Assembly (NCBI GenBank): GCA_964399075.1 | Contig: CAYNPK010000001.1 | Span: 160,961-224,960, forward strand | Direction: 5' to 3' | Source: an uncultured Candidatus Saccharibacteria bacterium | GTDB taxonomy: Bacteria > Patescibacteriota > Minisyncoccia > Phycocordibacterales > JACOZG01 | DNA length: 64,000 nt | Shown here: positions 1 through 64,000 of the stretch, in pieces | How the letters are laid out: the number at the start of each line of letters is the position of its first letter | Position numbering within the stretch: position 1 is the first letter of the stretch | Made by a program: the position numbers and the translations under genes | The notes under the pieces: generated by a model | What the model was told of the DNA's origin: nothing | Databases searched by the model: none | The model's input: the letters and a program-made list of their open reading frames with translations, nothing else

Positions 1-35
1 GAAAATTTGTTTTTAGCGGGAATCCCGATCAATTA

Positions 36-1469
36 ATGATTTTCTGGAAAAATAAAGATTATGGAGCGGTTGAAGATATTGGCGGAATTTCTGATGAAGA
101 AGGGGGGAATATTTTTCGCTTTGGCCCCATCGATGGACACGGATTTGTTGATAGAAAGAAAATCGAAGGTCTATTTAAACAACTAGAAGGTAAAGTGGCG
201 AGCAAGAAACACGCCGCTGAAAACGCTCAAAAATTAAGCGAAATTCGAGAACAACTGGGAATTCAACAAGAGACTTTGGTTACTCCACAAGTTGTTGAGA
301 CTATTCCGGTTGTGCCAGAACAACAAGAGAATCGAAACGAAAATCAACTAGGGCGAGAAAATATCTTTGACAGAATCAAAGCAAAACAGATTGTAGATGT
401 TGCGAAAGATTGGGTAAAATATGGTGGTAATTTTTACGACCATCTTACAGGCAAAAATGTGAAATTGGAGAAAGGCGTTGATTATAAAGTCAATCCTGAC
501 GGAACACCAGATATGACAAGTTTTCGTGAAGCTCGTCAGAAAAAAATTGATGCCTGGCTTCAAGAGCCTGGTAATCAGGCATGGATTGTTGCCGGATCAA
601 AATTTGAGCAAGATCACAAACAAGAACTTAGGGAAGGACAAGAAATAGTGGCAATACGACAACTAGACGGAACTGTGGTCCAAAAAGAAAGATACACAAC
701 ACCTTATTTTTACGAAAATAATTGGCTTTATTATGAATCGAATTATTTTGATAAACAAAAGGGTGAATTGTGCCAACCCGATCGAGAATCTACAAAATAT
801 CGCATCTATTTTAATCTTGAAGGTGGCGACATTTTACCAACATACCAAGAAATTATCGACCAATTAAACAATGACCCTGACTTACGAAAACTTGGTTTCC
901 AAATTAAGACTGTCGATGTATCAAGAGTAAGCCCACAAGAAATTGGGCAGATAATGAATCAAAAGGACAGGATAATCCTGTATCTTGGCAAAGAAGGGAT
1001 GGGTAAGGCTCTGCCTATTTTACAAAAATACGCCGAACAAAACAAACAAAAATTTAATCGAGAAGGCGTTTTACTTGCTCAGCCTCTTATAGATAGCCAA
1101 GGGCAGGAAATTCCAGGAATCACGATAACATCTGAGACAAGGGGGCGTTCACCCGATCCAGCGCAATTTGCCAGGGAGTACAAGTCATTCAACGATATGC
1201 AAAGCAAAATTATCGAATCTTCTTTCCGCTCACTAATTACGGCACTTAAAAATCCAAAAACACTTGAAGAAATATCGGCCAGATATCCAACAATGAAAGA
1301 TGGTCTATCGAAACTTCCAACCACCGCCTCACAAGAAGATTTTATAAGAGAAATTTTGGCCGACCCGAACGGAGAAGAATTTCTAACGAAAAATTTGCAA
1401 GCAATATACCCTCAATGGGCCAGAGCATTTGGTGTTAAAGAGAGGAATATCGCTTTCAAAGAAGGATAA
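36..1469 (+). CDS. hypothetical protein (477 aa), no recognisable domain
   Basis: Long intact ORF, protein-like composition, no motif I can name. Confidence 0.45.
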   Translation: MIFWKNKDYGAVEDIGGISDEEGGNIFRFGPIDGHGFVDRKKIEGLFKQLEGKVASKKHAAENAQKLSEIREQLGIQQETLVTPQVVETIPVVPEQQENRNENQLGRENIFDRIKAKQIVDVAKDWVKYGGNFYDHLTGKNVKLEKGVDYKVNPDGTPDMTSFREARQKKIDAWLQEPGNQAWIVAGSKFEQDHKQELREGQEIVAIRQLDGTVVQKERYTTPYFYENNWLYYESNYFDKQKGELCQPDRESTKYRIYFNLEGGDILPTYQEIIDQLNNDPDLRKLGFQIKTVDVSRVSPQEIGQIMNQKDRIILYLGKEGMGKALPILQKYAEQNKQKFNREGVLLAQPLIDSQGQEIPGITITSETRGRSPDPAQFAREYKSFNDMQSKIIESSFRSLITALKNPKTLEEISARYPTMKDGLSKLPTTASQEDFIREILADPNGEEFLTKNLQAIYPQWARAFGVKERNIAFKEG

Positions 1470-1481
1470 AGCCGGTAAACG

Positions 1482-2276
1482 CTAACTCCCAAAGGTCATA
1501 AAATTGGAACTTTCATATTTTCTAGTTGCGCGGTTAAATATATTGATTGAAATAATAAACCAAAATATTGCAAGAACGCCAACCAACAAAAGTTTTCCTA
1601 GAGAAATATCCCTAACTATTTCAACTGGTAAAGCCCCAACCAAAAGTGACGGAATGGCGAATGTAAAAATAAATCTCATCACTCCCTGGAAAGCACCGCC
1701 ATGGAATAGCGAGGGAGTTAAAAATAACTCAAAAAGACTTCCTGTTACAGAATTAGCGTCGGTGAAGAAAAAACTCGTTGAATAAATTGCTATTGCTGCC
1801 GACAAAAACACAATCGTGGAAACAAGAATCAGTAATGCTATCAGAAGAATCTGATAAATAGTTGCATGAATAAGAAAAGCATAAATTCCCAAACAGACAA
1901 GTCCAAAAACGATATCGCCAAGAGCCGAAACACCAAACGACGACGTAGCAATTCTGACGAGTAGATTTTTTGGCGAAAGCATAAAGCGATCGAATACCCC
2001 GATTGCAACATGATCGGCAAGTTTTCTGATTCCCGCTCCTACTGAAAATACAATGCCGAAACACAGAGCAACGAAGCCTTGCAAGCCAATAATATCAGCA
2101 ACAGTCCAACCGCCAATAACGCCAACAGATTTCACAAAAAATCCCCACAAAATTAGAAAAGCTGCATTGTTGATACTCATTCCAACAATGTTCATTAGAA
2201 AACTGGTGCGAAGTTCCGCACTACTTTGGATATTCTTTTTTATTGCGTATAAGGCGAAATATAATTCTTTCATCAT
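1482..2276 (-). CDS. ABC-2 family transporter permease
   Basis: Polytopic membrane protein (~6 TM) directly downstream of an ABC ATPase and a paralogous permease on the same strand. Confidence 0.55.
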   Translation of the reverse strand: MMKELYFALYAIKKNIQSSAELRTSFLMNIVGMSINNAAFLILWGFFVKSVGVIGGWTVADIIGLQGFVALCFGIVFSVGAGIRKLADHVAIGVFDRFMLSPKNLLVRIATSSFGVSALGDIVFGLVCLGIYAFLIHATIYQILLIALLILVSTIVFLSAAIAIYSTSFFFTDANSVTGSLFELFLTPSLFHGGAFQGVMRFIFTFAIPSLLVGALPVEIVRDISLGKLLLVGVLAIFWFIISINIFNRATRKYESSNFMTFGS

Positions 2277-2280
2277 AAAA

Positions 2281-3081
2281 TTATCCTCCGTTTACTGAGA
2301 CTTTTTGTTTTGCTTTTTCAAACATAAAATAAACGACCAATCCAAGTAAGACAACCCAAAACAATTGGATACCAACAAGTTGATACCAGTTTGTTTGCCA
2401 AGTTTCGTAAACTGTGTGCGTTATAAACTGCGAAGCACCGAAAGGACTCCACAAAGCAATCTTAAACATAAATGCTGGAAACAGAGCAACAGGGAGATAC
2501 GATCCACCAAGAATCATGATGGCCTTATCGACAATCCAAAAAACTGGATTGATGTCCTCTATCCAAAAAGACAAAAGACCAACAACTGTATATAAAAACA
2601 AGGAAAGAAATATCCCACAAATGAAAGCCAAAATGAATGTTGGGATAAAAAGGCCAATCATCATCGTTGATGGAAAACCAATAATAAAAAACAGCGCGGC
2701 TACAGCCAATAATGTTATGACAGCAAAAGAGTATAGACCAGAACCGATCTGCCACCATATTCGATACGATAGATAAGAAATTGGCTTACTAAACAACACT
2801 TCAACATTTCCAGTTTGAATATCTCTCATGATTTCCCTAGAAATGTCACGCAATCTAAATACCGAAAATGAGAAATAGAAAAAAATACTCCACGCGGCAA
2901 AAAGAAAAGTCGTGTTATTTATGACACCATCATTTAATTGAAAAACATGCCAATATAAAATTAGCAGTATTCCACATCGCGCGATGACACCAACGGTATC
3001 CACAACAAGTCTACCGGGATATTGAATCCGATCCTTAATGAGCGTCTTTAGTATCTTAGTTGCTAGTCGAATCTCTTTCAT
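2281..3081 (-). CDS. ABC-2 family transporter permease
   Basis: Polytopic membrane protein; overlaps the upstream ATPase gene stop, suggesting an operon. Confidence 0.55.
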   Translation of the reverse strand: MKEIRLATKILKTLIKDRIQYPGRLVVDTVGVIARCGILLILYWHVFQLNDGVINNTTFLFAAWSIFFYFSFSVFRLRDISREIMRDIQTGNVEVLFSKPISYLSYRIWWQIGSGLYSFAVITLLAVAALFFIIGFPSTMMIGLFIPTFILAFICGIFLSLFLYTVVGLLSFWIEDINPVFWIVDKAIMILGGSYLPVALFPAFMFKIALWSPFGASQFITHTVYETWQTNWYQLVGIQLFWVVLLGLVVYFMFEKAKQKVSVNGG

Positions 3082-4054
3082 AAATATGCCTAATTACTGC
3101 TTCGAGGCTAGCGTTATACACATCAATGTCTTCGACTTCAAACAGGTCAAGCAATTTTTTTAAAGATTCCTGAACAGTGATTTTGTTAATATCAACAACG
3201 ACAGTAATTTTATTTTTGTCTTGTGAAAAATAACGCATGCCTTCTGGGAGTTCCGGAAAATTATTAAACTTGCTTAGCGCGATAAGATCGATATGTTTTT
3301 CATAAACAAAAGTCTTTGCCAAATCTTGCGTAGGCAAATCTCTTATCACCACCCCGTGATTGATAATTATTGTCCTGTCGCAAAGAGATTCGATGTCGCC
3401 GACATCGTGAGAAGTTAAGAAAATTGTCGTATTTTCTTCCTTGTTTATTTTGAGCAACAAATCGCGAAGCAACTTCTTTGCCACGACATCAAGCCCAATT
3501 GTTGGTTCATCGAGAAGGATAATTTTTGGTTTATGAATTAAAGAAGCAGCAACTTCTGCTCGCATACGTTGACCAAGTGAGAGCTTACGTACCGGCTGAG
3601 TGATAAATGGCCCGAGGTCAAAAAGGCTAACAAGTTCAGTAATTCTCTTCTTGATTTCTTTTTCAGGCAAATCATACATTACACCAAAGAATTCGAGTGA
3701 ATCTGTTATTGGTAAATTTGGCAGAAGTTGCGAACGCTGACCAAAAACTGTGCCAATTTGATAAGCAAGCTTCTTTCTATCTTTTGTTGGATCAAAACCA
3801 AGAATATTTACTTTCCCCGAAGTTGGAAAAAGTATACCAGTGAGCATTTTGATTGTGGTAGATTTACCTGCCCCATTAGGACCAATGAACGCTATGCGTT
3901 CACCATGTTTGACCGAAAAAGAAATATCATTAACCGCTACGATTTCTTTAGTTTCAGGCGAGAGTAAATTTTTCAACCAACTCGAAGACGCGTTTCTTGT
4001 GGGGAAAGAAAACTTCTTTGTTAGGTTTGATACTGTAATAGAAACCGAGGACAT
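3056..4054 (-). CDS. ABC transporter ATP-binding protein
   Basis: Walker A GPNGAGKST, ABC signature LSLGQRMR, Walker B ILLDEPTIGLD. Confidence 0.9.
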   Translation of the reverse strand: MSSVSITVSNLTKKFSFPTRNASSSWLKNLLSPETKEIVAVNDISFSVKHGERIAFIGPNGAGKSTTIKMLTGILFPTSGKVNILGFDPTKDRKKLAYQIGTVFGQRSQLLPNLPITDSLEFFGVMYDLPEKEIKKRITELVSLFDLGPFITQPVRKLSLGQRMRAEVAASLIHKPKIILLDEPTIGLDVVAKKLLRDLLLKINKEENTTIFLTSHDVGDIESLCDRTIIINHGVVIRDLPTQDLAKTFVYEKHIDLIALSKFNNFPELPEGMRYFSQDKNKITVVVDINKITVQESLKKLLDLFEVEDIDVYNASLEAVIRHIYERDSTSN

Positions 4055-4066
4055 GGTCTAGTCTAC

Positions 4067-6775
4067 CTACTTCCGAGAGCCGGAGGGTGAGACTATTTTA
4101 GTTTTGAGAGTTCCGCGGTGCGAACTGCGAAAAGTTTTCTTGATATCTATCGTCAATTGACCATTCTTCATTTCCACACTCAAGACTCCCCCGCTCTCAA
4201 TCCGACGCGCGATGATAAATTCGGCGATGAGATTAAGAATTTTGTTTTGAATTAGACGCTTGAGCGGACGCACGCCGTACTCGGCACTGAAACCTTCCTT
4301 GGCGAGATAGTCAACCACGGCCGGCGAGACTTCCAGCTCAATATTTTTCACCTTCAAGCGCTCACTGACCAGACGAAGTTGGATATCAACAATTTCTCTA
4401 ATCACCACCTGGTCAAGCGGATTGAAAATGATAATATCATCCAGGCGATTAAGAAATTCGGGACGGAAGTGTTGTTTAAGAGTCTCCATAATTCGCGATT
4501 TGGTTTCCTCAAATTGACCGAGAACATTGGGCGTGGAAGCAAAACCAATTCTCTGCCAACGCATCATGTACTCACTCCCAAGATTAGAAGTAAGCATAAT
4601 GATTGTGTTTTTGAAGTTGACAGTGCGACCCTTGGCGTCAGTCAGACGGCCGTTGTCTAGAACTTGCAGGAGAATATTGAAGACTTCCGGATGAGCCTTC
4701 TCAATCTCATCAAACAAGAGCACGGCATAAGGACGATGACGAACCGTCTCCGTTAGAGAACCACCTTCTTCGTAGCCGACATAACCGGGTGGCGAGCCAA
4801 TCATTTTAGAAATAGAATATTTCTCCATGTACTCCGACATATCAATTCGCACCAGAGCCTTCTCGTCATCAAACATAAAGGAGGCTAAACTCTTAGCCAG
4901 TTCCGTCTTGCCCACACCGGTAGGGCCCAAGAGAATAAATGAGCCAATCGGTTTATCAGGGTCGCCCACACCGGCGCGCGAGCGCTTGACCGCTTCAGTG
5001 ATTTTGCGAATCGCCTCGTCTTGACCACGAACGCGTTTACGAATCTCATCCTCAATCCGACCGAGTTTTTCCGATTCGGACTCCAACATCCGTGTGACCG
5101 GCACATGAGTCCAACGCGCCACTACTTTAGCAATATCCTCATCAGTAATCTGCTCCTTAAGCAAACGACGAGAACTTTGCAATTTTTTCAGCTTGCTCTC
5201 GCGAGACTTTAATTGCTTTTCTAATTCCGGAATTTGACCATAGCGAATTTCCGCCGCTCGAGAGAGATCAGCTCGTAATTCTGCCTGCTCGGCCTCAGAA
5301 CGCAGTTGTTCCAAATTTCGCTTCGATTCTTTCAATTCATTGAGAATTTGCTTTTCGTTTTTCCAACGTAATTCCAGTTCACCGACTGACTCGCGCCTGT
5401 CGCTGATTTCTGCTTCAATTTTTTTGATTCTTGCTTTAGCTTTCTTATCATCATTCTCGCTAACCTCTTTCTTAAGCGCCTCCTTTTCCACTTCCAGATG
5501 CATAATAGCCGCATCAGCGTCACCCAAAGTTTGAGGCTTGTTCTCCAGCTGGAGACGCAAGGCCGAAGCTGATTCGTCAATTAAATCAATCGCCTTGTCC
5601 GGCAAGAAGCGATCACTGATATAGCGACTAGAGAGATTGACTGCTGCCACGATCGCCCCATCGGTAATATGAATCCCGTGATGAGATTCGTACTTACTCT
5701 TCAAACCTCGCAAAATAGTGATCGCATCCTCAATGCTCGGCTCCTCCACATAAACCGGTTGGAAACGACGTGTTAGAGCTTGGTCTCGTTCAATGTGTTT
5801 CTGGTATTCTTTAATCGTCGTGGCGCCAATCGCTCGCAACTCACCACGCGCCAGTGGTGGCTTCAACATATTAGCGGCGTCAATAGCCCCTTCAGCAGCG
5901 CCAGCGCCAATAATTGTGTGAATTTCATCAATAAACAAAATAATTTTATTATTCGCCTTCTCAATTTCTTTCAAAACGTTTTTTAAACGTTCTTCAAATT
6001 CACCACGATACTTGGTCCCAGCCACCAATAAACCAATATCAAGCGAGACCAGATCCTTGTCGCGCAAAGAATCCGGAACATCACCCTTGGCAATCTTGAT
6101 TGCCAGACCTTCCGCAATAGCGGTCTTGCCCACACCCGCTTCGCCAATCAAGATTGGATTATTTTTCGTCCGACGAGAGAGAATCTCCATCACTCGTTGA
6201 ATTTCTTCTTCGCGACCGATGACCGGATCCAATTTATCTTCACGAGCCATCGTCGTTAAATTCTTAGTAAATTTTTCCAACATCTTCATTCGACGAGGTT
6301 GTTCCAATTCCGGCCCCCCGGGAGATTGACGCAAGTCCTGGACCACCTTCAAGACGCGATCTTTGGTGACTCTAAAGCGCTGAAGAATTTCATTGCCTTG
6401 GTTGGGCGTTTCTAGGAGAGCCAGGATCAAATGCTCACTGGAGACAAATTCATCGCCTAGATTAGTAGCAATCTTCCCTGCTGTGTCGAAAACTCGTACT
6501 AAATCCGGAGTAAGATAAATTTGGTATGAAGCAGAGACAGTCGCTCCGCCCTCATGACCACTATCGAGACTATCGATAACATAATCAGACAACATCACGG
6601 CATCAACTTCGATTTTATCAAGAATAGACAAGAAGACACTTTCTTCTTGGAGTAAGAGCGCCGCTAATAAGTGGAGTGGATTGACCTGATTTTGGCCACG
6701 CTCAATAGCCAATTCGTGAGTCTTACGAATAACTTCTTTGGCTTTAGCGGTAAAATTTGAAAATGGTGGTGGCAT
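4067..6775 (-). CDS. clpB: ATP-dependent chaperone ClpB
   Basis: Two AAA+ modules ([15 protein letters not shown]; [15 protein letters not shown]) separated by a long coiled-coil M-domain, Clp N-domain, 902 aa. Confidence 0.95.
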
Positions 6776-6784
6776 ATAATTTAT

Positions 6785-7597
6785 TTATTCAATAATGCTA
6801 TTAATTAATTCTCTAATCGACCCGACGGCCAAGGCTAAACCAAGAGTTTGATTAATACCAACAATTTTGCCTTGAGTATTGAGCACTGGTCCGCCTCTAT
6901 TCTGATCAGTGACCGCCGTGGTCTGAACCAAAATAATATCAGACGAAGCCTCAGCCTCAAGCGGTGTAAGCGAGGAGACGACACCACCGGTGGCAGTAAT
7001 TAAATTATCTTCATTAACACCAAAAGCGATAACGGTTTGTCCGGGTAAAATGTCAGTTTCCGCCAAACTAAAACCGGCTAATCCCTCCGGAACTGCTCCC
7101 TCAATCTTAAGTAGAGCAATATCGTGATCAGTGGAAACTTTCATTAATTTGGCCGTTAGTTCATTACCACCAGCGATGACAACTTTGTATTCTTGTCCAA
7201 CTACCAAACGCGGAAGTAATTTAGCAACAGTAACTAAAAATCCAGCTGGCTGAATCAAGACAGCGCTACCTAAAATTTTACCCCTATCATCAGCAATTTG
7301 AGCAACTCCACTACTGGCAGTCTCGATTACTTTAGCAACCAAATCATCTTGATTGACAGTAACCGGAACCGTAATTGGCACCTCCTTAACAATAATCTGC
7401 TCTTGAGGTTCTCCCGGGACTACCTTCTCCACCGTTCGCTCCACCACGCGGTTGATTGTTTGAGTCACACCCGGTGGCGCCTGATCCATTAAGGTTACAG
7501 TCACAATGCCAGTGGCAATTGAGGTCACGAAACTGACCAATAAAGCCAACAAAATCATCTGACTTTTGTTCATATCCTCCATAACCTCAATATACAA
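6785..7597 (-). CDS. membrane-anchored HtrA/DegP-like trypsin-fold protein, apparently catalytically inactive
   Basis: S1C-family pattern (DIALLKI ... GGPVLNTQGKIVGINQT), but the His position reads TVAKLL and the GNSGGP serine reads NRGGP; N-terminal TM helix; no PDZ domain. Confidence 0.65.
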   Translation of the reverse strand: MYIEVMEDMNKSQMILLALLVSFVTSIATGIVTVTLMDQAPPGVTQTINRVVERTVEKVVPGEPQEQIIVKEVPITVPVTVNQDDLVAKVIETASSGVAQIADDRGKILGSAVLIQPAGFLVTVAKLLPRLVVGQEYKVVIAGGNELTAKLMKVSTDHDIALLKIEGAVPEGLAGFSLAETDILPGQTVIAFGVNEDNLITATGGVVSSLTPLEAEASSDIILVQTTAVTDQNRGGPVLNTQGKIVGINQTLGLALAVGSIRELINSIIE

Positions 7598-7623
7598 TAT
7601 TAGTGACTAACAAGCAATACTAA

Positions 7624-8220
7624 TTAAGCCACGATATTTCGCTCTATTTCATCCCAATTAATCACCTTGAAGAAGGCTTCGAGATACTCCGCCCGACGGT
7701 TCTGGTACTTAAGATAATAAGCGTGCTCCCAAACATCAACACCCAAAATGATTTTGGCACCCTGACTGACAGGCGTGTCTTGATTGCCGGTACTTATGAT
7801 CTCAAATTTACCATCTTTCACTGCCAACCAGACCCAACCAGAACCAAAATGGTTTAGGGCACTAGCGATGAATTTAGCTTGGAAGTCTTCCAGACCGCCG
7901 AAATGCTCATCAAGCATAGTAATCGTCTGCTCTCTTGGCTCGGTTTTTTCCCCCGTTAACATTGTCCAAAACAAACTATGGTTGAGGTGACCACCGCCGT
8001 GATTACGCACGGCTAATCTAATATCCTCCGGCACTGTTTCTAATTTACTCATCAATTCTTCAATTTTCAATTGAGCCAGGTCCGGATATTTCTCTAGCGC
8101 GATGTTTAATTTATCAATGTAAGCTTGGTGATGTTTAAGGTGATGAATCCGCATCGTCTCCTCATCAAGGTGCGGTTCCAAGTCACTATATTTGTATGGC
8201 AAATTTGGTAATTGATGCAT
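7624..8220 (-). CDS. Fe/Mn superoxide dismutase
   Basis: HHQAYIDKLN and DVWEHAYYLKYQNRR signature motifs, 198 aa. Confidence 0.9.
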   Translation of the reverse strand: MHQLPNLPYKYSDLEPHLDEETMRIHHLKHHQAYIDKLNIALEKYPDLAQLKIEELMSKLETVPEDIRLAVRNHGGGHLNHSLFWTMLTGEKTEPREQTITMLDEHFGGLEDFQAKFIASALNHFGSGWVWLAVKDGKFEIISTGNQDTPVSQGAKIILGVDVWEHAYYLKYQNRRAEYLEAFFKVINWDEIERNIVA

Positions 8221-8238
8221 GTATATATTTTAGCACAA

Positions 8239-9159
8239 TCAGTCGAGAAATTTAAAAGTGGAAAGAATTTGCTTTATTTCTGAACTCCGAGCACATTGGA
8301 AAACATCAAGTTGAGCGCATTCAGGAAAATAGTTAGTATCAGACAAAAAATAAAATCTATCATTTTTGGCAAAAGCCAAATCTGGATACTTAGCTCTCAC
8401 TGAATCATTTTTAGGATCTTCCCACTCAACCAAAGTCTTAACCGTAATATTCAAACTACATATTGAGAGGGCAGGAACAGGGCGATCAAATTTAAAACAA
8501 ATTGTGTCTCCATCATGATTTACTTGATAGTTCGTCCAAGTTAAGGGAAATTCTAACTCAAACCCATACTCTTCGTTACGATAAGTTTGCCAATCGGCAG
8601 TTTCATCTTTGTCGATAGATTGAAAAGTGGATATTATTTGTTCTCCAATCTTGTACTCATCTGTTGTCCTTTTGATAGATTCGTCTAAAGCAAGATTCCA
8701 CCAAGATTGTTTACTGAGCTGATCGCTTCCGAAATCACCATAAGAAGTGATATTGTGATCAGGACCATCACCACCAGGCCAAAATAAAATACGGTAGGTG
8801 ACTGGCACCCCTTCGTATCCTGGCAAATCTACACGGCTAGGACTTTCGATGTTAATCCTAAGATATTGAATATCATTATCCGTACCACTGTTATCGGCAA
8901 ATTTCCAATCAGTCGGGTATTTTAACTCAAACCCGTACTCCTCGTTGCGATAGGTTTGCCAATCGGCTGGAACCTCATCGGCAGGTCGCGTGGCCAAACT
9001 ACCGGGACCGATGGTGGTAAAAATTTGATAAAAATAATACCCGCCAGCAATGAGTAGTAAGATGACAATAAGCAACACCATCCAAATCAAGGTGTGTTTT
9101 CTTTTCACTGGAGCTTGTTCTTGATTTAAGTTGGTAAATTGATTTTCGTTGTTGTCCAT
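8239..9159 (-). CDS. membrane-anchored hypothetical protein with internal tandem domain duplication
   Basis: N-terminal TM helix; peptide ADWQTYRNEEYGFEL occurs twice, mirrored by a ~47-bp nucleotide repeat near 8555-8600 and 8925-8970. Confidence 0.5.
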   Translation of the reverse strand: MDNNENQFTNLNQEQAPVKRKHTLIWMVLLIVILLLIAGGYYFYQIFTTIGPGSLATRPADEVPADWQTYRNEEYGFELKYPTDWKFADNSGTDNDIQYLRINIESPSRVDLPGYEGVPVTYRILFWPGGDGPDHNITSYGDFGSDQLSKQSWWNLALDESIKRTTDEYKIGEQIISTFQSIDKDETADWQTYRNEEYGFELEFPLTWTNYQVNHDGDTICFKFDRPVPALSICSLNITVKTLVEWEDPKNDSVRAKYPDLAFAKNDRFYFLSDTNYFPECAQLDVFQCARSSEIKQILSTFKFLD

Positions 9160-9169
9160 GATTAATACA

Positions 9170-9487
9170 TTATTTTGTTAAACCTACTTTGCGTTCTACT
9201 CTGGTCAATCTAAGTTTTACCTCGCTCATTTCTTTATCACCCAAAGCCATCACCTGAACTAGAGGCCCAAGCGCGCGCTTGATATCAGTCACATCGTCCT
9301 CAACCCTCTCGAAACGGTCAATGATTAATTTGAATCGTTTATTTGCAGTATCTTCGATCTTAGAAAATTTATCCTGAACATTGTTGAAGCCCTTAGCTGT
9401 GGCTCTGGCTAAAGAATCAATCAAATGCGCCAAATCTTCATTAGACACCTCTTTGTTTTTTACTTTCTTTTTCCCTTTTTCTTTCAT
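9170..9487 (-). CDS. hypothetical small coiled-coil protein
   Basis: 105-aa ORF, lysine-rich N-terminus, heptad-like charged sequence. Confidence 0.35.
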   Translation of the reverse strand: MKEKGKKKVKNKEVSNEDLAHLIDSLARATAKGFNNVQDKFSKIEDTANKRFKLIIDRFERVEDDVTDIKRALGPLVQVMALGDKEMSEVKLRLTRVERKVGLTK

Positions 9488-9494
9488 CCCGCTA

Positions 9495-10658
9495 TTATAC
9501 CCTACTTCTTAATTTTTTTAATATTGGTGGGATAACTTTTAACACATAATCAACATCGCGCGCTGTGACATCTCGGCCAAAAGTAAATCTAACCGACTGT
9601 TCCGCTCTCTCTCGACTTTGACCTAAGGCCATGACAACATGAGACTCGTTATGATCAGTGATAGAGCAAGCCGAGCCGGTGGAACAAGCCACGCCCTTGG
9701 CGTCTAATTCTATTACCAACTGCTCGGCTAAAATTCCATCGAAAGCGACATTAACATTGTTAGGTAAACGTTCAGTGGCGTCACCTTGCAGTGTCGTGCC
9801 GGACAATTTCAACAAGCCCGAAATTAAACGGTCGCGTAAAGGCGTTAGACGCGCCACTTCTCGTTCTCGGTGTTGTCTGGCTAATTCTAGAGCGCCGGCC
9901 AAACCAATAATACCAGCCACGTTCTCGGTGCCGGCGCGCCGACCGCGCTCTTGGCCACCGCCATAAATTAGCGGAACAATTGATACTCCCTCGCGGACAT
10001 ATAGAGCGCCAACCCCCTTAGGTCCGTACATTTTGGCAGCATTGATTGTCATCAGATCAACGCCTAAGCGCGCGACGTTTAGATCCAAAAAGCGCGTGGC
10101 CTGACAAGCGTCGGTGTGGAAATAAGGATAAATAGTTTTGAAATGTTTGCGATGGGAGCGAACAATTTTAGCCACGGCCCGCAATGGTTGGATAGTGCCA
10201 ATTTCATTATTGGCATACATCAGGGAAACCAATTTAGTTTCCGGATTCAACATTGATCGGAAAGCTTCCAGATCAATTAAACCATTGCCAAGCACTGGAA
10301 CGTAAGCAACCGGATTACCTGACGCTCCGCGAGCGCGACAAGGTGACAAGATAGAAGCGTGTTCAATGGTTGAGGTTAAAATTTGTCCGGAACCAATGGA
10401 CAAAGCTAAATTATTAGCTTCGGTGCCACTCCCGGTAAAGATAATTTCTTGAGGCCTAGCGCCAAGAACTTCCGCCACAAGCTGTCGCGCATTATTCAGG
10501 GCTTGACCGGCAGAAACCCCGCCAAAATGCAAACTAGAGGGGTTAGCAAACACTTGATCGAGATAAGGCAACATCGCCCGCTTGACCTTAAGGTCAAGCG
10601 GAGTGGCGGCGGCGGTGTCCCAATAAATGATTGATTTTTTTGCCATTTTGCCCTTCAT
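9495..10658 (-). CDS. cysteine desulfurase (class V aminotransferase, IscS/NifS-like)
   Basis: ANPSSLHFGG, TGSGTEANNLAL and AAKMYGPKGVGALYVR PLP-lysine region; true start may be the internal MAKKS. Confidence 0.85.
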   Translation of the reverse strand: MKGKMAKKSIIYWDTAAATPLDLKVKRAMLPYLDQVFANPSSLHFGGVSAGQALNNARQLVAEVLGARPQEIIFTGSGTEANNLALSIGSGQILTSTIEHASILSPCRARGASGNPVAYVPVLGNGLIDLEAFRSMLNPETKLVSLMYANNEIGTIQPLRAVAKIVRSHRKHFKTIYPYFHTDACQATRFLDLNVARLGVDLMTINAAKMYGPKGVGALYVREGVSIVPLIYGGGQERGRRAGTENVAGIIGLAGALELARQHREREVARLTPLRDRLISGLLKLSGTTLQGDATERLPNNVNVAFDGILAEQLVIELDAKGVACSTGSACSITDHNESHVVMALGQSRERAEQSVRFTFGRDVTARDVDYVLKVIPPILKKLRSRV

Positions 10659-11130
10659 AGGCTATGATAACTTAACTATGGCACTGGATCAAACAACTAT
10701 CGCTTTCGGCTTGATTATTATCGCTCTATTGGTATCACTGATTTGGATTATTCGTTTAGAACTCCGCCTTAATCGTTTCTGGCGTGGTCGAGAAGGCGTC
10801 AATCTAGAATCGATTATTCTGAAGCTTAGACAAGAAGTTGAAACAGTAGATAAGACAAACAAAGAAATTCAAAAATACTTAATCGATATGGAAAGACGTT
10901 TGAAGCAAAGCGTTCAACATGTTAAAACAATTCGCTTCAACCCCTTCCGCGAGCAAGGTCAAGGGAGCAATCAGAGCTTCGCCACCGCGCTACTTGATGA
11001 GCAGGGCAATGGCACGGTTATCTCCACTCTGTACAGTCGCGACAAAGTTTCTGTTTACGCCAAGCCAATTAAAAACTATCATTCAGAATTCGAAATAACC
11101 GAAGAAGAAAAAATAGTTCTGGCTAAATAA
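10627..11130 (+). CDS. membrane-anchored hypothetical protein (DUF4446-like by recollection)
   Basis: N-terminal TM helix plus conserved C-terminal block IRFNPFREQGQGSNQSFATALLDEQGNG; the annotated start overlaps the divergent desulfurase, so the real start is probably MALDQ near 10678. Confidence 0.4.
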   Translation: MIDFFAILPFIGYDNLTMALDQTTIAFGLIIIALLVSLIWIIRLELRLNRFWRGREGVNLESIILKLRQEVETVDKTNKEIQKYLIDMERRLKQSVQHVKTIRFNPFREQGQGSNQSFATALLDEQGNGTVISTLYSRDKVSVYAKPIKNYHSEFEITEEEKIVLAK

Positions 11131-11148
11131 GGCTAAATAATTATCATC

Positions 11149-12669
11149 ATGAAGACAAACACAAAAACCAAAACTAAAACACCAACAAAGTTAAACCGCC
11201 CGCCGGTGGTTGTCATCATGGGACACATCGACCACGGCAAGTCGACTTTGCTTGATTACATTCGTCACACTAATCTAACGGCCAAAGAAGTCGGTGGCAT
11301 CACTCAAGCGGTCGGCGCTTATGAGGCTGGGGGTATCACCTTCATTGACACTCCGGGTCATGAGGCCTTCAGTCAAATGCGAGAATCTGGTGCCTGCTTA
11401 GCTGATATTACCATTTTAATTATTTCAGCCGAGGATGGCGTTAAGCCACAAACGCTTGAGGCCTTGAAAATAATTAAGGCGTTTAACTTACCCTACATTG
11501 TGGTGATTAATAAAATTGATAAACCTAACGCCAACGCGGAACGAGTACGCCAACAGCTGGCAGAACACGATGTCTTAGTCGAGGATTACGGTGGCAAAAT
11601 TCCGGTTCAGGAAGTCTCCGCCCAAACCGGCCAAGGTGTGCCAGAACTCTTGGAAATTCTGCTCCTCATGGCCGAGATGGAAGAACTCTCTGGCGACGCC
11701 AACAAATTAGGAACCGGTTTCGTTCTGGAATCCAGCATCGATAGCAAGATTGGCATTTCCGCAACTTTAATTATTAAAGACGGCAGACTGCGATCTGGTG
11801 ACTTCATTATTATCAACGGCGAGGTTTCTAAAATAAAAATCTTGCGCGACAGCGCTGGAAAAGCCACTAAAGAGTTAGGTCCGTCGCAACCGGCGCTAGT
11901 CACCGGCTTCAGCAATATTCCGCCAGCTGGAATAACTTTCATTGCCTTCTCCAACAAACAAGAGGCCGAAGAATTTGTCTCTAAGTTAAATCACAAAGAG
12001 GTTACGAACGAGTCATCTCCACCCAAACCAGAACCGGTTGCCGGAAAGATAGAGATACCGCTCATTATTAAAGCCGATGTCGCTGGCGCGATTGAAGCGC
12101 TCAAAAAAGAAATTAATAAACTCTCTAACGATGAGCTAACTTGGAAAATTTGCCAATCCGGGTTGGGGCCGATAAGCGAGAACGACGTTAAATTAGCCAG
12201 CGGATCCGAGCAAGCGATTATTCTTGGCTTCAACGTCAAGATTGATAAAACCGTTCAAGACTTAGCTGATCGTTCGGGAATAGTAATAAAAACTTTTGCT
12301 ATTATCTACAAACTATCCGAATGGTTAATCGAGGAAGCGACGCGTCAGACACCGAAGGTAGAAGTAGAACAAATGATCGGCCAGGCGAAAATTTTAAAAG
12401 TCTTTAGTGCCGGACGAGGCAAGTCTTCCGCCTCCAATAAACAAGTGATCGGTGGCTTGGTAACAGAAGGCAGTTTGGTTGTCGGCAAGAATTGCAAAAT
12501 TCTTAGACGGAAAGCCGAGATCGGTCGCGGCAAAATAGTGGAATTGCAACGCCAGAAATTAGCGACGAAAGAAGTGGCCAAAGACAGCCAATTCGGCGCC
12601 TTGGTAGAAACCAAAACAGCAATAGTCCCGGGCGATTATTTAGAGGTCTTTGATCTGGTTAATAAATAA
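11149..12669 (+). CDS. infB: translation initiation factor IF-2 (short form)
   Basis: GTPase G1 GHIDHGKST, DTPGHEAF, NKID; followed by rbfA as in the canonical operon. Confidence 0.9.
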   Translation: MKTNTKTKTKTPTKLNRPPVVVIMGHIDHGKSTLLDYIRHTNLTAKEVGGITQAVGAYEAGGITFIDTPGHEAFSQMRESGACLADITILIISAEDGVKPQTLEALKIIKAFNLPYIVVINKIDKPNANAERVRQQLAEHDVLVEDYGGKIPVQEVSAQTGQGVPELLEILLLMAEMEELSGDANKLGTGFVLESSIDSKIGISATLIIKDGRLRSGDFIIINGEVSKIKILRDSAGKATKELGPSQPALVTGFSNIPPAGITFIAFSNKQEAEEFVSKLNHKEVTNESSPPKPEPVAGKIEIPLIIKADVAGAIEALKKEINKLSNDELTWKICQSGLGPISENDVKLASGSEQAIILGFNVKIDKTVQDLADRSGIVIKTFAIIYKLSEWLIEEATRQTPKVEVEQMIGQAKILKVFSAGRGKSSASNKQVIGGLVTEGSLVVGKNCKILRRKAEIGRGKIVELQRQKLATKEVAKDSQFGALVETKTAIVPGDYLEVFDLVNK

Positions 12670-12689
12670 TAAATAAGTTATGCTCTAAT

Positions 12690-12977
12690 ATGGCGGTCCA
12701 AGTTCATGAAGAAAGATTGATAGCCCTGCTCCAGCGTCTAACGGCCGAGTTTCTTAATCGCGAGAGTGGCAAGCAATCTCTAATCACCGTTACCGACTTC
12801 AATCTCTCAACCGACCACCGTCGCGGGATGATTAAAATTTCCGTCTTGCCGGAGAGCATGGGCGAGAGCGCGCTCCTCTTCGCCAAGCGTCGACGACATA
12901 GTTTGAGAGATTATATCAAGAAGAACGCTCGCCTCGGCCGTATCCCCCATTTAGATTTCGAGTTGATTAAGGCCTAG
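12690..12977 (+). CDS. rbfA: ribosome-binding factor A
   Basis: 95 aa immediately after infB; RbfA-like VTDFNLSTDHRRGMIKISVL pattern. Confidence 0.7.
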   Translation: MAVQVHEERLIALLQRLTAEFLNRESGKQSLITVTDFNLSTDHRRGMIKISVLPESMGESALLFAKRRRHSLRDYIKKNARLGRIPHLDFELIKA

Positions 12978-13045
12978 TAGCCAAGTGGTAAGGCAAGGGT
13001 CTGCAAAACCCTTATACGGCGGTTCGATTCCGCCCTAGGCCTCCA
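12971..13045 (+). tRNA. tRNA-Cys (GCA)
   Basis: Cloverleaf GGCCTAG acceptor, anticodon loop CTGCAAA, TTCGATT T-loop, encoded CCA, U73 discriminator. Confidence 0.85.
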
Positions 13046-13862
13046 GAATTTTATCTTTAGTTTTAGGAAGACGGAACACGAACTCGCTATCCAGATGCCA
13101 CGCGTCGACGGGTTCATCCCAAGAGTTGCCCAGCCACAAACCGACGCCGCTGCGTGCCAGCTCGAAGACGATCGGGCGGCCACCGGAGTCGGTGATTTGC
13201 TTCATGCCCACATTAATCCATTCACCTAAAGGTTGGTTTCGATACTTCAAACGATAATTGGGACCGGTATCGGTCGGACAGAGTTCTAAACCGAGTATTT
13301 GAGCACTCTCATAAATTTCATCGGTCATGGCATTGTATAATCCAAGATCAGCGACAGTCAAACGAATAAGCGTAACTTCCTCCGGATTTTTGCCCGGCAC
13401 GAATTCCCTGTTCTTGAGCATCGATTTGGCGTAGTCGGTAATTTTTATGCCGGCCGTTTCCATTTCAGTTATGAGTTGCTCGGCAGTTTTTCCACCGATC
13501 TCAACCTTTTCTCGGTGAATTTTTCTATCAGGAAATGAGATGTAGATATGTTCGAGATTCTCCGGCAGTTTCTGGAAGATGCCCGGTTCGAGCTGGCCAA
13601 CATAGGCTTTGGTGTTTTCATTGATTTCGCTCGACATATGAGCAATTTCTTCTCTCGTACATTCAAAGATGACAAGCATGTCTTCTTCGATATTTCTCCC
13701 TTGACGAAGTTCGGCGATGCGAGGATCAGAACATTTATCATGATCATCAGGATATCCAAAACCTTCTATTTGTCCGTCTATTTCATACAAAAATACGAGA
13801 TCCTCTCTAGTAAATTCTTCTCCTTGTTCATGTTTTTTATCAAGAGCAGTAAGTTTCTTCAT
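13035..13862 (-). CDS. hypothetical protein (275 aa)
   Basis: Intact ORF; its last codons overlap the 3' end of tRNA-Cys on the opposite strand. Confidence 0.45.
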   Translation of the reverse strand: MKKLTALDKKHEQGEEFTREDLVFLYEIDGQIEGFGYPDDHDKCSDPRIAELRQGRNIEEDMLVIFECTREEIAHMSSEINENTKAYVGQLEPGIFQKLPENLEHIYISFPDRKIHREKVEIGGKTAEQLITEMETAGIKITDYAKSMLKNREFVPGKNPEEVTLIRLTVADLGLYNAMTDEIYESAQILGLELCPTDTGPNYRLKYRNQPLGEWINVGMKQITDSGGRPIVFELARSGVGLWLGNSWDEPVDAWHLDSEFVFRLPKTKDKILEA

Positions 13863-13921
13863 ATCCTCGCTTTTCTTTTTGTACTGCTCACCTTTTTCTC
13901 CAAAATCCTTAAGTTTTTCCT

Positions 13922-14947
13922 CTAATACAGGGGTGATGTATGGATCAAGATTTTGGTCTGGAGCAATACCCCTTGGTCTTCAGCTATTTCATCATCTTGC
14001 ATTCTGATTGCCAGTCGAGGAATAACTGCGTTGCCGTCCTGATCAAGTGAATAATAAACATAAAAATCACCACCTTCTAAATGAGATCTTGCCGTATCAG
14101 GATTGGCAGTACACCATTCCAAAGGATATCCATCCAGAGATTTAACGAGCCGCTCTGGATCAGAATTCTTTTCATACTTAACCCACTCTCCCCTGATCTC
14201 TTTTAGACCCTCTGTGGAATACTCCGGCAACTCAATAAGAAATTGAGCGTATATTTTTGAGAAATTTTCTGATGAAATTAATTTTTTAAATTCAGCGTCA
14301 TCTAATTTGGTGCTTGTGTTTTCTATCTTAATACCATCTCGCCTGAGTTGCTCGGATAAAGCGCTGACGGTCATCGCTAATGCTCTAGCATTAAGTGGTG
14401 GAAATGACGCGACTGTTTCTTTATTTCGTTTTTTAAATATTGCTTTTTCTTTTCCAGACTCATCAACACCCTTCTTTAATCCACCCATTTTAGTGATTGA
14501 AGTAAAGACAAGATATTTAGACCAGGTAGGATAAGTTGCATCATCGCTAGTTAGATACCGCATCCATCTGTCTAATGAGTGTTTTTGATCATTGACTATT
14601 TGTTGTATCTTTTTGTCTTTAAATCCATCGGTTATTTCCACATCTCCGTATCCCATTTCCCTTGCAATTTTTTGCTCTAATAAAAACGCTTGCTCTGGAA
14701 CATCTTCTGGTTTAATAATGAGCGCGTCATAGATCTTGTCTCGAAACATTTCCAGATTGCGTTCGCGTTTTTGTTTGTCAGGATTGAGGAAGATATTCTC
14801 GAGTCTATCCATGTAAGCCTCGATACGCTCGACTGGGTCATTGGGAACCTTCTCATCAGTCCGACGCTCTTCACGTTCCACGGCCCGATTAACCTCTGGC
14901 GAGGTTTGGAGTTCGGGATTTTTAAGATGAAGTGGGTGCTTTTCCAT
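13922..14947 (-). CDS. hypothetical protein (341 aa)
   Basis: Intact ORF, 59 nt upstream of the previous hypothetical gene in a different frame. Confidence 0.45.
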   Translation of the reverse strand: MEKHPLHLKNPELQTSPEVNRAVEREERRTDEKVPNDPVERIEAYMDRLENIFLNPDKQKRERNLEMFRDKIYDALIIKPEDVPEQAFLLEQKIAREMGYGDVEITDGFKDKKIQQIVNDQKHSLDRWMRYLTSDDATYPTWSKYLVFTSITKMGGLKKGVDESGKEKAIFKKRNKETVASFPPLNARALAMTVSALSEQLRRDGIKIENTSTKLDDAEFKKLISSENFSKIYAQFLIELPEYSTEGLKEIRGEWVKYEKNSDPERLVKSLDGYPLEWCTANPDTARSHLEGGDFYVYYSLDQDGNAVIPRLAIRMQDDEIAEDQGVLLQTKILIHTSPLY

Positions 14948-15011
14948 ATCTAGTAATTTTATAATTTTACCAGCTTTTTGCCTAATTTAGAATTTAGAAT
15001 TAAGTCCACTC

Positions 15012-16814
15012 TTAACCTTTACGCCGGGCGCGAGAGCGGTCGATGTCGGTTAGATGTTGTTTGCGAAGACGAACTGATTTTGGAGTAATCTCTAGATACT
15101 CATCGTCAGACATCACCTCTAAGCCCAATTCAATACTAAGGAGTTTGGGCGGAACTAGCTTAATCGCTTCGTCGGCGCTCTTACTCCGCATATTAGTTAA
15201 TTGTTTTCCTCGAGTTGGGTTAACTGTCATTTCATCACCCTTGCTGGTGTTACCAATCACCTGACCCTCATAAACTTCTGTGTTGGGATGGATGTAGAGA
15301 ACGCCACGAGTTTGCAAATTATCCAGAGCGAAGGCTAAAGTTTTCCCCGTGACTTGCGAGATCATACTCCCCACCTCGCGATGCTCTATCTCGCCAACGT
15401 GAGGTCGGAAACCTAGAACTCTGGTGGCTAAAATTCCCTCTCCCTTGGTATCAACCACAAACTGATTCCGATAGCCGAAGAGACCACGAGTTGGTCCCTC
15501 CAACACCAAACGAACTCTGTCGTTAGCAGAATCCAAAGAAACCAGATGGACGCCTCGCAAGCCTAGCGTCTCAATGACCACTCCTTGATAAACGCTTGGC
15601 ACATCAACAGTGACTTCCTCAAATGGCTCTAGTCTAATCCCCTCTTCCTCTTTTTCAATCACTTTCGGTTGAGAGACTTGCACTTCGTAGCCTTCGCGAC
15701 GCATTTGCTCAAGCAAGATCGCCACATGGAGTTCGCCTCGGCCACGGACTTTGAAGCGCTCACCACCACCTTGATCAAATTCCACTCGTAAACCCACATT
15801 AACTTCTAGCTCTTTTTCTAAACGCTCGCGAATTTGTCTACTAGTAACAAACTTCCCCTCTCGTCCGGCAAAAGGCGAATTATTAACTAAAAAAAATAAC
15901 TCGATCGTCGGCTCGTCAACAGCAATTTCTGGCAAGCGCTCGACGGTATCAGTCAGAGCCAGAGTGTCACCGATATAAATATCAGGAATACCGGCCACAA
16001 TCGCAATGTCGCCAGAATGAATCTCGTCAACATCCTCACGAGCCAGGCCATTAAACAAAAATAATTTAGTCACTCGACCCTTAGCGATACCATGGGTGCC
16101 GTGAGCATAGACCACATCGCCAAGACGAAGCACGCCAGCATAGACGCGCACGATACCAAGTCGGCCGAGATAGTTATCATAAGCGAGATTGAAGGGTTGA
16201 GCGCGAAAAGTTTGCTGATCGTAACCAGAAGCAATCGAGACTCGCTCTAAAATTAAATCGAGAAGGGGTGAGAGATCGGTAGATAAATCATCAAGCGAGC
16301 GCTTAGCGATACCGTCTCGTCCGATAGTCAACATGGTTGGAAAATCAAGCTGTTCATTACTAGCTCCAAGACTGACAAATAGATCGAAAACTTGATCATG
16401 AACCCGGTCAATATTGGCGGCGGGTTTATCGATTTTATTAATCACCACAATCGGCCGATGTCCCAATTCTAAAGACTTCTTAAGCACGAAGCGCGTTTGA
16501 GGCATTGGTCCCTCCTGTGCGTCTACCACCAAGAGAACACAATCAATAGAGCGGAGAACGCGCTCGACCTCGCTACCGAAGTCGGCGTGACCAGGCGTAT
16601 CAACAATGTTAATTTTAGTATTTTTGTACACACAAGAAGCATTTTTGGCATAAATAGTGATACCTCGCTCTTGCTCAAGTGAATTAGAATCCATCGATAC
16701 GCCCTCAACAATAGCGCCGGTTTGGCGTAAGAGAGCATCAGTGAGCGTGGTTTTGCCATGATCAACGTGAGCGATAATTGCGATATTTCTAATCTCCATA
16801 TAAAAAGCCCCCAT
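15012..16814 (-). CDS. typA: ribosome-associated GTPase TypA/BipA
   Basis: EF-G-like GTPase AHVDHGKTTL, DTPGHADF, NKIDK; ~600 aa and distinct from lepA elsewhere in the window; real start probably MEIRN at ~16799. Confidence 0.9.
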   Translation of the reverse strand: MGAFYMEIRNIAIIAHVDHGKTTLTDALLRQTGAIVEGVSMDSNSLEQERGITIYAKNASCVYKNTKINIVDTPGHADFGSEVERVLRSIDCVLLVVDAQEGPMPQTRFVLKKSLELGHRPIVVINKIDKPAANIDRVHDQVFDLFVSLGASNEQLDFPTMLTIGRDGIAKRSLDDLSTDLSPLLDLILERVSIASGYDQQTFRAQPFNLAYDNYLGRLGIVRVYAGVLRLGDVVYAHGTHGIAKGRVTKLFLFNGLAREDVDEIHSGDIAIVAGIPDIYIGDTLALTDTVERLPEIAVDEPTIELFFLVNNSPFAGREGKFVTSRQIRERLEKELEVNVGLRVEFDQGGGERFKVRGRGELHVAILLEQMRREGYEVQVSQPKVIEKEEEGIRLEPFEEVTVDVPSVYQGVVIETLGLRGVHLVSLDSANDRVRLVLEGPTRGLFGYRNQFVVDTKGEGILATRVLGFRPHVGEIEHREVGSMISQVTGKTLAFALDNLQTRGVLYIHPNTEVYEGQVIGNTSKGDEMTVNPTRGKQLTNMRSKSADEAIKLVPPKLLSIELGLEVMSDDEYLEITPKSVRLRKQHLTDIDRSRARRKG

Positions 16815-16866
16815 GAGGGCTTATACAGCGTGCCATAGTTTGAGTAAAAAGTCCATATAGAAAATA

Positions 16867-16895
16867 ATTGGCATTTAAGACATCTTTAATTATAA
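16867..16895 (+). promoter_or_regulatory. sigma70-like promoter TTGGCA-N17-TATAAT upstream of tRNA-Leu(TAA) and the FemX-like gene
   Basis: Both hexamers read directly; the -10 lies ~16 nt before the tRNA 5' end. Confidence 0.5.
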
Positions 16896-16910
16896 TGAAA
16901 TCTTGAAGTA

Positions 16911-16995
16911 AGCCCGGGTGGCGGAACTGGTATACGCGCACGACTTAAAATCGTGTCCCTCACGGGATGTGGGTTCGATTCCCACCCCGGGCACA
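16911..16995 (+). tRNA. tRNA-Leu (TAA), long variable arm
   Basis: GCCCGGG acceptor, anticodon loop CTTAAAA, 13-nt variable arm, GGTTCGATTCC T-arm. Confidence 0.85.
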
Positions 16996-17010
16996 AAATC
17001 CAACCACACA

Positions 17011-18051
17011 ATGAAGCAATTCAAGTTCAGAGAAATCGGAGAAGATGAAAATTTTGACCTGAACAATTTTTGTAATAATGTTCCGTTCACGCAAGCGAAT
17101 TTTTATGGTAATTGGCAAAAGAGTCTAGGTAGAAGCGTAAGAAGATTCTTGATAGATAACAACAATAAAACAGTCGCCTATTTCCAATTGATTAAATATC
17201 CGCTTCTACTTAACAAAAGCTACCTGTACATCCCTTATGGCCCGGTAATAAAAAACTTTAAAGAATTGCCAAAAGATTTTTTTGCTAACCTCAAACAGGA
17301 ATTAAAACGAATTGCCAAAGCAGAGAACGCGGTTTTTGTTCGGCTTGATTTTACTCCATCGGTTCCAAACGACACTCTCGCAAAATTTTTTACCAAAGCT
17401 CCGCTCTATACTTACCACTCGGCATATTTCCAACCCCGCGCCGAGTGGTTTCTTGGTTTAGGAAAACCGAAAGAAGAACTATTGATGGATATGCATACGG
17501 ATAATCGCTACTCAATTCGTCTGTCAGAAAAAAAACAAATAACAACAGAAATAATCACCAAAGACTTTGAAAAATATTTTGATGTTTTTTACGAACTAAT
17601 GACAGAAACGGCGAAAAGAAATGGTTTTAGTCTTCATTCAAGAAATTATTATGAGCATATCTTTACTGATTTATCAAAAATAAGTGGCGCTCATTTAGTT
17701 ATTGCAAAATATGGCCAAAAAATTTTGGTTATCAAAATCATAATCGTCTTCGGAATTGTTTCGAATGATGTTTTCACTGGCTCGAGCAGTGAAGAGAGAA
17801 ACCGTCGACCTACTTATCTGACAATCTGGAGGGCTATATCTCACGCTAAGGAGTTAGGGTGCCAATTCTATAATTTCGGTGGGATATCCACTGAAAACAA
17901 AATTTACAAGGGCTGGGACGGCCTGACAGCCTTCAAGAAAAAATTTGGTGGCGAGGAAATAAAACATTCCGATTTTTTTGATCTAGTCACAAGTCCGTTT
18001 TGGTATTGGGTTTATAACTTCAGAAAACGCCTTAAGAAAATTAATTTATAA
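17011..18051 (+). CDS. FemAB-family peptidoglycan bridge-forming aminoacyl-tRNA transferase (FemX-like)
   Basis: YLYIPYGPV, FVRLDFTPSV and C-terminal YNFGGISTEN blocks parallel Weissella FemX; the track ORF start 16918 lies inside the tRNA, so the real start is taken as MKQFKF. Confidence 0.65.
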   Translation: MKQFKFREIGEDENFDLNNFCNNVPFTQANFYGNWQKSLGRSVRRFLIDNNNKTVAYFQLIKYPLLLNKSYLYIPYGPVIKNFKELPKDFFANLKQELKRIAKAENAVFVRLDFTPSVPNDTLAKFFTKAPLYTYHSAYFQPRAEWFLGLGKPKEELLMDMHTDNRYSIRLSEKKQITTEIITKDFEKYFDVFYELMTETAKRNGFSLHSRNYYEHIFTDLSKISGAHLVIAKYGQKILVIKIIIVFGIVSNDVFTGSSSEERNRRPTYLTIWRAISHAKELGCQFYNFGGISTENKIYKGWDGLTAFKKKFGGEEIKHSDFFDLVTSPFWYWVYNFRKRLKKINL

Positions 18052-18053
18052 AA

Positions 18054-19247
18054 TTAGCCGAACATTAACCACTCGGGTTTAAAGATAAGCAACAAGCCGA
18101 TAATGAGCATGAGAATTCCTCCGATCAAGTGTGACCACCGGCTGTATTTAGCGCTGATCCCGGTCATCTGCAAAGTAGTCATGGCCACGAAGAAGATAAA
18201 CAAATCGTCGAGCATGAAGACGAATATGTAGAGCAAGATGTAGAGATAATATTGCCACTTCGCCAAATCACTCAAAGCCAAGACTTGGGTATAAACCGCC
18301 GGTAATCCGGCCGAACAGAGAAGCTCAACCAAATTAACCGCGAAAGCAAGCAAAATGATAGCTCCCAAAGCTAAGAAAAAACTTCTTTGTTGAGTGATGT
18401 CTTTTAATTTTTCGAACACTCTCTGCTTCTTCTCCGAACCAGTCACCTTGCAGGTAGCAGTATGATTAGTAAAATATTCCTTCAAGTTGTAAACGCCACC
18501 AACTAAAGTCACCAGGCCGATAATAATTCTGACCCAAATTACTACGCCAATAAACAAGATTAAATTAAGCCAAGCGGCCATAAAGACAAAATAAACCGAG
18601 GCCGAGGCAACAATAAAGGCGGTGCCCAAGATCCACATCTTCCGCTTATCCTTCATTCCCAGCAGAAGAGAGATCAGAAACAATAGAACCCACATAGCAC
18701 AGGGGTTGAAGCCGTCCAATCCCCCCATGACTATCGTGAGTATCGGCAGAGAAAAATTAAGCGCGTCTATCTCTCCAAGAAAAGGCAGGTCGATTATTTT
18801 TGTATCACTTATCGTCTCTTCTTGCGGATTATTGTCTTGACTAAAGACTTCTACACACTGATTAGTGAGACAATACTCCACCGCCTCTTCTATTTCTCTC
18901 CCAGTTGTCGCGTCGTTATAATAACCAATAAAATATTTTTCCCCCACTACCGTAAAGGGCACTCCTGATACACTAGCGTTTAATTTCTTGGCAACTTCCA
19001 CCATTAAGTCCCTATTGCCAGCGTCACGCCAAATTTCATAATCATAAACTTTAACTTCCGGATATTTCTGCTCCAGTTTCTCCAAAAACGGTTTTTCCCT
19101 AGCGCAATGCGGACAACCATCGCCCCAGAAAAAATAAACGTTCACATCACCAATATCTTGAGCCAGAATATTTTGCGCCGGAACAATTAACAACAGAAAA
19201 ATAAATAGAGAAAATAAGATTTTCTTAAGCATGTTTTTTTTCTCCAT
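18054..19247 (-). CDS. thioredoxin-domain / CcdA(DsbD)-like transmembrane thiol:disulfide interchange fusion protein
   Basis: Signal/TM segment, WGDGCPHC thioredoxin motif, then polytopic domain with conserved TM cysteines (GFNPCAMW ... LCSAGLP). Confidence 0.7.
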   Translation of the reverse strand: MEKKNMLKKILFSLFIFLLLIVPAQNILAQDIGDVNVYFFWGDGCPHCAREKPFLEKLEQKYPEVKVYDYEIWRDAGNRDLMVEVAKKLNASVSGVPFTVVGEKYFIGYYNDATTGREIEEAVEYCLTNQCVEVFSQDNNPQEETISDTKIIDLPFLGEIDALNFSLPILTIVMGGLDGFNPCAMWVLLFLISLLLGMKDKRKMWILGTAFIVASASVYFVFMAAWLNLILFIGVVIWVRIIIGLVTLVGGVYNLKEYFTNHTATCKVTGSEKKQRVFEKLKDITQQRSFFLALGAIILLAFAVNLVELLCSAGLPAVYTQVLALSDLAKWQYYLYILLYIFVFMLDDLFIFFVAMTTLQMTGISAKYSRWSHLIGGILMLIIGLLLIFKPEWLMFG

Positions 19248-19268
19248 TTTAATTTAAAATTTAAAGAA

Positions 19269-19553
19269 TTAATTAATAATTTTAATTGCCTTACCATTAA
19301 TTAAGGCGTCAGCAATCTTTTTGTAGGCAGAATACAAAATCCTTTGATAAGTACTCTGAGAAGTATCCATCTTGTCAGCCGCTTCTCGTTGTTCTAGATC
19401 GTTAATGTGACGCCAACGATAAGCTTCTATCTCTTCGGCAGTAAGTTCCACAATCTCAAGATACCTCATTGGCACACCTTGAGGCTTGAAATAAGTTATG
19501 TGTGGATTAAATTCTATTTTTCGGCAAAGTCTTGGTCTGGGCATAATTTTCAT
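19269..19553 (-). CDS. DUF134/UPF0251-family predicted DNA-binding protein
   Basis: 94 aa; MPRPRLCRKIEF...YFKP N-terminus and sigma-70 region-4-like HTH (DLEQREAADKMDTSQSTYQRIL). Confidence 0.6.
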   Translation of the reverse strand: MKIMPRPRLCRKIEFNPHITYFKPQGVPMRYLEIVELTAEEIEAYRWRHINDLEQREAADKMDTSQSTYQRILYSAYKKIADALINGKAIKIIN

Positions 19554-19628
19554 TTTAATAATAAATTACTTCAGAAGAGAAGGCAAACCGACCTCTTTAC
19601 GAAAAGAGGTCGGTTTCCGGGTTTTATT

Positions 19629-19871
19629 TTACTTTTGCTGGTTCTGTAAAGCCGATTTTTCTTCTTTGATCGCCGCTAATTCTTCTTCGAGCATTTTCTC
19701 TTCGTTCTCTAAAGCGGATAGCTCGTTTTTTGGAGAGATAAATCTCCTGCGACTGAAATCATATCCACCACAGCAACCTCGTCCAGTTCCTGCACCAGCA
19801 CCGCAAGGACCCATTCCTCGTCCAGTTCCTGCACCTTGACCCATAGGGCCAGTTCCATCTAATTTTGGCAT
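19629..19871 (-). CDS. DUF5320-like small protein (Gly-rich, Cys-containing N-terminus and coiled-coil C-terminus)
   Basis: MPKLDGTGPMGQGAGTGRGMGPCGAGAGTGRGCCGG followed by a leucine-zipper-like ENEEKMLEEELAAIKEEK; sits directly upstream of the DUF134 gene. Confidence 0.5.
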   Translation of the reverse strand: MPKLDGTGPMGQGAGTGRGMGPCGAGAGTGRGCCGGYDFSRRRFISPKNELSALENEEKMLEEELAAIKEEKSALQNQQK

Positions 19872-19932
19872 ATTTTTAATATTTTTTATTAGTTTAAATA
19901 GATAGCTCGACCTTTATTTACTATCTATTATG

Positions 19933-19961
19933 AGTATATACCCATAACATTTTACTGTCAA
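19933..19961 (-). promoter_or_regulatory. sigma70 promoter TTGACA-N17-TATACT for the DUF5320/DUF134 transcript
   Basis: Reverse complement of 19933-19961 reads cTTGACAgtaaaatgttatgggtaTATACTcat, ~60 nt upstream of the start codon. Confidence 0.55.
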
Positions 19962-19977
19962 GGAGTTAAGCATTCTT

Positions 19978-20009
19978 AAAAAATACCCCCCGGACTGGTT
20001 TCCGGGGGG
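19978..20009 (-). terminator. rho-independent terminator (CCCCCCGG-loop-CCGGGGGG plus U-tract on the minus strand)
   Basis: Perfect 8-bp GC stem followed on the minus strand by UAUUUUUU. Confidence 0.6.
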
Positions 20010-20171
20010 TTGTGACGACTCTGTTGTTAGCCGTCACAGGGTTCACCGCGATTCGCTTCGGTTACGCTGCCACCAGGCTCCTCAGCACAATCATGGCGGT
20101 TCCTCCTTCGAGTCGCCGTGTTACAATGTGTGGCTCCGCCCAACGCGCGAGCCTCTGCTAGTTATCAGAGC
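20010..20171 (-). ncRNA. candidate structured small RNA / micro-ORF element between two terminators
   Basis: ~55-60% GC and ORF-free; at least six local hairpins; contains GAAGGAGGAA-N5-ATG and a 10-codon ORF (MIVLRSLVAA, ~20062-20094). Confidence 0.25.
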
Positions 20172-20207
20172 AAAATAAAAAAGAACCGCAAGTTTTTCGC
20201 CTGCGGT
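20172..20207 (-). terminator. rho-independent terminator after the radical SAM gene
   Basis: Minus strand ACCGCAGG-cgaaaaac-TTGCGGT hairpin followed by UCUUUUUUAUUUU, directly after the stop codon. Confidence 0.55.
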
Positions 20208-20241
20208 CCCTGATACCTCATACTCTCTTCACCTCTTTCTC

Positions 20242-21810
20242 TCATCTCTTACGATGAGTCTTGACCAAGTCATCCGTCATCTTTTGGAAGTGGAGGAGCT
20301 TAGCCGCTTGGGCAAAAAACTCCGCCAATCCATGCGGATCCCGCCGGAGCACCCACCAAAGCTGATGGGCAAAGAAGATATCCGGCCGGCGGAACAAGTT
20401 CCGCCACAGGAGCCGACCAGCCACGGCCAGATTCCGCCAACTTAGACGACTGGGCCGATGATAAGGACCACGTCTGGAAGCCAGAACCCGACAGCGTTGG
20501 TAGTAATTCCGAGAATGGAAGAGGTGGCGAAGCAATTCCACATAACCATCGATAAGGAATTGCTCCGGCAATTCGGTTTCGAAATTGAAACCGAGATGAT
20601 GGGTGTTGTTACCTCCCGATTCGCCCCGCAAGCGCCCGGCCCTCTTGAGCTCTTGGTAGAGAGGCGTCCCTCGAACGGCCGTCAAAAGTCCCGGCATTGG
20701 CATTACCACACCGGTCGTTAGCAGGAAGGCTGGCAAGACCTCAAAGACATTCGGTTTCTCACCATCGTGACCGATGATGATACCGCCACTAACCTCCAGC
20801 CCTGATTCCTGAATGATGGCGATCTTTTCCGCCAAACTCAAACTGCCTAGATTCTGACCCTTATCCATCGCCTTCAAGACATCTGGATCTGAGGATTCAA
20901 GACCGATAAAGATTTCAGCAAATCCCGCATCAACCATCAAGTCACGGATATCGGCGTGATTAAGCATGCCCAAGTCCGCGCTGGCTTCCGTAAACAGAGA
21001 GAAGGGGTAAGACCGCTCTCTCTGCCAATCGGCCAAGACTGGCAGAAAAACGCGTAGGGCCGACTTATTGCCAATGAAGTTATCATCAACAATGAAGACC
21101 GGACCACGCCAACCAGCTTGATAAAGAGCGTTGAACTCGCGGATCATCTGCTCTGGCGACTTAGCTCGAGTGCGACGACCATAGAGACCGGGAATGTCGC
21201 AGAAGTCGCAAGAGAAGGGACAGCCACGAGAGTATTGGACCGCCATGGAAGCGTAATCGTCCAAGTTGATCAAGTCCCAACGTGGCACCGGAGTCCTGTC
21301 GATCAGAGCCTTACCTTCACGAGTGAGGGAGGCGGGAGACATTCTCTGCACCCAAACACTCTCTTCGTAGATCGCCCGAGGTGTACCAGCGCGCCAGTCT
21401 TCCAGAAAAGGCCAAAGAGTGACTTCGGCTTCGCCAAGAACCAGATAGTCAGCCGGCACATCATCCGGATACAAAGTCGGATGCGGGCCACCACTGACAA
21501 CCTTCTTGCCACGCGAGTGAACTCTCTTGATTACTTCTCTAAGCGACTCACTCTGAACCAACATGGACGAAGTGAGAATCAGATCAGCTTCGTCAATCTG
21601 ATCATCGGTGAGAGATTGAACATTGAGATCAACCAACCCGGTAACCAGAAAATCGTCAGGCAACATGGCGGCCACAGTTAAGAGTCCGGTTGGAGGCATG
21701 GCAGACTTTCTGCCTGAGATTTCCACAGCTTTTTGGAAACCCCAAAAGGAAATCGGGAATTTGGGATAGACCAAGAGAACTTTCGTACGGATGCGTGTAT
21801 GAAGACGCAT
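20242..21810 (-). CDS. B12-binding-domain radical SAM protein with C-terminal DUF4070-like extension
   Basis: N-terminal cobalamin-binding region, radical SAM CPFSCDFC (CxxxCxxC) motif, 522 aa; GC ~52% versus ~40% in flanks. Confidence 0.8.
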   Translation of the reverse strand: MRLHTRIRTKVLLVYPKFPISFWGFQKAVEISGRKSAMPPTGLLTVAAMLPDDFLVTGLVDLNVQSLTDDQIDEADLILTSSMLVQSESLREVIKRVHSRGKKVVSGGPHPTLYPDDVPADYLVLGEAEVTLWPFLEDWRAGTPRAIYEESVWVQRMSPASLTREGKALIDRTPVPRWDLINLDDYASMAVQYSRGCPFSCDFCDIPGLYGRRTRAKSPEQMIREFNALYQAGWRGPVFIVDDNFIGNKSALRVFLPVLADWQRERSYPFSLFTEASADLGMLNHADIRDLMVDAGFAEIFIGLESSDPDVLKAMDKGQNLGSLSLAEKIAIIQESGLEVSGGIIIGHDGEKPNVFEVLPAFLLTTGVVMPMPGLLTAVRGTPLYQELKRAGRLRGESGGNNTHHLGFNFETELPEQFLIDGYVELLRHLFHSRNYYQRCRVLASRRGPYHRPSRLSWRNLAVAGRLLWRNLFRRPDIFFAHQLWWVLRRDPHGLAEFFAQAAKLLHFQKMTDDLVKTHRKR

Positions 21811-21953
21811 AACATAACTCCTATATAAGATGTGTAAGAGAAAGAGGTGACAAAGACCAAACCTTGATAATCATCGCAAGAATCAATTAAATTGTAAAAT
21901 TGCTTAGTAAATGATTTAATTAGAAAAGTTAGGAGAAGATAGAGAAGATTAAA

Positions 21954-22026
21954 CCGCCCATAGCTCAGCTGGTAGAGCAGTTGCCTCTTAAGCAAACGGT
22001 CGGGGGTTCGAACCCCTCTGGGCGGA
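21954..22026 (+). tRNA. tRNA-Lys (CTT)
   Basis: Acceptor CCGCCCA/TGGGCGG, anticodon loop CTCTTAA, TTCGAAC T-loop. Confidence 0.8.
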
Positions 22027-22038
22027 CATGGAGAAATT

Positions 22039-22125
22039 GCCTTGGTGGCGGAATTGGTATACGCGCTAGCCTTAGGAGCTAGTTCCCGCAAGGGATTGAG
22101 AGTTCGAGTCTCTCCCAAGGCACCA
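22039..22125 (+). tRNA. tRNA-Leu (TAG), long variable arm, CCA encoded
   Basis: GCCTTGG acceptor, anticodon loop CTTAGGA, long variable arm, GTTCGAGTC T-arm, terminal CCA. Confidence 0.85.
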
Positions 22126-22260
22126 AAATCAAATCAGCCATTTTGCTTGACTTTTATATCTTTTTGATGTAGTATAGAAAGTGGACAAAAAACAATCTCC
22201 TAGTGTTAGGAGATTGGATAAACAGATCTTTGAAACTCTTGTGAACAAGAAAAAAGGAGA

Positions 22261-23454
22261 ATGATCATGAACGAGCCTGGAAACGAGATGTGGGTCGGAA
22301 TGTTCTGGGGCGCCGTGATCGTCCTACCCATTGCGGGCATAGTAGCGCTCGTCTATTTCTTGGCAATCACTGACACAATCTTCACTTTCGTCAAGGAAGG
22401 AGAGATCAAGGCGGTGATGATTGGAGAATCCTTGGTGAAGTTTCTAGTCAACGTCAGTGGTTATCGGTACTACCACCCTACAGACAGCGACCATCCGGCC
22501 AATGCTGGCAAGAACATCGAAGATGTTGTCGATGACTATGCTCGTCTGTTCCCACAAAGTCCAAAGACTTCAATCAAACTGGTCAGAGAACATGTCATTG
22601 TGAAGTTTGACGAAGAAAAAGACAAATACCGAAACTGGTTCAACCGACTTGGTCTCTACTATATCGGTTGGTTGCCTGGATACTTCAAACTTCTGTGGTA
22701 CAAGTTCTTTTGGCAGAAATGGCAACAAGTAGGACAAGATCAGGGGCTCAATGACCCAACCCCAAACAAAGAGGAGGGTAAGTACTTCGTCAAACCAAGA
22801 CAAGAGACTGTCGGATCCTTGTTCTTCCAGACAGTGTATCCCATCACTGCCACTGACGTGGATCTCAAAGAGAACGTCACGGTCAAGATAATTACTCTGG
22901 TAACCGTGCGAGTGGTCTACCCGATGCGGACACTCTTTCGGATTCTACCCATTGGTAACTGGTTCGGCTTCCTCCACTCATCGGTAATTTCTGCCATCAG
23001 AGATTTTGGTGGCGACCAAACCTTCGAGAAGATAAGAAAGGAGAAGCATGAGGCAACAGAGTCGGCTTTCGAAAAAGCGGTGATGGGTGTCAACCCGCAA
23101 CTACTTGAGCAAATTGGGGTAATCGTCATCGGTGTGGATTTCCAGCGGGTTGAATTTCAAAATCCGGAACTCCACAGACGCTACCAAGAGGCGGGCGTCG
23201 CTGAACAAGTCGGTAAAGCATTACAACGAAAAGCCAAAGGTCAGGCTGCGGGGATTCGAACGATCGCAAAAGCCGAAAAAGAACGGCTGGATCAGACGAT
23301 CCCCTCAGATGGTCCAGCGATTTCTAACATCGTACGTGGGATTGTTCTCGCGACCGAGGCTTTGTCAAACGCCAAGTCCCAGAAAGAAACGCCCGATCAA
23401 AACAAAAAACAAAAAGACAAGAGCAAGAAAGGAGAATCACAAGAGCAAGAGTGA
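22261..23454 (+). CDS. SPFH/band-7-like membrane protein with large insertion
   Basis: N-terminal TM; TVKIITLVTVRVVYP and VIGVDFQRVEFQNPELHRRYQEAGVAEQVGKALQRKAKGQAAG match the SPFH core and HflK/flotillin-like coiled coil; GC-rich; likely start at the third codon (strong AAAGGAGA RBS). Confidence 0.5.
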   Translation: MIMNEPGNEMWVGMFWGAVIVLPIAGIVALVYFLAITDTIFTFVKEGEIKAVMIGESLVKFLVNVSGYRYYHPTDSDHPANAGKNIEDVVDDYARLFPQSPKTSIKLVREHVIVKFDEEKDKYRNWFNRLGLYYIGWLPGYFKLLWYKFFWQKWQQVGQDQGLNDPTPNKEEGKYFVKPRQETVGSLFFQTVYPITATDVDLKENVTVKIITLVTVRVVYPMRTLFRILPIGNWFGFLHSSVISAIRDFGGDQTFEKIRKEKHEATESAFEKAVMGVNPQLLEQIGVIVIGVDFQRVEFQNPELHRRYQEAGVAEQVGKALQRKAKGQAAGIRTIAKAEKERLDQTIPSDGPAISNIVRGIVLATEALSNAKSQKETPDQNKKQKDKSKKGESQEQE

Positions 23455-23462
23455 GACACAAA

Positions 23463-23507
23463 AAAACCGGTAGCGAAGTATTACTTCGTTACCGGTTTTG
23501 TTTTTCT
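23463..23507. terminator. bidirectional rho-independent terminator
   Basis: AAACCGGTAGCGAAGTA-TTACTTCGTTACCGGTT palindrome flanked by A-run upstream and T-run downstream, between convergent genes. Confidence 0.55.
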
Positions 23508-23539
23508 AAAAAGAACAAATCCTTTCTGCCATGTGGCTC

Positions 23540-24283
23540 TTATGGAGACCGACGGTCTTCCACGACAACCAGAATCTCTCCGGAGTAGTGGTGATGGTGG
23601 TGATGTTCCACCACCAAGGGCTTGCGGTCTCGACACTGATCAGGTTGAGGGCGGAACGCGCCAACTTCTCTACCCGACCCAGCCAGCCCAGACTTTTCTG
23701 GGACAGTGTAAGCCGGTGGAGGCGCAGGCGGTCGCGAAACCGTCACCTCCGGCGAAGGAGGGGCCTCTGTCTCCTTCCGTTCTTTCGCTTCTTCAGGCGG
23801 AGGAGCAGAAGGAATCTTCGACACCTTGGGGGTATCATCTACCACTGCCGAAGACAAATCAGAAGCCGGTCGAGACTGGATGGCCTCCAGCACCTCCTGA
23901 TGACGCTCTTCAGTGGTAGCCTCCGAGGCCCTGTAACTGGCCTGCAGATTCCCCACCCCCTTCAAAATGTCTCCATTCTGGGAACATCCCTGAATGTGGT
24001 GAATCACCAAGAACAGAAACAACATTCCGAAGAGAGCAATGGTACCCTTGAGGATACGCTCGAGGCCGGACGGATGATTGCGGATGGCATCGGCGACAGC
24101 GGGGCGAGAGCTATCCGTCTGACCTTGCTGAACAGCGTTGGTCAAGCGGGTCATATTCTCACTTAGGTCGGTGAGTAGCGGGACCACCACACCAGCCACC
24201 GCCCGACCAACACTTTCGGCGGTCAAGGCCGGCTGAGTCGGTGGATCGGGAAGAGTTCGACGGGTGATTACTTTCTTGGCCAT
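23540..24283 (-). CDS. hypothetical single-pass membrane protein with Pro-rich linker and HHHHHH tract
   Basis: Longest ORF in a GC-rich stretch; start placed at the second ATG preceded by GGAAAGGAGG; TM IALFGMLFLFLVI; C-terminal VVEHHHHHHYSGE; competing plus-strand ORFs lack signals. Confidence 0.45.
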   Translation of the reverse strand: MAKKVITRRTLPDPPTQPALTAESVGRAVAGVVVPLLTDLSENMTRLTNAVQQGQTDSSRPAVADAIRNHPSGLERILKGTIALFGMLFLFLVIHHIQGCSQNGDILKGVGNLQASYRASEATTEERHQEVLEAIQSRPASDLSSAVVDDTPKVSKIPSAPPPEEAKERKETEAPPSPEVTVSRPPAPPPAYTVPEKSGLAGSGREVGAFRPQPDQCRDRKPLVVEHHHHHHYSGEILVVVEDRRSP

Positions 24284-24371
24284 GATTGGCCTCCTTTCCG
24301 GCTTTTTAGCCATATGGAATTGGAAACGAACATCATTACACCAAACCTATAGCTAGCACGAGGTCTTTAAG

Positions 24372-24406
24372 ATGTCAAGCCAAAACTCCACACCGCCACT
24401 TGACAT
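24372..24406. promoter_or_regulatory. divergent promoter region with 8-bp inverted repeat ATGTCAAG-N19-CTTGACAT carrying two opposed TTGACA boxes
   Basis: Each repeat arm embeds a consensus -35 hexamer on opposite strands; downstream TATAAT (24427-24432) for the plus gene; possible operator. Confidence 0.35.
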
Positions 24407-24497
24407 TTAATGAATATATGATACCCTATAATAGGAAGAGGTCTTGTGACCTTTTGTAAACAATAATAGGCAGTCCTTTGACATAAGGAGGTAGACG

Positions 24498-25352
24498 ATG
24501 AAACCGGTACACAAACTTGGTCTGATCGTAGCGATCCTGGTAATCGCTGTGACAATTCTGTTGGTAACGTCCGACAATTCTTCTTTCAAGACGGTCGGAT
24601 ACACCCTCCTAACAATCGAGGGTCTCCTGGCATTGATCCTCATTGTCCCTTCCATCTATCGGGCTATTGGCAAGGCGACAGTAGCGAGTGGGGAACGATG
24701 GAAAAACCTGAAAAAGACAGTGAACCCACTCATGATCCTGGTGGCCGGATTGATGATCTTCGCGATCATCCGACGATTGCTGTGGCCCAAATTCTCCTTC
24801 ATGGAATCCTTCGCCCAGGAGAACTGGATGGTGGGCATGATTGTGGCCGGTATTATCTTGGCTGCAATCCTGATCTCTCAACAAGAGAGTGAGGCCAGCA
24901 AGAAGATCGGCAAGGTGCTAGCCTGGTCCCTGGTCATAATCAGCCTGGTGACCATTGGACCAATAGTCGGCAAGCGTCTCGGGATTAACGACTGGCTGGC
25001 CGAACGCCCCCGTCCAGCGACAACACAGGCGCTAGCGGAGGGAAGTCGGATCAGAACGAGTAGTGCTCCAACCTGGACTGAAGACGTCATTGCTCCAGTG
25101 GGAGAATGGTCAAACTGGCACCAGCTCCCATCGGGCGTTGATGGTGTCTACCAGGTTCTAAATCGGGGTAGTGTCATGTTCCAACTTTCCGACAAAACTA
25201 CTTTTTCAGTCAGGCCGAAGGAAATTGTCGATTGGGGCGATACGGATGTGCCTTTGTCTCTGAAAAAGACAAGGTATTGCGTAACGTCGCTGGATGAAAG
25301 GCCAGTGATCGTACGCTTCACCTACCAGAGGAAGTCCGGGGGCATGTGGTAA
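24498..25352 (+). CDS. hypothetical polytopic membrane protein with ~110-aa C-terminal soluble domain
   Basis: AAGGAGG RBS 7 nt before ATG; 4-5 predicted TM helices. Confidence 0.55.
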   Translation: MKPVHKLGLIVAILVIAVTILLVTSDNSSFKTVGYTLLTIEGLLALILIVPSIYRAIGKATVASGERWKNLKKTVNPLMILVAGLMIFAIIRRLLWPKFSFMESFAQENWMVGMIVAGIILAAILISQQESEASKKIGKVLAWSLVIISLVTIGPIVGKRLGINDWLAERPRPATTQALAEGSRIRTSSAPTWTEDVIAPVGEWSNWHQLPSGVDGVYQVLNRGSVMFQLSDKTTFSVRPKEIVDWGDTDVPLSLKKTRYCVTSLDERPVIVRFTYQRKSGGMW

Positions 25353-25380
25353 AAGGAAACGCCACACTCCCCCACAACAC

Positions 25381-25430
25381 AACGAGCGAGAGGATATCAA
25401 TCCTCCCGCTCGTTTTTTTATTTTTCTATT
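25381..25430 (+). terminator. rho-independent terminator
   Basis: AACGAGCGAGAGGA-loop-TCCTCCCGCTCGTT 14-bp stem followed by TTTTTTTATTTTTC. Confidence 0.65.
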
Positions 25431-25440
25431 TTTACTTTAC

Positions 25441-25722
25441 CTACCGACAACCAATCGTCCCGCAAATGAGGTGCATAATTCCGAAAGCGGAAACCATAAT
25501 GAACATTCCCACCACTCCCCAGAGCACATGCTGACGGCCAATGGTTCTGGCGTCCTCGCTAGCATCACCTTTAATAATCTCGTAGACGCCGTAGAGGAAG
25601 AAAAGCAGAGCAATACCAAAGAAGAGCTTAATTAAGGGATTAAAGATGTTGACTGTAATCTTATCAATCAGATCAATCGCGTCAGTAGCCGCTTCAGCCG
25701 TGGAAGTGAAGGAGGTAAACAT
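25441..25722 (-). CDS. TrbC/VirB2-like (T4SS-pilin-like) small two-helix membrane protein, paralog 5
   Basis: Two hydrophobic helices separated by a charged loop (GDASEDARTIGRQ), shared with four upstream paralogs. Confidence 0.55.
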   Translation of the reverse strand: MFTSFTSTAEAATDAIDLIDKITVNIFNPLIKLFFGIALLFFLYGVYEIIKGDASEDARTIGRQHVLWGVVGMFIMVSAFGIMHLICGTIGCR

Positions 25723-25730
25723 TCGTTATT

Positions 25731-26108
25731 TTAACGAACAGTAGGTAAAGGTATCTGAGGTACAGTAATGTTTGTTGATCCAAACCGCGCAGTTCTACCA
25801 AGAACAGAGACCAAGCCAACAATAGAAACCATCACGAAGATACCAATCAAGCCATAAATAATCGCATCCCGACCAGCCTTACGCTTATCCTCATCACCAC
25901 CGGCAGTAATAAACTTAAAAGCGCCATAAATAACATAGAGGATAGCAATAGCGATCAGAAATGGAACAATGTAAGCATTTATGAAATTTACTATCTCAAA
26001 AAGAGACTGACCCAAACCCTTACCTTCAAAACTTGCTTGCGCAGATGCCATAATTGGCAAAACCATTACCGCACCAGCAACTAAAACTAATTTAATTTTT
26101 GTTAACAT
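25731..26108 (-). CDS. TrbC/VirB2-like small membrane protein, paralog 4
   Basis: Signal peptide, YGAFKFITAGGDEDKRKAGRDAIIYGLIGIFVMVS block. Confidence 0.6.
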   Translation of the reverse strand: MLTKIKLVLVAGAVMVLPIMASAQASFEGKGLGQSLFEIVNFINAYIVPFLIAIAILYVIYGAFKFITAGGDEDKRKAGRDAIIYGLIGIFVMVSIVGLVSVLGRTARFGSTNITVPQIPLPTVR

Positions 26109-26135
26109 AAACTTAATAATTAATCTATTAATAAA

Positions 26136-26564
26136 CTAACTACCTCTATTAAACGTGGGAACTGGCGGTGGTGTTGTCTCAAAATCAACAGTCCTAATAA
26201 GGATACCGACAAATCCCCAAACTGAAATCATGACAAAGAGGGCAATAATCCCGTAAACCATCATGTCTCGACCGGCTTGCCGCTCTTTCTCATCATCTCC
26301 CTTCCTGATATATTTTAGCATCCCGGCAAGTAAATACACAATAGCCAGGGCGATGAACAAGTAGACAAGCGGTTGAGCTACTTTATCTAACCCACAATTA
26401 ATAAAGTTGGAGAAATTAGCTCCGCAGTTGGCAGAAGGATTTGTTACCGTTTCAATATCGTCTCCATAAGAACCGCTTTGAGCTAATCCAACCGCAGGTA
26501 AGATTAATAGACTAAGAATCAGAATCGGGAGTAAAAATTTTGAGTACTTAAGAAGACTGTTCAT
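26136..26564 (-). CDS. TrbC/VirB2-like small membrane protein, paralog 3
   Basis: Signal peptide, LKYIRKGDDEKERQAGRDMMVYGIIALFVMIS block. Confidence 0.6.
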   Translation of the reverse strand: MNSLLKYSKFLLPILILSLLILPAVGLAQSGSYGDDIETVTNPSANCGANFSNFINCGLDKVAQPLVYLFIALAIVYLLAGMLKYIRKGDDEKERQAGRDMMVYGIIALFVMISVWGFVGILIRTVDFETTPPPVPTFNRGS

Positions 26565-26587
26565 TGTTGATGTTTATAGAAATAATT

Positions 26588-26917
26588 TTAAGAACCTGAT
26601 AATTGATCAATCGTTCCTTCTATCATCGTCTGGATCACGAAAGCGCCCAAGACAATGGCCGCGCCAACAATAGTCCAAAGGAAGGCTTGCTTGGCCTTGG
26701 TCAAATCCTCCGGCTTGCCTCGCGCCATGACGAAGAGCAAACCAACATAGACAATCATGAGAGCAATAATGGGAAGACCAATATTGACAACAATTTCTAA
26801 GATTTTTGTAATTAATTCCGGAATGGAATTAATGCTACCAAGAGGATTAAAAGAGGGAGTTGAGAAACTGCCAGCCCCATCTTGAGCAAATACTTTAACT
26901 ATTAAAAAATCTAACAT
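26588..26917 (-). CDS. TrbC/VirB2-like small membrane protein, paralog 2
   Basis: Same two-helix + charged-loop architecture (ARGKPEDLTKAKQAFLW). Confidence 0.55.
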   Translation of the reverse strand: MLDFLIVKVFAQDGAGSFSTPSFNPLGSINSIPELITKILEIVVNIGLPIIALMIVYVGLLFVMARGKPEDLTKAKQAFLWTIVGAAIVLGAFVIQTMIEGTIDQLSGS

Positions 26918-26924
26918 AAAATAT

Positions 26925-27344
26925 TTAATAATATTTATAGTATATCATAGACAATGGCGGTAAATAAGTATCATCATCAGTTAGAGACTTCATAATTGTT
27001 TCCACAATCAACCAAGCCGCCAGAGTAACAATTAGACCAATTATGGCCATACTGATCATGTGCTTCGCCTCGGAGCGTTTGCCATCGTTAGTGGCATACA
27101 CCACCATTTGGATGCCAGCGTAAGTGATGGTTAGCACCGCCGCGGCCGTGGCTAAATAAACCAGCCAAAGAAAGATGTTTCTGCCCAATTGTAATAATTG
27201 AGGAAACTTGCAACTATCAAAACCCTCACAAGGCACTAGACTCTCTGGCGGTGGCGAACCTTGAGCATAAATTAGAGGAATGGCGATGAAGATCCACAAC
27301 AGCACACTGCTGGCGATAATTATTAGACGGCGATTTAACTTCAT
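26925..27344 (-). CDS. TrbC/VirB2-like small membrane protein, paralog 1
   Basis: Signal peptide; YATNDGKRSEAKHMISMAIIGLIVTLAAW block. Confidence 0.55.
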   Translation of the reverse strand: MKLNRRLIIIASSVLLWIFIAIPLIYAQGSPPPESLVPCEGFDSCKFPQLLQLGRNIFLWLVYLATAAAVLTITYAGIQMVVYATNDGKRSEAKHMISMAIIGLIVTLAAWLIVETIMKSLTDDDTYLPPLSMIYYKYY

Positions 27345-27362
27345 AAAAATAAAATAGGGTGA

Positions 27363-28685
27363 CTAGATGGGATTAATTAATAATTCTAATTCTCTTTGGG
27401 CCTGATTCAAGGCCTCGACGAGTGGCACTCGGCCGATCTGTGAGCGCTCAAATAAAGTGCGGAAGACAGTGTTGGTTCCTGAAGGATTAGGATCCGGCCA
27501 AGATCGAGCCAGCAAAGCCGATTGGTAGAAGACAGTCTGGATAGGATCAGCTGAAGGCGGTGAACTCAAGAGATCCAAACGAGCTGGCGGTAAGTCTGCT
27601 AAATCAGCCAAGGAGCGATTGAAGGAACTTGAACTTAATGAGGAAGCAGCCCTAGCAGCGCCGGTAATTTTAACCTGATTGCTGACAGTTTTCTTCACCA
27701 AGGCCAGGCCAGTAAAACGGCCCAGAGTTAAACTATTAGACCCGGAGCGTTGAGGGATCAGGGTTACGTCAATATTAAGCTGAGGATTCTGTTCTCTTAA
27801 GCGCGAATATTCGCTAGCGTAACCGAAATACATTGCCAATTGACCACGGAGGAAGGCCTCCCTCGCCTCCGGCTGAGCGCTATTCCACGAGTAGAGAGCG
27901 TTAGCCGGATCGGAGAAACGGCCGAAGAAAGCCAGAGCCTCCGAGGCCGGCAATTGGCTATAACCGAAGCTGTCATTAAGAGTGGCGCGCCAACCTTGCT
28001 CACTTGAGACGACAATCGGATTGCCGGCCTGCAAAATCAACATGGTTAAAATGTCTTTGGCATGAGTGATGTTACTAAATTGACCCATGGCAACGGCAGC
28101 TTGAGAAATATTGTCTCGCAAATCAGCCGAGACCAGCGCCTTAACCGCCACGGGGAAATCATCCCAAGTTTGAGGTGGTCGGATTAGTTTAGCGTTAGTG
28201 ATTAAATTACGATTGTAATAAAGCACTAGAGGGTCTACATAGAGCGGTAAGGCCAGAAAGCCATCTGGTTGTAAAAATAATTCCGCTCCGCGAATAAAAT
28301 TATCCTGAAATTGGCGGAGAGAATAATTGCTGTAAGGAATAGTGAGTAATTTGTCAGCCTGATTGCTTAGAGTAATTTGACTGGCCATTATCAAATCGGG
28401 ACCCTCGCCTCTCGCTAGAGCATCAACTAAGACTGATTCAAAAGTAGCTGGATTCTGATAAGAATAAAGGAGGGTAAAGTCTTCTTCGTGAACTTTATTG
28501 AAGGATTCGACGAAGGCACCCATCTCTGTCTCGGGAATAGTCCCCCAGAGAGTAATCTGTCCAGCCTGACCGCCGGGCTGGGCCCTAAACCCGGGCAAGA
28601 TACCAGCAAAGATTAAAGTGCCAATAATCAAAAAGAAGCCGAAGATGATTAGTAAAATTGTTTGGAAAATATTGGGACTTTTCAT
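27363..28685 (-). CDS. extracellular solute-binding protein (ABC family-1-like), membrane anchored
   Basis: N-terminal TM anchor; ITLWGT and sugar-SBP-like pattern; no permease or ATPase partners adjacent. Confidence 0.55.
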   Translation of the reverse strand: MKSPNIFQTILLIIFGFFLIIGTLIFAGILPGFRAQPGGQAGQITLWGTIPETEMGAFVESFNKVHEEDFTLLYSYQNPATFESVLVDALARGEGPDLIMASQITLSNQADKLLTIPYSNYSLRQFQDNFIRGAELFLQPDGFLALPLYVDPLVLYYNRNLITNAKLIRPPQTWDDFPVAVKALVSADLRDNISQAAVAMGQFSNITHAKDILTMLILQAGNPIVVSSEQGWRATLNDSFGYSQLPASEALAFFGRFSDPANALYSWNSAQPEAREAFLRGQLAMYFGYASEYSRLREQNPQLNIDVTLIPQRSGSNSLTLGRFTGLALVKKTVSNQVKITGAARAASSLSSSSFNRSLADLADLPPARLDLLSSPPSADPIQTVFYQSALLARSWPDPNPSGTNTVFRTLFERSQIGRVPLVEALNQAQRELELLINPI

Positions 28686-28698
28686 TTCATCATTTCAT

Positions 28699-29250
28699 TT
28701 ATTTAACAAATAGCAAACCATAATGATTGGCGCCGGCCGGGAAGTCCCCGGCCGGCTTGAGGCCGGCTTGGGCACAAATCTTGCTTGCCTCCTCTGGCGA
28801 GACCACGCGATCGGCCGAGGGACCAAGCCCGCCGAAAGAGCTAGACCACTCCACAATCGCCAAGTGACCGCCAGCCTTAAGCACTCGTTTGGCTTCTAGA
28901 ATTAAACTATAACGCTGATCTGACTGGAAGAGCGTATTGGCCAACAACACCAGATCAACAATACCGTCAGCTAGTTTAGAACCGCCACGCTTCTCGATAT
29001 CACCCCAGACGACTTCGATATTCCTTACCCCCAGATGTTTAACTTCTTTCTCCAGTCGCTGGAGCAACTCCTTCTGAACATCAACTGCATAAACCTTATT
29101 GAGACCGGGCGCGTTGGAAGTCGGATTAATTTCTGCCAAACGTCGAGCCATTGCCAAAGAATAATGACCACTGCCGGCGCCGAAATCGGCCACGCACATC
29201 CCCTCTCTAAGATTAAGATATGGAATGATCGCTTGCGGATCAGAAAACAT
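28699..29250 (-). CDS. class I SAM-dependent methyltransferase
   Basis: Motif I VADFGAGSGHYSL, post-I DVQ, motif II GGHLAIVEW. Confidence 0.75.
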   Translation of the reverse strand: MFSDPQAIIPYLNLREGMCVADFGAGSGHYSLAMARRLAEINPTSNAPGLNKVYAVDVQKELLQRLEKEVKHLGVRNIEVVWGDIEKRGGSKLADGIVDLVLLANTLFQSDQRYSLILEAKRVLKAGGHLAIVEWSSSFGGLGPSADRVVSPEEASKICAQAGLKPAGDFPAGANHYGLLFVK

Positions 29251-29306
29251 AATGAGTTTATTATATTACTCTTGCTAGATTTCCACAAACAGCGTTTGGG
29301 TACAAC

Positions 29307-31796
29307 TTAAAGAAAAGTCAGACTAGCCAAACTATCACCTGGGCGCAACTTCATAATTCTCACCCCTTGAGTTTGGCGCGCGTGGCTAGGAATCTCATCT
29401 AGCTTAGTCCTAATCACTTGGCCATTCTTAGAAATAGCAATCACTTCAGTCTCGTCGGCATAAATTACTTTGCCGTCAATCAAGCGACCGGTCTTGGAGG
29501 TTAATTTAGCAGTTTTGATCCCGGAACCACCTCGGTTTTGAGTTTTGTATTCTTTCAGTTTAGTGGTTTTGCCATAGCCGTTCTCGGTCATGATTAAATA
29601 AACACCAGATTTATCAACCGGTTTAATAACACTAGCGCCCATGATCTCGTCGCCCTTGCCAAGCTTCATCGCTCGCACTCCACCAGCAGTGCGACCCATC
29701 TCGCGAATATCGCTTTCTTTGAAGCGGATCGCTTGGCCAGCGCGCGTGGCAATAATCACCTCGTCGCTACGCTCTACCACGTGAGTGGAGAGGAGAGAAT
29801 CATTGTCTGATAATTTAATTGCAATGATGCCATTCCGTCGCACATCAGCGAAATTCTTGATTGCCACTTTTTTGGCCACGCCTTGTCTGGTAATCATCAT
29901 CACCGAAGCCACCTTGCCTTTAGTTTCTTTGGGTACAGCTAGAATCGAAGTAACGGTTTCCCCTTCCGCCAAGGGTAAGAAATTCATAATCGATTTACCG
30001 CGAGTCGCCCTCTTACCCTCCGGCAAATCATACATTTTCAGTTGATAAGACTTACCCTTGTTAGAGAAAAAGAGCAGGTCACTGTGAGTACTAGCGGTCA
30101 GAAAAATAGTAACGAAGTCTTCTTCTTTAATATCCAAATCAATCACCCCCACACCGCCCCGGCGTTGAGCACGATACTCAATTGGATCAGTGCGCTTGAT
30201 ATAACCACCGGCTGTCATCACCAAGACGTTCTCTTTGTCCGGCACTAAATCTTCCACATTGATAGCCTTAACACCTTGTTTGATAATATTAGTGCGACGG
30301 GGAACAGCGTATTTAGTCTTAATTTCTTCAAACTCTTGCTTAATGACCGACAAAACTTTTTTATCATCAGCTAAAAGTGTTTTTAATTCCTTGATTAAAT
30401 CTTGCTTTTCTTTCAACTCGTCTAGCACCTTTTTAATTTCCAAGCCGGCTAACTTTTGCAAACGCATTTCTAAGATTGCCGTGGCCTGTTTGTCGCTAAA
30501 CTTAAACTTCGCAATTAAATTTTTGTGAGCAGTCTCTGTATCAGCCGACTGACGAATGGTCTTGATAATCTGATCAATAATGTCAATCGCCTTCTTCAGA
30601 CCCAGTAAAATGTGCTCGCGTTCTTCAGCGCGCGCTAAATCAAATTTCGCCCGTCGGACAACAATTTGTCGGCGATGCTTCAAGAACTCTTCCAGAATCC
30701 CTCTTAGAGAAAGCAACTTCGGCACACCGTCAACCAGCGCCAGCATGTTGTAATGGAAAACAGTTTCTAATTCTGTATTCTTATACAAAGCATTCAAAAT
30801 CTTTTGGGGGAAAGTGCCGTTCTTCAAATCAATAACAATTCGCATGTCTTCCAGACGAGTAGATTCGTCTCTAATGTCTCTGATTCCTTCAATTTTCTTA
30901 TTGCGCACTAGATCGGCAATTTTGACAATCAAATCAGCCTTATTGACTTGATAAGGAATAGAAGTAATCACAATCTGACAAGCGCCACTCTTAGGCTCAA
31001 CAATCTCGGCCTGGCCACGACAGATTACTCCACCACGACCAGTCGCCGCCGCTTGATGAATATCTTTGAGGTTAAAAATTAGACCACCAGTAGGAAAATC
31101 AGGGCCCTGAACTTCCGCTAGCAAATCTTCAGTGCTGATCTCGGGATTATCAACCAACCGAATGAGCGCCGAGACCACTTCACCCAAATTATGAGGTGGC
31201 ACCTTAGTCGCCATACCCACAGCAATACCCATAGTGCCATTGATCAATAAATTAGGAACAACCGCCGGCAAGACTGATGGTTCGCGCAAACGATCATCGT
31301 AATTGGGCACGAAATCGACAGTATCTTTCTCAATATCGCGCAATAATTCTGATGACAGGGGCGACATCTTAGCCTCCGTATAACGCATCGCTGCCGGCGG
31401 ATCGCCGTCGATGGAGCCGAAGTTCCCCTGCCCCAGAACCAGAGGATGAAGCATGCTGAAGTCTTGAGTCAAATGGACCATCGCTCCATAACAAGAAGCA
31501 TCGCCGTGAGGATGATAATTGCCCAAAACTTCACCCACCACTGTGGCCGACTTGCGGAATTTAGCTTGGGCCGTTAGGCCCATCTGTTGCATGGCGTACA
31601 AAATCCGCCTGTGGACCGGCTTAAGTCCGTCACGAACATCAGGCAGAGCGCGCTGAACAATCACCGACATGGCGTAGTCGATATAAGAATCCTTCATCTC
31701 TTTAGAAATATCAACAGAAATTATTCTGTCTGTATCTACTTCAAGATCCCCAGAATCAGCGGGGTTATTTAATTTTGATTTATGATCGTTTGCCAT
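29307..31796 (-). CDS. gyrA: DNA gyrase subunit A
   Basis: [27 protein letters not shown], active-site Tyr region, C-terminal beta-pinwheel repeats, 829 aa. Confidence 0.95.
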
Positions 31797-32029
31797 CCTG
31801 TTTTAATGCGAAAAATTGTTTCGCTAAACACTCCACGCCCCACCCCTTGTTCCTGACCAGCAATAACGGGTTCGGCTGAATTTGAACTATTATGCCACAA
31901 GAAGCGCAAATTGATCAGCCAAAGCCCTGCAATAATCAAAACCACCGCGATTGAGAGTTGCAGAGCCAATCTCTGACGCTCTGCCTCCGACCTCTGTCTC
32001 GCTTTCTCAAAATAGGTTAATACGGACAT
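31769..32029 (-). CDS. hypothetical small membrane protein
   Basis: 86-aa ORF with one TM, directly upstream of and overlapping the gyrA start. Confidence 0.3.
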
Positions 32030-32036
32030 AGAATTT

Positions 32037-32657
32037 CTAGGCTGATGTGATTATGACCACTTCTAATTGCTGACCAAGCAAGTCTTTTTTCTTGAGAGCA
32101 AGGCTTTCTACAGATTTAACCCCCTCCTTACCCATTTCTTTCAGAAAAATCTTAAGAGTGTCTTGAGTATAGTGGACAGGAATAACCATCTTAGGCTCGA
32201 GATCAGAAATTATTTTACTAGCTTGTTTGGCGTTAATTATCTCTTCGCCAGCAATGGGGATAAACAAAACGTCGATCACGCCTAATTCTTCAATCAAAGC
32301 CGGAGACAATTCAGCGCCAGTTCCAGCCAGAATTCCCAAATGAACCAATTTGATACCATCAAGCAATAGGGCATAAGCAACATTAATTTTATTTGCCGGA
32401 CCGGCGGTCAACAAGCCCTTAACGAAAGCGCCCCCAACCTCATACTCTCCGGGTCCATCAATTACAAAAGGAACTCTATCGCCACGAGCGACAAACTCCG
32501 TGCCTGAATAAGCCGAATCCTGGAAACTAACTAAAGCTAAATCGGCGCCAAATTTAACCGGCTGGTGAGTCTTAGTTTTACCAATAGGATTAAAGACAGC
32601 CACTTTGTCCCCTTGTTGGATCTTAATCATCGCCAGACTGTGATAAGTAATTATCAT
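32037..32657 (-). CDS. metallo-beta-lactamase-fold protein
   Basis: MBL-like pattern (LLLDGIKLVHLG, DVLFIPIAG), 206 aa. Confidence 0.5.
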   Translation of the reverse strand: MIITYHSLAMIKIQQGDKVAVFNPIGKTKTHQPVKFGADLALVSFQDSAYSGTEFVARGDRVPFVIDGPGEYEVGGAFVKGLLTAGPANKINVAYALLLDGIKLVHLGILAGTGAELSPALIEELGVIDVLFIPIAGEEIINAKQASKIISDLEPKMVIPVHYTQDTLKIFLKEMGKEGVKSVESLALKKKDLLGQQLEVVIITSA

Positions 32658-32732
32658 ATTGATTGCGTAAGTAACTCTAGTCTAGCAAATTATTAAGTAA
32701 AAATAAAGACGACCCAAGACAATCTTGCGTAC

Positions 32733-32760
32733 TTGCGTAATATAAATAAATCTATATACT
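32733..32760 (+). promoter_or_regulatory. sigma70-like promoter TTGCGT-N16-TATACT for the S1-domain gene
   Basis: Hexamers read directly; the track ORF start (TTG at 32733) coincides with the -35, so the real start is ATG ~32769. Confidence 0.45.
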
Positions 32761-32768
32761 TGACAATT

Positions 32769-33866
32769 ATGCAAACAGTAGAAGCCACCAAAGAAAAACT
32801 AGTCGGCCTAATGGACGAGATTTCCAAACAAGCGCCGGAACGACCACGAGAGAAGGCCTTGGTCAAGGGCACGGTAATCGCTAAGTCGAAAACCAGCGTT
32901 TATGTGGATATCCCCCCCTTTGGCACCGGGATTATTTTCGGCCGAGAATATCTAAACGCGCGCGATATTATTAAAGAAATAAGCGTTAACGATCAAATTA
33001 CCGCCAAAGTAATATTGCCCGAAGGCGAACAAGGCTATATTGAACTCTCTCTCAAAGAAGCCAAGCAAGCGATAGTTTGGGCCGAAGCCAAGAAAGCGAT
33101 CGAGAACAACAGCGTGTTTGAGCTCGTAGTGACTAACGCCAACAAGGGCGGACTAATGGTGGCTTGGCAAGGTATCGACGGCTTCATTCCAGCCTCTCAA
33201 CTCAAACCAGAGCATTATCCTAAAGTTGATGACGGTAATAAAGATAAAATTATGGAAGAGTTAAGACAGCTCGTTGGACAAACGATTACTGCCTACTTGA
33301 TTACCGCTGAACCCAAAGAAGGCAAATTGATCTTTTCCGAAAAAGTTCTAAGCAATAAAAGCCGAAAAGAAATAATTGGGAAGTACAGTTTAGGCGACGT
33401 TGTCGCCGGAGAAGTAACCGGTGTAGTTGATTTCGGAATTTTTGTAAAAATGGAAGAAGGCTTTGAGGGTCTAATTCATATTTCCGAAATGGATTGGTCA
33501 CTGATAGAAAATCCTCGTAACCACTTCCAAGTTGGCGACAAAATCAAAGCGAAAATTATTGAAATTAAAGATGATAAGATCTCTCTATCGATTAAGGCCT
33601 TGAAGAAAAACCCTTGGATAGACGCGGAAACAAAATATAAACTAGGCGATCTCGTCAGTGGCGTAGTAATTAAGCACAACAAACACGGCGCTCTAGTTTC
33701 TATCGAAGAAGGCGTCGCTGGCTTGGTTCACGTTTCAGAATTTGAGAACGAAGATCAACTAAAAAGCCAATTGGAGCTAGGCAAAACTTACCCCTTCACT
33801 ATCAATCTATTTGAACCCAAATCCCAAAAGATGACTTTAAGTTTCGGCGAGAAGACTAAAAAATAA
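32769..33866 (+). CDS. S1 RNA-binding domain protein (ribosomal protein S1-like, 4 S1 repeats)
   Basis: Four S1 repeats (e.g. GTVIAKSKTSVYVDI, GDVVAGEVTGVVDFGIFVKM, GDLVSGVVIKHNKHGALVSI). Confidence 0.8.
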   Translation: MQTVEATKEKLVGLMDEISKQAPERPREKALVKGTVIAKSKTSVYVDIPPFGTGIIFGREYLNARDIIKEISVNDQITAKVILPEGEQGYIELSLKEAKQAIVWAEAKKAIENNSVFELVVTNANKGGLMVAWQGIDGFIPASQLKPEHYPKVDDGNKDKIMEELRQLVGQTITAYLITAEPKEGKLIFSEKVLSNKSRKEIIGKYSLGDVVAGEVTGVVDFGIFVKMEEGFEGLIHISEMDWSLIENPRNHFQVGDKIKAKIIEIKDDKISLSIKALKKNPWIDAETKYKLGDLVSGVVIKHNKHGALVSIEEGVAGLVHVSEFENEDQLKSQLELGKTYPFTINLFEPKSQKMTLSFGEKTKK

Positions 33867-33887
33867 GAAAATAACAAATAACTCGGA

Positions 33888-34478
33888 TTAATTATACTGC
33901 CCCATGGCGATCTCGCGACCCTCGGTGACGAGAACTTCTAACGCTTCAGCTGATTTCTTGATTATCTTCTTGATCTCTTTCTGTTCTGTCTCTTTAAATT
34001 TCCCGAGGATAAAATCCACCACCGCCTTCTCGCCAGTCGGTTTCTTTAATTTACCACTTGGCGTTGTTGGGCAAATGCCAATCTTAACTCTGGTAAACTG
34101 CTCTGTTTTGAGATTTTTAATAATAGACTCCACTCCCCGATGACCACCCGGTCCGCGATTGAAAGTGATTTTAAGCCGACCAAGTGGCAAATCAAGATCG
34201 TCATGAACCACAATTAAACTCTCTGCTTTCTTAACCGAAGTGATAAGTGGCTTAAGACTCTTGCCGGAATTATTCATGAAGCCCTCTGGTAAAATTAGTT
34301 CGACTACTGTTTGGTTGATTTTTTCCTTAGCAATCAGAGCGTTTAATTTTTTATCTAACACCCAATCCCTAACACCCAACCCTTGTCCCAACTTTTCTAA
34401 TATCATCCGTCCAATGTTGTGTCTCGTCCCCTCATAATCCGCTCCGGGGTTACCTAAACCGACAATAATATATTTCAT
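33888..34478 (-). CDS. pth: peptidyl-tRNA hydrolase
   Basis: MKYIIVGLGNPGADYEGTRHNIGRMIL N-terminus; the track ORF has a 38-aa upstream extension that is probably not translated. Confidence 0.85.
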   Translation of the reverse strand: MKYIIVGLGNPGADYEGTRHNIGRMILEKLGQGLGVRDWVLDKKLNALIAKEKINQTVVELILPEGFMNNSGKSLKPLITSVKKAESLIVVHDDLDLPLGRLKITFNRGPGGHRGVESIIKNLKTEQFTRVKIGICPTTPSGKLKKPTGEKAVVDFILGKFKETEQKEIKKIIKKSAEALEVLVTEGREIAMGQYN

Positions 34479-34539
34479 CTTCGAATTATAAATATTTCTG
34501 TTTCTTGCGTCAAAGGAAAAAAGGGGGTAAACTGTTCCC

Positions 34540-35094
34540 ATGTTGAAAAAAATTGGCGGTGGAATTTGGGAATTATTTAAATTTGTCGCCACAGTCCTCT
34601 TGATTGTCGTGCCTATCCGCCTCTATGTTGCTCAACCTTTCATCGTCTCGGGCGCTTCTATGGAACCAACTTTCCACACTAACGAATATTTAATCATTGA
34701 TGAGTTCTCCTATCATTGGCGACCACCAGAGCGAGGCGAAGTAGTAGTATTTAAGTACCCCGAAGATCCCTCAAAATATTTTATCAAACGAGTCATCGGC
34801 TTACCCAATGAAACTGTGGTTATCAAAAATAACGAGGTGTGGATCAAGCAAACAACAGAAGAAGAAAATAAGCTAGAAAAACTAGAAGAACCATATCTCC
34901 AGGGTCCACAATTTTGGGCTGATGCTAGGGCCAGCTTGAGTGATGGAGAATACTTCGTCATGGGCGACAATAGAATGGTAAGCCACGATTCTCGCGCCTG
35001 GGGCGCCTTGCCTGAGAGTTTAATCACCGGGCGCGCCTTCGTTCGACTATTTCCACCAGCTAGAGCAGAAATTTTACCCGGAGCAGTTAAGTAA
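34540..35094 (+). CDS. lepB: signal peptidase I
   Basis: Catalytic SGASMEPT box and GDNRMVSHDSRAWG box, N-terminal TM. Confidence 0.85.
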   Translation: MLKKIGGGIWELFKFVATVLLIVVPIRLYVAQPFIVSGASMEPTFHTNEYLIIDEFSYHWRPPERGEVVVFKYPEDPSKYFIKRVIGLPNETVVIKNNEVWIKQTTEEENKLEKLEEPYLQGPQFWADARASLSDGEYFVMGDNRMVSHDSRAWGALPESLITGRAFVRLFPPARAEILPGAVK

Positions 35095-35115
35095 AATAAA
35101 AAAGTAAGAAAAAAT

Positions 35116-36423
35116 ATGACTAACAAGAAACGAGAAGCCGGCGACGAATTACGAGTACCAAGGGGGATGCGTGATATTATTGGCGAAGATTATTATGCCC
35201 AACAAGGCTTCAGTGAAAAAGCGGCCGAAATTGCCATGTATTACGGCTTCACCCCCATTGAAACGCCGGTCTTGGAATTCGAAAGTCTTTTTACTTCCGG
35301 AGTCGGAGTTGGCACGGATATTGTTGATAAAGAAATGTATACGCTGAAAACTCGCGGTGGTGATCATCTCGCCCTCCGCAGTGAGGGCACGGCTCCAATT
35401 ATGCGCGCCTACTTTGAGAATGGCCTCCAATCCCAACCTCAACCAGTGATGTTGTATTACCACGGACCTTTCTTCCGTCACGATCGACCACAACGAGGAC
35501 GCTATCGCCAATTTTATCAATTTGGTTTGGAAATTATCGGTACCACCAAGAGCATCGCCGACGCCATGATTATCCGTTTGACTACTCTAATCGTGGCAGA
35601 AGCTGGTTTGCGTTCCACTAAAGTAATCGTCAACAGTCTTGGCGACAAAGAATGTCGTTCAATTTATCGTCGAGAGCTGGTTAATTATTATCGTAAACAC
35701 GCGCGCTATTTGTGTCCCGATTGTCGAGAGAGGTTAAAAACTAATCCCCTACGCCTCTTGGATTGTAAGAATATAAAATGCCAAGAACTTAAACTTGGCG
35801 CCCCAACTTCTATCTCTTATTTATGCAATAGTTGCAAAACTCACTTCAAAGAAACCCTGGAATATCTAGAAACAATGGGGATTGATTATGAAATCAGTCA
35901 CACTCTAGTGCGAGGTCTAGATTATTACACTCGAACGATTTTTGAAATTGTTGACCCGGCCGTCACCACAGACGGTGTTGTTGCTGAACCGTTATCAATC
36001 GGTGGCGGTGGACGTTATGATTATTTAGCCAAAGCGCTCGGAGCTAAAAAGGAGGTACCGGGCGTCGGTAGCGCCATTGGCATTGATCGAGTCATGCTCG
36101 CGCCAGGTTACATCAAACAAAATCCGAGAATTATTAAGAAACCGAAGATATTCTTCATTCAATTATCCTTCGAGGCGAAAATGAAAAGTCTCCAGGTGAT
36201 AGAAATTTTGCGGAAAGCTAAAGTTCCTCTCACTCAATCGCTGTCTAAAGACTCTCTGATGGTCCAATTAGCGATTGCGGAGAAACTTGAAGTGCCTTAC
36301 ACGATTATTTTGGGTCAAAAAGAAGCGATCGATAATACAGTCATTGTCCGAAATATGTCTAACCGCTCTCAAGAAATAGTTCCCATAGAAAAACTAAGCG
36401 AGTATTTGAAAAAATTAAAATAG
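35116..36423 (+). CDS. hisS: histidyl-tRNA synthetase
   Basis: PRGMRDIIGEDY N-terminal motif, class II motifs, GGGRYD, C-terminal anticodon-binding domain. Confidence 0.9.
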   Translation: MTNKKREAGDELRVPRGMRDIIGEDYYAQQGFSEKAAEIAMYYGFTPIETPVLEFESLFTSGVGVGTDIVDKEMYTLKTRGGDHLALRSEGTAPIMRAYFENGLQSQPQPVMLYYHGPFFRHDRPQRGRYRQFYQFGLEIIGTTKSIADAMIIRLTTLIVAEAGLRSTKVIVNSLGDKECRSIYRRELVNYYRKHARYLCPDCRERLKTNPLRLLDCKNIKCQELKLGAPTSISYLCNSCKTHFKETLEYLETMGIDYEISHTLVRGLDYYTRTIFEIVDPAVTTDGVVAEPLSIGGGGRYDYLAKALGAKKEVPGVGSAIGIDRVMLAPGYIKQNPRIIKKPKIFFIQLSFEAKMKSLQVIEILRKAKVPLTQSLSKDSLMVQLAIAEKLEVPYTIILGQKEAIDNTVIVRNMSNRSQEIVPIEKLSEYLKKLK

Positions 36424-36470
36424 CATGACTTGGATGACAACGAGTTAGCGTAAATTATTATTCGCCAACT

Positions 36471-37481
36471 ATGAACAAAGAAAAACCGCCAGTAGTAGCA
36501 TATTTAGCGATCTTGGGAAGATTTACTTTACTTCCAGGAATTCAACAGATCAAAATTGGGGAATTCGGTATTGATTGCTTAATACGATATTCCTTTGCAG
36601 AACATATCATAGATGAAAAGAAAAATATAAAAGTTCCTACTGAAGACTGTACGATCTTTTCAATTGAACATAAAAATTACAAAAGAGAGGATTTGAACAA
36701 GTCACAAAAAGTCGATGAAGTCCTTGAAAAATCACTCATAGCAATTAGCGAACTGTCACTTTGGTCAAAATCGAAAGAACAAGTCGGTAAAATTTCTAGT
36801 TATATAAGACAAGTAGGTAGATCAGACGTTAAATATTTTTTTGTTGAGATATCAGATGACTCATTAATTGAGTGGAAAAATGGATCCTATTGGCAAAGTC
36901 TTAAGGGGTTCCAAATTTTAAGCGGTTTTCTAAGTAACATGGTTGTAACAAATGGACCATCGCAAAATCCAACACCATCAGCCACGAGAAGAATCCTTAG
37001 CTGTTTAGACTTAATTAATCTTGGTTTTTATTCAGATGCCTTCATTACTGCTTTTGCATTATTAGATGATTTAACACAAGAAGTCTTGAAGGCAGGTTTT
37101 GAAAAAAAGAAATTATCGTTAAAAGAACAAAAAAATATTCTTAGGGGTATTACAGAAGATAGGTTAGCAAACTTCTTAACCAGTATATTAAAATTATGCG
37201 ATTGGGTGAGTCTTGAAAAAGAAAACGAAAAACTATTTAAAAAGCTGAAAAAGATTAATACAAAAAGAAATGACATAATGCATGGCTCAGTAAGATTAAC
37301 TAGAAATACTGCAATTGAATACATTGATATAATATTAGAAATCCTCTCTTTTTTAAGGCAAAATCCATTTGATTACACAATTGAAGAATTCCCAACTTTG
37401 AAACTCATTGAACCAGAGTATCTGAAACTATCAAATCTCGAAAAAGGCGAATCACCCGCAAACATGACCGATTATACTTAG
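36471..37481 (+). CDS. hypothetical protein with C-terminal HEPN-like Rx4HG motif
   Basis: AT-rich (~30% GC) orphan gene; KRNDIMHGS near the C-terminus fits the HEPN Rx4-6H signature; rest unassigned. Confidence 0.35.
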   Translation: MNKEKPPVVAYLAILGRFTLLPGIQQIKIGEFGIDCLIRYSFAEHIIDEKKNIKVPTEDCTIFSIEHKNYKREDLNKSQKVDEVLEKSLIAISELSLWSKSKEQVGKISSYIRQVGRSDVKYFFVEISDDSLIEWKNGSYWQSLKGFQILSGFLSNMVVTNGPSQNPTPSATRRILSCLDLINLGFYSDAFITAFALLDDLTQEVLKAGFEKKKLSLKEQKNILRGITEDRLANFLTSILKLCDWVSLEKENEKLFKKLKKINTKRNDIMHGSVRLTRNTAIEYIDIILEILSFLRQNPFDYTIEEFPTLKLIEPEYLKLSNLEKGESPANMTDYT

Positions 37482-37738
37482 ACGTTATGTGAAATTATTT
37501 TTTATTTTATGGGAATACAGTTTAGTAAAGAAAATCAATATGGCGCGTTAGTTGGACTTATAGTATTCATTATTTTCCTACTAATTTTACTTTTTTAACC
37601 ATTTTTATCGTCATTATTTGAATTAAAAAATTATGTTGCTTAACAGCCGATACGCAACATTTATTAAATGATCGCATGATCGGCAAATGTTATACATAAT
37701 CACGAACTTCAACCTTAAATATAAGAAATACTTAGGGC

Positions 37739-37766
37739 TTGACAAAAATTTACTAGGTGATATAAT
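37739..37766 (+). promoter_or_regulatory. consensus sigma70 promoter TTGACA-N16-TATAAT for the cold-shock gene
   Basis: Perfect hexamers, ~65-nt 5'UTR then AAAGGAGAAAAAG-ATG. Confidence 0.6.
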
Positions 37767-37834
37767 GGTAAAAGGTTCGTTCATTGTGGAATGGACGAAA
37801 AAAAGTGGGCCACTTCTCGCGAAAGGAGAAAAAG

Positions 37835-38233
37835 ATGGCCAAGAAGATGGGAATTGAGACCGGAACCGTGAAATCATTCTCTCCGCAGACCGGCTACGGC
37901 TTCTTCACTTCAGACGGCGATGGCGATGATGTCTACTTCCGCATCGGAATGATGCGCGAGGTCATGCAAGGGCACCGGGATAACCCCTACTTCGCGGGCA
38001 GAGACCGCGGAGGGGAAGTGTTGATTGGGATGCCGGTGCTCTTCCTCCGGGAGACGGAAGCTGGAGGGCGGACCTGGGCCAGGCTCTGGGGCGTTCGCCC
38101 CTTCTGGCATCAGGAACGGCGCCAGATCATCCCGATCGCTGACGCGGTCAAGATGATCGAGATGAGGGGGCGCTTGCCGGTGCAGAAGAAGGCGAAGGGA
38201 GAGGGAAGGAAGAGAAAGAAGGCCAGCGCCTGA
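37835..38233 (+). CDS. cold-shock-domain protein with ~70-aa Arg/Gly-rich C-terminal extension
   Basis: GTVKSFSPQTGYGFFTSDGDGDDVYFRIG resembles the CspA RNP1 region; ~60% GC versus ~38% flanks; start taken at MAKKMG after a strong RBS. Confidence 0.6.
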   Translation: MAKKMGIETGTVKSFSPQTGYGFFTSDGDGDDVYFRIGMMREVMQGHRDNPYFAGRDRGGEVLIGMPVLFLRETEAGGRTWARLWGVRPFWHQERRQIIPIADAVKMIEMRGRLPVQKKAKGEGRKRKKASA

Positions 38234-38276
38234 CACCCCCCTCGTCCCTCGCCCCTCCCCTGATCCGGCACAACCC

Positions 38277-38322
38277 CACCCAGCTAAGACTTGATAATCT
38301 TAGTTGGGTGGTTTTTTATTTG
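38277..38322 (+). terminator. rho-independent terminator
   Basis: 12-bp stem CACCCAGCTAAG/CTTAGTTGGGTG followed by GTTTTTTATTTG. Confidence 0.65.
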
Positions 38323-38356
38323 CCTAAAACGAGAGACTATGTTAACCTAACTTATT

Positions 38357-38614
38357 ATGATTATGGTGGAAGTTAAACGAGACGAGACAGAATCCAGTAG
38401 TGGCGCCCTGCGTCGATTTTCTAAGCGAGTCCAAATCGCCGGCTTCTTGCGACGAGTCAAAGGCTTGCGCTTCCGCCAACGCTCACTCTCTGATTACAAA
38501 AAACAGCGATCAGCCCTGGTCCGCCTAGAACGCCAAGCAAAATACGAACGACTAAAAAAATTAGGGAAATTACCAACTCCCACCTTCAGCAGACGTGCTC
38601 CCAAGAGAAGTTAG
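38357..38614 (+). CDS. rpsU: 30S ribosomal protein S21
   Basis: VEVKRDE...ALRRFSKRVQIAGFLRRVKGLRFRQR matches the S21 pattern; basic C-terminus. Confidence 0.7.
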   Translation: MIMVEVKRDETESSSGALRRFSKRVQIAGFLRRVKGLRFRQRSLSDYKKQRSALVRLERQAKYERLKKLGKLPTPTFSRRAPKRS

Positions 38615-39029
38615 TAACAAAATTTCTAAAAAAGTTCTAGGCTCAAAGTATGATTTGAGTCTGGCTTATATTGACGACGAAACTTCTTGTACTCTCAATC
38701 AACGGTACCGGAACAAAAATTCGCCAACTAATATTTTGAGTTTCCCTCTAAGCGACCACGAGGGAGAAATCGTGATCAACCTCTCACAAATTAAACGCGA
38801 AGCCCTAATTTTGAAAAAATCAGAGGTAGAACATACCCTATATATCTTTATCCACGGATTACTGCATTTGAAAGGTTTCGCACATGGTAGTAGAATGGAG
38901 GCTGAAGAACACAAATTACTAAAACATTTTTTACCCCATGTCACGAACCATCATCGCCGGATTGGATATCGGAACCACCAACATTCATCTGGTGGTATGC
39001 GACATCGGGAAAGAAAGTCGAGCGCCTAG
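38595..39029 (+). CDS. ybeY: rRNA maturation endoribonuclease YbeY
   Basis: HGLLHLKGFAHGSRMEAEE metal-binding motif and NILSFPL motif; C-terminal ~30 aa run into ftsA. Confidence 0.8.
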   Translation: MLPREVSNKISKKVLGSKYDLSLAYIDDETSCTLNQRYRNKNSPTNILSFPLSDHEGEIVINLSQIKREALILKKSEVEHTLYIFIHGLLHLKGFAHGSRMEAEEHKLLKHFLPHVTNHHRRIGYRNHQHSSGGMRHRERKSSA

Positions 39030-40098
39030 ACTTCTGGCTCAAGTTAAACACGAGTCAGCTGGACTCCGAAGAGGTTACATTATCAACTTTAACGAAGTAC
39101 TAATTAGTATTCGCAAAGCGGTTGCGGAAGCAGAACGAGTAGCAAAAATTAAATTGAATGGCGTCTTTCTCGGAATTGGTGGAATCACTCTAGAATCCAA
39201 AACGACCGAAGGCAGTGTGGCGGTCTCAAATGTCGACCTAGGCGTCACCGAAACTGACATCAAGCGCGTCAGCGAGGCTAGTGAGCGGAGTTTGGGAGAA
39301 TTTCCTAATCGACGAATTATCCACACTCTACCTCTATTCTACAAACTTGACGGCAAAAAAGTTCTTGGCCGACCCGAAGGTCTACAGGGAACAAAATTTG
39401 AAGTTAAAACTTTATTTATCCATTGCTTAAATCAACACCTGCAAGACTTAATTAAGGTGACCGAAGCGGCCGGACTAATTGTGGATGACATTGTGGCCTC
39501 GCCCATTGCCGCCGCCATCACCGCCCTCTCGCCCAGCCAGAAAACCGCCGGCTGTGTTCTGGCTAATATTGGCGCCCAAACCACCTCTATTGTCGTCTTC
39601 GAAGACAGTATTCCGACCGCACTACAAGTCTTCCCTATCGGTTCTAACGACATCACTCACGATATTGCGCTTGGTTTGCAAATTTCCCTGGAAGAAGCTG
39701 AGAAAATGAAAATCGAACGCAATTATCCGGCAACGGTTCAGCGCAAGTTAGATGAAATAACCGAAGCCAGAATGATTGATATTTTAGAACTAATCGAAGG
39801 ACATCTAAAAAAGTTGGGGCGGAACGGTCTTCTGCCAGCCGGTATCATTATTGGTGGCGGTGGTTCTAATGTTTCCAGTATGGAAAAATTAGCAAAAAAA
39901 ATTCTTAATTTACCAGTTAAAATTTTTGACCCCCTCACTGACGGCCCGGCAAAAAATCAATTAAAAAATAACACCTGGATGACCGCTTACGGTTTGTGTT
40001 TGTATGGATTAAGATCAGATACAAGTACGCCCCTATCAGACAAGTTCCGCCAATTTACTCACCGAATTCGACGTTGGATAAACGAATTTTGGCCGTAA
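38938..40098 (+). CDS. ftsA: cell division protein FtsA
   Basis: Actin-fold N-terminus IIAGLDIGTTNIHLVV, directly upstream of ftsZ. Confidence 0.8.
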   Translation: MSRTIIAGLDIGTTNIHLVVCDIGKESRAPRLLAQVKHESAGLRRGYIINFNEVLISIRKAVAEAERVAKIKLNGVFLGIGGITLESKTTEGSVAVSNVDLGVTETDIKRVSEASERSLGEFPNRRIIHTLPLFYKLDGKKVLGRPEGLQGTKFEVKTLFIHCLNQHLQDLIKVTEAAGLIVDDIVASPIAAAITALSPSQKTAGCVLANIGAQTTSIVVFEDSIPTALQVFPIGSNDITHDIALGLQISLEEAEKMKIERNYPATVQRKLDEITEARMIDILELIEGHLKKLGRNGLLPAGIIIGGGGSNVSSMEKLAKKILNLPVKIFDPLTDGPAKNQLKNNTWMTAYGLCLYGLRSDTSTPLSDKFRQFTHRIRRWINEFWP

Positions 40099-40183
40099 AA
40101 ATCATAGTTGCATTTTCTGAAATACCTGTTAACCTTTAAGTTGCCACCGAAGTTTAAATTTATTAAAAAATTAAAGTAAATCT

Positions 40184-41335
40184 ATGCCCAAGCTTGACCC
40201 AGAAATAGAAGCCTTTGCCAGAATCAAAGTGGTTGGTGTTGGTGGATCCGGCACCAATGCGATTAACCACATGATGCGTTGCAACGTTAAAGGAGTGGAG
40301 TTTATTGCCGTCAATACTGACGCTCAAGACCTCCACCATTCTCTAGCCAAGAAGAAGGTTCATATTGGTAAGAACTTAACCAGAGGTTTGGGCACAGGAA
40401 TGAATCCGGAATTGGGATCAAAAGCGGCTGACGAAAGTATCGAAGAAATTCAAGACGTTCTTAAGGGAGCAGATATGGTCTTCCTTGCTTGTGGCACTGG
40501 CGGTGGCACTGGTTCTGGCGCCACCCCGAGAATTGCCAAGGTGGCAAAAGACCAAGGAGTCTTAACAGTGGCCGTTGTGACTAAACCTTTTTTCTTCGAA
40601 GGCAATCAGAGAATGCAAATCTCCGAAAGAGCGATTGAAGAAATCCGAAAAGAAGTAGACGCTCTAATTGTTATCCCTAACGACAGACTGTTAAGTCTGA
40701 TTGATAAAAATACCACTTTTAATACTGCTTTTGCGATGTGCGATGAGATCCTTAGACAAGCGGTAGAAGGAATTTCTGACTTAATCACAATGGAGGGCAT
40801 CATTAACGTTGACTTCGCCGACATCCGCGCTGTCATGACTAATGCCGGACCAGCCCTATTAGGAATCGGCCGGAGCGCTGGTGATAATCGCGCTGTGGAA
40901 GCGGCCAAGGCAGCGATCAACTCGCCGTTGTTAGACATTTCTATTGATGGCGCCAAGGGAGTCCTCTTTGCCATTGCTGGTGATCAAAACATGACCATGT
41001 TCGAAATCCAAGAAGCCGCTAAAGCGGTCATCGAATCAATTGATCCAAGTGCTAAAGTTATCTTCGGCGCCTTCAAGGACGAAAAATTAAATAAAAACGA
41101 AATCAAAGTAACAGTGATTGCCTCCGGTTTCCCAGAAAATGTCAAACGAAAGCCGGTACCAAGCTTAAATCAAAACAAAGAAGAAGATGGGAAAATTATC
41201 AGCGATAACCTAACCAGCAACCCACCAGAAATTAAAACTACCAAAAAGGGAGAGGCAACGCCATTAGCAGAAGAAAATAACGAAGACGATTGGTCCTCTA
41301 TCCCCGCCTTCCTTCGTCGTCCGCGACAAAAATAG
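40184..41335 (+). CDS. ftsZ: cell division GTPase FtsZ
   Basis: GVGGSGTNAINHM and tubulin signature GTGGGTGSGA. Confidence 0.95.
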   Translation: MPKLDPEIEAFARIKVVGVGGSGTNAINHMMRCNVKGVEFIAVNTDAQDLHHSLAKKKVHIGKNLTRGLGTGMNPELGSKAADESIEEIQDVLKGADMVFLACGTGGGTGSGATPRIAKVAKDQGVLTVAVVTKPFFFEGNQRMQISERAIEEIRKEVDALIVIPNDRLLSLIDKNTTFNTAFAMCDEILRQAVEGISDLITMEGIINVDFADIRAVMTNAGPALLGIGRSAGDNRAVEAAKAAINSPLLDISIDGAKGVLFAIAGDQNMTMFEIQEAAKAVIESIDPSAKVIFGAFKDEKLNKNEIKVTVIASGFPENVKRKPVPSLNQNKEEDGKIISDNLTSNPPEIKTTKKGEATPLAEENNEDDWSSIPAFLRRPRQK

Positions 41336-42256
41336 ATGCCATACGAACTCGCGATCATCGGTGGCGGTCCAGCCGGAGTGGCAGCGGGAGTTTATGCTGC
41401 TCGCAAAAATATCAGAACAATCTTGCTGACTGTTGATTTTGGCGGTCAATCAATGGTTTCTGACGATATCCAAAATTGGATTGGCACCAAATCTATTTCT
41501 GGCGCTGACTTGGCGAAACAATTACGAGAACACCTCTATCATTACGAAGGGCCAAACTTTACCATTCAAACTGGAAAAAAAGTAACAAACATAACGACCA
41601 AAAATAAATTATTCACTCTGACAGACGAAGGGGGCCAACAGCACGAAGCTAAGACAGTACTAGTAACCAGTGGCGCCACCAGGCGCAAATTAGATATCCC
41701 GGGCGCGAAAGAATTTGAACAACGCGGTGTCACTTACTGCGCCACCTGCGACGGACCGATGTTCGCTGGTAAGGATGTGGCGGTAATTGGTGGTGGTAAT
41801 GCCGCTTTTGAAACCGCAATTCAACTATTGGCTTATTGCAAAACTGTTACTCTAATCCACCATCGCAATGACTTCCGCGCTGACGCGATTACGGTCAATA
41901 AAGTGAAAAAACAACCGAACTTCCAGCTAATTACCAACGCGGAAACTCAAGAATTTAGAGGTGATAAATTTATCAAAACTCTAGTCTATCGCGACATCAC
42001 TACAGACGAGATTAAACAATTAGAGATCCAGGGTGTCTTCGTCGAAATTGGCTTGGTGCCATCAACTGATTTGGTAAAAAATCTAATCAAGCTTAATCCT
42101 CACGGACAGATTGTCACTGATCCAAGAAATGGACGCACTTCCCTAGCGGGCGTGTGGGCGGCTGGTGATTGTACTGATGGCTTATATCATCAAAATAATA
42201 TTGCCACCGGAGACGCAATTAAAGCTCTGGAAGATATTTATTATTATCTCCACTAA
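41336..42256 (+). CDS. trxB: thioredoxin-disulfide reductase
   Basis: FAD GGGPAG, redox CATCDG, NADPH GGGNAAFE motifs. Confidence 0.9.
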   Translation: MPYELAIIGGGPAGVAAGVYAARKNIRTILLTVDFGGQSMVSDDIQNWIGTKSISGADLAKQLREHLYHYEGPNFTIQTGKKVTNITTKNKLFTLTDEGGQQHEAKTVLVTSGATRRKLDIPGAKEFEQRGVTYCATCDGPMFAGKDVAVIGGGNAAFETAIQLLAYCKTVTLIHHRNDFRADAITVNKVKKQPNFQLITNAETQEFRGDKFIKTLVYRDITTDEIKQLEIQGVFVEIGLVPSTDLVKNLIKLNPHGQIVTDPRNGRTSLAGVWAAGDCTDGLYHQNNIATGDAIKALEDIYYYLH

Positions 42257-42264
42257 AAATTCTA

Positions 42265-43563
42265 ATGAATTTTAAAGTTATTGGCGGTAAAAGTTTATCA
42301 GGAAGCATCACCACGCGCACGGCTAAGAATTCAGCCGTGGCTCTGCTCTGCGCCTCACTGTTAAACAAAGGGAAAACCACTCTCAAAAATATGCCGAAAA
42401 TTGAGGAGGTAAATAGACTAAACGAAGTCTTAAACAGTCTAGACGTTAAAACAATTTGGGAAAAAGATGATCTGACAATTATTCCTCCTACTAAACTTAA
42501 AATCAATAATTTAAATCAAGAAGCCGCGATTAAAACCAGAAGCGTCTTGATGATGCTGGGAGCTCTAGTCCACCACGCGCCAAACTTCAAATTACCTCAT
42601 TCTGGTGGTTGTAAACTCGGCACTAGAACTGTCCGCCCTCACTTATTTGCTCTAGAACAACTAGGGGTCTCAATAATTTCTCTTCACGACAACTATGAGG
42701 TTAAAGCAAAAAAATTGCGCCCAAACGAAATCGTCTTGTACGAAACCGGCGATACGGTGACGGAAAATGTGATTATCGCCGCCTCTTTGATTAAAGGCAA
42801 AACAATCATTAAATACGCTTCGGCTAATTACATGGTGCAAGATCTTTGTCATTATTTGAAATTATTAGGCGTCCAGATAGAAGGGATAGGCACCAGCACT
42901 CTGGTTATCCACGGACAACCAGGAATTAATCAAGATGTGGTCTTCCAAATGAGCGAGGACCCAATCGAGAGCATGCTCTTCATTGCTATTGCCGCTACCA
43001 CTAATTCCAGCATCACCATTCGTCGATGCCCGATTGATTTTCTAGAATTAGAATTGCTCAAACTTAAGAAAATGGGCTGGCGTTACCAAGTGTTAAAAAA
43101 ATACAAGAGCGAGAATAACTTTACCAATCTAGTAGACATCCTCACCAAACCAAGCAAACTTAAAGCACTGGAGGAAAAAATTCACCCCCTACCCTATCCC
43201 GGCATCAACATTGATAATCTGCCATTCTTTGTACCCATTGCCACGCAAGCGAGAGGAACAACCCTAATCCACGACTGGGTTTATGAAAATCGCGCGATTT
43301 ATTATCTGGAAATGGCCAAACTTGGCGCTAACATTATTTTAGCCGATCCGCATCGAGTAATTATTGAGGGGCCAACAGCTTTGCGTGCCACCGAAGTTAT
43401 TTGCCCACCGGCCTTGCGTCCGGCTGCTATTATTCTAATTGGCATGCTAGCGGCCAAAGACACTTCGCTATTGCGAAATGTTTACTCCATTAATCGTGGT
43501 TACGAAGATTTAGCCCAACGCCTAAACAAGCTCGGAGCACAAATTGAGGCTTTTGAAGATTAA
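42265..43563 (+). CDS. murA: UDP-N-acetylglucosamine 1-carboxyvinyltransferase
   Basis: EPT-fold, active-site loop HSGGCKLGTRTVRPH with catalytic Cys. Confidence 0.9.
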   Translation: MNFKVIGGKSLSGSITTRTAKNSAVALLCASLLNKGKTTLKNMPKIEEVNRLNEVLNSLDVKTIWEKDDLTIIPPTKLKINNLNQEAAIKTRSVLMMLGALVHHAPNFKLPHSGGCKLGTRTVRPHLFALEQLGVSIISLHDNYEVKAKKLRPNEIVLYETGDTVTENVIIAASLIKGKTIIKYASANYMVQDLCHYLKLLGVQIEGIGTSTLVIHGQPGINQDVVFQMSEDPIESMLFIAIAATTNSSITIRRCPIDFLELELLKLKKMGWRYQVLKKYKSENNFTNLVDILTKPSKLKALEEKIHPLPYPGINIDNLPFFVPIATQARGTTLIHDWVYENRAIYYLEMAKLGANIILADPHRVIIEGPTALRATEVICPPALRPAAIILIGMLAAKDTSLLRNVYSINRGYEDLAQRLNKLGAQIEAFED

Positions 43564-43567
43564 AAAA

Positions 43568-43639
43568 TGACCCTACCGGGAATCGAACCCGGATTACCGG
43601 CTTGAAAAGCCGATGTCCTAACCGTTAGACGATAGGGCC
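43568..43639 (-). tRNA. tRNA-Glu (TTC)
   Basis: Minus-strand GGCCCTA acceptor, anticodon loop TTTTCAA, GGGTTCGATTCCCGG T-arm. Confidence 0.8.
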
Positions 43640-43717
43640 AAAATACTCTAGGACTGCTTTAGTTTATAGCTTCTAGACCATTTTGGCAAATCAACGCAAA
43701 AATGCTAGCATATTTCT

Positions 43718-43807
43718 GGAGGGTTGGCAGAGTGGTCTAACGCGCCGCACTCGAAATGCGGTTGGGGAGCAATCCCCTCACAGGTTCAAATCCTGTACCC
43801 TCCGCCA
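43718..43807 (+). tRNA. tRNA-Ser (CGA), long variable arm, CCA encoded
   Basis: GGAGGGT acceptor, anticodon loop CTCGAAA, ~20-nt variable arm, terminal GCCA. Confidence 0.85.
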
Positions 43808-43811
43808 ATTT

Positions 43812-44630
43812 TTATAATGGACTTCTAATATTCTTCAACTTGGGATTTGTCACTTGTGTATAAATTTGAGTTGTACGAATGTTTGAGTGTCCAAGTAATT
43901 CTTGCACATAACGAACGTCAGTTCCGTTTTCCAATAAATGTGTCGCAAACGAATGCCTAAGTGAATGAAAAGTTGCAGGTTTACTGATCTTTGCTTTGGC
44001 TAAACTTTTTCTAAATACTTTTTGCAAAGATGTTGTTGTCAATTTCCCACCACGATTTGAGCCAAAGAGAAACTCATTCGTATTTTTACCAGCCACAACG
44101 TTTCGCAAAGCATCTTGCAACTTTTCAGGCAAGACGCTAATTCTGTCTTTTTTACCTTTTGCCCCTTTGATATGTACCACGAGCTCATCGATATCCAAAT
44201 CAGCAACCTTGAGATCGACAACTTCGCTCACGCGCAAACCACAAGCATAACCAAGTGAAATCATCAGTCGATATTTTGTATTATCCGTTGTTTCAATAAT
44301 TTTCTCAATTTCCGCATGGGATAACACTATCGGTAACTTCTTACTCCTTTTAGCAAACTTCAAATCGATTTTTTGAGGATCTTTCAAAACTTCTGCATAC
44401 AAAAACTTAATTGCATTTAGGGCGAGGTTGATTGTTTGTGGAGACTGATTGCGTCTGTGTTTATCAAGCAAAAAATCCTCAAGCGCTTTTTGCTTATTTG
44501 TGATTCCCCTTTCTTTCGAAAAATTGATATACTCTTTTATGTAGAGCAAATAGGCTTTACATGTTTTAGGCGAATAGTTACGTAAACGCAACGCACGATC
44601 AGTTTTATCTAAAACATTTTCCATATTCAA
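43812..44630 (-). CDS. tyrosine site-specific recombinase (phage-integrase / Xer-like)
   Basis: Catalytic box HSLRHSFATHLLENGTDVRYVQELLGHSNIRTTQIYTQV; its stop is 5 nt from the tRNA-Ser 3' end. Confidence 0.85.
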   Translation of the reverse strand: MNMENVLDKTDRALRLRNYSPKTCKAYLLYIKEYINFSKERGITNKQKALEDFLLDKHRRNQSPQTINLALNAIKFLYAEVLKDPQKIDLKFAKRSKKLPIVLSHAEIEKIIETTDNTKYRLMISLGYACGLRVSEVVDLKVADLDIDELVVHIKGAKGKKDRISVLPEKLQDALRNVVAGKNTNEFLFGSNRGGKLTTTSLQKVFRKSLAKAKISKPATFHSLRHSFATHLLENGTDVRYVQELLGHSNIRTTQIYTQVTNPKLKNIRSPL

Positions 44631-44700
44631 AGAATAGCGAAAGTTTGTATAATATACAAGAATTTGTTACAATACGAATGGAAAAGTTAGATAATAACCA

Positions 44701-44727
44701 GTTAGCCGACATATTTTGACGGCAATT
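44701..44727. repeat. left copy of 27-bp inverted repeat bracketing the racemase gene
   Basis: GTTAGCCGACATATTTTGACGGCAATT; reverse complement of 45480-45506 matches at 25 of 27 positions. Confidence 0.7.
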
Positions 44728-44770
44728 TAAAACCAAAGATTTAAAAACTTTTATTTTAAAACAATAAATT

Positions 44771-45460
44771 ATGAAAACAGTAGGAATAATTGGAGGTCTC
44801 GGACCTGAAACAACATCGGAATTTTACCTCGATATAATTTTTTCGTGTCAAAAAAAAGACAGAAGTAGCAGGCCATCTATCATAATCGCCAGCGTTCCTT
44901 TGCCTTATGCAATCGAAGATGAAGCTATATCAAAAAATATTGGGATTGAAAGAATAGCACCTTTCTTAGTTGCAGAGGCAAAGAGACTAGAAAAAGCTGG
45001 CGCTGATTTCTTAGTCATGCCATGCAATTCTCTTCATGTTTTTATCAAAGAAATCAGGAACGCTGTCGATATCCCTGTTTTAAGCATTATTGAAGAAACG
45101 GTAAAATTCCTCAAGACAAATAATTTGAATAAGGTTGGCATAGTATCAACTTCTGCGACGATTCAGAATAAATTATATGAAACTGCATTTGAAAAAAACG
45201 GGATTATTTATGTAACGCCAGATGCTTTCCAACAGGCAAAAATGGGGAAATTTATTCTGAATCTTGTTACTGGTCAACAAAAAAATCGTGACAGAGAAGA
45301 CCTTATTCAAATTATTAATGACTTCGAGAAAAAAGATGTAGATTGTGTTGCACTTGCTTGCACCGACCTCCAATTATTAATTCCTAAACATCCACGATTA
45401 AAAATATTCGACACAATGAAGATACTTGCGGATGCGACTGTTGAGGAGATATTGAAATAA
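44771..45460 (+). CDS. aspartate/glutamate racemase family protein
   Basis: MKTVGIIGGLGPETT N-terminus and two-Cys racemase fold (PCNSLH, ACTDLQ), 229 aa. Confidence 0.8.
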   Translation: MKTVGIIGGLGPETTSEFYLDIIFSCQKKDRSSRPSIIIASVPLPYAIEDEAISKNIGIERIAPFLVAEAKRLEKAGADFLVMPCNSLHVFIKEIRNAVDIPVLSIIEETVKFLKTNNLNKVGIVSTSATIQNKLYETAFEKNGIIYVTPDAFQQAKMGKFILNLVTGQQKNRDREDLIQIINDFEKKDVDCVALACTDLQLLIPKHPRLKIFDTMKILADATVEEILK

Positions 45461-45479
45461 AAGTTTTTAAAATATTGAA

Positions 45480-45506
45480 AATTGCCGTCAAAATACGACG
45501 GCTAAC
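45480..45506. repeat. right copy of 27-bp inverted repeat bracketing the racemase gene
   Basis: AATTGCCGTCAAAATACGACGGCTAAC; contains an internal perfect hairpin GCCGTC-N7-GACGGC. Confidence 0.7.
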
Positions 45507-45612
45507 AGCGTGTATGCGGTTCCGCTTCGCTCCGCCCATATCGCTATCGCGACATCGCATACACGCGTACGTTGTCCGCAATTCCGCTCCGCTCCATTGC
45601 GGATGTCGCACC
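45507..45612. repeat. GC-rich repeat-dense element (nested inverted repeats and direct repeats)
   Basis: GCGTGTATGCG...CGCATACACGC (11-bp IR), CCGCAAT...ATTGCGG, CCGCCCAT...ATGGGCGG, and direct repeats TTCCGCTTCGCTCCGCC / TTCCGCTCCGCTCCATT. Confidence 0.5.
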
Positions 45613-45640
45613 TTGCAAATGGGCGGGAATGTGATATAAT
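45613..45640 (+). promoter_or_regulatory. sigma70 promoter TTGCAA-N16-TATAAT
   Basis: Hexamers read directly, ~70 nt upstream of the 167-aa gene. Confidence 0.55.
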
Positions 45641-45712
45641 GCACTTTTTCGCCACTATCAAGCACGATCGTGGTGGATAAAATAAAAAATTTTATTCTTT
45701 AATTTATACACT

Positions 45713-46216
45713 ATGGAAAACTTTGAGAACAAAGAAAATTTCGCCACTAATACTTTACAGAAACAGCTTATCGATGCAGGTATTGACACTTCTATGTGGG
45801 GCACTGGTCAAGCCAAAACATTAGCGAATCTCCAGAAAGAGATTGAGAGTGGCGAAACTGTTTTAATTACCGGCGAGACTGGTGAATTGTTGAGGAGAGT
45901 TATTGTTGGAGGTGCTGATATCTATTATCAATCGCCAAATGGTAAAAAATATCGCCTGAGAGAAGACCGACAGGTTTTTAAAGATGGACGAGAACGACGC
46001 AGAGATTTAGAGCAAGCTGTTTCTGAAAAAATGAAGCCGGACGAAGACCCCAAAGACGCCATGATCCGTGGGATACAAGAAGAGTTAGGTCTCGGTGACG
46101 AAATTAATTTAACCGAAATGGGAACAGACACACAGCGAGTTACTTCCCCAAGTTATCCTGGATTAGAGTCTGAATATATTCGTCACAAATTCCAAGCAAC
46201 ACTCGTAGATAAATAA
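45713..46216 (+). CDS. NUDIX-like hydrolase (diverged Nudix box)
   Basis: SEKMKPDEDPKDAMIRGIQEELGL parallels the Nudix box GxxxxxExxxxxxxREuxEExGu, with the first Glu of REx2EE replaced by Gly. Confidence 0.4.
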   Translation: MENFENKENFATNTLQKQLIDAGIDTSMWGTGQAKTLANLQKEIESGETVLITGETGELLRRVIVGGADIYYQSPNGKKYRLREDRQVFKDGRERRRDLEQAVSEKMKPDEDPKDAMIRGIQEELGLGDEINLTEMGTDTQRVTSPSYPGLESEYIRHKFQATLVDK

Positions 46217-46574
46217 TTTAATCCTAAAGGATATGTAGAGGAACAATCTAATAAAAGTACATATTTTGTCTGGGAGGAAATAGAATAAATTATGGGAATA
46301 AAATTTACAAATTAACTTAGAGGCAATAGGTTAATTTTTCCCAAATTAAAATCAGAATATAAAAAAGTAGGTTGAAATAAAAAAAGGAGAGCTTCTCGTA
46401 GCTCTCCCTAGGATCAGATTTTGGGGACGATAATGCAGATGCACGGCCCATAGGCCCTAGCCCATCCAATCCTTAGATATATTTAAGCAAATAACTAATC
46501 AGATTGCAAGAGGTTTTTGTCACCTTGTTTTTTCGGCTTGAAATGATAAAATCGAGAGATAACTTTTGGTTTTA

Positions 46575-46647
46575 GGGCGGTTAGCTCAGTTGGTAGAGCG
46601 TTTCTTTGACGTAGAAAAGGTCACAGGTTCGAATCCTGTACCGCCCA
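46575..46647 (+). tRNA. tRNA-Val (GAC)
   Basis: GGGCGGT acceptor, anticodon loop TTGACGT, GGTTCGAATCC T-arm. Confidence 0.85.
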
Positions 46648-46652
46648 CTCGG

Positions 46653-47819
46653 ATGAAAATTCTAGCAATCGAGACTAGTTGTGACGAAACCGCCGTAAGC
46701 GTGATCAACGCTCAAGGTGGCTTAAATAGGCCCAAATTTGAGATTCTTGCCCACTTGGTGGCCTCTCAAGCGGACTTACACGCCCCCTACGGTGGCGTAG
46801 TCCCCTCTCTAGCGAAACGAGAACACGGAAGAAATTTAATCCCCTTATTGATAGCGGCTCTTAAGCAAGCAAAATTAACCAACCCAGGATCTCGTCAGCG
46901 TGATAATCTAACTATCGGCCTAGCCGAACAAGTCCGTCAAATTTTCGATCATGAGTCTGAACTATTAGAAAGGTTTTTGACGGTGATTCCTGGAATCAAA
47001 GCGCCAGCGATTGACCTGCTGGCGGTAACTCAAGGGCCGGGACTGGAACCAGCCTTGTGGACCGGCATCAACTTTGCTCGCGCCCTCTCTCTGGTTTGGA
47101 ATATTCCTCTCTTACCAATTAATCATCTGGAGGGGCACGCCTTAGCGGTTCTAAATAATAATCACAAAATAAATTTTCCGGCGTTAGTTTTATTAATTTC
47201 CGGCGGTCACACTCAACTTGTTTTGATGAAAGATTGGCTTAGGTATCAAACCATCGGCGAAACTAGAGATGATGCTGCCGGTGAAGCCTTCGACAAAGTG
47301 GCAAGAATTCTCGACCTCCCCTACCCCGGCGGACCACAAATTGCCCGCCTCGCTTCCTTGGGTACACCCAAGGAAGCTTATCGTCTACCGCGACCGATGA
47401 TTAACACTAACGATTTTGATTTTTCTTTCTCCGGTCTTAAGACAGCAGCGCTTTATTTAGTAAAAAAAATCCAACCTCTGACGCAAATTACTAAAACCGA
47501 AATTGCTTACGAATTCCAACAAGCGGTGATTGATGTTCTAATTCACAAAACTCTCCAAGCGGTGAAGCGCTACCAACCTAAGACCTTAATTGTTGGTGGT
47601 GGGGTGGCTAACAATGTTGAACTAGGCAAACAGTTGGAACGCAAATTGACTCAAGAATATCCGAAGACTACCCTACTCCTGCCAACGCCAGACTTAAGCA
47701 CTGATAACGCCACGATGATCGCCATCGCTGCTTATTGTCGCTCTCTCAAATATCCAAAAACTAAAACGCAAAAAAAGTCGCCAACCATAGTGGCACGAGG
47801 CACCCTACCCCTTAAATAA
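46653..47819 (+). CDS. tsaD: tRNA N6-adenosine threonylcarbamoyltransferase TsaD (Kae1/Gcp family)
   Basis: ILAIETSCDETAVS, HLEGHALA, SGGHTQL, GGVANNVEL motifs; the track ORF start lies inside tRNA-Val, so the real start is MKIL. Confidence 0.85.
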   Translation: MKILAIETSCDETAVSVINAQGGLNRPKFEILAHLVASQADLHAPYGGVVPSLAKREHGRNLIPLLIAALKQAKLTNPGSRQRDNLTIGLAEQVRQIFDHESELLERFLTVIPGIKAPAIDLLAVTQGPGLEPALWTGINFARALSLVWNIPLLPINHLEGHALAVLNNNHKINFPALVLLISGGHTQLVLMKDWLRYQTIGETRDDAAGEAFDKVARILDLPYPGGPQIARLASLGTPKEAYRLPRPMINTNDFDFSFSGLKTAALYLVKKIQPLTQITKTEIAYEFQQAVIDVLIHKTLQAVKRYQPKTLIVGGGVANNVELGKQLERKLTQEYPKTTLLLPTPDLSTDNATMIAIAAYCRSLKYPKTKTQKKSPTIVARGTLPLK

Positions 47820-47852
47820 TAAGTCTGTTAAAATTAGAGTTAGAAATAAAAT

Positions 47853-48569
47853 ATGACTTTAATAGTTTTCGCTCTGCTTATTGGTTTAATTCCGGCAATA
47901 TTTTGGCTGTGGTTTTGGTTGAAGGAAGATAGGTCTAATCCGGAACCCAAATGGCTAATTATTAGAGTATTCGCGCTAGGTGGCTTAATGATTATTCCAG
48001 CTTTTCTATTACAGAAAGAGATGCACCCTGGAGTAAATATTGAGCTGGCAGAAAATCTAGTTTGGCTAATCGTGATTTGGTCAGTAATTGAAGAGGTTCT
48101 TAAATTTCTTGCCGCCTACTTTGGCGGTTTACGAAGTCGCCACTTCGACGAGCCGATTGATGCAATGATTTATTTAATTACAGCGGCTCTGGGCTTTGTG
48201 GCGATAGAAAACACCCTCTACGCTCTCGGAGCGCTCCAGTCTGACGGCATCACCAGCCTCTCTTTCGTCTTAATGGGAAACCTGCGCTTTATCGGCGCTA
48301 CCGTTGTGCACGTGGTTGCCTCCGCTCTAGTTGGTGGAATGATCGGTCTCGCCTTCTATGGCTCCACCTGGAAGAAGCTAATTTACATCGTGGTTGGCCT
48401 CGGTGGCGCGACGGCATTGCATAGCTTTTTCAATTACACTATAATTAAAGGAGTTGAGTCTGATTTATTTAAAATCTTTCTGCTATTCTGGTTTTTGGCG
48501 CTAATGATCATTCTTTTTTTCGAGAAGATTAAACAAAATATTATTCAATTTAAAATAGATAAGCAATAA
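47853..48569 (+). CDS. prsW: PrsW-family intramembrane protease
   Basis: Polytopic; conserved EEVLKF and FVAIEN motifs. Confidence 0.65.
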   Translation: MTLIVFALLIGLIPAIFWLWFWLKEDRSNPEPKWLIIRVFALGGLMIIPAFLLQKEMHPGVNIELAENLVWLIVIWSVIEEVLKFLAAYFGGLRSRHFDEPIDAMIYLITAALGFVAIENTLYALGALQSDGITSLSFVLMGNLRFIGATVVHVVASALVGGMIGLAFYGSTWKKLIYIVVGLGGATALHSFFNYTIIKGVESDLFKIFLLFWFLALMIILFFEKIKQNIIQFKIDKQ

Positions 48570-48579
48570 TTAAATTATC

Positions 48580-49053
48580 ATGATGCAAAAAAAACGATCA
48601 TTCTTCGAACGCCTAACCGGCAGTGTTTCAGTCAATGAGGATGAAGATTTACTAGAGGAGAAACTAACCGAAAAAGATAAAGACAGGGATAGAGATAATG
48701 ATTGGATTGGCGAGAGTTCCGAAGAGGGCGAACTAACTGTGGATGTCTATCAAACTCCGTCCGAGATTGTGATTAAAACAATGGTAGCCGGTGTTAAACC
48801 CGAAGATCTAAATGTCGCCATCACTCGCGACATGGTGACAATCAAAGGCCGTCGAGAAGAAACTCGCGAGATTCCCAACGATCAATATTTCCAAAGGGAA
48901 CTTTATTGGGGATCATTCTCTCGCGCTATTTTGCTACCAGCCGAAATTGAGGTGGAAGAAGCCGAAGCCATTGAGAAACACGGCTTGTTAACAATCCGCC
49001 TGCTTAAGATAGATAAGGACAAGAGTCAGACTCTCAAAATCAAATCGCTTTAA
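48580..49053 (+). CDS. Hsp20/alpha-crystallin small heat-shock protein
   Basis: Alpha-crystallin domain (VDVYQTPSEIVIKTMVAGVKPEDLNV...GLLTIRL). Confidence 0.85.
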   Translation: MMQKKRSFFERLTGSVSVNEDEDLLEEKLTEKDKDRDRDNDWIGESSEEGELTVDVYQTPSEIVIKTMVAGVKPEDLNVAITRDMVTIKGRREETREIPNDQYFQRELYWGSFSRAILLPAEIEVEEAEAIEKHGLLTIRLLKIDKDKSQTLKIKSL

Positions 49054-49090
49054 ATCTATCTTAATCCTAATCTAATTTCTAATTAATGGG

Positions 49091-49163
49091 TGTCGAGAGC
49101 CGGGCTCGAACCGGCGACCCTTCCCTCTTCAGGGGAATGCTCTACCAACTGAGCTATCTCGAC
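49091..49163 (-). tRNA. tRNA-Phe (GAA)
   Basis: Minus-strand GTCGAGA acceptor, anticodon loop CTGAAGA, GGTTCGAGCCC T-arm. Confidence 0.85.
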
Positions 49164-49189
49164 TTAATCATTATTCTAGAGAAAAAACC

Positions 49190-49429
49190 TTAAAAAGTAA
49201 ACCCACTAATGAGACCCTTAGATTCTTCAAGATTTTGGGTAAATTGCCCAATTAAGGGCTGGAGATAGTAATAAGCCCCAAGAGCGGCAGCGATAATCAC
49301 TATCCAACGCGCCAGAAACCAGGCGCGATGCAGGCGTTGATAACTAAGCAACTTGCGGAGTAGCCGATTATTTTCTTCCACCCGCTCGGCGATTTTGCGA
49401 ACTAAATTATTGTGTTCTTGTTCAAACAT
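49190..49429 (-). CDS. hypothetical small membrane protein
   Basis: 79-aa ORF with one TM helix. Confidence 0.3.
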   Translation of the reverse strand: MFEQEHNNLVRKIAERVEENNRLLRKLLSYQRLHRAWFLARWIVIIAAALGAYYYLQPLIGQFTQNLEESKGLISGFTF

Positions 49430-49521
49430 AATCTATCTAATGCTGCTGGGCTGAATCGAACAGCCATTTAGGGCTTAGGAGTCCCTCGTTCTATCCATTG
49501 AACTACAGCAGCCGAAGCTCT

Positions 49522-49773
49522 CTAGAGACCCAAGAGACTGGACAGCGAGGCCTTGTCGAAGCCAACAACAATTTCCTCATCGTCTTCTTCGTTCTTAACC
49601 ACAATCACCGGCACGCCCATCTGGCCAGACTTCTCAACCATTTCTTCCCGCCTGGTCGCATCCAGCCCCACGTTATATTCCGTGTACTTGATATTATTCT
49701 GTCCAAAAAAATCCTTCGCCATGTGACAATAATGACAAGAAGGGGTGGTATAAATTTCAACTTTTTTCGCCAT
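49522..49773 (-). CDS. glutaredoxin-family protein
   Basis: KVEIYTTPSCHYC CxxC motif, 83 aa, GVPVIVV pattern. Confidence 0.75.
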   Translation of the reverse strand: MAKKVEIYTTPSCHYCHMAKDFFGQNNIKYTEYNVGLDATRREEMVEKSGQMGVPVIVVKNEEDDEEIVVGFDKASLSSLLGL

Positions 49774-49788
49774 AATAGAACTATTGTA

Positions 49789-50067
49789 TCAGAGCCAAGC
49801 CAGTCGAGCAAGGTTGTCATTTTTAGCAATTTTATTAACTTTTTGGTGACCGCACAACTCACAGCGATGAACGAGGCTAATCCCACCGTCTCTGATTTCA
49901 TAACCGACCGGTGGCATCAAGCCACCACAAGTTGCCGCCCTATCGCCGGGATTAATATCTACGTGTTTGCTCCACAAACATTCTGGACAATGGTTGGTGT
50001 AGCCACTGCCCTCAACCTCCAGACCACAGTGATCACAAACAAAATCTTCTACTGTTTTAATAAACAT
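49789..50067 (-). CDS. RNHCP-domain zinc-ribbon protein
   Basis: FVCDHCG...YTNHCPECLW...CELCGH cysteine clusters with the eponymous NHCP motif. Confidence 0.55.
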   Translation of the reverse strand: MFIKTVEDFVCDHCGLEVEGSGYTNHCPECLWSKHVDINPGDRAATCGGLMPPVGYEIRDGGISLVHRCELCGHQKVNKIAKNDNLARLAWL

Positions 50068-50091
50068 CGTAATGTAAGTAATGACAGAGAA

Positions 50092-50652
50092 TCAAAGTCC
50101 TTGATTCTTTGAACTTTTAGCGCGGTGGATGAGTTCATCACGAAGTTGTTCGGCAACTTCACGAGAGAGTCCGGGTAATCTACCCTCGGCAGCTAACCCC
50201 AGCGCACCATGACGAGAATATTGCGCGCTAGCGCCGGCGGTTTGTACATGTAGATCAGAGAGGCCAAGAATCCGCGCCACCACTCCTCGATAGATATCTA
50301 CATTTTGGATTCTATCGTAAGGAATGGTTACATACTTTTTCCAAATTATTCCGAGCTCTTTCCTAAAGCCATCTTCTGTTAATTCATAACGGTAAAAATG
50401 ATAAGTTAACTTTGCGTATATAAACCCAATAATTAGGAAAACTGGAACAATAATCCATAACCAATCTAGGGACCCGAGAGAAAGAGAAAATTCACCATCT
50501 ACTTGGCTATTTTCACTAAGAAGACTGAAAATAATGACCGATAACCATGTACTCAAAAACACTAAAGCAATAAACCACCTCAAAAGAAAACTTATAAAAA
50601 ATAACCAAACGGCTTTTTGATCAAGTTGTTGTCTCATAAATTTAGATGACAA
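50092..50652 (-). CDS. membrane protein with bacterial PH domain (bPH_2/YdbT-like)
   Basis: Two TM helices then YRYELTEDGFRKELGIIWKKYVTIPYDRIQNVDIYRGVVARILGL. Confidence 0.6.
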   Translation of the reverse strand: MSSKFMRQQLDQKAVWLFFISFLLRWFIALVFLSTWLSVIIFSLLSENSQVDGEFSLSLGSLDWLWIIVPVFLIIGFIYAKLTYHFYRYELTEDGFRKELGIIWKKYVTIPYDRIQNVDIYRGVVARILGLSDLHVQTAGASAQYSRHGALGLAAEGRLPGLSREVAEQLRDELIHRAKSSKNQGL

Positions 50653-50928
50653 TAATAATTATTTAATCGAAAGATTGACCAGTTTAACTATAGCACACGA
50701 CATCTAAATAGAAAATTCTACTAAAACTCTATTTCTTCACTAAAATGTACAATTGTTTTACGAAATTAGAACCTGTTTTACCGACAATCTCGAATGATCT
50801 GTCACCCACCGAGCACGTGATAATAATATGCAATACTCTGACATACGCATTCGCGTCCGTGGTGACTCCAGATGTCGCCCACAAAGGACAAGGGAGGGGT
50901 TGTCGAAGGAGAGACTCCCTCCTGAAAA

Positions 50929-52248
50929 TTACGGTTCCAGTCTCTTTACTCCGCGATATAGATAGGTTACTTCACGCACATTGGTAACTCCCAAAAGCTT
51001 CATAAGCATGCGCGTTGGCCCTGGAGCGAAACCGCCATGCGGTGGACAGCCGTATTTGAAGAAGTTAAGATATGAATTAAAGCTAGACACATCAAGCCCT
51101 TGTTCTTGTATTTGTTTGGTCAGTTGTTCCATTCGATGCTCTCTCTGAGCACCACTGGTAATTTCCAAACCATTCCAAAGCAGGTCAAAACTCTTTGTAA
51201 TTGTCGGGTCATCTTCTTTACGCATACTGTAAAAAGCTCTCGCCTTAGTGGGAAATTCATGAATAAATACAAATTCAGAACCTGTTTCTTTTAGAATATG
51301 CTCACAGATAGCTCGTTCTTCTTCCGGACTCATATCACCATCTCGTTCATCAGATATGCCCATACGACCAGTTATTTCTTTCGCTTCAGCAACGGTTAAT
51401 CTAGGAAATGGGCTGGTGGGAATCTGAATTTTTCTGTGATACATCTTTTCGATTTCATCTCCATACTTTTCTTCCACCGCTTTTAGCATTGCCACAATCA
51501 TCTTTTCTTCTTCACCCATAAGATCGTGGTGCGAAGAAATGTATGACATTTCTATATCGTACATCGTAAACTCCGTATCGTGTCGTGAAGTAAAAGATGG
51601 GTTAGCCCGAAAGACAGGGCCGACTTCAAACACCTTTTCAAAACCGGACGCCATCGCCATTTGTTTATACAGCTGTGGACTCTGAGCGAGACGTGCTTCT
51701 CTGTCGAAATATTTCACTGCAAATAATTCTGCACCAGACTCAGTGGCAGTCGCTGTTAATTTTGGAGAATGTATCTCAATATAATCGTTCTCTATACAAT
51801 ATGAACGAAAAGATTGTTCCATCGTTGTCCATACTTTGAAAATTAAAGCTTTTTCTGGTTTACGTAAATCAAGCCATCTCCAATCAAGACGAATTGACTG
51901 ATCCGTTTCTTCTTGTTGTCCCTTTTCAACTATCGGTATTGGGAGATCAGGATCTGCGAGAGAAAGGATGATAATATTTTTTGCTTCAATTTCAAAACCC
52001 GACGATGCTTGTTTCTCCACTTTTGCTAACCCTCTGATTTCAATGACTGATTCGTGTGTCAATGTTTTAGAAATAGCAAACACATCTGGCTGATGTTTCG
52101 TTATGACAACTTGTACTATTCCGGTAATATCGCGTACTAAAATGAATTTAATATTCCCTTGATCGCGAATTATCTGCGCAAAACCAACAATAGTAATTAC
52201 TTCGCCAATATGTTTTTGAATATCGCGGATGTGTATTCTTGTTTTCAT
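50929..52248 (-). CDS. aspS: aspartyl-tRNA synthetase, archaeal/eukaryotic-type class IIb (native low-GC copy)
   Basis: N-terminal OB fold, motif 2 region FRANPSFTSRHDTEF, motif 3 GCPPHGGFAPGPTRMLM; preceded by a T-box leader. Confidence 0.8.
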   Translation of the reverse strand: MKTRIHIRDIQKHIGEVITIVGFAQIIRDQGNIKFILVRDITGIVQVVITKHQPDVFAISKTLTHESVIEIRGLAKVEKQASSGFEIEAKNIIILSLADPDLPIPIVEKGQQEETDQSIRLDWRWLDLRKPEKALIFKVWTTMEQSFRSYCIENDYIEIHSPKLTATATESGAELFAVKYFDREARLAQSPQLYKQMAMASGFEKVFEVGPVFRANPSFTSRHDTEFTMYDIEMSYISSHHDLMGEEEKMIVAMLKAVEEKYGDEIEKMYHRKIQIPTSPFPRLTVAEAKEITGRMGISDERDGDMSPEEERAICEHILKETGSEFVFIHEFPTKARAFYSMRKEDDPTITKSFDLLWNGLEITSGAQREHRMEQLTKQIQEQGLDVSSFNSYLNFFKYGCPPHGGFAPGPTRMLMKLLGVTNVREVTYLYRGVKRLEP

Positions 52249-52254
52249 AATATA

Positions 52255-52480
52255 AAAATTGCCCTTACAAAATAATAAATCAAGGTTGACGATTTTGTAA
52301 GGGCGATCTACGATCGCGGTACCACCTTACTTCATTGGATTTTTATCCAATCTCTTACCAACTTCCAGTGGTTTGAAGCTGTGACGGGCTTATCCCGGAA
52401 GATTCTACTCTCTCAAAAGTGAGATTTCTTTCCTCGGCTCGACCGTGTCAACGGTTTCATTGCCTTTAATTAAATAATAG
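52255..52480 (-). promoter_or_regulatory. T-box riboswitch leader upstream of aspS
   Basis: Minus strand carries AAGGTGGTACCGCG (T-box sequence) followed by a 12-bp terminator stem GCCCTTACAAAAT/ATTTTGTAAGGGC plus AAUUUUUAU, ending ~12 nt before the aspS ATG; GAGAGAG and a candidate GAU specifier upstream. Confidence 0.7.
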
Positions 52481-52607
52481 CAAAATCGTTAATATAACGC
52501 AAATCCTATACACACAAAGATGATTATGCTATAGTACTTCTGGAACTTCAAGATAGTCTTGAGGTATGTTCTTTTAAAATCCGATCCTGAAAGGAGGAAC
52601 AGCACGT

Positions 52608-52886
52608 ATGCGCACAGCAGAAGAAGTCATGATGCGCTGCAAGCTCATCCTCGATCAGTCGGACATCGTCCTTCTGGTCGATAAGAGTAGCAGCCCAACG
52701 GCGGCCTATGACATGGTTATAAACACAACTCACGACGACGAGACCGCGAAGGCGGCTCGCTGGCTCGGTGTATTGAAAAGGGATTACCCCGATCGGTACA
52801 CTGAAATCACCCACAGCACTCTCAGCCACGTTCAGAGGAACACGGCGAAGAAAGGAGAACGGAATGAAAACGACGTATGCAGTTGA
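52608..52886 (+). CDS. hypothetical small protein (92 aa), first gene of the GC-rich island operon
   Basis: Strong AAAGGAGG RBS; overlaps the start of the AsnRS-like gene; ~55% GC. Confidence 0.45.
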   Translation: MRTAEEVMMRCKLILDQSDIVLLVDKSSSPTAAYDMVINTTHDDETAKAARWLGVLKRDYPDRYTEITHSTLSHVQRNTAKKGERNENDVCS

Positions 52887-54186
52887 CCTACTCCACAGCC
52901 CTTCGGATGGAACGACGGTTGTGCTCTACGGCTGGGTGAAAGCCCGCCGTCGGCATAATCACGTCGTTTTTCTGGACATCACGGACTCCACCGGTTCGAT
53001 GCAGTGCGTGGTCGAAGTTGGCAACAAATCAGCTTTTGAACTCGCGCGGCGCATGAGCCAAGAGACGGCAGTTAAGATCACTGGTGTCATTGCAGATACT
53101 TGCAGAGCGAACCCATCGCGAGAAATCCGCGTTCACAACATCGAGATCGTCGGAGTGAGTACGATTAATGTCTCTCCGTATCCGCGGGGAAACATCGACA
53201 TCCAAGACCCAAGGTTGCAGGAGCAACTTTTGGACAAACGGCATTTTTATCTCCGCAACGAGAAACTTGCCGCCATCCTGAAGTTTCGTCACATCCTCAC
53301 GAGGATCGTGCATCAATGGTTCCATAAGAATGGGTTCATTGAGATCCACGCTCCGGTGCTGACACCGACGCCGCTATACGACGATCGTACTGCTATGGCA
53401 ATCAAGGTACACGAGCAAGATGTATACCTAACACAGTGCGTTGGGTTCTATCTCGAACAAGCAGTTCATGCTCTCGAGAAGATCTACAACATCGGTCCCA
53501 GCTTCCGCGCCGAAGAGAGCCGCTCCAAGAGACATCTCATGGAGTACTGGCACATCAAGGCAGAGTTGGCGTTCGTGGACTTTGAGGACATGGCTTTAGT
53601 AGTCGAGCGGTTCATCCATGATGTGAGCGAGCAGTGTATCCGCGAGGGTTGCGAGCTTGCGAATATCATCGGCACCGAGGTGTGCAGTGACGGCCTTAAA
53701 ACTCCGTTTCCGCGCATTGACTACGCCGAGGCGGTGGAGTGGCTCAGGACGCAGGGTTCCGATATCGAGTTTGGCAAAAGCATGGGTTCCGACGAGGAAA
53801 CTATGCTCTGCCAGCGGTTCGGCGACACTCCGTTTTGGATTGTCGGCATTCCACGATCCATCGAACCCTTTCCTTATGTGGTTGACGCAGCCGATACTCG
53901 TCGAACGAAGACGGCTGATTTGATCGCAAGTCGAGGGTTTGGTGAGCTTCTCGGTATTGCCGAGAAGATCCATTCTCTGTCAATGCTCGATGAACGACTG
54001 GCAGAGAAAGGTAAAGCCGGTGACTCCCGCTACGAATGGTTGCGGGACCTTCGTCAATATGGCTGTGTACCGCACGGAGGCTTTGGCATGGGTCTTGAAC
54101 GGTTGATCCGTTGGCTCTTGCAGATCCCTCATGTGCGAGACACCATTCCTTTCCACCGAGCGTTCGATAGAAGGATTGATCCATGA
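52864..54186 (+). CDS. asparaginyl-tRNA synthetase-like class IIb aaRS (island copy)
   Basis: N-terminal OB fold, motif 2 GPSFRAEESRSKRHLMEYWHIKAELAF (AsnRS-like EFW/EAE pattern), motif 3 GGFGMGLERL. Confidence 0.75.
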   Translation: MKTTYAVDLLHSPSDGTTVVLYGWVKARRRHNHVVFLDITDSTGSMQCVVEVGNKSAFELARRMSQETAVKITGVIADTCRANPSREIRVHNIEIVGVSTINVSPYPRGNIDIQDPRLQEQLLDKRHFYLRNEKLAAILKFRHILTRIVHQWFHKNGFIEIHAPVLTPTPLYDDRTAMAIKVHEQDVYLTQCVGFYLEQAVHALEKIYNIGPSFRAEESRSKRHLMEYWHIKAELAFVDFEDMALVVERFIHDVSEQCIREGCELANIIGTEVCSDGLKTPFPRIDYAEAVEWLRTQGSDIEFGKSMGSDEETMLCQRFGDTPFWIVGIPRSIEPFPYVVDAADTRRTKTADLIASRGFGELLGIAEKIHSLSMLDERLAEKGKAGDSRYEWLRDLRQYGCVPHGGFGMGLERLIRWLLQIPHVRDTIPFHRAFDRRIDP

Positions 54187-54238
54187 ATACCCCATATATC
54201 AAGCCAATCACGGCAAGGCACACTGAAAGGAGCCCATT

Positions 54239-55546
54239 ATGCAAAGGACACTGATCAAGCAGATCGGATCCGAGGTCGGCAAGACCGTTCGGATCTGCGG
54301 ATGGGTGGAAGTGCTCCGCGATCAAAAGCGGATGCAATTCCTCATCATCCGCGATCACACCGGTAGCACGCAAGTGCTTCACGAGAAGTCGGCAAACGCC
54401 GAACTGACGGTAGCTATCGCCGACCTCACGCCTGAAAGTGCAGTGGAAATCATCGGCAAGGTTATTGCCAATCCGGTGGTCAAGCTGGGCGGGCTGGAAG
54501 TAGTGGTCGAGTCGGTAAACATCGTCAGCAAAGCAGAAGCACTTCTGCCGTTTGGCGAGAACCCGACTATCGAAACCCGGCTGGACTGGAGATTTCTGGA
54601 TCTGCGTACCCCGCAGAACCTGCTCGTCTTCAAGATCCAGACGGCGGCCGAGCACGCCATGCGTTCGTTCTGGGCATCGGAGGGGTTCATTGAAATGCAC
54701 TCCCCGAAGTTCATGGGTAGCGCAAGCGAGTCCGGTGCGGAGCTCTTCGAGGTAAAGTACTTCGATCGCAAGGCGTATCTCGCTCAATCGCCACAGTTCT
54801 ACAAACAGATGGCGATGACGGCGGGGTTCGACCGTGTGTTCGAGATTGGGCCGGTCTTTCGGGCCAACCCGTCTTTTACTTCGCGGCACGACACGGAGTT
54901 CACCAGCGTGGACGTCGAAATCTCGTGGATTGACTCCCACGAGGACGTTATGCAACTTGAGGAACGTTGGCTTCGCCACGTGCTTCAAGCGGTGAAAGCC
55001 GAGTATGGCGAGGAGATCAAGGCGACGTTCGGCACGGAGATCGCGATTCCCGAGCTTCCGTTTCCGCGCGTGACTATGGAAGAGGCGTACAATATCCTCG
55101 ACCAAATGGGTCACCGCATTGAGCGGGGCGAGAAAGGCGACCTCGATCCGGAGGGCGAGAGGCTCTTGTGTCGGCACTTCCATGAAAAGACCGGCCACGA
55201 GTTCGTCTTCGTCACCGAGTACCCCGCTGTGGTCCGGGCGTTCTACCACATGCGTCCCGAAGGCAAACCCCGTCTTACCAAGAGCTTCGACCTTCTCTGG
55301 AAGGGACTTGAGGTGACGACGGGGGCGCAAAGGGAGCATCGCTACGAAATCCTGATGGAACAAGCTAAGGAGAAGGGGCTCTCACTTGAACCCATTCAGT
55401 ACTATCTGAACTTCTTCCGCTATGGCTGTCCACCTCACGGCGGTTATGGCTTCGGCCTCACCCGCATGCTCATGGTGATGCTGGGTGCAAAAAACGTGCG
55501 CGAGGTGACATACCTCTACCGAGGCGTCAACCGACTCACTCCGTAG
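54239..55546 (+). CDS. archaeal-type aspartyl-tRNA synthetase paralog (island copy)
   Basis: Same length and ~60% identity with the native aspS at 50929-52248, including the FRANPSFTSRHDTEF block, but ~57% GC. Confidence 0.8.
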   Translation: MQRTLIKQIGSEVGKTVRICGWVEVLRDQKRMQFLIIRDHTGSTQVLHEKSANAELTVAIADLTPESAVEIIGKVIANPVVKLGGLEVVVESVNIVSKAEALLPFGENPTIETRLDWRFLDLRTPQNLLVFKIQTAAEHAMRSFWASEGFIEMHSPKFMGSASESGAELFEVKYFDRKAYLAQSPQFYKQMAMTAGFDRVFEIGPVFRANPSFTSRHDTEFTSVDVEISWIDSHEDVMQLEERWLRHVLQAVKAEYGEEIKATFGTEIAIPELPFPRVTMEEAYNILDQMGHRIERGEKGDLDPEGERLLCRHFHEKTGHEFVFVTEYPAVVRAFYHMRPEGKPRLTKSFDLLWKGLEVTTGAQREHRYEILMEQAKEKGLSLEPIQYYLNFFRYGCPPHGGYGFGLTRMLMVMLGAKNVREVTYLYRGVNRLTP

Positions 55547-55570
55547 CAAGAAGGATCGGCAACTAACAAA

Positions 55571-55620
55571 CCCGGGAGGTTACGAGCATTTTGCTACGAG
55601 CTTCCCGGGTTTCTTTTTTC
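55571..55620 (+). terminator. rho-independent terminator
   Basis: CCCGGGAGG...CTTCCCGGG stem followed by TTTCTTTTTTC. Confidence 0.55.
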
Positions 55621-55647
55621 TCAACCAAACCGAAACGGAGGTAACAA

Positions 55648-56679
55648 GTGAATAGAAAGATAGACCGAGAAGCGTACCTTGCGTACGCACGAGCACTTAG
55701 CGAAAAGGAACATGGCTTAATCCGGGAGTTTCAAGGATGGCTACCGAATACAATAATCGACTGCCACGCGCACTGTAATCTGCCGGAACATGCTCATTCA
55801 ATTGATGATCGCACGTACAATCACATGCTCTCGACTTTCCCGAGCTTCAGCTTGGCAGAGTCAAAGGAATGGCACGCTTTGTTTCATCCGAACAAGACGA
55901 TACGTTCGTTGCGGTTCCCCAAGACGTTCCGAGGAATCAACCATCGAGCGGCAAATCTATACTTACTGGGACAAAGCGATGCAGATGATCGAGTTGCGCT
56001 CTACGGACTTCCCGATGATCCGGAATACACAATCGGAATGCTGGCTCATCCACGGGTATCGACGCTCAAGATGTACTACTCATACCTTGAGCCGTCGGCA
56101 ATGGAGATTTACCAGTACTTCCCGAAGGTGATTCTGGATGAAGCACAAAGGAGAGACATACCGATCATCCTGCATCCACCGAGACGAATAACGATGTGTC
56201 TTGATCAGATACTCACGTTGGCAAAAGACTTCCCCCGTTTGCGGATCTGTCTTGCCCATTTGAGCCTAACCAAGAGTGTCGTGTCTGGACTTGAGGAGGC
56301 GTTTACGGAAATTGCTCGGCTAACACGAGTACACTTCGACACGGCACTGGTGCCATCAGCAGAAGTGGTCACGATGGCCTTGCAAATTGTTGGGTCGGAT
56401 AGGATCATGTACGGCTCCGACGAGCCGCTCAACTTGATCCGCTCAACACCATATGTACACCCGGACAAGGGTGAGCGTTTAGCAACGGAGTATCCGTACC
56501 ATTGGGTTGATATGTCGGATTACCAAGCATACAAACACTTGGCAACCGGCATCACTCACGCTCATTGGCAGGCACTTCAAGCTGTGAAAACAGCCGTGTC
56601 CGCTCTTCCCGAACGGGAACAGGATATGGTGAAGCAAAAGCTCTTTCACGACAATGCAAAACTGTTCCATGGCTTCTGA
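55648..56679 (+). CDS. amidohydrolase-2 family (TIM-barrel metal-dependent hydrolase)
   Basis: IIDCHAHC N-terminal metal motif, MYGSDEP, C-terminal LFHDNAKLF, 343 aa. Confidence 0.65.
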   Translation: MNRKIDREAYLAYARALSEKEHGLIREFQGWLPNTIIDCHAHCNLPEHAHSIDDRTYNHMLSTFPSFSLAESKEWHALFHPNKTIRSLRFPKTFRGINHRAANLYLLGQSDADDRVALYGLPDDPEYTIGMLAHPRVSTLKMYYSYLEPSAMEIYQYFPKVILDEAQRRDIPIILHPPRRITMCLDQILTLAKDFPRLRICLAHLSLTKSVVSGLEEAFTEIARLTRVHFDTALVPSAEVVTMALQIVGSDRIMYGSDEPLNLIRSTPYVHPDKGERLATEYPYHWVDMSDYQAYKHLATGITHAHWQALQAVKTAVSALPEREQDMVKQKLFHDNAKLFHGF

Positions 56680-56702
56680 ACAAGAGCCACAGGAACATCA
56701 AA

Positions 56703-56743
56703 AGGCCTAATTGCGTTTTGGCAATTAGGCCTTTCTTTTTTAT
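56703..56743. terminator. rho-independent terminator closing the GC-rich island
   Basis: AGGCCTAATTGC-gttttg-GCAATTAGGCCT perfect 12-bp stem followed by TTCTTTTTTAT. Confidence 0.55.
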
Positions 56744-56798
56744 CGATTTGGTAATTTATTATTCGCGGATTTTTTTGGCGAGTTCAGCTGATTTTTAA

Positions 56799-57032
56799 TT
56801 ATCCTCTTGTTTGTGGTCGTGAAAAAATATACCCCCCATACTTTTCAAAGTGTTTTTCAAACTGCAATATCTGCGGTTCCCAATTGGACACTTTCATTCC
56901 ATGTATTGGTAATAATTTAACATAAGCGTGATTAATCCCAAAACCTTCGCAAATCATTCCGATCCTGCCAATATCTTGTAATTTAGAATCAAGTAATTTC
57001 CCCACATGCTTGATAAACTCAACAAGGTCCAT
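56799..57032 (-). pseudogene. possible HIT-like gene remnant (C-terminal half only)
   Basis: GFGINHAYVKLLPIHG resembles a degenerate HIT histidine-triad region; the N-terminal half is absent where tRNA-Gly lies; the track ORF start is inside the tRNA. Confidence 0.25.
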
Positions 57033-57056
57033 CAAAATATCTTCTTTCAAAATTGA

Positions 57057-57127
57057 TGCGGGATGCGGGAATCGAACCCGCGTTTTATGCTTGGGAAGCA
57101 TACATTCTACCACTGAATTAATCCCGC
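57057..57127 (-). tRNA. tRNA-Gly (CCC)
   Basis: Minus-strand GCGGGAT acceptor, anticodon loop TTCCCAA, GGGTTCGATTCCCGC T-arm. Confidence 0.85.
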
Positions 57128-57507
57128 TTTAATTTGAAAATCTCTAAAATTTTCTGCCACCAATTGTCATCAACAACCTCATCGGTAGAAATACTTACCA
57201 AGTCTGGAACAACAACAGTAATCACTTTTTCCCCTTCTTTAACAACGGAAAAATTATGCCGGATTGAAGCCTCAATCCCTCGATCAGTTCCTAATTTATC
57301 AAGCTCCGCCTGCAACACCTGTCGACGTTCTTCCAGATTAGCCACTCGACCCAAGAGAGCGCTCCTATCCCTTGCCACCAAATGATAACGCGCCCAACTG
57401 CCAAAGACCGAACGAGCCAGTAGAATAATCAGTAAAATAATCACCACGCTCCAAAAACCGTAGAAAAATTTACCCCTAAATTTAGGCCGATCTTGAAACT
57501 CTTTCAT
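57118..57507 (-). CDS. septum formation initiator (FtsB/DivIC-like)
   Basis: N-terminal TM then coiled coil (ALLGRVANLEERRQVLQAELDKL), 129 aa. Confidence 0.55.
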   Translation of the reverse strand: MKEFQDRPKFRGKFFYGFWSVVIILLIILLARSVFGSWARYHLVARDRSALLGRVANLEERRQVLQAELDKLGTDRGIEASIRHNFSVVKEGEKVITVVVPDLVSISTDEVVDDNWWQKILEIFKLKRD

Positions 57508-57626
57508 CGATAATATAGTATAACACCATGATCTTCAATAAACGACATCAGAAAAAAATTCGGATAATCTGGATGATTGGCAGTATTCTGGTCATTGCTG
57601 GAATGGTCTTGCTGTACATCCCAGCC

Positions 57627-59426
57627 CTATTCGCCAGTTGAACTAATCATCTTTAAGAACACTTCCGGCGGAATATTCACCCGTCCTCTTGATTGCATCT
57701 TCTTTTTACCTTTCTTCTGTTTTTCTCTCAACTTCATCTTCCGAGTAATATCTCCACCGTAGAGATAATCCGTAACGTCTTTGCGCAAAGCGCTTAAAGT
57801 GCGCGAGGCAAGAATTCTTCCCAGGGCGCGAGCTTGAATTTTCACAATAATCAATTGACGAGGCAATAAATCTTTTAACTTTTCTGCTACGGCCTGAGCT
57901 TCTATCTCCACCTTTTTCCTAGCGACCATCCTGGTGAAAGCTGGCACCATTTCATCATTAACCAAGATATCTAACCTAACCACATCAGCTGGACGAAGTT
58001 CTCCAACTACATAAGAAAAAGAGGCGAAGCCGGAGGAAACACTTTTCAATTCATCAAAAAAATTACGCATCAGTTCCCGCAAGGGCAACTCAATCCGCAT
58101 TACAGTGCGATTGCGACCAAAATTATCTGTCGCTAGCAAAATTACCTCATGATCATTAAAGAGTTTAATCACTGATCCAAGATAATCCGGCGGGGTAATC
58201 ACTTGCGCCGAAACCCAAGGCTCGAGAACTTTAAGATGCTTCAGATCTTCAGGAAAAAGCGATGGCGAATAAACAAAACGCTCTTCTCCAGTGCGCTCGT
58301 CTTGGATCTGATAACCAATCGTTGGCGTAGCGGTAATTAAACGAACTTGATGCTCTCGCCTCAACCGTTCGGTAACAATTTCCAAGTGTAACAGTCCAAG
58401 AAAACCAGCCCGAAAACCGCGCCCCAAAATAATCGACGACTCTTCTTCGAAATAAAGCGAAGCGTCAGAAAGTCGCAAGCGTCCCAGAGCTTGTTTCAAA
58501 AGATTAAAATCTTTCTGATTTTCGGGATAGAGTGACGCCCAGACTACCGGTCGAGGCTCAGTGTAGCCGGGGAATAAAGGCAGGGGGCGATTTAACTTAA
58601 TAATCGTATCCCCCACTTTCGCCTGACCAGGATTCTTAATACCAGTGACAACATAGCCAATCTCACCAGCTCTCAATTGCTCCACAGAAACTTTTTCCGG
58701 ACGGAAAAGGCCAACTGAAGAGGCGATGAATTTCTCGCCCGTGGCCCCAAAGACTAGATTATCGCCCTTCTTAATCGAACCGTCAGCTACTCTAATATAA
58801 ACAATTAGTCCCTGATGATTAGAATATTCAAAGTCAAACACCAAAGCCCGCAAACCAGCGGTCTCGGGAAACTTTTCTTCCGGCGGTGGAACTCGCTCGA
58901 CAATTGCTTGTAACAATTCCGAGACACCAGCGCCAGTCTTACCAGAAACTGCCAAAATATCATCGCCATTGCAATTTAATAATTCAACTAATTCAGCCCT
59001 AGTCTCTTCCACTCTAGCTTGAGGTAAGTCAATTTTATTTAAAACCGGAATAACAGTTCGCCCCAAGTCTTGAGCTAGTGCTAAGACTGTCAAAGTCTGC
59101 GCCTGAACACCTTGAGCGGCATCAACCAACAGGATCACCCCCTCAACCGCCTCAAGAGCTCGAGAAACTTCGTAAGCAAAATCAACATGCCCCGGTGTAT
59201 CGATTAAATTTAAAATATACTCTTGACCAGCCTGCAAATAGCGCATTTTAATAGGTTGCATTTTAATCGTAATACCCCGTTCTCGTTCTAAATCCATCAT
59301 ATCTAGCACTTGATTCTTCATCTTCCGACGCTCAATAGTAGCCGTTTCTTCCAACAAACGATCGGCCAAGGTGCTTTTACCATGGTCAATGTGGGCAATA
59401 ATAGAAAAATTACGAATATTTTGCAT
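57627..59426 (-). CDS. lepA: elongation factor 4 (LepA)
   Basis: NFSIIAHIDHGKSTLADRLL, DTPGHVDF, LNKIDLP; LepA-specific C-terminal domain; 599 aa. Confidence 0.95.
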   Translation of the reverse strand: MQNIRNFSIIAHIDHGKSTLADRLLEETATIERRKMKNQVLDMMDLERERGITIKMQPIKMRYLQAGQEYILNLIDTPGHVDFAYEVSRALEAVEGVILLVDAAQGVQAQTLTVLALAQDLGRTVIPVLNKIDLPQARVEETRAELVELLNCNGDDILAVSGKTGAGVSELLQAIVERVPPPEEKFPETAGLRALVFDFEYSNHQGLIVYIRVADGSIKKGDNLVFGATGEKFIASSVGLFRPEKVSVEQLRAGEIGYVVTGIKNPGQAKVGDTIIKLNRPLPLFPGYTEPRPVVWASLYPENQKDFNLLKQALGRLRLSDASLYFEEESSIILGRGFRAGFLGLLHLEIVTERLRREHQVRLITATPTIGYQIQDERTGEERFVYSPSLFPEDLKHLKVLEPWVSAQVITPPDYLGSVIKLFNDHEVILLATDNFGRNRTVMRIELPLRELMRNFFDELKSVSSGFASFSYVVGELRPADVVRLDILVNDEMVPAFTRMVARKKVEIEAQAVAEKLKDLLPRQLIIVKIQARALGRILASRTLSALRKDVTDYLYGGDITRKMKLREKQKKGKKKMQSRGRVNIPPEVFLKMISSTGE

Positions 59427-59437
59427 GCCTTACCATC

Positions 59438-61114
59438 CTACAACCCTTCTTGCTCGGGAGCAATCACCCGAACTCGCCAGAATTTACGCTTAAGCGACGA
59501 CCCGATTTCAGCCAATTCTTGATTATTAAAATATTTTAGCGTCAAAAATAAAACACTTAAACCAAGCGCACCGGCAATCAAGCCCTGGAGAAAAATTCCC
59601 AAGAAAGTATTCTGATCAAACCAAACCACCAACCAGGTTAAAGTTTGATAACTAACAATCCCAGCCACCAGAGAGCTAATGATTGATTGGGAAACCGAAC
59701 GACTTACCTCTGGGCCAAAGTGTCCGAAGTCACGCTGGAAAAATCGCCACAATAAAATCGCGTTAAAAGTAACCCCGAGAGAGAAACTCAAAGGCAACAT
59801 GAGAATGGCCGTGCCGGACAGATTTTCCACTCTTAATAAGCGTTCGATTAATTCTCGCCAAAATAAATTATGCTTAAATAAGAAAAGGAGAAACAGCGCC
59901 AAAACAGCAATCAAGATGGCTGATAAAATATTAATGACCAGTGGCGCGCGAGTCCGACCACAAGCGTAATAACCGCGAGCTAATAACAAAATAATACTTT
60001 GACCAACCAGCGCGAGAGCAAACAAGGCAAGAGCGGCGGCGGTCAGTCTAGTGTTTGACCAACCAAAATTACCAGCGCCCAAAATTACTCGAACAATTTG
60101 GGCTCGCAAAACAATCAATAGCGCCGTAGCCGGGATGGCCCAAAAAATAATATGACGCAAAGCCACGGTGATTTGGACTAAAAAGCGATCAACTTCGCCT
60201 CGAGAAAATAATTGAGCCAAGGTGGGAAAAGCAGCGACAGAATAACTCACCCCAATTACGGCTAGAGGAACAGAGTGCAAGTTCATTGATAAATTAAAAA
60301 TCGCCACCGATCCGGCGCCCAAGAATGAAGCGAAAGCAATCAGAAGCAATAAAGAGAGCTGGTTGGCGCTCAAAGCGAGCGTTCGTGGTAGAGAAATAAC
60401 CACAACTCGTCGTAGCTCTGACCAAGCGGGACGAAAATTTAAGTAAGGAGTTAAGCCACTTTTTATAATTGTCGGCAATTGGATGGCTAAATGGAGGCTA
60501 GCGCCCAGAATTACCCCCCAGGCCAAGCCCGGCAAACCAAGCCGTGGATAGAACCACAAAATACCGACAATAATGCCAATATTGTAAAGCAAGGGGCTTA
60601 GAGCATAGATAAAAAACTTACGCAGAGACTGGGTTACCGCTCCCAATAAATTAGATAGCCCCAACAAAAATGGCGACAATAGCATAATCCTAGTTAAAGT
60701 CGTGAGATCGGCTTGCTGACTAGCGCTAAAGCCGGGCGCAACAACTTTGGTCAAAAATGGAGCAAAAATAAGAAGTAAAAAACTAACCACAATCATCACA
60801 ACAATGAAAGCGGTGAAAACTTGACTAAGAAATTGTCGCGCTTGGGGACGATCTTTTTCTAAAAAATTCAAAAGAAGAGGGATAAGCACGGTCACCGAAA
60901 CAAAAGAAGCAATAGAAACATAAACCAAATCAGGTAAACGAAAAGCGGCATAATAAACGTCCAACTCCTGACCGGCACCAAATTTGGAAGCCAACAAACG
61001 ATCACGAATCAAAGCCAAGAATTGCGAAGCAAGCGAAGAAAGGCCGAGTAAAAGCGCTGCTTGATGAAGGCCGTTTAATTCTCGACCTAACCAATTTAAG
61101 ATTCGCTCAACCAT
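59438..61114 (-). CDS. murJ: lipid II flippase MurJ (MviN family)
   Basis: 14-TM MOP-superfamily protein with MurJ-like N-terminus (LLASKFGAGQELDVYYAAFRLPDL). Confidence 0.85.
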   Translation of the reverse strand: MVERILNWLGRELNGLHQAALLLGLSSLASQFLALIRDRLLASKFGAGQELDVYYAAFRLPDLVYVSIASFVSVTVLIPLLLNFLEKDRPQARQFLSQVFTAFIVVMIVVSFLLLIFAPFLTKVVAPGFSASQQADLTTLTRIMLLSPFLLGLSNLLGAVTQSLRKFFIYALSPLLYNIGIIVGILWFYPRLGLPGLAWGVILGASLHLAIQLPTIIKSGLTPYLNFRPAWSELRRVVVISLPRTLALSANQLSLLLLIAFASFLGAGSVAIFNLSMNLHSVPLAVIGVSYSVAAFPTLAQLFSRGEVDRFLVQITVALRHIIFWAIPATALLIVLRAQIVRVILGAGNFGWSNTRLTAAALALFALALVGQSIILLLARGYYACGRTRAPLVINILSAILIAVLALFLLFLFKHNLFWRELIERLLRVENLSGTAILMLPLSFSLGVTFNAILLWRFFQRDFGHFGPEVSRSVSQSIISSLVAGIVSYQTLTWLVVWFDQNTFLGIFLQGLIAGALGLSVLFLTLKYFNNQELAEIGSSLKRKFWRVRVIAPEQEGL

Positions 61115-61202
61115 TTGCTAGCATAGTAACGAAAATATTGAGGTTCTGCAACAAAAAATCAAAAATCCCCCACCATTTAGGTGAGAGATTTCTGATTTTA
61201 AT

Positions 61203-61651
61203 GACTCCGCGCCGATAAGCCGAATTCTGTTCCGTCTTCCGTAGGATGACGAATGATGATTATTTATCTAGCCCCTCAATTACTATCGGGGTCAAGCGGC
61301 ACTTCCTTAGGAAAACTTGCGTCCTCCCAAAGACACGGCCTTGCAACAGGTAGGGTTTGCCGAGTAGATCGCCTCGCGACGATTCTTCTATTGTGGCTTC
61401 CCACTTAAGAGAAACCTCGATAGACTTTTCACCTTTCTCCATCAATTAAATAAATTAACTGATGGATAGTATTGTCTCTGTGGCACTTTCCCTCCGACCA
61501 TGTCACCATGGTCGGGGTGGGGATTACCCACTACCATCTTCCCTGCCCTGATCTGAAACAGTCAGAACAAGGGTTGTTCGGACTTTCCTCTATTATCACT
61601 CCGTCGTCAATGACGACGGAGTGATAATAGCAATCATCTGGCGCGAAGCCT
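61203..61651 (-). ncRNA. rnpB: RNase P RNA (bacterial type A-like)
   Basis: Minus strand carries GAGGAAAGUCCGAAC (P4 5' strand), AUCAGGGCAGGGAAG...GGUAAUCCCCACC (P10-P12 region), ACAGAAUUCGGCUUAUCGG (P4 3' strand), and an 11-bp P1 pairing of the 5' and 3' ends; 18-bp P3 hairpin; overlaps the spurious ORF 61260-61445. Confidence 0.75.
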
Positions 61652-61657
61652 TATTGA

Positions 61658-61689
61658 TTATACCATAATCTGCTAGAAAAACAATCAAA
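61658..61689 (-). promoter_or_regulatory. candidate extended -10 promoter (TGgTATAAT) for rnpB
   Basis: Minus strand TTGATT-N20-TGGTATAAT, ending 7 nt before the inferred RNase P RNA 5' end. Confidence 0.35.
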
Positions 61690-61692
61690 AAA

Positions 61693-63993
61693 TTAATTCT
61701 GAACCCCGTTATCGGTTGCTGGAGTTACATCAATCTCACAGACACCAGAGACGCAGGCTAATTCTTTAGAACCGGTAGTGCGATCATCGTGCTCATAAAG
61801 AACGATTTTAGAAAAATCAATTTCTGGAAAATTCTGAACTAATTCACGATAACGCGCTTCGTCAATTTCCTCATAAGGCGCTAAGCGATAGACGTGATCA
61901 TTCCGAGGCAAGAAAGAGAGGCCGCCAACCAGATCCCAATTTTCATAAACCCAATTAGCCACTTGCAACCACTCATCATTGCCAATAGACACTGTTGTGG
62001 ATGGATTATGCTCGGTGTAACTTTCCTTCAACATCTTCCAATGTTCCAATTGCTGAAGAGCGGTTAAATCATTCTTAAAGATTGATCCCTTGGGAGCCTT
62101 AACGGGAAATTCTAAAACGAAGGTAGTAGCCGTATCCAAAGTTTGACCAACTTCGGGATGATGAGGCACTCCCATATCCCGCAACATTAAGAAAAGTGGA
62201 TTGTGATTTTCAATTCTCACTCGGCGAATATAGTAAGGCGCGTGACGTGGATGCATCCCTGAAGAAGAATCAAACAGTTGCGAACCATTGCCGGAAGGCT
62301 TAACACAAGTAATACAAGTGGAAGGATTAATACCAAACCGCGAGGCGTACTGACGATTAGTTTCTATGGCGACCTCCTTCATTTTGCGCAAAGTGTGAGC
62401 GTTACGCACCGCCGGACAATCAAATTGACCGGTAATTGATACGCCTAAGAGCGCTTCCTCCTCGCAATTCTTCTTCCATTCTCGAGATAAATATGGGAAT
62501 TTGGTTAGAGTTGCTTGATAAGTACCCAAGATCGCCGCAATTCTAACTTTTTTCAAAAGTGTTTCTTCAGTATCTTCTGATCGGGCAACCACTTCAGACA
62601 AATTACAAAATTGTTTTGACTTTAGAATAATTTCGCCACAAGGATTAGTCCCGCAAGTATCAACATCAGCTTTGAAGATCGGCCAACGACGAGCCGGTAA
62701 TTGTCGTTGTAAACCACCACGATTAAAGATACCCCGCTCACCGGAACCGGACTTAACCAAACTAACCCACTCATCCAAAAATTGCTCCAGAGTTGGCTTC
62801 TGATTATAAACAGCCGAATTGTTAGCCATACTCCGTTGAGGATTAGTCAAATAAAATTGACCGTTTTTCGCATCACGCATTTCTGGATCATCTAAGTCAG
62901 ACAGGGAGATAAGGGCGCTCCTCCGCACTCCGCCAGAAACCACTACCTCGCCGGTTTTACAAACAATATCATGAGCATCAACCGTTGTGAGACGACGACC
63001 CTGTCGCTTCAACATTTTCTCTTTTGTAAAATCAAGCAAGGCTCTTAAGGGAGCCGGCCCGGAAGCTCTACCACCCATGGTGGCTAAGCGACTACCTTGA
63101 GCTCTAATTTGAGAATAGTCAAAAATAACGTCATTGCCTTCGGACCAAGTCTTCAAACCAAAGACGAAGGCGTCCGCCCAACCCTCCTTACTATCGGCAA
63201 TAACATACTGAAAAGGTTTAGCCTCAACTTGTTTCTGAATCACCGGTAAACGCTCGATAGTTTGATGCTCAACAGAAAATCCAACCCCAGTACCACACAT
63301 GAGAATATACATTATTTCCGCAAAGTCTGACCAACGACTAGGCGCCACAAAAGAACAATTGTAAGCACAGACATTAGTTGTCCTAGCCGCCTTACCAGCT
63401 GACCACAACAGACGCATGGAACCAAGAGTCGACATCTCCATCATGTAATCTCGAATTTCTGTGTATTCCGCTTCTTTTAACTTATTACCTAAATTCTCAC
63501 GCATAAAGTCAATGTAACGATCAATAGTTTCCACCCAAGTCTCACGACGATGTTTCTCTGGTATCCACTTAGAATAGGTGGAGTAGTATACAAATTCAGA
63601 CAACTGACTCCGGAAGTGCTTTTTACTTTCTTTAGCTAATTCTTTTACTTCACGAGGCACCTCACCTTTTTGCTGACGCAATTCTGCTCGACGTTGGCGG
63701 TATAAGATATAAGACTTTGATGCCTTCACAAAGCCCTGGATAATCAATTGAGCCTCAACTAAATCTTGAACCCCCTCAACAGTGGGAATAAATTTACCAA
63801 CCGAGTGTTTAGTTGCCTTAAGTAAGTCTTTTACCACCAAATCAGCCACTTTATTAGCGTCTTTCTCTGTTCCATTCCCACTGGCGCGCATAGCTTTCCA
63901 AGTGGCATTTTCTATTCGACCTCGATCAAAGGCAACAACGACCCCATCGCGTTTTCTAATTTTTTTCAAAGTGGGAACCGTTCGCTTGACCAA
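61693..63993 (-). CDS. nrdJ: class II (adenosylcobalamin-dependent) ribonucleotide reductase with N-terminal ATP-cone
   Basis: ATP-cone KRDGVVVAFDRGRI, thiyl-radical loop TNPCGEI, C-terminal Cys pair ACVSGVCE; no glycyl-radical motif; N-terminus lies at the window edge. Confidence 0.7.
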   Translation of the reverse strand: MVKRTVPTLKKIRKRDGVVVAFDRGRIENATWKAMRASGNGTEKDANKVADLVVKDLLKATKHSVGKFIPTVEGVQDLVEAQLIIQGFVKASKSYILYRQRRAELRQQKGEVPREVKELAKESKKHFRSQLSEFVYYSTYSKWIPEKHRRETWVETIDRYIDFMRENLGNKLKEAEYTEIRDYMMEMSTLGSMRLLWSAGKAARTTNVCAYNCSFVAPSRWSDFAEIMYILMCGTGVGFSVEHQTIERLPVIQKQVEAKPFQYVIADSKEGWADAFVFGLKTWSEGNDVIFDYSQIRAQGSRLATMGGRASGPAPLRALLDFTKEKMLKRQGRRLTTVDAHDIVCKTGEVVVSGGVRRSALISLSDLDDPEMRDAKNGQFYLTNPQRSMANNSAVYNQKPTLEQFLDEWVSLVKSGSGERGIFNRGGLQRQLPARRWPIFKADVDTCGTNPCGEIILKSKQFCNLSEVVARSEDTEETLLKKVRIAAILGTYQATLTKFPYLSREWKKNCEEEALLGVSITGQFDCPAVRNAHTLRKMKEVAIETNRQYASRFGINPSTCITCVKPSGNGSQLFDSSSGMHPRHAPYYIRRVRIENHNPLFLMLRDMGVPHHPEVGQTLDTATTFVLEFPVKAPKGSIFKNDLTALQQLEHWKMLKESYTEHNPSTTVSIGNDEWLQVANWVYENWDLVGGLSFLPRNDHVYRLAPYEEIDEARYRELVQNFPEIDFSKIVLYEHDDRTTGSKELACVSGVCEIDVTPATDNGVQN

Positions 63994-64000
63994 TTTTGGA

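Follow-up and report, generated by a model that had tools for sequence, protein, structure and literature searches.

A tyrosine recombinase gene that abuts a tRNA gene and is divergent from a racemase gene enclosed by inverted repeats was noted in a 64 kb stretch of DNA (the window), probably from a genome of the CPR (Patescibacteria), and raises the question of what the recombinase moves. A preliminary description of the locus, made from the sequence alone, had suggested a cassette-capturing unit, a MITE-like mobile unit or a long-range mRNA stem enclosing the racemase gene. The analysis reported here makes it very likely that the locus is a small integron-like platform comprised of a recombinase, an attI-like site, one intact cassette and one decaying cassette. 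Cassette capture is supported by the junctions of a conserved recombinase-proximal block, by attC-like sites detected with a covariance model (R1), by complementarity between the R' and R'' boxes at the two ends of a cassette and by breakpoints in natural populations.

Layout of the locus

All of the features described earlier were present, although their coordinates were displaced by approximately 1 nt (Table 1). The recombinase and racemase genes are divergent, as had been stated. The adjacency of the recombinase gene to tRNA-Ser was likewise confirmed, the two genes being convergent, but the recombinase stop codon lies 4 nt from the 3' end of the tRNA rather than 5 nt. A 2.8-kb island of low GC content (0.33-0.38 compared with 0.44 for the genome and the window) extends between tRNA-Ser and tRNA-Val, the T-arms of which are identical at 21 of 22 positions. 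Three assemblies of the window's genome were identical to one another.

Table 1. Features of the recombinase locus, with positions counted from the first nucleotide of the window
Feature	Position	Strand	Evidence or remark
tRNA-Ser(cga)	43718-43807	+	ARAGORN; Rfam, 54 bits
Tyrosine recombinase, 272 aa	43812-44630	-	PF00589 (E=2e-43) and PF13495
Conserved recombinase-proximal block	44631-44701		Conservation in ~65/80 loci
Putative attI-like crossover, G|TT	44701-44702	+	Divergence of identical-backbone contigs in two populations
Left inverted-repeat arm: R' GTTAGCCGACAT (44701-44712) and extension into racemase 5' UTR	44701-44759	+	
Cassette 1, 870 nt: R' arm, racemase ORF and attC-like site	44702-45571	+	attI G|TT to G|TT of the covariance hit
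Asp/Glu-type amino-acid racemase, 229 aa, cassette cargo	44771-45460	+	PF01177 (E=1e-37), TIGR00035
Right inverted-repeat arm, ending in R'' ACGACGGCTAAC (45495-45506)	45452-45506	+	
attC-like site as it lies in the array	45493-45584	+	Covariance model R1
Short hairpin unit GTTGTCCGCAAT-TCCGCTCCGCTCC-ATTGCGGATGTC, conserved loop	45571-45608	+	10/60 loci
Promoter-like TTGCAA-16-TATAAT with upstream TG	45613-45640	+	Block in common with locus L020
NUDIX-like gene, cargo of putative decaying second cassette	45713-46288	+	ORF as called 45713-46216
tRNA-Val(gac)	46575-46648	+	Distal boundary of low-GC island

Classification of the recombinase

Integron integrases (IntI) were the best match of the recombinase in both sequence and structure, although neither IntI nor Xer cut-offs were reached. 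The top NCBIfam match was TIGR02249 (integron integrase), which aligned in two stretches with 224.8 bits against a cut-off of 265, followed by XerA_Arch with 216.3 bits against 220. PRK15417 scored 147.8 (cut-off 435), and XerD (188 against 330), XerC (188 against 335) and XerS (80 against 267) also fell short. VchIntIA (2A3V) was the top PDB match using phmmer, again in two stretches and with IntI residues ~211-241 skipped. A Foldseek search with the AF2 model ranked 2A3V first and XerA second, the alignment with 2A3V requiring 323 columns for the 271-residue query. The protein is 272 aa in length compared with 320 for VchIntIA, and the IntI-specific additional domain of ~35-40 aa around patch III was absent from it in profile and phmmer alignments. 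That domain is regarded as defining and as necessary for attC recombination in a passage of PMC9668308 that cites Messier & Roy 2001. Judged by its sequence, the enzyme is an integron-integrase-like or Xer-like recombinase minus the IntI-specific insertion. Homologues number more than 7,700; those at the top of the list show 81-88% identity at a length of ~270 aa and are distributed over many CPR phyla. Such identity across phyla argues for horizontal spread rather than vertical inheritance of a housekeeping gene.

The attI-like site

An attI-like site at which insertion occurs at G|TT lies upstream of, and adjacent to, the recombinase gene. The recombinase-proximal block, which includes the recombinase promoter region and a palindrome (TTGTATATTATACAA, 44648-44662), is common to 80 related loci, mostly of CPR phyla, with one locus labelled Pacearchaeota. 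In about 65 of these 80 loci the block terminates at ..ATAAaAAC.A|GTT with a junction consensus of ..ATAAAAACCA|GTTRnnnGAAAT, and sequences diverge past the junction. The left half-site in the window (..AGATAATAACCA) ends at G44701. To the right of G|TT, attI and attC junctions have equal base frequencies, whereas their left sides differ. Some loci, L007 and L011 among them, have a partly palindromic attI junction with a spacer of 7 nt (TTCGTATAA-AAACCAG-TTGTACGAA). A candidate promoter identified by pattern match (TTCAAA-16-TATAAT, 44626-44653, plus strand) is directed into the array, and cassettes are presumably expressed from a promoter near attI.

The racemase cassette and its attC-like site

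The first cassette is of typical length, the median distance between sites at related loci being 809 nt. The near-perfect 27-bp inverted repeats reported around the racemase gene were verified (44701-44727 and 45480-45506), with 25 of 27 positions matching and an extension to 28 nt at 93%; no such match arose in 100 dinucleotide shuffles. A second pair of arms (44740-44759 and 45452-45471; 20 nt, 95%) was found in addition, and the right arm overlaps the racemase stop codon. With two pairs of arms, the racemase gene therefore lies inside an interrupted inverted repeat of approximately 55-59 nt. These repeats had been misread as the termini of a unit; they represent the R' and R'' arms of one attC-like site, R'' at 45495-45506 being complementary to the cassette's own R'. 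The resemblance of GTTAGCC/GGCTAAC to integron core and inverse-core sites was upheld by this R'/R'' logic, by the covariance sites and by the population breakpoints.

The GC-rich, repeat-dense element downstream is real (45507-45610; GC content 0.57 compared with 0.44 for the window), with an inverted repeat of 18 nt (83% complementary, 45508-45525 and 45549-45566), a direct repeat of 23 nt at 78% (45511-45533 and 45573-45595), and a folding z of -3.1. It is not a separate element, however, but the inner stem and apex of the attC-like site, and neither is it one unit, since its second half (45571-45608) is already part of the next. That half is the short hairpin unit of Table 1, which stands directly after the attI junction in the 10 loci concerned and has a constant loop and varying stems. 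The site in the array is ordered as R'', A, S1 (45508-45519 paired with 45555-45566), an apex holding TTCCGCTTCGCTCC and CCCATAT motifs, GTAC, G45571|TT and the next R'.

Model R1 gave the window's site 74.6 bits, with E=7e-14 in a search of 672 kb and E=4e-16 when filters were off, and no Rfam family matched it. The inner stem covaries, 7 of 12 S1 pairs doing so among 11 sites and 10 of 12 among 74 sites, where 94.5% of cells were paired and the score was 0.64 compared with 0.155 for shuffles. S1 also has a conserved G-T pair, which is G-U-compatible. Folded as single-stranded DNA, the site reconstituted for the racemase cassette in circular form gave a long hairpin, with -38.9 kcal/mol for the top and -44.2 kcal/mol for the bottom strand (z of approximately -8 to -9). 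Strand preference is ambiguous, with the R'/R'' mismatches pointing to the bottom strand and the G-T pair in S1 to the top strand or to RNA.

A MITE-like unit found no support: neither the 27-mer nor the GC-rich element recurs within the 64 kb of the window, and the unit is not flanked by a target-site duplication at the locus.

A probable second cassette with a NUDIX-like gene

The promoter-like site and the ORF described behind the GC-rich element are both present, and the promoter block TGGGCGGGAAwGTGrTATAAT is common to the window and locus L020. The NUDIX match of ORF 45713-46216 is weak, however (E=9e-4, below the Pfam cut-off), and the reading frame is interrupted by an in-frame TAA at codon 168, where homologues of 191-192 aa have Gln; conserved codons run on to 46288. 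No attC-like site was found after this gene in the window, whose array has one detectable site in total. In loci L185 and L186, a NUDIX-like gene of 82% identity forms a true cassette, equipped with an R' of its own and an attC-like site that scores 76 bits. The gene behind the racemase cassette would represent a second, decaying cassette that has acquired a nonsense codon and lost its attC.

Recurrence in related loci

The same architecture recurs in dozens of genomes with a strict polarity relative to the recombinase gene. Across 36 loci, model R1 detected 70 sites (E<0.01), every one of them upstream of the recombinase gene and on the opposite strand (174 kb searched), with none downstream in 342 kb. 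Arrays are short, with at most four sites (E<0.01) per locus within the 5 kb fetched for each, and the longest ORF is directed away from the recombinase in 61 of the 70 inter-site intervals. Cargo genes are unrelated in function and include isochorismatase, NUDIX, methyltransferases, Mrr, ABC transporter, LysE and deaminases. R'/R'' pairs at these loci enclose between 13 nt and 2.9 kb, in a single polarity throughout.

Cassette starts and ends are complementary. With cassettes defined by the covariance model, all four variable R'' positions complemented the cassette's own start in 29 of 69 cases, compared with a mean of 3.4 (maximum 11) in 1000 shuffles, and an independent motif-based test gave 18 of 96 against 4.0. 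Complementarity of the first 12 nt of a cassette to its own 3'-end motif is the signature of integron cassettes. A unique repeat at a locus elsewhere free of the recombinase had been named in the preliminary description as grounds for refutation; taken literally, this holds for the 27-mer inside the window only, and it is not pertinent, since sites of this class recur on a massive scale.

Cassette exchange in natural populations

Cassettes are replaced exactly at G|TT in otherwise identical natural genomes. Alternative occupancy of the cassette position, the check proposed at the outset, was found in assembled contigs of two populations. Ten contigs encode an identical recombinase (P0076); across 5 kb their backbones are 99.94-100% identical, and they do not differ in the 76 nt that precede the recombinase gene on its upstream side. 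These contigs carry four different first cassettes, each beginning right after ACCA|GTT. L185 and L186 share a backbone of ~99% identity, with a restriction-modification cassette in one and a Fic-like cassette in the other; the breakpoints are the attI G|TT and the cassette attC ..AAC|GTTAGGCGAAAT.

By analogy with integrons, R'' (...GGCTAAC), the GC-rich inner stem and apex, and R' (GTTAGCC...) would form one long imperfect hairpin in a free circular cassette. Recombination with attI at G|TT would open the circle inside the attC-like site, leaving R' at the 5' end of the cassette and R'' with the GC-rich core at its 3' end; R' would lie at the 5' end because the cassette is linearised by the G|TT crossover, as in integron cassettes. 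We infer that the recombinase encoded at 43812-44630 catalyses the exchange and that cassettes move as circles, with the attC-like site probably used as a folded single strand, as in integrons, rather than as a duplex. In the three identical assemblies of the window's genome, neither a cassette in circular form nor an empty attI nor a product of recombination was directly observed.

Alternative explanations

A whole gene enclosed by inverted repeats, a neighbouring tyrosine recombinase and promoter-like sites beyond either arm might together indicate an inverton or phase switch, the recombinase inverting the racemase segment between the 27-bp repeats and thereby switching its expression relative to outside promoters. 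This is scarcely credible given the single orientation across the three assemblies, the replacement rather than inversion of cassettes in contigs assembled from related populations, the difference between the would-be overlap regions beside the arms (TAACCAG and CAGCGTG), and the widely varying segments that R'/R'' pairs enclose elsewhere, always in one polarity. Elements acting at the level of RNA, namely an untranslated-region stem stabilising the racemase mRNA together with REP-like or terminator-like GC-rich repeats, are extremely unlikely to account for the locus as a whole. Sites occur solely upstream of this recombinase family and in one orientation (70 versus 0), Rfam offers no family, and haplotypes break exactly at G|TT. 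An RNA role would be consistent with the G-U-compatible pair in S1, with the terminator-like hairpin score of the arm at 45484-45502 on the minus strand and with the distribution of the racemase gene. Homologues of the racemase number more than 2,000, of which the best 120 have 80-100% identity, and matches include CPR bacteria and Woesearchaeota/Nanoarchaeota archaea. In archaeal-type contexts, homologues of 84-88% identity lie among housekeeping genes with the recombinase absent, and parts of both repeat arms, including the inner part of the left arm, accompany the gene in recombinase-free genomes. The long arms may for this reason also serve the gene or its mRNA. The long-range mRNA stem proposed earlier is thus possible as a side effect, but leaves the arrays and the population polymorphism unexplained.

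The recombinase could instead be the sole Xer-type enzyme for dimer resolution, the upstream site its dif (cf. xerS-difSL) and the cassettes elements that exploit Xer. The XerA, XerD and XerC models score nearly as high as IntI, the recombinase gene adjoins its own site and was seen in one copy per locus, and the partly palindromic attI junctions of L007 and L011 would fit. Every Xer equivalog cut-off was missed, however. The GC skew does not switch at the locus, C exceeding G over the whole 64 kb window, and no consistent change was seen in 25 loci. The identity of 81-88% across CPR phyla points to horizontal spread, and ordered arrays and structured R''-stem-R' sites are foreign to dif-integrated elements. 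We consider this explanation very unlikely, although it overlaps mechanistically with the integron-like platform, as both involve the capture of cassettes at a recombinase-adjacent site. It is similarly improbable that the enzyme only moves the entire 2.8-kb island at tRNA-Ser with the racemase and NUDIX-like genes as passengers. The integrase gene directly adjoins the 3' end of tRNA-Ser, the island is low in GC and lies between two tRNAs, and a convergent tRNA occurs less than 300 nt past the recombinase stop in 19 of 81 related loci, approximately 17x expectation, tRNA-Ser accounting for 10 of the 21 tRNAs at related loci. Against this, the tRNA-Ser 3' end has no direct repeat at the far boundary, where similarity is confined to the tRNA-Val T-arm; most related loci lack a tRNA, and tsaD, ruvC, lepA, uvrC and others follow the recombinase instead; and the arrays, the R'/R'' logic and the position of the breakpoints, which fall at attI and not at the tRNA, are left unaccounted for. 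The platform may itself be mobile and tRNA-targeting in addition to capturing cassettes.

Comparison with known systems

The platform shares with integrons, whether sedentary chromosomal, class 1-type or archaeal (Ghaly et al. 2022, PMC9668308), a divergent recombinase gene beside the insertion site, the G|TT crossover, and arrays of mostly single-ORF cassettes directed away from the recombinase. Also shared are the imperfect palindrome at the cassette end, with ...YAAC (R'') and GTT... (R') boxes and an inner stem, the complementarity of the first bases of a cassette to its own R'', and diverse, unrelated cargo that varies among near-identical genomes. The system is integron-like in operation, yet its recombinase, for which IntI is the best match, is ~270 aa in length, scores under the IntI cut-off and lacks the domain held to define IntI. 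The R box differs in its length of 12 nt and in two conserved mismatches (ACATC opposite GAAAT), and the site, at 90-210 nt, is larger than canonical attC, with a different spacer geometry (by eye, 1 nt between R box and inner stem compared with 4 nt) and conserved CCCAAATT, AACTTC and RAAC motifs, the last before GTT. The hosts are CPR bacteria, the platform is often beside a tRNA gene, and the arrays seen are short.

XerS/difSL, XerH/difH, archaeal XerA/dif and dif-integrating elements have in common with the locus a short Xer-like recombinase encoded beside its own site, a partly palindromic core (here attI) and foreign DNA gathering at the site. The locus differs in lying off a skew-defined terminus, in its hairpin-type sites arranged in arrays, and in a recombinase that resembles IntI more than XerC, XerD or XerS. 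In the pdif modules of Acinetobacter plasmids, genes are flanked by inversely oriented XerC/XerD sites; these are 28-bp duplex sites of alternating orientation, plasmid-borne and without an adjacent dedicated recombinase gene. The general likeness lies in single genes or small sets bracketed by inverted, recombinase-site-like repeats, whereas the sites described here have one orientation and the inverted repeat is one hairpin site split in two. Integrative islands that target tRNA genes share the integrase gene convergent on a tRNA 3' end and the low GC content, but here an attL/attR direct repeat is lacking and variation occurs at the site upstream of the recombinase, not at the tRNA.

No description of this cassette system was found in the literature searched. 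In a 2026 survey, 97.4% of contigs with 'integron-type' recombinases were not called complete integrons, and attC detection was suspected as the limit (PMC13323075); the present recombinase family provides a concrete example. Integrons are both defined and sought by means of a canonical model of attC and the domain specific to IntI; a cassette system that operates without that domain would escape such tools. If functional, the system would extend cassette gene capture to ultrasmall, host-dependent CPR bacteria and give their reduced genomes a dedicated hotspot for the acquisition of accessory enzymes, restriction-modification systems and toxins. A functional system would also constitute a natural test of whether recombination at hairpin sites needs the IntI insertion, and the recombinase with its site would be a new and compact pair for use in genetic tools. 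The origin of integrons from Xer-like recombinases is a question raised in PMC4792948, on which a functional system would have a bearing; it could represent an ancestral integron state, with a Xer-like enzyme and hairpin sites preceding the insertion, or an independent invention. On balance, we incline towards regarding it as a distinct, unrecognised class of integron, with a short IntI/Xer-like recombinase, its own conserved attC architecture, horizontal spread through most CPR phyla and possibly the DPANN archaea, and exchange of cassettes between domains. The cue to the latter is the racemase, which is 84-88% identical in Woesearchaeota-type contigs.

Organisation of the locus

The recombinase and racemase genes lie in DNA of low G+C content (0.33-0.38 across 43.8-46.6 kb, against 0.44 for the window), bounded on the right by tRNA-Val and tsaD. 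The inverted repeat reported around the racemase gene in the preliminary description is real: 25 of 27 positions match, none was obtained in shuffled sequences, and it occurs as a single copy in the window. The length of 27 bp was an underestimate, an additional 20-nt pair (95%) extending each arm to approximately 55-59 nt, with the right arm overlapping the racemase stop codon. Both the inverted repeat nested in the GC-rich block and the direct repeat there were confirmed, and this block folds better than shuffled sequence. No further copies of the 27-mer, the extended arms, the GC-rich element or the 3' end of tRNA-Ser were found in the 64-kb window, and an Rfam search of positions 43400-46800 (E<=1) yielded three tRNAs and nothing else. 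A strong minus-strand terminator-like hairpin (10 pairs and a T-run) is located at 46384-46409, within the AT-rich DNA that separates the NUDIX-like gene from tRNA-Val; upstream of it there is no convincing gene on the minus strand.

Features of the recombinase region and of related loci; positions are those of the window unless a related contig locus (L-number) is named
Feature	Position	Strand	Remark
murA-like gene			left end of region
tRNA-Glu	between murA-like gene and tRNA-Ser	-	
tRNA-Ser(cga)	43718-43807	+	
Tyrosine recombinase, 272 aa	43812-44630	-	stop 4 nt from tRNA-Ser
Intergenic block, 70 nt	between recombinase and racemase		
Asp/Glu-type racemase	44771-45460	+	
GC-rich structured block	45507-45610		
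Short ORF-less hairpin unit	45571-45608		conserved loop TCCGCTCCGCTCC
Promoter-like site	between GC-rich block and NUDIX-like ORF		
NUDIX-like ORF	45713-46216	+	
AT-rich DNA, 360 nt	NUDIX-like ORF to tRNA-Val		
tRNA-Val	46575-46648	+	followed by tsaD
Palindromic element GTTTTGrrr..ATTCACCCCT	L016, L018, L022, L047, L077, L083		2-4 kb upstream of recombinase
Same element	L185 4745-4785		
Same element	L186 3327-3375		

The recombinase

The recombinase possesses PF00589 and an N-terminal PF13495 domain. Its top curated family is 'integron integrase' TIGR02249 (224.8 bits, under the cut-off of 265), followed by archaeal XerA, XerD and XerC, each under its own cut-off. Among solved structures, the closest is that of VchIntIA, the integron integrase of Vibrio (2A3V, E=2e-46), to which the recombinase aligns in two pieces that skip approximately 30-40 IntI residues (~211-241); the missing residues are the IntI-specific insertion. 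An AlphaFold model of moderate quality (pLDDT 73, pTM 0.52), used for fold ranking only, ranked 2A3V first and XerA second. Homologues gave more than 7,700 matches at E<=1e-20, the best 120 of which are approximately 270 aa long, 81-88% identical and spread over many CPR lineages (Kerfeld-, Vogel-, Gracili-, Morani-, Paceibacterota and others). Vertical descent across these lineages would hardly have left identity of this order. From the homologues, the organism of the window is probably a CPR bacterium. The exact recombinase sequence of the window was found in no other record.

A perfect palindrome (TTGTATA-T-TATACAA, 44648-44662) overlaps the -35 of the likely recombinase promoter (TTGTAT-17-TATTCT, minus strand) and is kept as TTGTATGTTATGCAA in most related loci. 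LexA boxes occur at intI promoters, and by analogy the palindrome may be a candidate operator.

A conserved junction and its surroundings

For comparison, 80 loci were fetched from species-representative genomes. Numerous contigs in this set break off approximately 200 nt before the recombinase start, suggesting that the DNA there is repeated or variable. The start codon is preceded by ~70 nt of conserved sequence, and conservation halts at a fixed point, ...ATAAAAACCA|GTTRnnnGAAAT, past which the loci are unrelated in sequence. The recombinase 3' flank is wholly unconserved among loci, with neighbours that include tsaD, ruvC, lepA and uvrC. A convergent tRNA was present less than 300 nt from the recombinase stop in 19 of 81 loci, approximately 17 times the expectation from tRNA density, and 10 of the 21 tRNAs near the stop in these loci are tRNA-Ser. 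The gene tsaD repeatedly adjoins the platform (window, L021, L044, L051 and L068). The tRNA and tsaD associations suggest that the platform itself has preferred places of integration. The T-arm TCACAGGTTCrAATCCTGTACC is identical at 21 of 22 positions in tRNA-Ser (43778-43799) and tRNA-Val (46621-46642), which bracket the low-GC island, and is found in none of the other eight window tRNAs; the match could be fortuitous, result from gene conversion or reflect how the platform arrived.

Arrays and attC-like sites

On the outward strand upstream of the recombinase, further copies of the 12-mer GTTRnnnGAAAT lie 30-140 nt ahead of successive ORFs, with a 3-4x enrichment there compared with the other strand or the other side. 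The element that precedes each next 12-mer has a fixed order. It opens with ACATCnnnYAAC (the R'' box, at a cassette 3' end), a single A and the first 12-nt arm of a stem; a variable hairpin, CCCAAATT, a small hairpin and AACTTC come next; the second arm of the stem and RAAC|GTT, where the R' box of the next unit begins, complete it. Window positions 45493-45584 match this architecture base for base.

An alignment of 11 sequences yielded a consensus stem in which 7 of 12 pairs show compensatory changes, and the covariance model made from it (R1) was used to search 672 kb on both strands. There were 88 matches at E<=1, 70 of them at E<0.01 in 36 loci. All locus matches were upstream of the recombinase and on the opposite strand (174 kb searched), with no site in 342 kb downstream. 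Over 74 distinct sites, pairing holds in 94.5% of the cells of the stem, with double changes at 10 of 12 pairs; stem covariation, scored on an alignment fitted to the model, was 0.64 compared with 0.155 in shuffles and <=0.08 with partners slid. The median distance between sites is 809 nt, and in 61 of 70 intervals the longest ORF faces away from the recombinase. These ORFs have no common function, encoding isochorismatase, NUDIX, methyltransferases, Mrr, ABC transporter, LysE, deaminases and domains of unknown function.

A second palindromic element recurs in the arrays, GTTTTGrrr..ATTCACCCCT(TT)AA(TT)CCCCTCT..yyyCAAAAC, often just ahead of an attC-like site, and related GC-rich hairpins come after the recombinase stop in L005, L006, L008, L015 and L022.

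The inverted repeat as a probable cassette signature

In integrons, a circular cassette is opened within its own attC at G|TT, and the start of the linear cassette therefore complements R'' at its own 3' end. In 29 of 69 model-defined cassettes of the present arrays, the start of the cassette complements its own R'' at all four variable positions, a count lowered by misplacement of the junction by the junction motif in approximately 10 loci, whereas random pairings gave a mean of 3.4 and a maximum of 11 in 1000. A motif-based test of R' and R'' concurs (18 of 96, against 4.0). To the right of G|TT, attI-like and attC-like junctions have the same base frequencies, and to the left they differ, as expected if recombination exchanges right halves.

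The repeats around the racemase, for which a cassette-capturing or MITE-like unit or a long-range mRNA stem had been proposed, are accordingly read as the R' and R'' of a cassette, with GTTAGCCGACAT (44701-44712) pairing with ACGACGGCTAAC (45495-45506). When the cassette 3' end (through G45571) is joined to its 5' end (from T44702) a single long hairpin results; the rejoined site folds at -38.9 kcal/mol for the top and -44.2 kcal/mol for the bottom strand (z ~ -8 to -9), and signals for the strand used are mixed. The attI crossover in the window would lie at G44701|T44702, and cassette 1 (44702-45571) would comprise the racemase with its own attC-like site. A second unit would start at 45572 with the short hairpin, the promoter-like site and the NUDIX-like gene. 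We infer catalysis by the recombinase, circular cassette intermediates and single-stranded use of the site.

Evidence for cassette turnover in related populations

Two populations provide evidence that cassettes turn over in nature. In one, an identical 270-aa recombinase (P0076) was present on ten contigs from different samples. The recombinase gene and 5 kb downstream are 99.94-100% identical and the 76 nt upstream are identical through ...CAGATAAAAACCA; after GTT the contigs differ, with four first cassettes among them, two of which carry different methyltransferases and one a creatininase. Each first cassette with its end on the contig closes in an R1-detected site. On two contigs the first cassette is common at 99.7% identity, and the sequences are divergent thereafter. 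The other population comprises four contigs with a ~99% identical backbone, where the first cassette is either restriction-modification (HTH, MamI-type endonuclease and methylase) or Fic-like. The left breakpoint is at attI, ..TAATAAC(T/G)A|GTT, and the right breakpoint at the cassette's own ..AAC|GTTAGGCGAAAT, behind which both versions have the same next cassette, an 82%-identical homologue of the window NUDIX-like gene with its own 76-bit site.

For the window genome itself, neither an empty site nor alternative occupancy was found among racemase-identical contigs or in the metagenome scan. The exact racemase was present on only three contigs, each 100% identical to the window, and a metagenome scan with MurA returned relatives at <=70% identity only, lacking conserved synteny, and no recombinase-free version of the locus.

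Comparison with integrons and other systems

Several other explanations were considered and judged unlikely. A dif/Xer site at the terminus would be in keeping with the Xer families among the recombinase matches, but GC skew is without a switch in the window and in 25 loci. An inverton would explain a recombinase beside inverted repeats; no inverted variants were found and the logic of the arrays contradicts it. A plain tRNA island provides no attR repeat and leaves the breakpoints at attI unexplained; the tRNA association is nevertheless real, and the platform itself may move. Generic repeats or RNA elements do not account for the strict polarity of the sites. A phage origin of the system is unlikely, since no relative of the recombinase was present on viral contigs.

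Functionally, the cassette system of the window shares the layout and logic of integrons. It differs in that the integrase is without the IntI-specific domain and the site is unlike canonical attC. The absence of this domain places the system outside the integron family as defined, the domain being taken as diagnostic and necessary where PMC9668308 cites Messier & Roy (2001). In a 2026 study (PMC13323075), 97.4% of contigs with 'integron-type' recombinases were not recognised as complete integrons, for which undetected attC is a possible reason. A non-exhaustive literature search, which is no proof of novelty, did not turn up any account of CPR cassette arrays with this recombinase.

Cargo genes

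The racemase has more than 2,000 homologues; the best 120 share 80-100% identity, with CPR bacteria and Woesearchaeota/Nanoarchaeota among their sources. The gene is either very mobile or strongly conserved. Where its neighbours are of archaeal type (RadA, ribosomal protein S2, aminoacyl-tRNA synthetases), it occurs without the recombinase, with parts of both repeat arms kept. It is 84-88% identical between the window and contigs L084-L094, which carry archaeal hallmarks (RadA, archaeal-type aminoacyl-tRNA synthetases) and are labelled Woesearchaeota. This appears to be a transfer of the racemase across domains, along with part of its flanking repeat.

The NUDIX-like gene (45713-46288) has an in-frame TAA at codon 168, which is Gln in the 82%-identical homologue, and conservation persists over its last 23 codons. 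The TAA appears to be a nonsense mutation of recent date, and the gene is probably being lost. No second attC-like site was found behind it, even with R1 filters off. Given the in-frame TAA and the lack of a site after it, the unit is read as a decaying terminal cassette.

Short hairpin units and a possible mini-cassette

Hairpin units resembling that of the window have variable 12-nt stems (GTTxxxxxAAAT / ATTTxxxxxAAY) and directly follow the attI junction in 10 of 60 loci (L006, L008, L020, L022, L035, L043, L045, L048, L056 and L068). A conserved 13-nt loop, TYCGCTYCGCTYC, is present in seven of these ten and in the window. Such units may represent cassettes that have collapsed or are empty, or else an independent functional element. 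Some attC-like sites, those of the window and L185 among them, also carry the loop motif in their apex.

A possible orphan mini-cassette is located at 37485-38325 of the window, 7 kb from the recombinase. AC|GTTATGTGAAAT, an R'-type 12-mer, lies directly after the stop of ORF 36471-37481 and is followed by a 29-codon hydrophobic ORF and a weak R1 match at 37631-37702 (29 bits, E=0.003) ending AAAT|GTTATACATAAT. A perfect TTGACA-17-TATAAT promoter (37739-37767) follows the weak match; beyond it are a 149-aa ORF (37784-38233; GC ~60%) with a cold-shock-like N-terminus and the hairpin-T terminator that ends the candidate.

Follow-up and report, generated by a model that had tools for sequence, protein, structure and literature searches.

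Sequence-level evidence confirms that the aspS gene of a candidate-phyla-radiation (CPR) bacterium is preceded by a genuine T-box riboswitch, predicted to sense tRNA and encoded within the 64,000-nucleotide stretch of DNA that was analysed as a whole (the window). We consider it quite probable that this leader is a functional T-box, which would couple aspS expression to the charging of tRNA-Asp(GUC) via antitermination. Its combination of a short Stem I with a transcription terminator is missed by standard annotation thresholds. The span 52255-52480, singled out by the first-pass annotation, covers the whole element from a likely -10 box to the U-tract, and the features discussed below are the following, in the order in which they would be transcribed:

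52474..52482, minus strand: candidate extended -10 element UGCUAUUAU, with a weak -35 element UUGCGU at 52497-52502 (read from the sequence)
52436..52464, minus strand: ultrashort Stem I, 29 nt in total, made up of a base helix GGC/GCC, a K-turn, a 4-bp helix ACCG/CGGU and a 6-nt apical loop UUGACA
52447..52449, minus strand: specifier GAC (Asp), followed by a conserved purine, A, at 52446
52398..52435, minus strand: Stem II, with lower helix GAGGA/UCUUC, S-turn strands AAGAAA and GAGUAGAA, and upper helix UCUC/GAGA
52376..52397, minus strand: Stem IIA/B pseudoknot, with IIA helix CGG/CCG and loop AAGC (52388-52391) pairing with GCUU (52376-52379)
52357..52372, minus strand: variable hairpin ACCA-CUGGAAGU-UGGU in the linker that joins the pseudoknot to Stem III (identified by eye)
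52334..52351, minus strand: Stem III, AUUGGAU-AAAA-AUCCAAU, flanked by purines (from the RF00230 alignment and the minimum-free-energy and centroid folds)
52298..52329, minus strand: antiterminator, with helix A1 UAAGG/CCUUA, bulge UGGUACC and helix A2 GCGAUC-GUA-GAUCGC
52261..52304, minus strand: terminator hairpin of 13 bp, with arms GCCCUUACAAAAU (52292-52304) and AUUUUGUAAGGGC (52261-52273) and an 18-nt loop
52249..52260, minus strand: U-tract AAUUUUUAUAUU, which doubles as the A/U-rich region before the AUG (52246-52248)
50929..52248, minus strand: aspS, encoding a 439-aa archaeal-type AspRS typed as a (non-discriminating) aspartate--tRNA(Asn) ligase

The T-box sequence reported upstream of aspS is indeed present, as the 14-mer AAGGUGGUACCGCG (= AAGGTGGTACCGCG) at 52315-52328 on the minus strand, where it occurs once in the window and agrees with the T-box consensus AGGGUGGNACCGCG at 13 of 14 positions; in 100 shuffles, no match to AAGGTGGTACCGCG was obtained even with one mismatch permitted. 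The Rfam model RF00230 matches positions 52296-52469 of the minus strand over its full length with 56.1 bits (E-values of 1.6e-9 in a search of the whole window and 1.4e-11 when only the leader is searched), and the alignment takes in the 14-mer, the 7-nt bulge, the K-turn, the Stem II S-turn, the IIA/B pseudoknot and Stem III. The RF00230 search that had been proposed as a check is therefore passed by E-value but failed by score, since no match is returned at Rfam's gathering score of 93 bits. This shortfall is explained by Stem I, in which 74 model positions collapse to 4 nt of the leader, and it is shared by the relatives, which score 42-61 bits against RF00230, with none of the 20 family members tested reaching the gathering score. 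Hence, default Rfam annotation would wrongly refute the T-box; the resulting "no T-box" verdict is overruled by the E-value scan and by our family-specific model R1, which gives the 5' domain of the leader 95.3 bits (E = 7.6e-19).

The 5' part of the leader constitutes a compact decoding module. Its Stem I contains a K-turn with an AAU bulge and tandem G.A/A.G pairs, formed from AAUGA and CGA (GGC-AAU-GA / GA-GCC); at the sequence level, 19 leaders show no variation at the tandem G and A positions, and the Stem I helices on either side covary. According to the RF00230 alignment, the long Stem I with its internal specifier loop, AG bulge and distal-loop platform (IDTM) is absent. The first-pass annotation had expected a GAU codon in Stem I; the codon itself is GAC followed by A, and it lies in the apical 6-nt loop of an ultrashort stem rather than within a long one. 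GAU is rejected by the loop sequence UUGACA and by the aligned column, which holds GAC (11/25) or AAC (14/25) throughout the family, with A next in almost all members; some relatives possess 5-nt apical loops, e.g., CGACA in L005. The specifier matches the regulated gene, as GAC+A is displayed in the Stem I loop upstream of an AspRS.

Stem II aligns to its counterpart in RF00230, all nine of its pairs show compensatory changes (9/9) and its S-turn strands are nearly invariant, while in the pseudoknot 98.7% of cells are paired and compensatory changes affect 3/4 pairs. Considered together across 19 leaders, the helices of the decoding module, the pseudoknot included, have 97.9% of cells paired, compared with 23-46% in slid controls, and 19/23 pairs are compensatory; none of 500 shuffles reached the observed values. 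The whole-leader minimum-free-energy fold instead proposes a hairpin GCUUC...GGAAGU (52360-52380). We rejected this pairing, since GCUU supplies the 3' strand of the IIB pseudoknot, where it covaries. Many family members, the window included, have an additional hairpin after the pseudoknot and ahead of Stem III, and here the pairing ACCA/UGGU agrees with the relatives better than the rejected fold does. By eye, the same position holds CCGC/GCGG in L001 and GUCG/CGAC in L013 and L017, and no hairpin in L006. We also considered the linker ACCA as a mimic of the tRNA 3' end pairing with the UGGU bulge, and dropped this idea because the linker sequences of the relatives are unrelated to it.

The 3' domain holds two alternative structures. 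The antiterminator includes the T-box 14-mer, and its 7-nt bulge displays UGGU (52321-52324); folded alone, it attains -13.0 kcal/mol with the canonical bulge, so that the predicted antiterminator containing the T-box sequence can form. The terminator reaches -19.2 kcal/mol and is the prevailing structure when the full 3' region is folded. As annotated, a hairpin follows immediately 3' of the T-box sequence, with a stem of 13 bp instead of the stated 12; it is the stem that ends 12 nt before the start codon, and the U-tract fills that 12-nt gap. The two structures are mutually exclusive, as the first-pass annotation had anticipated: the strand CCCUUAC is common to both, the 5' arm of the terminator holding the 3' strand of A1 (CCUUA), and this strand covaries with both partners. 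At column 29, for instance, the antiterminator pair is UA in 29 leaders and CG in 21, and the terminator pair is AU in 29, GC in 16 and GU in 8. Among 53 leaders, the paired cells amount to 93.6% for the antiterminator (7/10 pairs compensatory) and 93.8% for the terminator (10/13 pairs compensatory), percentages that are partly built in because the segments of the 3' domain were chosen by pairing; the A2 helix was not imposed, and all 5 of its pairs covary in the same 53 leaders. In nearly all relatives, too, the hairpin runs into a similar U-rich tail. As a terminator, the window's hairpin is atypical in its 18-nt loop and in the two A residues between the stem and the U run.

At the opposite end of the leader, TGCTATTAT or TGCTATCAT is found by eye at a distance equal to that of the candidate extended -10 element in L001 and L002, and, if this element is used, transcription would start a few nt before Stem I. 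A promoter scan picked another site, TTGAAG-17-CATAAT at 52551-52523.

The gene directly downstream is, as had been claimed, an archaeal-type aspS in a CPR genome. Its product exceeds the cut-offs of both AspRS profiles (496.3 bits against NF003483, cut-off 353; 390.8 bits against TIGR00458, cut-off 368.4), and its relatives, 52-81% identical, come almost all from Patescibacteria assemblies. A second aspS and an AsnRS-like gene lie nearby and differ in GC content and SD usage. A matching paralogue cluster adjoins aspS in other CPR loci. A foreign origin of these two genes, which the first-pass wording "native aspS" implies for the second aspS, is not established.

Model R1, built from relatives and searched over 597 kb of 80 related loci, places the decoding module upstream of aspS in 24/80 loci, nearly all from Patescibacteria/CPR, and nowhere else in the 597 kb. 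Twenty-three loci score at least 75 bits and one (L008) 50 bits, and five strong matches come from outside the training set. The close orthologues L003, L004 and L009 are without a T-box. The bulge reads UGGC in 22/25 family members, and also in the closest relative (L158), compared with UGGU in the window itself; UGGU recurs in 14/48 metagenomic Asp/Asn leaders. The only CPR tRNA-Asp seen, encoded beside aspS in L029, carries G73, and the leader of that locus has UGGC. Paired with a G73 tRNA-Asp, the window's UGGU would form a G.U wobble, which is a possible arrangement here; the window contains no tRNA-Asp or tRNA-Asn genes, the organism's own tRNA-Asp lying outside it. The occurrence of both GAC and AAC specifiers fits an AspRS typed as non-discriminating.

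Given these elements, we propose the following mechanism. The short hairpin standing on the K-turn would present GAC+A, with the S-turn of Stem II and the IIA/B pseudoknot docking against it to form an anticodon-binding groove, while the tRNA elbow would stay uncontacted, since there is no distal platform. The UGGU of the antiterminator bulge would pair with the NCCA end left free in uncharged tRNA-Asp, and this pairing would hold A1 (UAAGG/CCUUA) in place, so that the 13-bp terminator is blocked and RNA polymerase enters aspS. Charged tRNA would leave the antiterminator unstabilised, the more stable terminator would form and transcription would stop in the U-tract just before the AUG. We infer that the leader binds tRNA, that it responds to charging and that the regulated step is termination (as opposed to translation). 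A stem of at least 7 bp occurs at 37% of random positions, and because of this high background we required a stem of at least 10 bp and took into account the position of its 5' arm: a stem of at least 10 bp with a U-tract is found in 34/51 low-GC leaders, whereas positions drawn at random from these loci show one in 5.9% of cases, and the 5' arm of the hairpin begins 14-26 nt past GGUGG in 42/46. The tRNA-elbow platform, absent here, is generally required by transcriptional T-boxes in published work, an observation that speaks against a transcriptional reading.

The most serious alternative, to which we nevertheless assign a low probability, is that the 13-bp hairpin acts on translation, as a sequestrator hiding an SD (UAAGG, 52263-52267) that uncharged tRNA-Asp would set free, either with no termination at all or in a dual version. 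Class III T-box modules mostly regulate translation initiation, and UAAGG, the sole SD-like sequence before aspS, sits in the 3' arm of the terminator, 14 nt from the AUG; it could serve as an SD, so that control might have a translational component. Moreover, in the subclade of the window (L001, L002, L005, L006, L013, L045, L079 and L158) the AUG comes just 10-16 nt after the stem, too close for a separate SD to fit in between. On the other hand, a spacing of 14 nt is rather long for an SD, and SDs seem to be little used in this genome region: 21/40 window genes have no SD-like sequence and, as does aspS, an A/U-rich start region, and only 9 have a match of at least 5 nt, which makes SD masking an unlikely control point here. 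The relatives also argue for termination, since nearly all have a U-run after the hairpin, and several have a separate SD downstream of it (L022, L025, L037, L056 and L064) or are separated by more than 100 nt between hairpin and start codon (L044, L050, L064 and L072, with L071 added by eye). Hence, SD sequestration as the main mechanism is weakened both by how few SDs the window has and by the position of the relatives' SDs outside the hairpin. A DNA pattern that was taken from the CPR leaders and is blind to the specifier picks up 51 high-GC leaders with AUC and UGGU, located upstream of ~1,050-aa ORFs. None of these 51 translational-type ileS leaders has a hairpin with a U-tract, compared with 44/48 Asp/Asn leaders, although this contrast is confounded by GC content.

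Two further explanations concern the tRNA partner. It seems very improbable that the leader senses tRNA-Asn in addition to or instead of tRNA-Asp, with GAC pairing to the GUU anticodon via a first-position G.U wobble. AAC occupies the specifier column in 14 of the 25 orthologous leaders, and the enzyme, typed as an aspartate--tRNA(Asn) ligase, would charge both tRNAs. In bacteria, G73 is usual in tRNA-Asp as well as in tRNA-Asn, and for this reason the bulge would not separate them. GAC, however, matches only tRNA-Asp(GUC) perfectly, and the triplet of the family members is cleanly GAC or cleanly AAC, an argument for one tRNA being read per leader. Less credible still is a decayed T-box, in which loss of Stem I has abolished tRNA binding and the hairpin survives as a constitutive attenuator or as the terminator of an upstream transcript. 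The sub-threshold Rfam score and the missing Stem I platform could be taken as signs of decay, as could the lack of a T-box in the three close orthologues, but compensatory changes have kept Stem I, Stem II, the pseudoknot, the antiterminator and the terminator across diverse CPR lineages, and the apical-loop triplet is limited to GAC or AAC. Furthermore, the actinobacterial ileS leaders use this module as a functional, structurally characterised form, and R1 gives the high-GC ileS leaders 55-71 bits, a range obtained for loci pre-selected by the motif pattern.

The regulation of aspS by a transcriptional T-box, which we prefer, would bear on several questions. We regard it as evenly balanced whether the leader represents a widespread, so far unannotated T-box family of Patescibacteria/CPR, combining a platform-less Class III module with an intrinsic terminator and comprising Asp/Asn leaders before aspS and some Asp/Asn-metabolism genes; similar low-GC leaders of unassigned lineage precede ileS. 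In the literature searched, we found no publication tying T-boxes to CPR, Patescibacteria or Saccharibacteria, and the invisibility of the family at Rfam's curated threshold constitutes an annotation gap; the short-Stem-I model of TBDB was applied to Actinobacteria and to truncated Class I matches alone. In published work, a short Stem I is tied to translational control and the long Stem I of transcriptional T-boxes to quick capture of the tRNA. A conserved leader with a short Stem I and a terminator offers a natural test of this quick-capture idea. If control is truly co-transcriptional, contact with the tRNA elbow would not be a general requirement for transcriptional T-boxes, and the published kinetic rationale for a long Stem I would need revising, e.g., to allow for slow or pausing polymerases or for a compensating role of the linker hairpin. 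Orthologous leaders carry an Asp specifier in some lineages and an Asn specifier in others, a switch which suggests that, of the two tRNA substrates of AspRS, each lineage monitors one, and which bears on how Asn-tRNA is made in reduced genomes. Additionally, modules of this kind could be of use in engineering, as compact (~100 nt) Asp- and Asn-specific tRNA-sensing elements.

Among known T-boxes, the 5' part of the leader most resembles Class III, which is described for the actinobacterial ileS genes of Nocardia farcinica, Mycobacterium tuberculosis and M. smegmatis (Sherwood 2015; PDB 6UFM, 6UFG) and is defined by a short Stem I without IDTM whose apical loop, of 5 or 6 nt, holds the specifier; since this class is said to regulate translation "mostly", translational control is typical of it and not strictly defining. 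The CPR leaders share with Class III ileS the K-turn, the short Stem I without IDTM, the specifier and purine in a 5- or 6-nt apical loop, the S-turn Stem II, the coaxial IIA/B pseudoknot, Stem III and the T-box bulge. They differ in that the specifier is Asp in the window (Asn in relatives) rather than Ile, the gene an archaeal-type aspS rather than ileS and the host a member of Patescibacteria/CPR rather than Actinobacteria; the 3' platform is a hairpin with a U-tract, placed as an intrinsic terminator and probably acting as one instead of as an SD sequestrator, and many CPR members contain the extra hairpin between the pseudoknot and Stem III. With Class I (the Bacillus subtilis tyrS type, RF00230), the leader shares the competition between antiterminator and terminator, and its regulatory logic would be equal, the transcriptional output being deduced from this arrangement, whereas the long Stem I, internal specifier loop, AG bulge and distal-loop platform of that class, 74 model positions in all, are absent. 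In Clostridium acetobutylicum, an Asn-specific T-box, said to have been described by Saad et al. in JBC (2012) and PNAS (2013), is reportedly linked to tRNA-dependent asparagine formation. As in Clostridium, the T-box described here would govern the AspRS of tRNA-dependent Asn formation, and the use of an Asn specifier there parallels the GAC/AAC alternation within the CPR family. The clostridial elements reportedly possess the long-Stem-I architecture of Firmicutes and precede an operon that includes gatCAB, whereas the CPR leader combines a short-Stem-I module with a position before aspS alone.

Ahead of ORF 50929-52248 (-), the intergenic region carries the T-box sequence AAGGUGGUACCGCG at 52315-52328 (-), which occurs only once in the window and is matched nowhere in shuffled sequence, even with one mismatch tolerated. 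The ORF encodes a 439-aa archaeal-type AspRS, which matches NF003483 (aspartate--tRNA(Asn) ligase) with 496 bits and is also above the cut-off for TIGR00458 (aspS_nondisc). At the Rfam gathering score RF00230 gives no match in the window, while at the E-value threshold the whole model aligns to 52296-52469 (-) with 56.1 bits (E 1.4e-11 when the leader is searched by itself, 1.6e-9 over all 64 kb), with no second RF00230 match in the 64-kb window. Hence, the significant RF00230 hit expected by the first-pass annotation held for the E-value and not for the gathering score; its main proposal, a T-box leader upstream of an archaeal-type aspS, is borne out by this E-value, the unique T-box sequence and the covariation described below. 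All RF00230 modules other than Stem I align to the leader, and the score is low because four nucleotides stand in for 74 Stem I model positions. Judged by its sequence, the aspS leader is a genuine T-box, with the following parts.

Parts of the aspS leader
52436-52464 (-), Stem I with K-turn: base helix GGC/GCC, AAU bulge, tandem G.A/A.G
within 52436-52464 (-), upper part of Stem I: helix ACCG/CGGU, apical loop UUGACA
52447-52449 (-), specifier: GAC, followed by A
52398-52435 (-), Stem II: S-turn strands AAGAAA and GAGUAGAA
52376-52397 (-), Stem IIA/B pseudoknot: AAGC paired with GCUU
52357-52372 (-), linker hairpin: ACCA-CUGGAAGU-UGGU
52334-52351 (-), Stem III: AUUGGAU-AAAA-AUCCAAU
52298-52329 (-), antiterminator: bulge UGGUACC
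52261-52304 (-), predicted terminator: 13 bp, then AAUUUUUAUAUU and AUG

Contrary to the GAU anticipated within a Stem I of the usual kind, the codon is GAC, and the loop presenting it caps an ultrashort Stem I. Folded in isolation, the antiterminator and terminator reach -13.0 and -19.2 kcal/mol, respectively, and the full 3' region folds as the terminator.

The best 80 AspRS relatives in reference genomes (52-81% identity) come nearly all from Patescibacteria/candidate phyla radiation (CPR) assemblies, with labels including Saccharibacteria, WWE3, Paceibacterota, Amesbacteria, Nomurabacteria and Dojkabacteria. A T-box core lies upstream of aspS in 28 of these 80 loci; the close orthologues at comparison loci L003, L004 and L009 are without the element, and its distribution is therefore patchy. 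For the 5' domain, pairs were counted on the proposed structure in an alignment of 19 leaders (A1): 97.9% of cells form base pairs versus 23-46% with the partners slid, compensatory changes occur at 19 of 23 pairs, including three of the four pseudoknot pairs, and none of 500 shuffles reaches the observed values. A covariance model of the decoding module (R1) scores at least 75 bits at 23 loci, 50 bits at L008 and 95.3 bits in the window (E 7.6e-19); all matches are directly upstream of aspS, with none elsewhere in 597 kb, and five strong ones fall outside the training set. At L015, 2818-2882 (+), a leader whose short Stem I carries a GAC loop and whose T-box core is normal scores just 27 bits with R1; on visual inspection, its Stem II S-turn and pseudoknot seem missing or replaced.

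In fixed-register segments of the 3' domain from 53 leaders (A3), 93.6% of antiterminator and 93.8% of terminator cells are paired, values that are partly built in, because helix A1 and the terminator helix chose the segments. The informative evidence is the compensatory changes, at 7 of 10 antiterminator and 10 of 13 terminator pairs, together with helix A2, which was not imposed and in which all five pairs covary. Moreover, the strand common to both folds covaries with each partner; column 29 reads UA in 29 and CG in 21 leaders within the antiterminator, and AU in 29, GC in 16 and GU in 8 within the terminator. Together with the CCCUUAC shared by the two structures in the window, this upholds the earlier suggestion that antiterminator and terminator are mutually exclusive.

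Of the 25 family members (24 loci and the window), 11 have GAC as the loop triplet and 14 have AAC (L008, L013, L022, L025, L031, L036, L037, L044, L045, L048, L050, L071, L072, L079); the next base is A in nearly all members. This Asp/Asn alternation fits an AspRS assigned to the type that charges tRNA-Asp as well as tRNA-Asn. T-box work by Saad on Clostridium acetobutylicum, from 2012 and 2013, reportedly offers a precedent. The bulge is UGGC in 22 members and UGGU in three (window, L046, L079); UGGU is not rare, being present in 14 of the 48 Asp/Asn leaders among the metagenome matches listed, and in the window it would pair with a G73 tRNA as G.U. Neither tRNA-Asp nor tRNA-Asn is among the 10 tRNA genes of the window. 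At L029 (GAC, UGGC), a tRNA-Asp(GUC) gene whose discriminator G73 matches the bulge follows the T-box-controlled aspS directly, at 4354-4430 (+); the regulated gene and the tRNA sensed by its leader may thus share a transcript.

As for the output, a loose terminator definition is uninformative because it is positive at 37% of random positions too, whereas terminators with stems of at least 10 bp are called in 34 of 51 low-GC leaders versus 5.9% of random positions at the same loci. In 42 of 46 called leaders the 5' arm of the hairpin starts 14-26 nt past GGUGG, on the antiterminator's 3' strand. We consider it likely that the leader is a T-box riboswitch on aspS with termination, we infer, as its main output. 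A translational or dual component seems unlikely: the sole sequence resembling a Shine-Dalgarno (SD) motif before the window aspS, UAAGG, does sit in the 3' arm of the hairpin, but SD-less starts are common here, such a sequence being absent from the 25 nt upstream of 21 of 40 long ORFs in the window and a match of at least 5 nt preceding just nine. An A/U-rich, SD-less start region is thus normal for this genome, which suggests mostly SD-independent initiation. Relatives also speak against it, since in some an evident SD follows the hairpin (L022, L025, L037, L056, L064) and in others more than 100 nt separate hairpin and start codon (L044, L050, L064, L072, and L071 by eye), which in those relatives is compatible with transcriptional control only. 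The stem ends 10-16 nt before the AUG in the window and in the relatives closest to it, L158 included. Termination remains our preferred reading. L044, L050 and L071, where T-box terminator and aspS start codon lie more than 100 nt apart, share a conserved hairpin in that interval, AAUAAUCCUCC-N(4-5)-GGAGGA, perhaps a further regulatory element or an SD that sequesters itself.

Divergent from the leader lies an apparent operon at 52608-56679 (+).

Genes of the divergent cluster
52608-52886 (+), 92-aa ORF
52864-54186 (+), AsnRS-like class IIb synthetase, below the NCBIfam asnS cut-off
54239-55546 (+), second AspRS, typed non-discriminating, 51% identical to the T-box-controlled AspRS
55648-56679 (+), Amidohydro_2 protein

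Its GC content is 53-56% versus about 43% elsewhere and, unlike most window genes, the AsnRS-like gene and the second aspS are each preceded by a clean AAGGAG SD. Homologues of the second aspS (L006, L014, L018) and of the AsnRS-like gene (L007, L024, L056) adjoin aspS; the cluster recurs in CPR and is therefore not obviously foreign. The window also encodes a class A bacterial RNase P RNA at 61200-61649 (-) (152.9 bits; 450 nt on a 367-position model, with several insertions). In an Amesbacteria assembly (L010), RF00028 (group I intron) matches 1651-1849 (+) with 62.4 bits (gathering score 50), roughly 1 kb ahead of the aspS T-box.

A specifier-blind DNA pattern, in which only the K-turn, the spacing of the short Stem I, both S-turn strands and the beginning of Stem IIA were fixed, matched at least 120 stretches of a metagenome collection; a T-box core is present in 108 of the 120 matches listed.

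Leaders among the metagenome matches listed, by loop codon
AUC (Ile), high GC: n = 51; median GC 0.71; UGGU; ORF about 1,040-1,090 aa; hairpin with U-tract 0/51
GAC (Asp): n = 35; median GC 0.43; UGGC 26, UGGU 9; ORF mostly 427-453 aa; hairpin with U-tract 31/35
AAC (Asn): n = 13; median GC 0.38; UGGC 8, UGGU 5; ORF mostly 428-437 aa; hairpin with U-tract 13/13
AUC (Ile), low GC: n = 6; median GC 0.39; UGGU; IleRS-like ORF (by eye); hairpin with U-tract 6/6
Other: n = 3; median GC 0.36; mixed bulge; ORFs of 431 and 454 aa; hairpin with U-tract 2/3

The AspRS-sized ORFs after Asp/Asn leaders are 57-86% identical to AspRS of CPR assemblies. Asp/Asn leaders also precede other genes, encoding a class I/II aminotransferase (L110, Pfam-confirmed; L182, by eye), an asparaginase-domain protein of about 170 aa (L133, Pfam-confirmed; L118, closely similar), a tRNA_edit protein of the YbaK type (L126) and a product weakly matching GNAT (L123). 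Most are consistent with an Asp/Asn regulon. Leaders of the high-GC Ile group show the hallmarks of the ultrashort-Stem-I T-box already known from actinobacterial ileS. The low-GC ileS leaders (L099, L102, L122, L160, L171, L196; contig GC 0.36-0.43) combine the short-Stem-I module (AUC, UGGU) with clean, textbook short-loop intrinsic terminators (predicted). R1 scores of 55-71 bits for high-GC and 67-83 bits for low-GC ileS leaders are no independent test, because the pattern pre-selected those loci. RF00230 gives this ultrashort architecture 42-61 bits; its gathering score is reached by none of 20 CPR members tested, and the actinobacterial L117 has no match at E <=0.001.

The literature searched contained nothing combining T-boxes with Patescibacteria, candidate phyla radiation or Saccharibacteria, and the TBDB search for short Stem I was limited to Actinobacteria and truncated Class I matches. 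In that literature we did not find described the combination of a Class III module with Asp/Asn specifiers on an archaeal-type aspS and an intrinsic terminator, across CPR lineages; since each module is already known, the system itself is of a familiar kind. According to the published class scheme, Classes III and IV "mostly regulate translation initiation", and given this "mostly", exceptions may already be known to specialists. Class III is defined by a short Stem I without the tRNA-elbow-contacting platform (IDTM), an apical loop of 5 or 6 nt that holds the specifier, and dependence on Stem II, and the window leader shares this architecture, with its short Stem I and its specifier in the 6-nt apical loop.

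Follow-up and report, generated by a model that had tools for sequence, protein, structure and literature searches.

Within the 64-kb window, i.e., the whole stretch of DNA analysed, a compact plus-strand gene cluster lies beside the native aspS gene, which is read from the minus strand. The features of this region are as follows.

50929..52248, minus strand: native aspS, encoding AspRS1, archaeal-type, of predicted non-discriminating type (NF003483, 496 bits; GC3 0.32).
52258..52469, minus strand: T-box leader of native aspS (Rfam RF00230, match 52296-52469, 56 bits, E = 1.9e-11).
52507..52535, plus strand: promoter-like site for the island operon (TATACA-17-TATAGT with TG; consensus scan only).
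52552..55569, plus strand: core mobile unit of small ORF, AsnRS-like gene, AspRS2 gene and terminator (blastn block, GC 0.51-0.58).
52608..52886, plus strand: small ORF for a 92-aa all-helical protein (good RBS; no Pfam; overlaps the AsnRS-like gene by 23 nt).
52864..54186, plus strand: AsnRS-derived class IIb synthetase, "QC-type", 440 aa (PF00152, 201 bits; PF01336, 49 bits).
54239..55546, plus strand: AspRS2, archaeal-type, of predicted discriminating type, 435 aa (NF003483, 492 bits, cutoff 353).
55565..55620, plus strand: intrinsic-terminator-like hairpin and T-run closing the three-gene unit (inverted repeat I1, 55565-55588 / 55592-55615, then TTTTTT).
55648..56679, plus strand: Amidohydro_2 metal-dependent hydrolase (AH2), 343 aa (PF04909, 58 bits).
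56701..56743, plus strand: second terminator (perfect 14-bp inverted repeat, I8, and T-run).
56765..57056, minus strand: pseudogene remnant of an MccH-clade HIT phosphoramidase (host-like GC, GC3 0.33).
57057..57127, minus strand: tRNA-Gly(CCC) (ARAGORN and Rfam), abutting the HIT remnant; a neighbour only.

The cluster stands out by its base composition. In 500-nt windows from 52500 to 56749 the GC content is 0.50-0.58, against 0.35-0.45 in the flanks and ~0.43-0.44 in the whole window, which confirms the GC-rich segment that the initial annotation had placed at 52550-56750, although the flanks are nearer 40% than the ~38% given there. The gene order described there, i.e., small ORF, AsnRS-like gene, archaeal-type AspRS gene, terminator, amidohydrolase gene and second terminator, is likewise present. 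GC3 reaches 0.66, 0.61, 0.73 and 0.55 in the small ORF, AsnRS-like, AspRS2 and AH2 genes, respectively, whereas eleven neighbouring genes, native aspS among them, have values of 0.31-0.46. The shift resides in codon usage, not in amino-acid content, and by this measure the island is foreign.

A single 3019-bp blastn block, 52552..55569, matches the complete Paceibacterota genome CP129473.1 (L145) at 92% nucleotide identity, whereas the adjoining aspS1 is only 67% identical in that genome and has a different orientation/arrangement there. Because of these discordant identities and the foreign codon usage, the 52550-56750 segment is to be regarded as acquired DNA, as first supposed. The core block is 77-80% identical to L007, L011, L013 and L126; in L126, the AsnRS-like gene and AspRS2 are 82% and 80% identical to those of the window, but aspS1 only 63%. 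Across loci, the median GC3 excess over the locus background is +0.11 for the AsnRS-like gene, +0.15 for AspRS2 and +0.11 for AH2, against only +0.01 for the native AspRS copies. The right edge of the block common to L145 and L007 coincides with the hairpin at 55565..55620, and the island in the window is composite, comprising the 3.0-kb unit and a separate GC-rich amidohydrolase piece that is not in the L145 unit. Neither integrase, flanking repeats, plasmid match nor viral match was found to explain movement of the cassette, and the 3' end of the tRNA-Gly(CCC) gene is not repeated at the other island border. The promoter-like site at 52507..52535 lies just beyond the left edge of the transferred block; judged by its motif, it may serve as promoter ahead of the island operon.

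The module is recurrent in Patescibacteria. Of 48 patescibacterial loci, ~44 have AspRS2 directly downstream of the AsnRS-like gene. The small ORF is less widespread (about a quarter of loci), as is the amidohydrolase (about a quarter to a third). The four-gene island of the initial annotation thus needs revision: it is a single instance of a recurring unit, in which only the AsnRS-like gene with AspRS2 is constant, a pairing that is obligate. A further AspRS is present in at least eight module loci. In the genomes themselves the cassette is accessory, because a GTDB scan matched only 48 species representatives and because a close relative (L060; aspS1 87%) has the AsnRS-like gene deleted and its remnants fused. 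NCBI annotation names the homologues "asparagine--tRNA ligase", and the genes form a conserved neighbour pair in many relatives, both of which speak for an ordinary native asnS-aspS operon; such an operon is nevertheless ruled out by the discordant identities and composition, and the deletion in a close relative and the sub-cutoff scores of the asnS models also argue against it. A recent in-genome duplication of aspS is ruled out as well, since the two AspRS copies share just 51% identity (~60% had been the initial estimate), belong to separate families with fixed differences, and differ sharply in codon usage. These two explanations are hardly credible, and the segment is best read as a horizontally transferred patescibacterial cassette inserted beside the host's own aspS.

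The AsnRS-like protein apparently represents an undescribed class IIb subfamily. Comparison with models and motifs supports a gene distinct from canonical asnS, because the asnS equivalogs score 325 and 304 bits, under their NCBIfam cutoffs of 414 and 342.6, and because the pocket motifs are replaced; the label "AsnRS-like" of the initial annotation is apt. Where canonical AsnRS has LSQSxQLYxE, xEGG, GGSQR and KAFYM, the family (~50 sequences) has LTQC[VA]G[FY]YLE, PLY[DE]D, G[IVT]AEK and EPFPY, so that all canonical Asn-pocket motifs are replaced by nearly invariant alternatives. Among these changes, the amide-accepting Glu of AsnRS has become Lys (LELE to IKAE), and SQR has become AEK. The enzyme nonetheless looks like an active synthetase, because motifs 2 and 3 are kept, with intact ATP motifs and an AsnRS-like motif-2 loop, the OB-fold core residues of the anticodon domain are conserved, and its best PDB match and nearest solved relative is P. 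horikoshii AsnRS (1x54). Family members do not share a conserved L1 loop, the element that reads U36 in the P. horikoshii enzyme. With every canonical Asn-recognition residue absent and L1 unconserved, charging of tRNA-Asn with asparagine is therefore an assumption.

AspRS2 is, as the initial annotation held, a full-length archaeal-type paralogue of the native, T-box-controlled AspRS1. Its Asp- and ATP-binding motifs are all canonical (Asp pocket AQSPQFYKQ and GAQREHR), and its Asp-pocket residues are the same as those of AspRS1; the odd motif 3 (GfapGPxR) belongs to AspRS1, which has 352 relatives in metagenome contigs. The copies differ in their L1 loops. In AspRS2 the loop is VKLGG, whose K82 corresponds in the alignment to K85 of the T. 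kodakarensis enzyme (3nel), whereas the QAPGG loop of AspRS1 (P82) resembles KAPGG of T. thermophilus ND-AspRS2 (1n9w); across the two families, this L1 position is Lys in 98% of AspRS2 and Pro in 93% of AspRS1. By sequence, AspRS2 thus bears discriminating-type and AspRS1 non-discriminating-type signatures. The T-box assigned to native aspS was correct; its ultrashort Stem I accounts for the score of 56 bits, which falls short of the gathering score (93). The GAC specifier lies in the Stem I terminal loop (hairpin 52436-52464, loop 52446-52451), the GGUGGUACCGCG box at 52315-52326 and the terminator helix, I5, at 52258-52307. Of 80 orthologous aspS loci, at least 32 have the same motif ~90 nt upstream. 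Orthologous leaders have covarying stems, and their loops carry GAC/GAU in ~16 cases and AAC in ~14 (about half Asn-codon); the AspRS1 family therefore answers to tRNA-Asn as well. Neither GatCAB nor another AsnRS is encoded within the 64-kb window.

The AAC specifiers, which show that the host clade uses the indirect pathway, also favour an explanation in which the AsnRS-like enzyme has switched its amino acid to become a dedicated Asp-tRNA-Asn synthetase feeding GatCAB, with AspRS2 serving tRNA-Asp only, i.e., an Asx counterpart of Helicobacter GluRS1/GluRS2. The Lys-for-Glu and SQR-to-AEK changes add positive charge, as in an Asp pocket; this is a weak argument, however, because the acidic pair gained in PLY-DD may offset the added lysines. 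A distant family member (45% identical) lies 196 nt downstream of gatC-gatA-gatB, yet in one lineage only, and in L020 the module has a GatA gene 4 kb away. A lack of L1 conservation would do no harm in an enzyme that charges Asp but would be risky in one that charges Asn. Such a division of labour, however, gives no reason to keep AspRS2 discriminating, as its conserved L1 Lys indicates, and a re-engineered AsnRS is unparsimonious where a non-discriminating AspRS needs just a loop change. We consider this explanation unlikely.

The remaining cassette genes bear on a possible biosynthetic function. The 92-aa gene, which precedes the AsnRS-like gene and overlaps it in ~10 of 48 loci, is probably translationally coupled to it. 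None of its 110 homologues is named or has a Pfam domain; its conserved blocks are SSSPTAAYDM and AKAARWLGVLRRDYP, and its five-helix AF2 model (pLDDT 82) found no match in a PDB structural search. The AH2 family comprises 361 proteins, and all members with a taxon name are patescibacterial or unclassified. HxH (40, 42), H176, H204 and D258 are invariant, and AF2 predicts a TIM barrel (pLDDT 94.7) with distant PDB relatives only (3ij6, LigY, IDCase; TM 0.5-0.6). In all three AH2-anchored look-ups the gene lies beside archaeal-type AspRS genes, and in L058/L059 AH2 and AspRS2 adjoin a gene that fuses glutamyl-tRNA-reductase domains to an AspRS-like core. Next to distant members of the AsnRS-like family lie a nicotianamine-synthase-like gene in L141 and an S51 plus ATP-grasp giant in L140. 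Such neighbours, the rebuilt pocket, which argues for a new substrate, and the GC-rich signature that AH2, methyltransferases and the 92-aa protein share with the pair would suit a module in which the AsnRS-like enzyme helps to build a metabolite, either by activating a non-proteinogenic acid or by drawing on aminoacyl-tRNA, AH2 and methyltransferases tailor it, and AspRS2 gives Asp-tRNA or self-resistance. Yet the family retains the OB-fold core and motif-2 loop of a tRNA-charging enzyme, only a normal AspRS accompanies it constantly, the tailoring genes vary between loci and are often missing (in L145 none lies downstream), no transporter recurs, and the small genomes of these bacteria hold little secondary metabolism. 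The indications for tRNA-dependent biosynthesis (L058, L141) are anecdotal, and we judge it very unlikely.

A HIT, S51, S66 or AH2 gene adjoins the pair at ~42 of its 44 loci. The MccH-clade motif ExxxxxHxHxK is present in each of the 20 full-length HITs; the remnant in the window, with ExxxxxHxYxK in its place, matches residues 52-134 of the full-length L060 HIT, lacks the N-terminal 51 residues and has a frameshifted tail. For the S66 proteins, matches to MccF have E-values of 1e-63 to 1e-46, those to LdcA only 1e-18 or weaker. In GC3 the HIT, S66 and S51 genes resemble the host, and they also occur next to aspS1 at loci that lack the cassette; they accompany AspRS genes generally and are not cassette cargo. 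The initial annotation had proposed immunity by target replacement, with AspRS2, and perhaps the AsnRS-like enzyme, insensitive to an Asp/Asn-adenylate mimic in a producer or bystander. In favour of this, resistance to mupirocin, albomycin and agrocin 84 classically arises through additional aaRS copies (reviewed in PMC8323819). The cassette duplicates the known target of microcin C, is mobile and patchy, decays when not needed and sits among MccH- and MccF-type detoxifying genes, and the wholesale rebuild of the AsnRS-like pocket could exclude an analogue. The flanking of related pairs by MccH-clade HIT and MccF-clade S66 genes lends the proposal support that had not been expected; the hydrolases, however, are host-like, and AspRS2, with the same Asp-pocket residues as AspRS1, shows no sign of being insensitive to an Asp-AMP mimic. 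Next to the pair, neither a biosynthetic core nor a precursor peptide, MccB-like enzyme or exporter recurs, so producer self-resistance is unsupported. PADLOC returned no match, and we know of no natural AsnRS-directed adenylate mimic. The case for immunity is circumstantial, and we consider strict target replacement quite unlikely.

As a plausible account of the cassette, we tentatively favour a mobile reserve system for charging tRNA-Asp and tRNA-Asn, for which toxins directed at AspRS may have selected. The T-box-regulated, non-discriminating-type AspRS1 would serve tRNA-Asp and, via GatCAB, tRNA-Asn in this clade, and the cassette would add a second, self-contained route: AspRS2 would make Asp-tRNA-Asp only, and the AsnRS-like enzyme would charge tRNA-Asn, most likely with asparagine held in a completely rebuilt pocket. 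The small helical 92-aa protein may be a translationally coupled partner of the AsnRS-like enzyme, and the AH2 hydrolase a further cassette part in this genome. Charging of both tRNAs could thereby continue even if the cell's one resident AspRS became limiting or were poisoned. Since hydrolases of MccH and MccF type, which act on aspartyl-adenylate analogues, habitually lie beside AspRS genes, AspRS-directed peptide-nucleotide toxins would be the most plausible selective pressure. MccH-clade HIT phosphoramidases and MccF-clade S66 peptidases are known to destroy processed microcin C, and a Parcubacteria MccH homologue confers microcin C resistance in E. coli (PMC7157772).

Of the solid results, the most novel is the recognition, at the level of sequence, of an AsnRS-derived subfamily with a rebuilt pocket, whose members are paired with a predicted discriminating (D) AspRS in about 44 of 48 loci and move horizontally among Patescibacteria. 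In the window, the pair lies in a GC-rich island, and the contrast and gene set described in the initial annotation are confirmed. GC content is 0.50-0.58 in 500-nt windows across 52500-56749, versus 0.35-0.45 in the flanks and a 64-kb mean of about 0.43-0.44. The compositional shift is one of synonymous sites, the GC3 of the four island genes being 0.66, 0.61, 0.73 and 0.55 against 0.31-0.46 in eleven surrounding genes and 0.32 in aspS1, the native gene for AspRS1 (50929-52248, minus strand). The island contains:

52608-52886: ORF of 92 aa, overlapping the AsnRS-like gene by 23 nt
52864-54186: AsnRS-like gene, 440 aa
54239-55546: archaeal-type AspRS gene (AspRS2), 435 aa
55565-55620: hairpin with T-run
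55648-56679: Amidohydro_2 gene (AH2), 343 aa
56701-56743: perfect hairpin with T-run

An antisense ORF of 520 aa (53801-55363, minus strand) that runs across the junction of the AsnRS-like and AspRS2 genes is a by-product of the high GC; at two related loci, L004 and L006, public gene calls put such spurious antisense ORFs in the place of AspRS2, which tblastn finds intact. A second stretch of raised GC (0.49-0.51) at 20000-26600, which may be another acquired segment, contains a B12-binding radical-SAM/DUF4070 gene, tRNA-Lys, tRNA-Leu and two T4SS-pilin-like genes.

The proposal that the island is an acquired module proved right, as seen from its foreign GC3 and from a comparison with CP129473.1, a complete 692-kb Paceibacterota genome. 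Window positions 52552-55569, which take in the small ORF, the AsnRS-like gene, AspRS2 and the first terminator, form a single block that is 92% identical to CP129473.1 at the nucleotide level, whereas aspS1 of that genome is 67% identical in nucleotides (66% in amino acids) and stands in tandem with the block, not divergent as in the window. Another locus with a layout like that of the window (L126) shows 82% identity for the AsnRS-like gene, 80% for AspRS2 and 63% for aspS1. The cassette, i.e., the AsnRS-like gene plus AspRS2, is dispensable: in L060, a closer relative with an 87% identical aspS1, the equivalent of 52708-54488 is lost. There, a stump of the small ORF is fused to the C-terminal three quarters of AspRS2 (1227-2374), the AsnRS-like gene is gone, and a full-length HIT-family hydrolase gene comes next.

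A recurrence scan with one genome per GTDB species returned 48 loci, mostly from a dozen patescibacterial classes, with roughly a dozen records labelled otherwise or just 'bacterium'. As to whether the four-gene arrangement recurs, a question raised in the initial annotation, the AsnRS-like gene is directly followed by AspRS2 in about 44 of these loci, but AH2 is absent from the CP129473.1 block; AH2 lies outside what the window and that genome have in common, and the island is composite. Across loci, the median GC3 excess over the surroundings is +0.11 for the AsnRS-like gene, +0.15 for AspRS2, +0.11 for AH2 and +0.07 for methyltransferases, versus +0.01 for other AspRS copies. The module matches background GC in two high-GC genomes (L056 and L040), which makes a high-GC patescibacterium plausible as its original home, and the L056 lineage is a candidate donor type. 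At L056 3887-15338 (GC about 0.65), genes for the AsnRS-like enzyme, AspRS2, a 126-aa protein, a methyltransferase, AH2 and HIT are followed by ValRS, TyrRS and ArgRS genes. The stretch 52200-57200 does not have the makings of an integrative island, as it holds no integrase or transposase gene and only chance-level repeats; transfer is still shown by composition and discordant identities. Integration at tRNA-Gly, which adjoins the island, was rejected, there being no duplicated tRNA end, direct repeat or integrase. An IMG/VR scan found no phage carriage, and plasmid carriage was rejected, the PLSDB matches being canonical asnS only, at no more than 36% identity.

Both AspRS copies pass the archaeal-type AspRS cutoffs (NF003483, 353; TIGR00458, 368), AspRS2 with 492 and 395 bits and AspRS1 with 496 and 391, and the canonical Asp pocket (QSPQxYKQ, GAQREHR) is present. 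Their identity, put at ~60% before, is 51% by alignment, compared with 38-42% between AspRS2 and the T. kodakarensis and T. thermophilus enzymes. This closer kinship, together with an unusual motif 2 common to both, FRANPSFTSRHDTEF, indicates old paralogues of one clade and argues against import of the two copies from different domains. A further AspRS lies within 10 kb in at least eight module-bearing loci, so AspRS2 is an additional copy. Few differences between AspRS2 and AspRS1 are family-specific, the most telling being Lys82, found in 98% of 46 AspRS2 sequences, where VKLGG aligns with AKLGF (K85) of T. kodakarensis 3nel. The AspRS1 L1 loop reads QAPGG, with Pro in 93% of 76 sequences, and that of 1n9w, a T. 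thermophilus enzyme deposited as 'non-discriminating', reads KAPGG. Work by Feng et al. and by Charron et al., both of 2003, with mutants of the T. kodakarensis enzyme among the evidence, reportedly associates Lys at this L1 residue (K85 in T. kodakarensis) with discriminating and Pro with non-discriminating (ND) archaeal-type AspRS. By its L1 loop, AspRS2 is predicted to be of the D type and AspRS1 of the ND type.

By the names that its homologues bear, the window belongs to Patescibacteria (CPR), near Paceibacterota. The AspRS1 family has 352 relatives in metagenome contigs, and a T-box sequence lies about 90 nt upstream of aspS1 in at least 32 of the 80 retrieved loci. The T-box assigned to the window's aspS1 is upheld by a significant match of the leader (52258-52469, minus strand) to RF00230 (E = 1.9e-11), although its 56.1 bits do not reach the gathering score of 93; the score is low because Stem I is drastically short, with 74 Stem I model positions missing. 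The leader has the T-box sequence GGUGGUACCGCG (52315-52326), terminator helix I5 with its antiterminator alternative, a K-turn, and a specifier codon with a purine after it. Stem I consists of the K-turn and a short hairpin ending in the specifier loop (52436-52464, minus strand: GGC-AAUGA-AACCG-UUGACA-CGGU-CGA-GCC, with AAUGA...GA as K-turn and UU-GAC-A as loop). Orthologous leaders (L060-L139, L145) show covariation in the stem; about 16 of them have GAC or GAU in the loop and about 14 have AAC. We read this loop as the specifier; the uncharged tRNA that regulates the AspRS1 family is then probably tRNA-Asp in some lineages and tRNA-Asn in others. Such alternation is as expected of an ND AspRS working with GatCAB, and the L1-loop Pro agrees. 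All six readable aspS1 leaders adjacent to a cassette specify GAC, against AAC in half of all orthologues; this pattern might support a cassette that supplies Asn-tRNA-Asn and is only suggestive, since the six loci are related to one another. Ahead of the island operon, 52470-52607 gave no Rfam match, and in other loci the pair has no T-box motif in front of it.

The AsnRS-like enzyme combines an OB-fold (PF01336, 49 bits) with a class II core (PF00152, 201 bits). Its closest solved structure is P. horikoshii AsnRS (281 bits, 35% identity), and it stays below the asnS equivalog cutoffs (NF003037, 325.3 bits vs 414; TIGR00457, 304.1 vs 342.6). Some 50 members of the family were aligned alongside two AsnRS of solved structure and both AspRS of the window. 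Motif 2 is intact, GPSFR[AG]EES..RHLMEYWHIKAE (GPSFRAEES..RHLMEYWHIKAE in the window copy), as is motif 3, GFGMG[LV]ER (GFGMGLER), and the OB core residues G, W, R, F, D, G and Q are conserved; judged by these residues, the protein looks like an active tRNA-binding, adenylate-forming enzyme. The stretches that line the pocket all differ from canonical AsnRS, yet they are near-invariant among the about 50 members.

Pocket-lining stretches of canonical AsnRS and their counterparts in the AsnRS-like family
LSQSxQLYxE; family LTQC[VA]G[FY]YLE (window TQCVGFY)
xEGGxxLF; family PLY[DE]D (window PLYDD)
Glu of L-E-L-E; family Lys (IKAE)
GGSQR; family G[IVT]AEK (window GIAEK)
KAFYM; family EPFPY

The canonical Asn-pocket residues, with roles that we take from structures of 1998 and 2006, are the flipping-loop SQSxQLY, the xEGG Glu, the strand Glu (T. 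thermophilus Glu225) and the GGSQR Arg (Arg368). The amino-acid substrate of the AsnRS-like enzyme is not readable from its sequence, and a pocket-charge argument for Asp versus Asn is indecisive, as a new Asp-Asp pair can offset the new lysines. The L1-loop Arg83 of P. horikoshii AsnRS is said, in work of Iwasaki from 2006, to read U36; the window copy and the relatives nearest to it have an aligned Arg (CRANPS / TGRPNPP), and family-wide the loop is variable, often without Arg.

In an exhaustive search of 1.84 billion cluster representatives, 23 or more clusters (made at 50% identity) had motifs of this type; they extend to sequences about 36% identical, near which canonical AsnRS with normal motifs start to appear. 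This spread argues that the family, which we term QC-type, is an old and distinct subfamily. No account of it turned up in the literature, where searches on CPR AsnRS/AspRS paralogues, AsnRS-like enzymes and GatCAB in Patescibacteria gave nothing relevant. Two records labelled Gammaproteobacteria, one of them a 1.6-Mb chromosome, carry a lone AsnRS-like gene of 46-48% identity with the family motifs intact and neither AspRS2 nor hydrolases (L050, 10001-11332, with a tRNA-Asn gene 1.3 kb away; L051, 10001-11323). On a short contig without AspRS2 (L143, 1083-5628; also L144), gatC-gatA-gatB ends 196 nt ahead of the gene for a 45% identical member. More distant members adjoin a 1052-aa S51-peptidase plus ATP-grasp protein (L140, 374-4883; 45%) or a nicotianamine-synthase-like gene (L141, 541-2708; 37%), and the functions of the wider family may thus be several.

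Most likely, in our reading, the pair is a back-up or bypass. In the host clade, one ND AspRS would charge both tRNA-Asp and tRNA-Asn; the cassette would add a D-type AspRS2 and an AsnRS descendant, the two forming a self-contained direct route to Asp-tRNA-Asp and Asn-tRNA-Asn, as a reserve for AspRS1 or a way around it. If tRNA-Asn is supplied directly by the partner, it is understandable that AspRS2 so strictly keeps its discriminating Lys. In the main rival explanation, the ND activity is split: the AsnRS descendant now uses aspartate and works for GatCAB. In its favour are the altered pocket, the lack of conservation in the L1 loop, and the one lineage in which a 45% identical member sits directly downstream of gatCAB. 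However, it leaves the AspRS2 Lys unexplained, since AspRS2 would be under no pressure to avoid tRNA-Asn if its partner only made Asp-tRNA-Asn for GatCAB. We give rather low odds to the broader proposal that the QC-type is an unrecognised class IIb family, descended from AsnRS, with a changed substrate and mobile among Patescibacteria, acting either as an Asp-tRNA-Asn synthetase (with D-type AspRS2, feeding GatCAB) or in charging or ligating a non-canonical Asx analogue. A biosynthetic role of the module is suggested only by scattered contexts, namely the nicotianamine-synthase-like neighbour, the giant S51 plus ATP-grasp protein, and a protein encoded beside AH2 and AspRS2 that joins glutamyl-tRNA-reductase domains to an AspRS-like core. 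The fusion protein (669 aa; L058, 9112-11121; L059, 4972-6981) has the reductase N-terminal and NADP domains and the AspRS-like catalytic core, lacks an anticodon domain, and is flanked by AH2, a 458-aa bacterial-like AspRS, AspRS2 (59%) and a zeta toxin; its make-up hints at reduction of aspartyl-tRNA or aspartyl-adenylate. For the direct back-up route, a selective advantage can be envisaged: if its only AspRS were poisoned, a cell would lose the charging of two tRNAs at the same time, and selection would favour a cassette that restores both. We infer that aspartyl-adenylate mimics may select for such a back-up, the best clue being that AspRS genes in this group habitually have beside them members of two enzyme families known for destroying such mimics.

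Clustering of 878 ORFs from about 50 loci identified the recurrent neighbours:

HIT protein of ~150 aa: 21 loci, including the window remnant
S51 peptidase: 15 loci
S66 peptidase of ~343 aa: 12 loci
AH2: 12 loci
class I methyltransferases: about 12 loci
126-aa protein: 4 loci

A histidine kinase also recurs. Of 44 pair loci, about 42 have one or more of HIT, S51, S66 and AH2 as immediate neighbours, whose order and orientation vary. All 20 full-length HIT copies of related loci carry ExxxxxHxHxK. This motif and loss of an N-terminal His define the MccH clade, which hydrolyses the phosphoramide bond of processed microcin C, and a stand-alone Parcubacteria member of the clade gave E. coli resistance to microcin C (PMC7157772). 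For the S66 neighbours, comparison with structures of MccF and MccF-like proteins gives 1e-63 to 1e-46, and with LD-carboxypeptidases 1e-18 or weaker; an LdcA role was rejected on account of the far better MccF match. In the window itself, the interval from the island to tRNA-Gly(CCC) contains the remains of an MccH-clade HIT gene (56765-57056, minus strand), frameshifted and without residues 1-51, in which the motif has become EGFGINHAYVK, Tyr standing in for the nucleophile His. A 104-aa ORF listed at 56799-57113 reaches into the tRNA gene and does not mark a genuine protein start. GC3 of the HIT, S66 and S51 genes is like that of the host or lower, and hydrolases of these types adjoin aspS1 in cassette-free loci (L081, L102, L115, L138, L071, L077, L065 and L079), indicating that they are companions of AspRS genes generally and not cargo of the mobile unit.

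Unlike these hydrolases, AH2 shares the GC-rich signature. Its family comprises 361 proteins, all taxon-named members being patescibacterial or unclassified, and look-ups anchored on distant members found an adjoining archaeal-type AspRS gene in three of three cases. AH2 scores 58 bits against PF04909 (cutoff 26.4) with the metal ligands H40, H42, H176, H204 and D258 invariant, and its AF2 model is a TIM barrel (pLDDT 94.7), with a Foldseek probability of 1.0 for 3ij6, LigY and IDCase; these structural neighbours are generic Amidohydro_2 proteins at 10-15% identity, none a close characterised relative. The 92-aa protein is conserved, with five helices in its model, and has no detectable relatives outside its own family and no structural match in the PDB. 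A role as precursor peptide or carrier protein was rejected because of the variable C-terminus, whose coding sequence extends into the next gene, the lack of a Ser/phosphopantetheine motif, and a helical-bundle model unmatched in the PDB. Anti-phage defence models gave no match except a weak, generic one to HIT, and no dedicated tRNA recurs in the module among 49 loci. The suggested immunity to aaRS-targeting products is plausible, if unproven, given the MccH- and MccF-type neighbours; its producer self-resistance form finds no support, no biosynthetic core enzyme or exporter being recurrent among the 878 ORFs from about 50 loci.

If the AsnRS-like protein is a true AsnRS, it recognises asparagine by wholly different pocket residues, and genome surveys of Patescibacteria count an atypical enzyme as asnS; if not, it represents a new aaRS-derived activity. 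Either way, a two-gene cassette that passes horizontally between genomes would supply these tiny genomes with predicted Asx-tRNA charging, a core function of translation, in addition to a T-box-regulated ND-type AspRS. The presence, in the AspRS neighbourhood, of enzyme types known for destroying aspartyl-adenylate antibiotics makes a microcin-C-like attack on candidate-phyla bacteria directly testable, and the ultrashort T-box with alternating GAC and AAC could serve as a simple sequence read-out of the tRNA served by an AspRS.

Thermus and Deinococcus have a discriminating AspRS1, an AsnRS, an ND archaeal-type AspRS2 (1n9w is the ND enzyme) and GatCAB. As there, two AspRS of different (here predicted) tRNA specificity occur with an AsnRS-type enzyme, and the ND copy has an APGG L1 loop. 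Unlike there, both AspRS are archaeal-type and 51% identical, the ND copy is native and T-box-regulated, and the D copy is mobile and joined to an AsnRS relative with a replaced Asn pocket. Clostridium acetobutylicum has a T-box(Asn)-controlled aspS2-gatCAB, and actinobacterial ileS T-boxes have an ultrashort Stem I. The aspS1 leader resembles the former in that an ND-type AspRS stands under a T-box predicted to be able to sense tRNA-Asn, and the latter in a Stem I that ends in the specifier loop; it differs from both in occurring in Patescibacteria, upstream of aspS alone, with orthologues that switch GAC and AAC in the same loop. Helicobacter pylori GluRS2, beside GluRS1, is a dedicated mis-acylating synthetase for the transamidation route (PMC9976931). 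The present system would be like it only if, as in the rival reading, the AsnRS-like enzyme makes Asp-tRNA-Asn; GluRS2 derives from GluRS and not GlnRS, whereas the candidate here derives from AsnRS. Extra synthetases confer resistance or self-immunity in the cases of mupirocin (IleRS), albomycin (SerRS) and agrocin 84 (LeuRS) (PMC8323819). The likeness lies in a second copy of a housekeeping synthetase on horizontally moving DNA; here, no producer cluster is attached, nothing shows AspRS2 to be insensitive, and two synthetases occur together. MccF, an S66 peptidase, and MccH, a HIT phosphoramidase, are microcin C immunity enzymes (PMC7157772, PMC8323819). Unlike these, the hydrolases found here are stand-alone, host-like in composition and outside any mcc cluster, their activity on aspartamide-adenylates is presumed by analogy, and the window copy is a pseudogene; as in microcin C immunity, homologues with the MccH motif or at the level of MccF flank the pair or aspS1 in many related loci.
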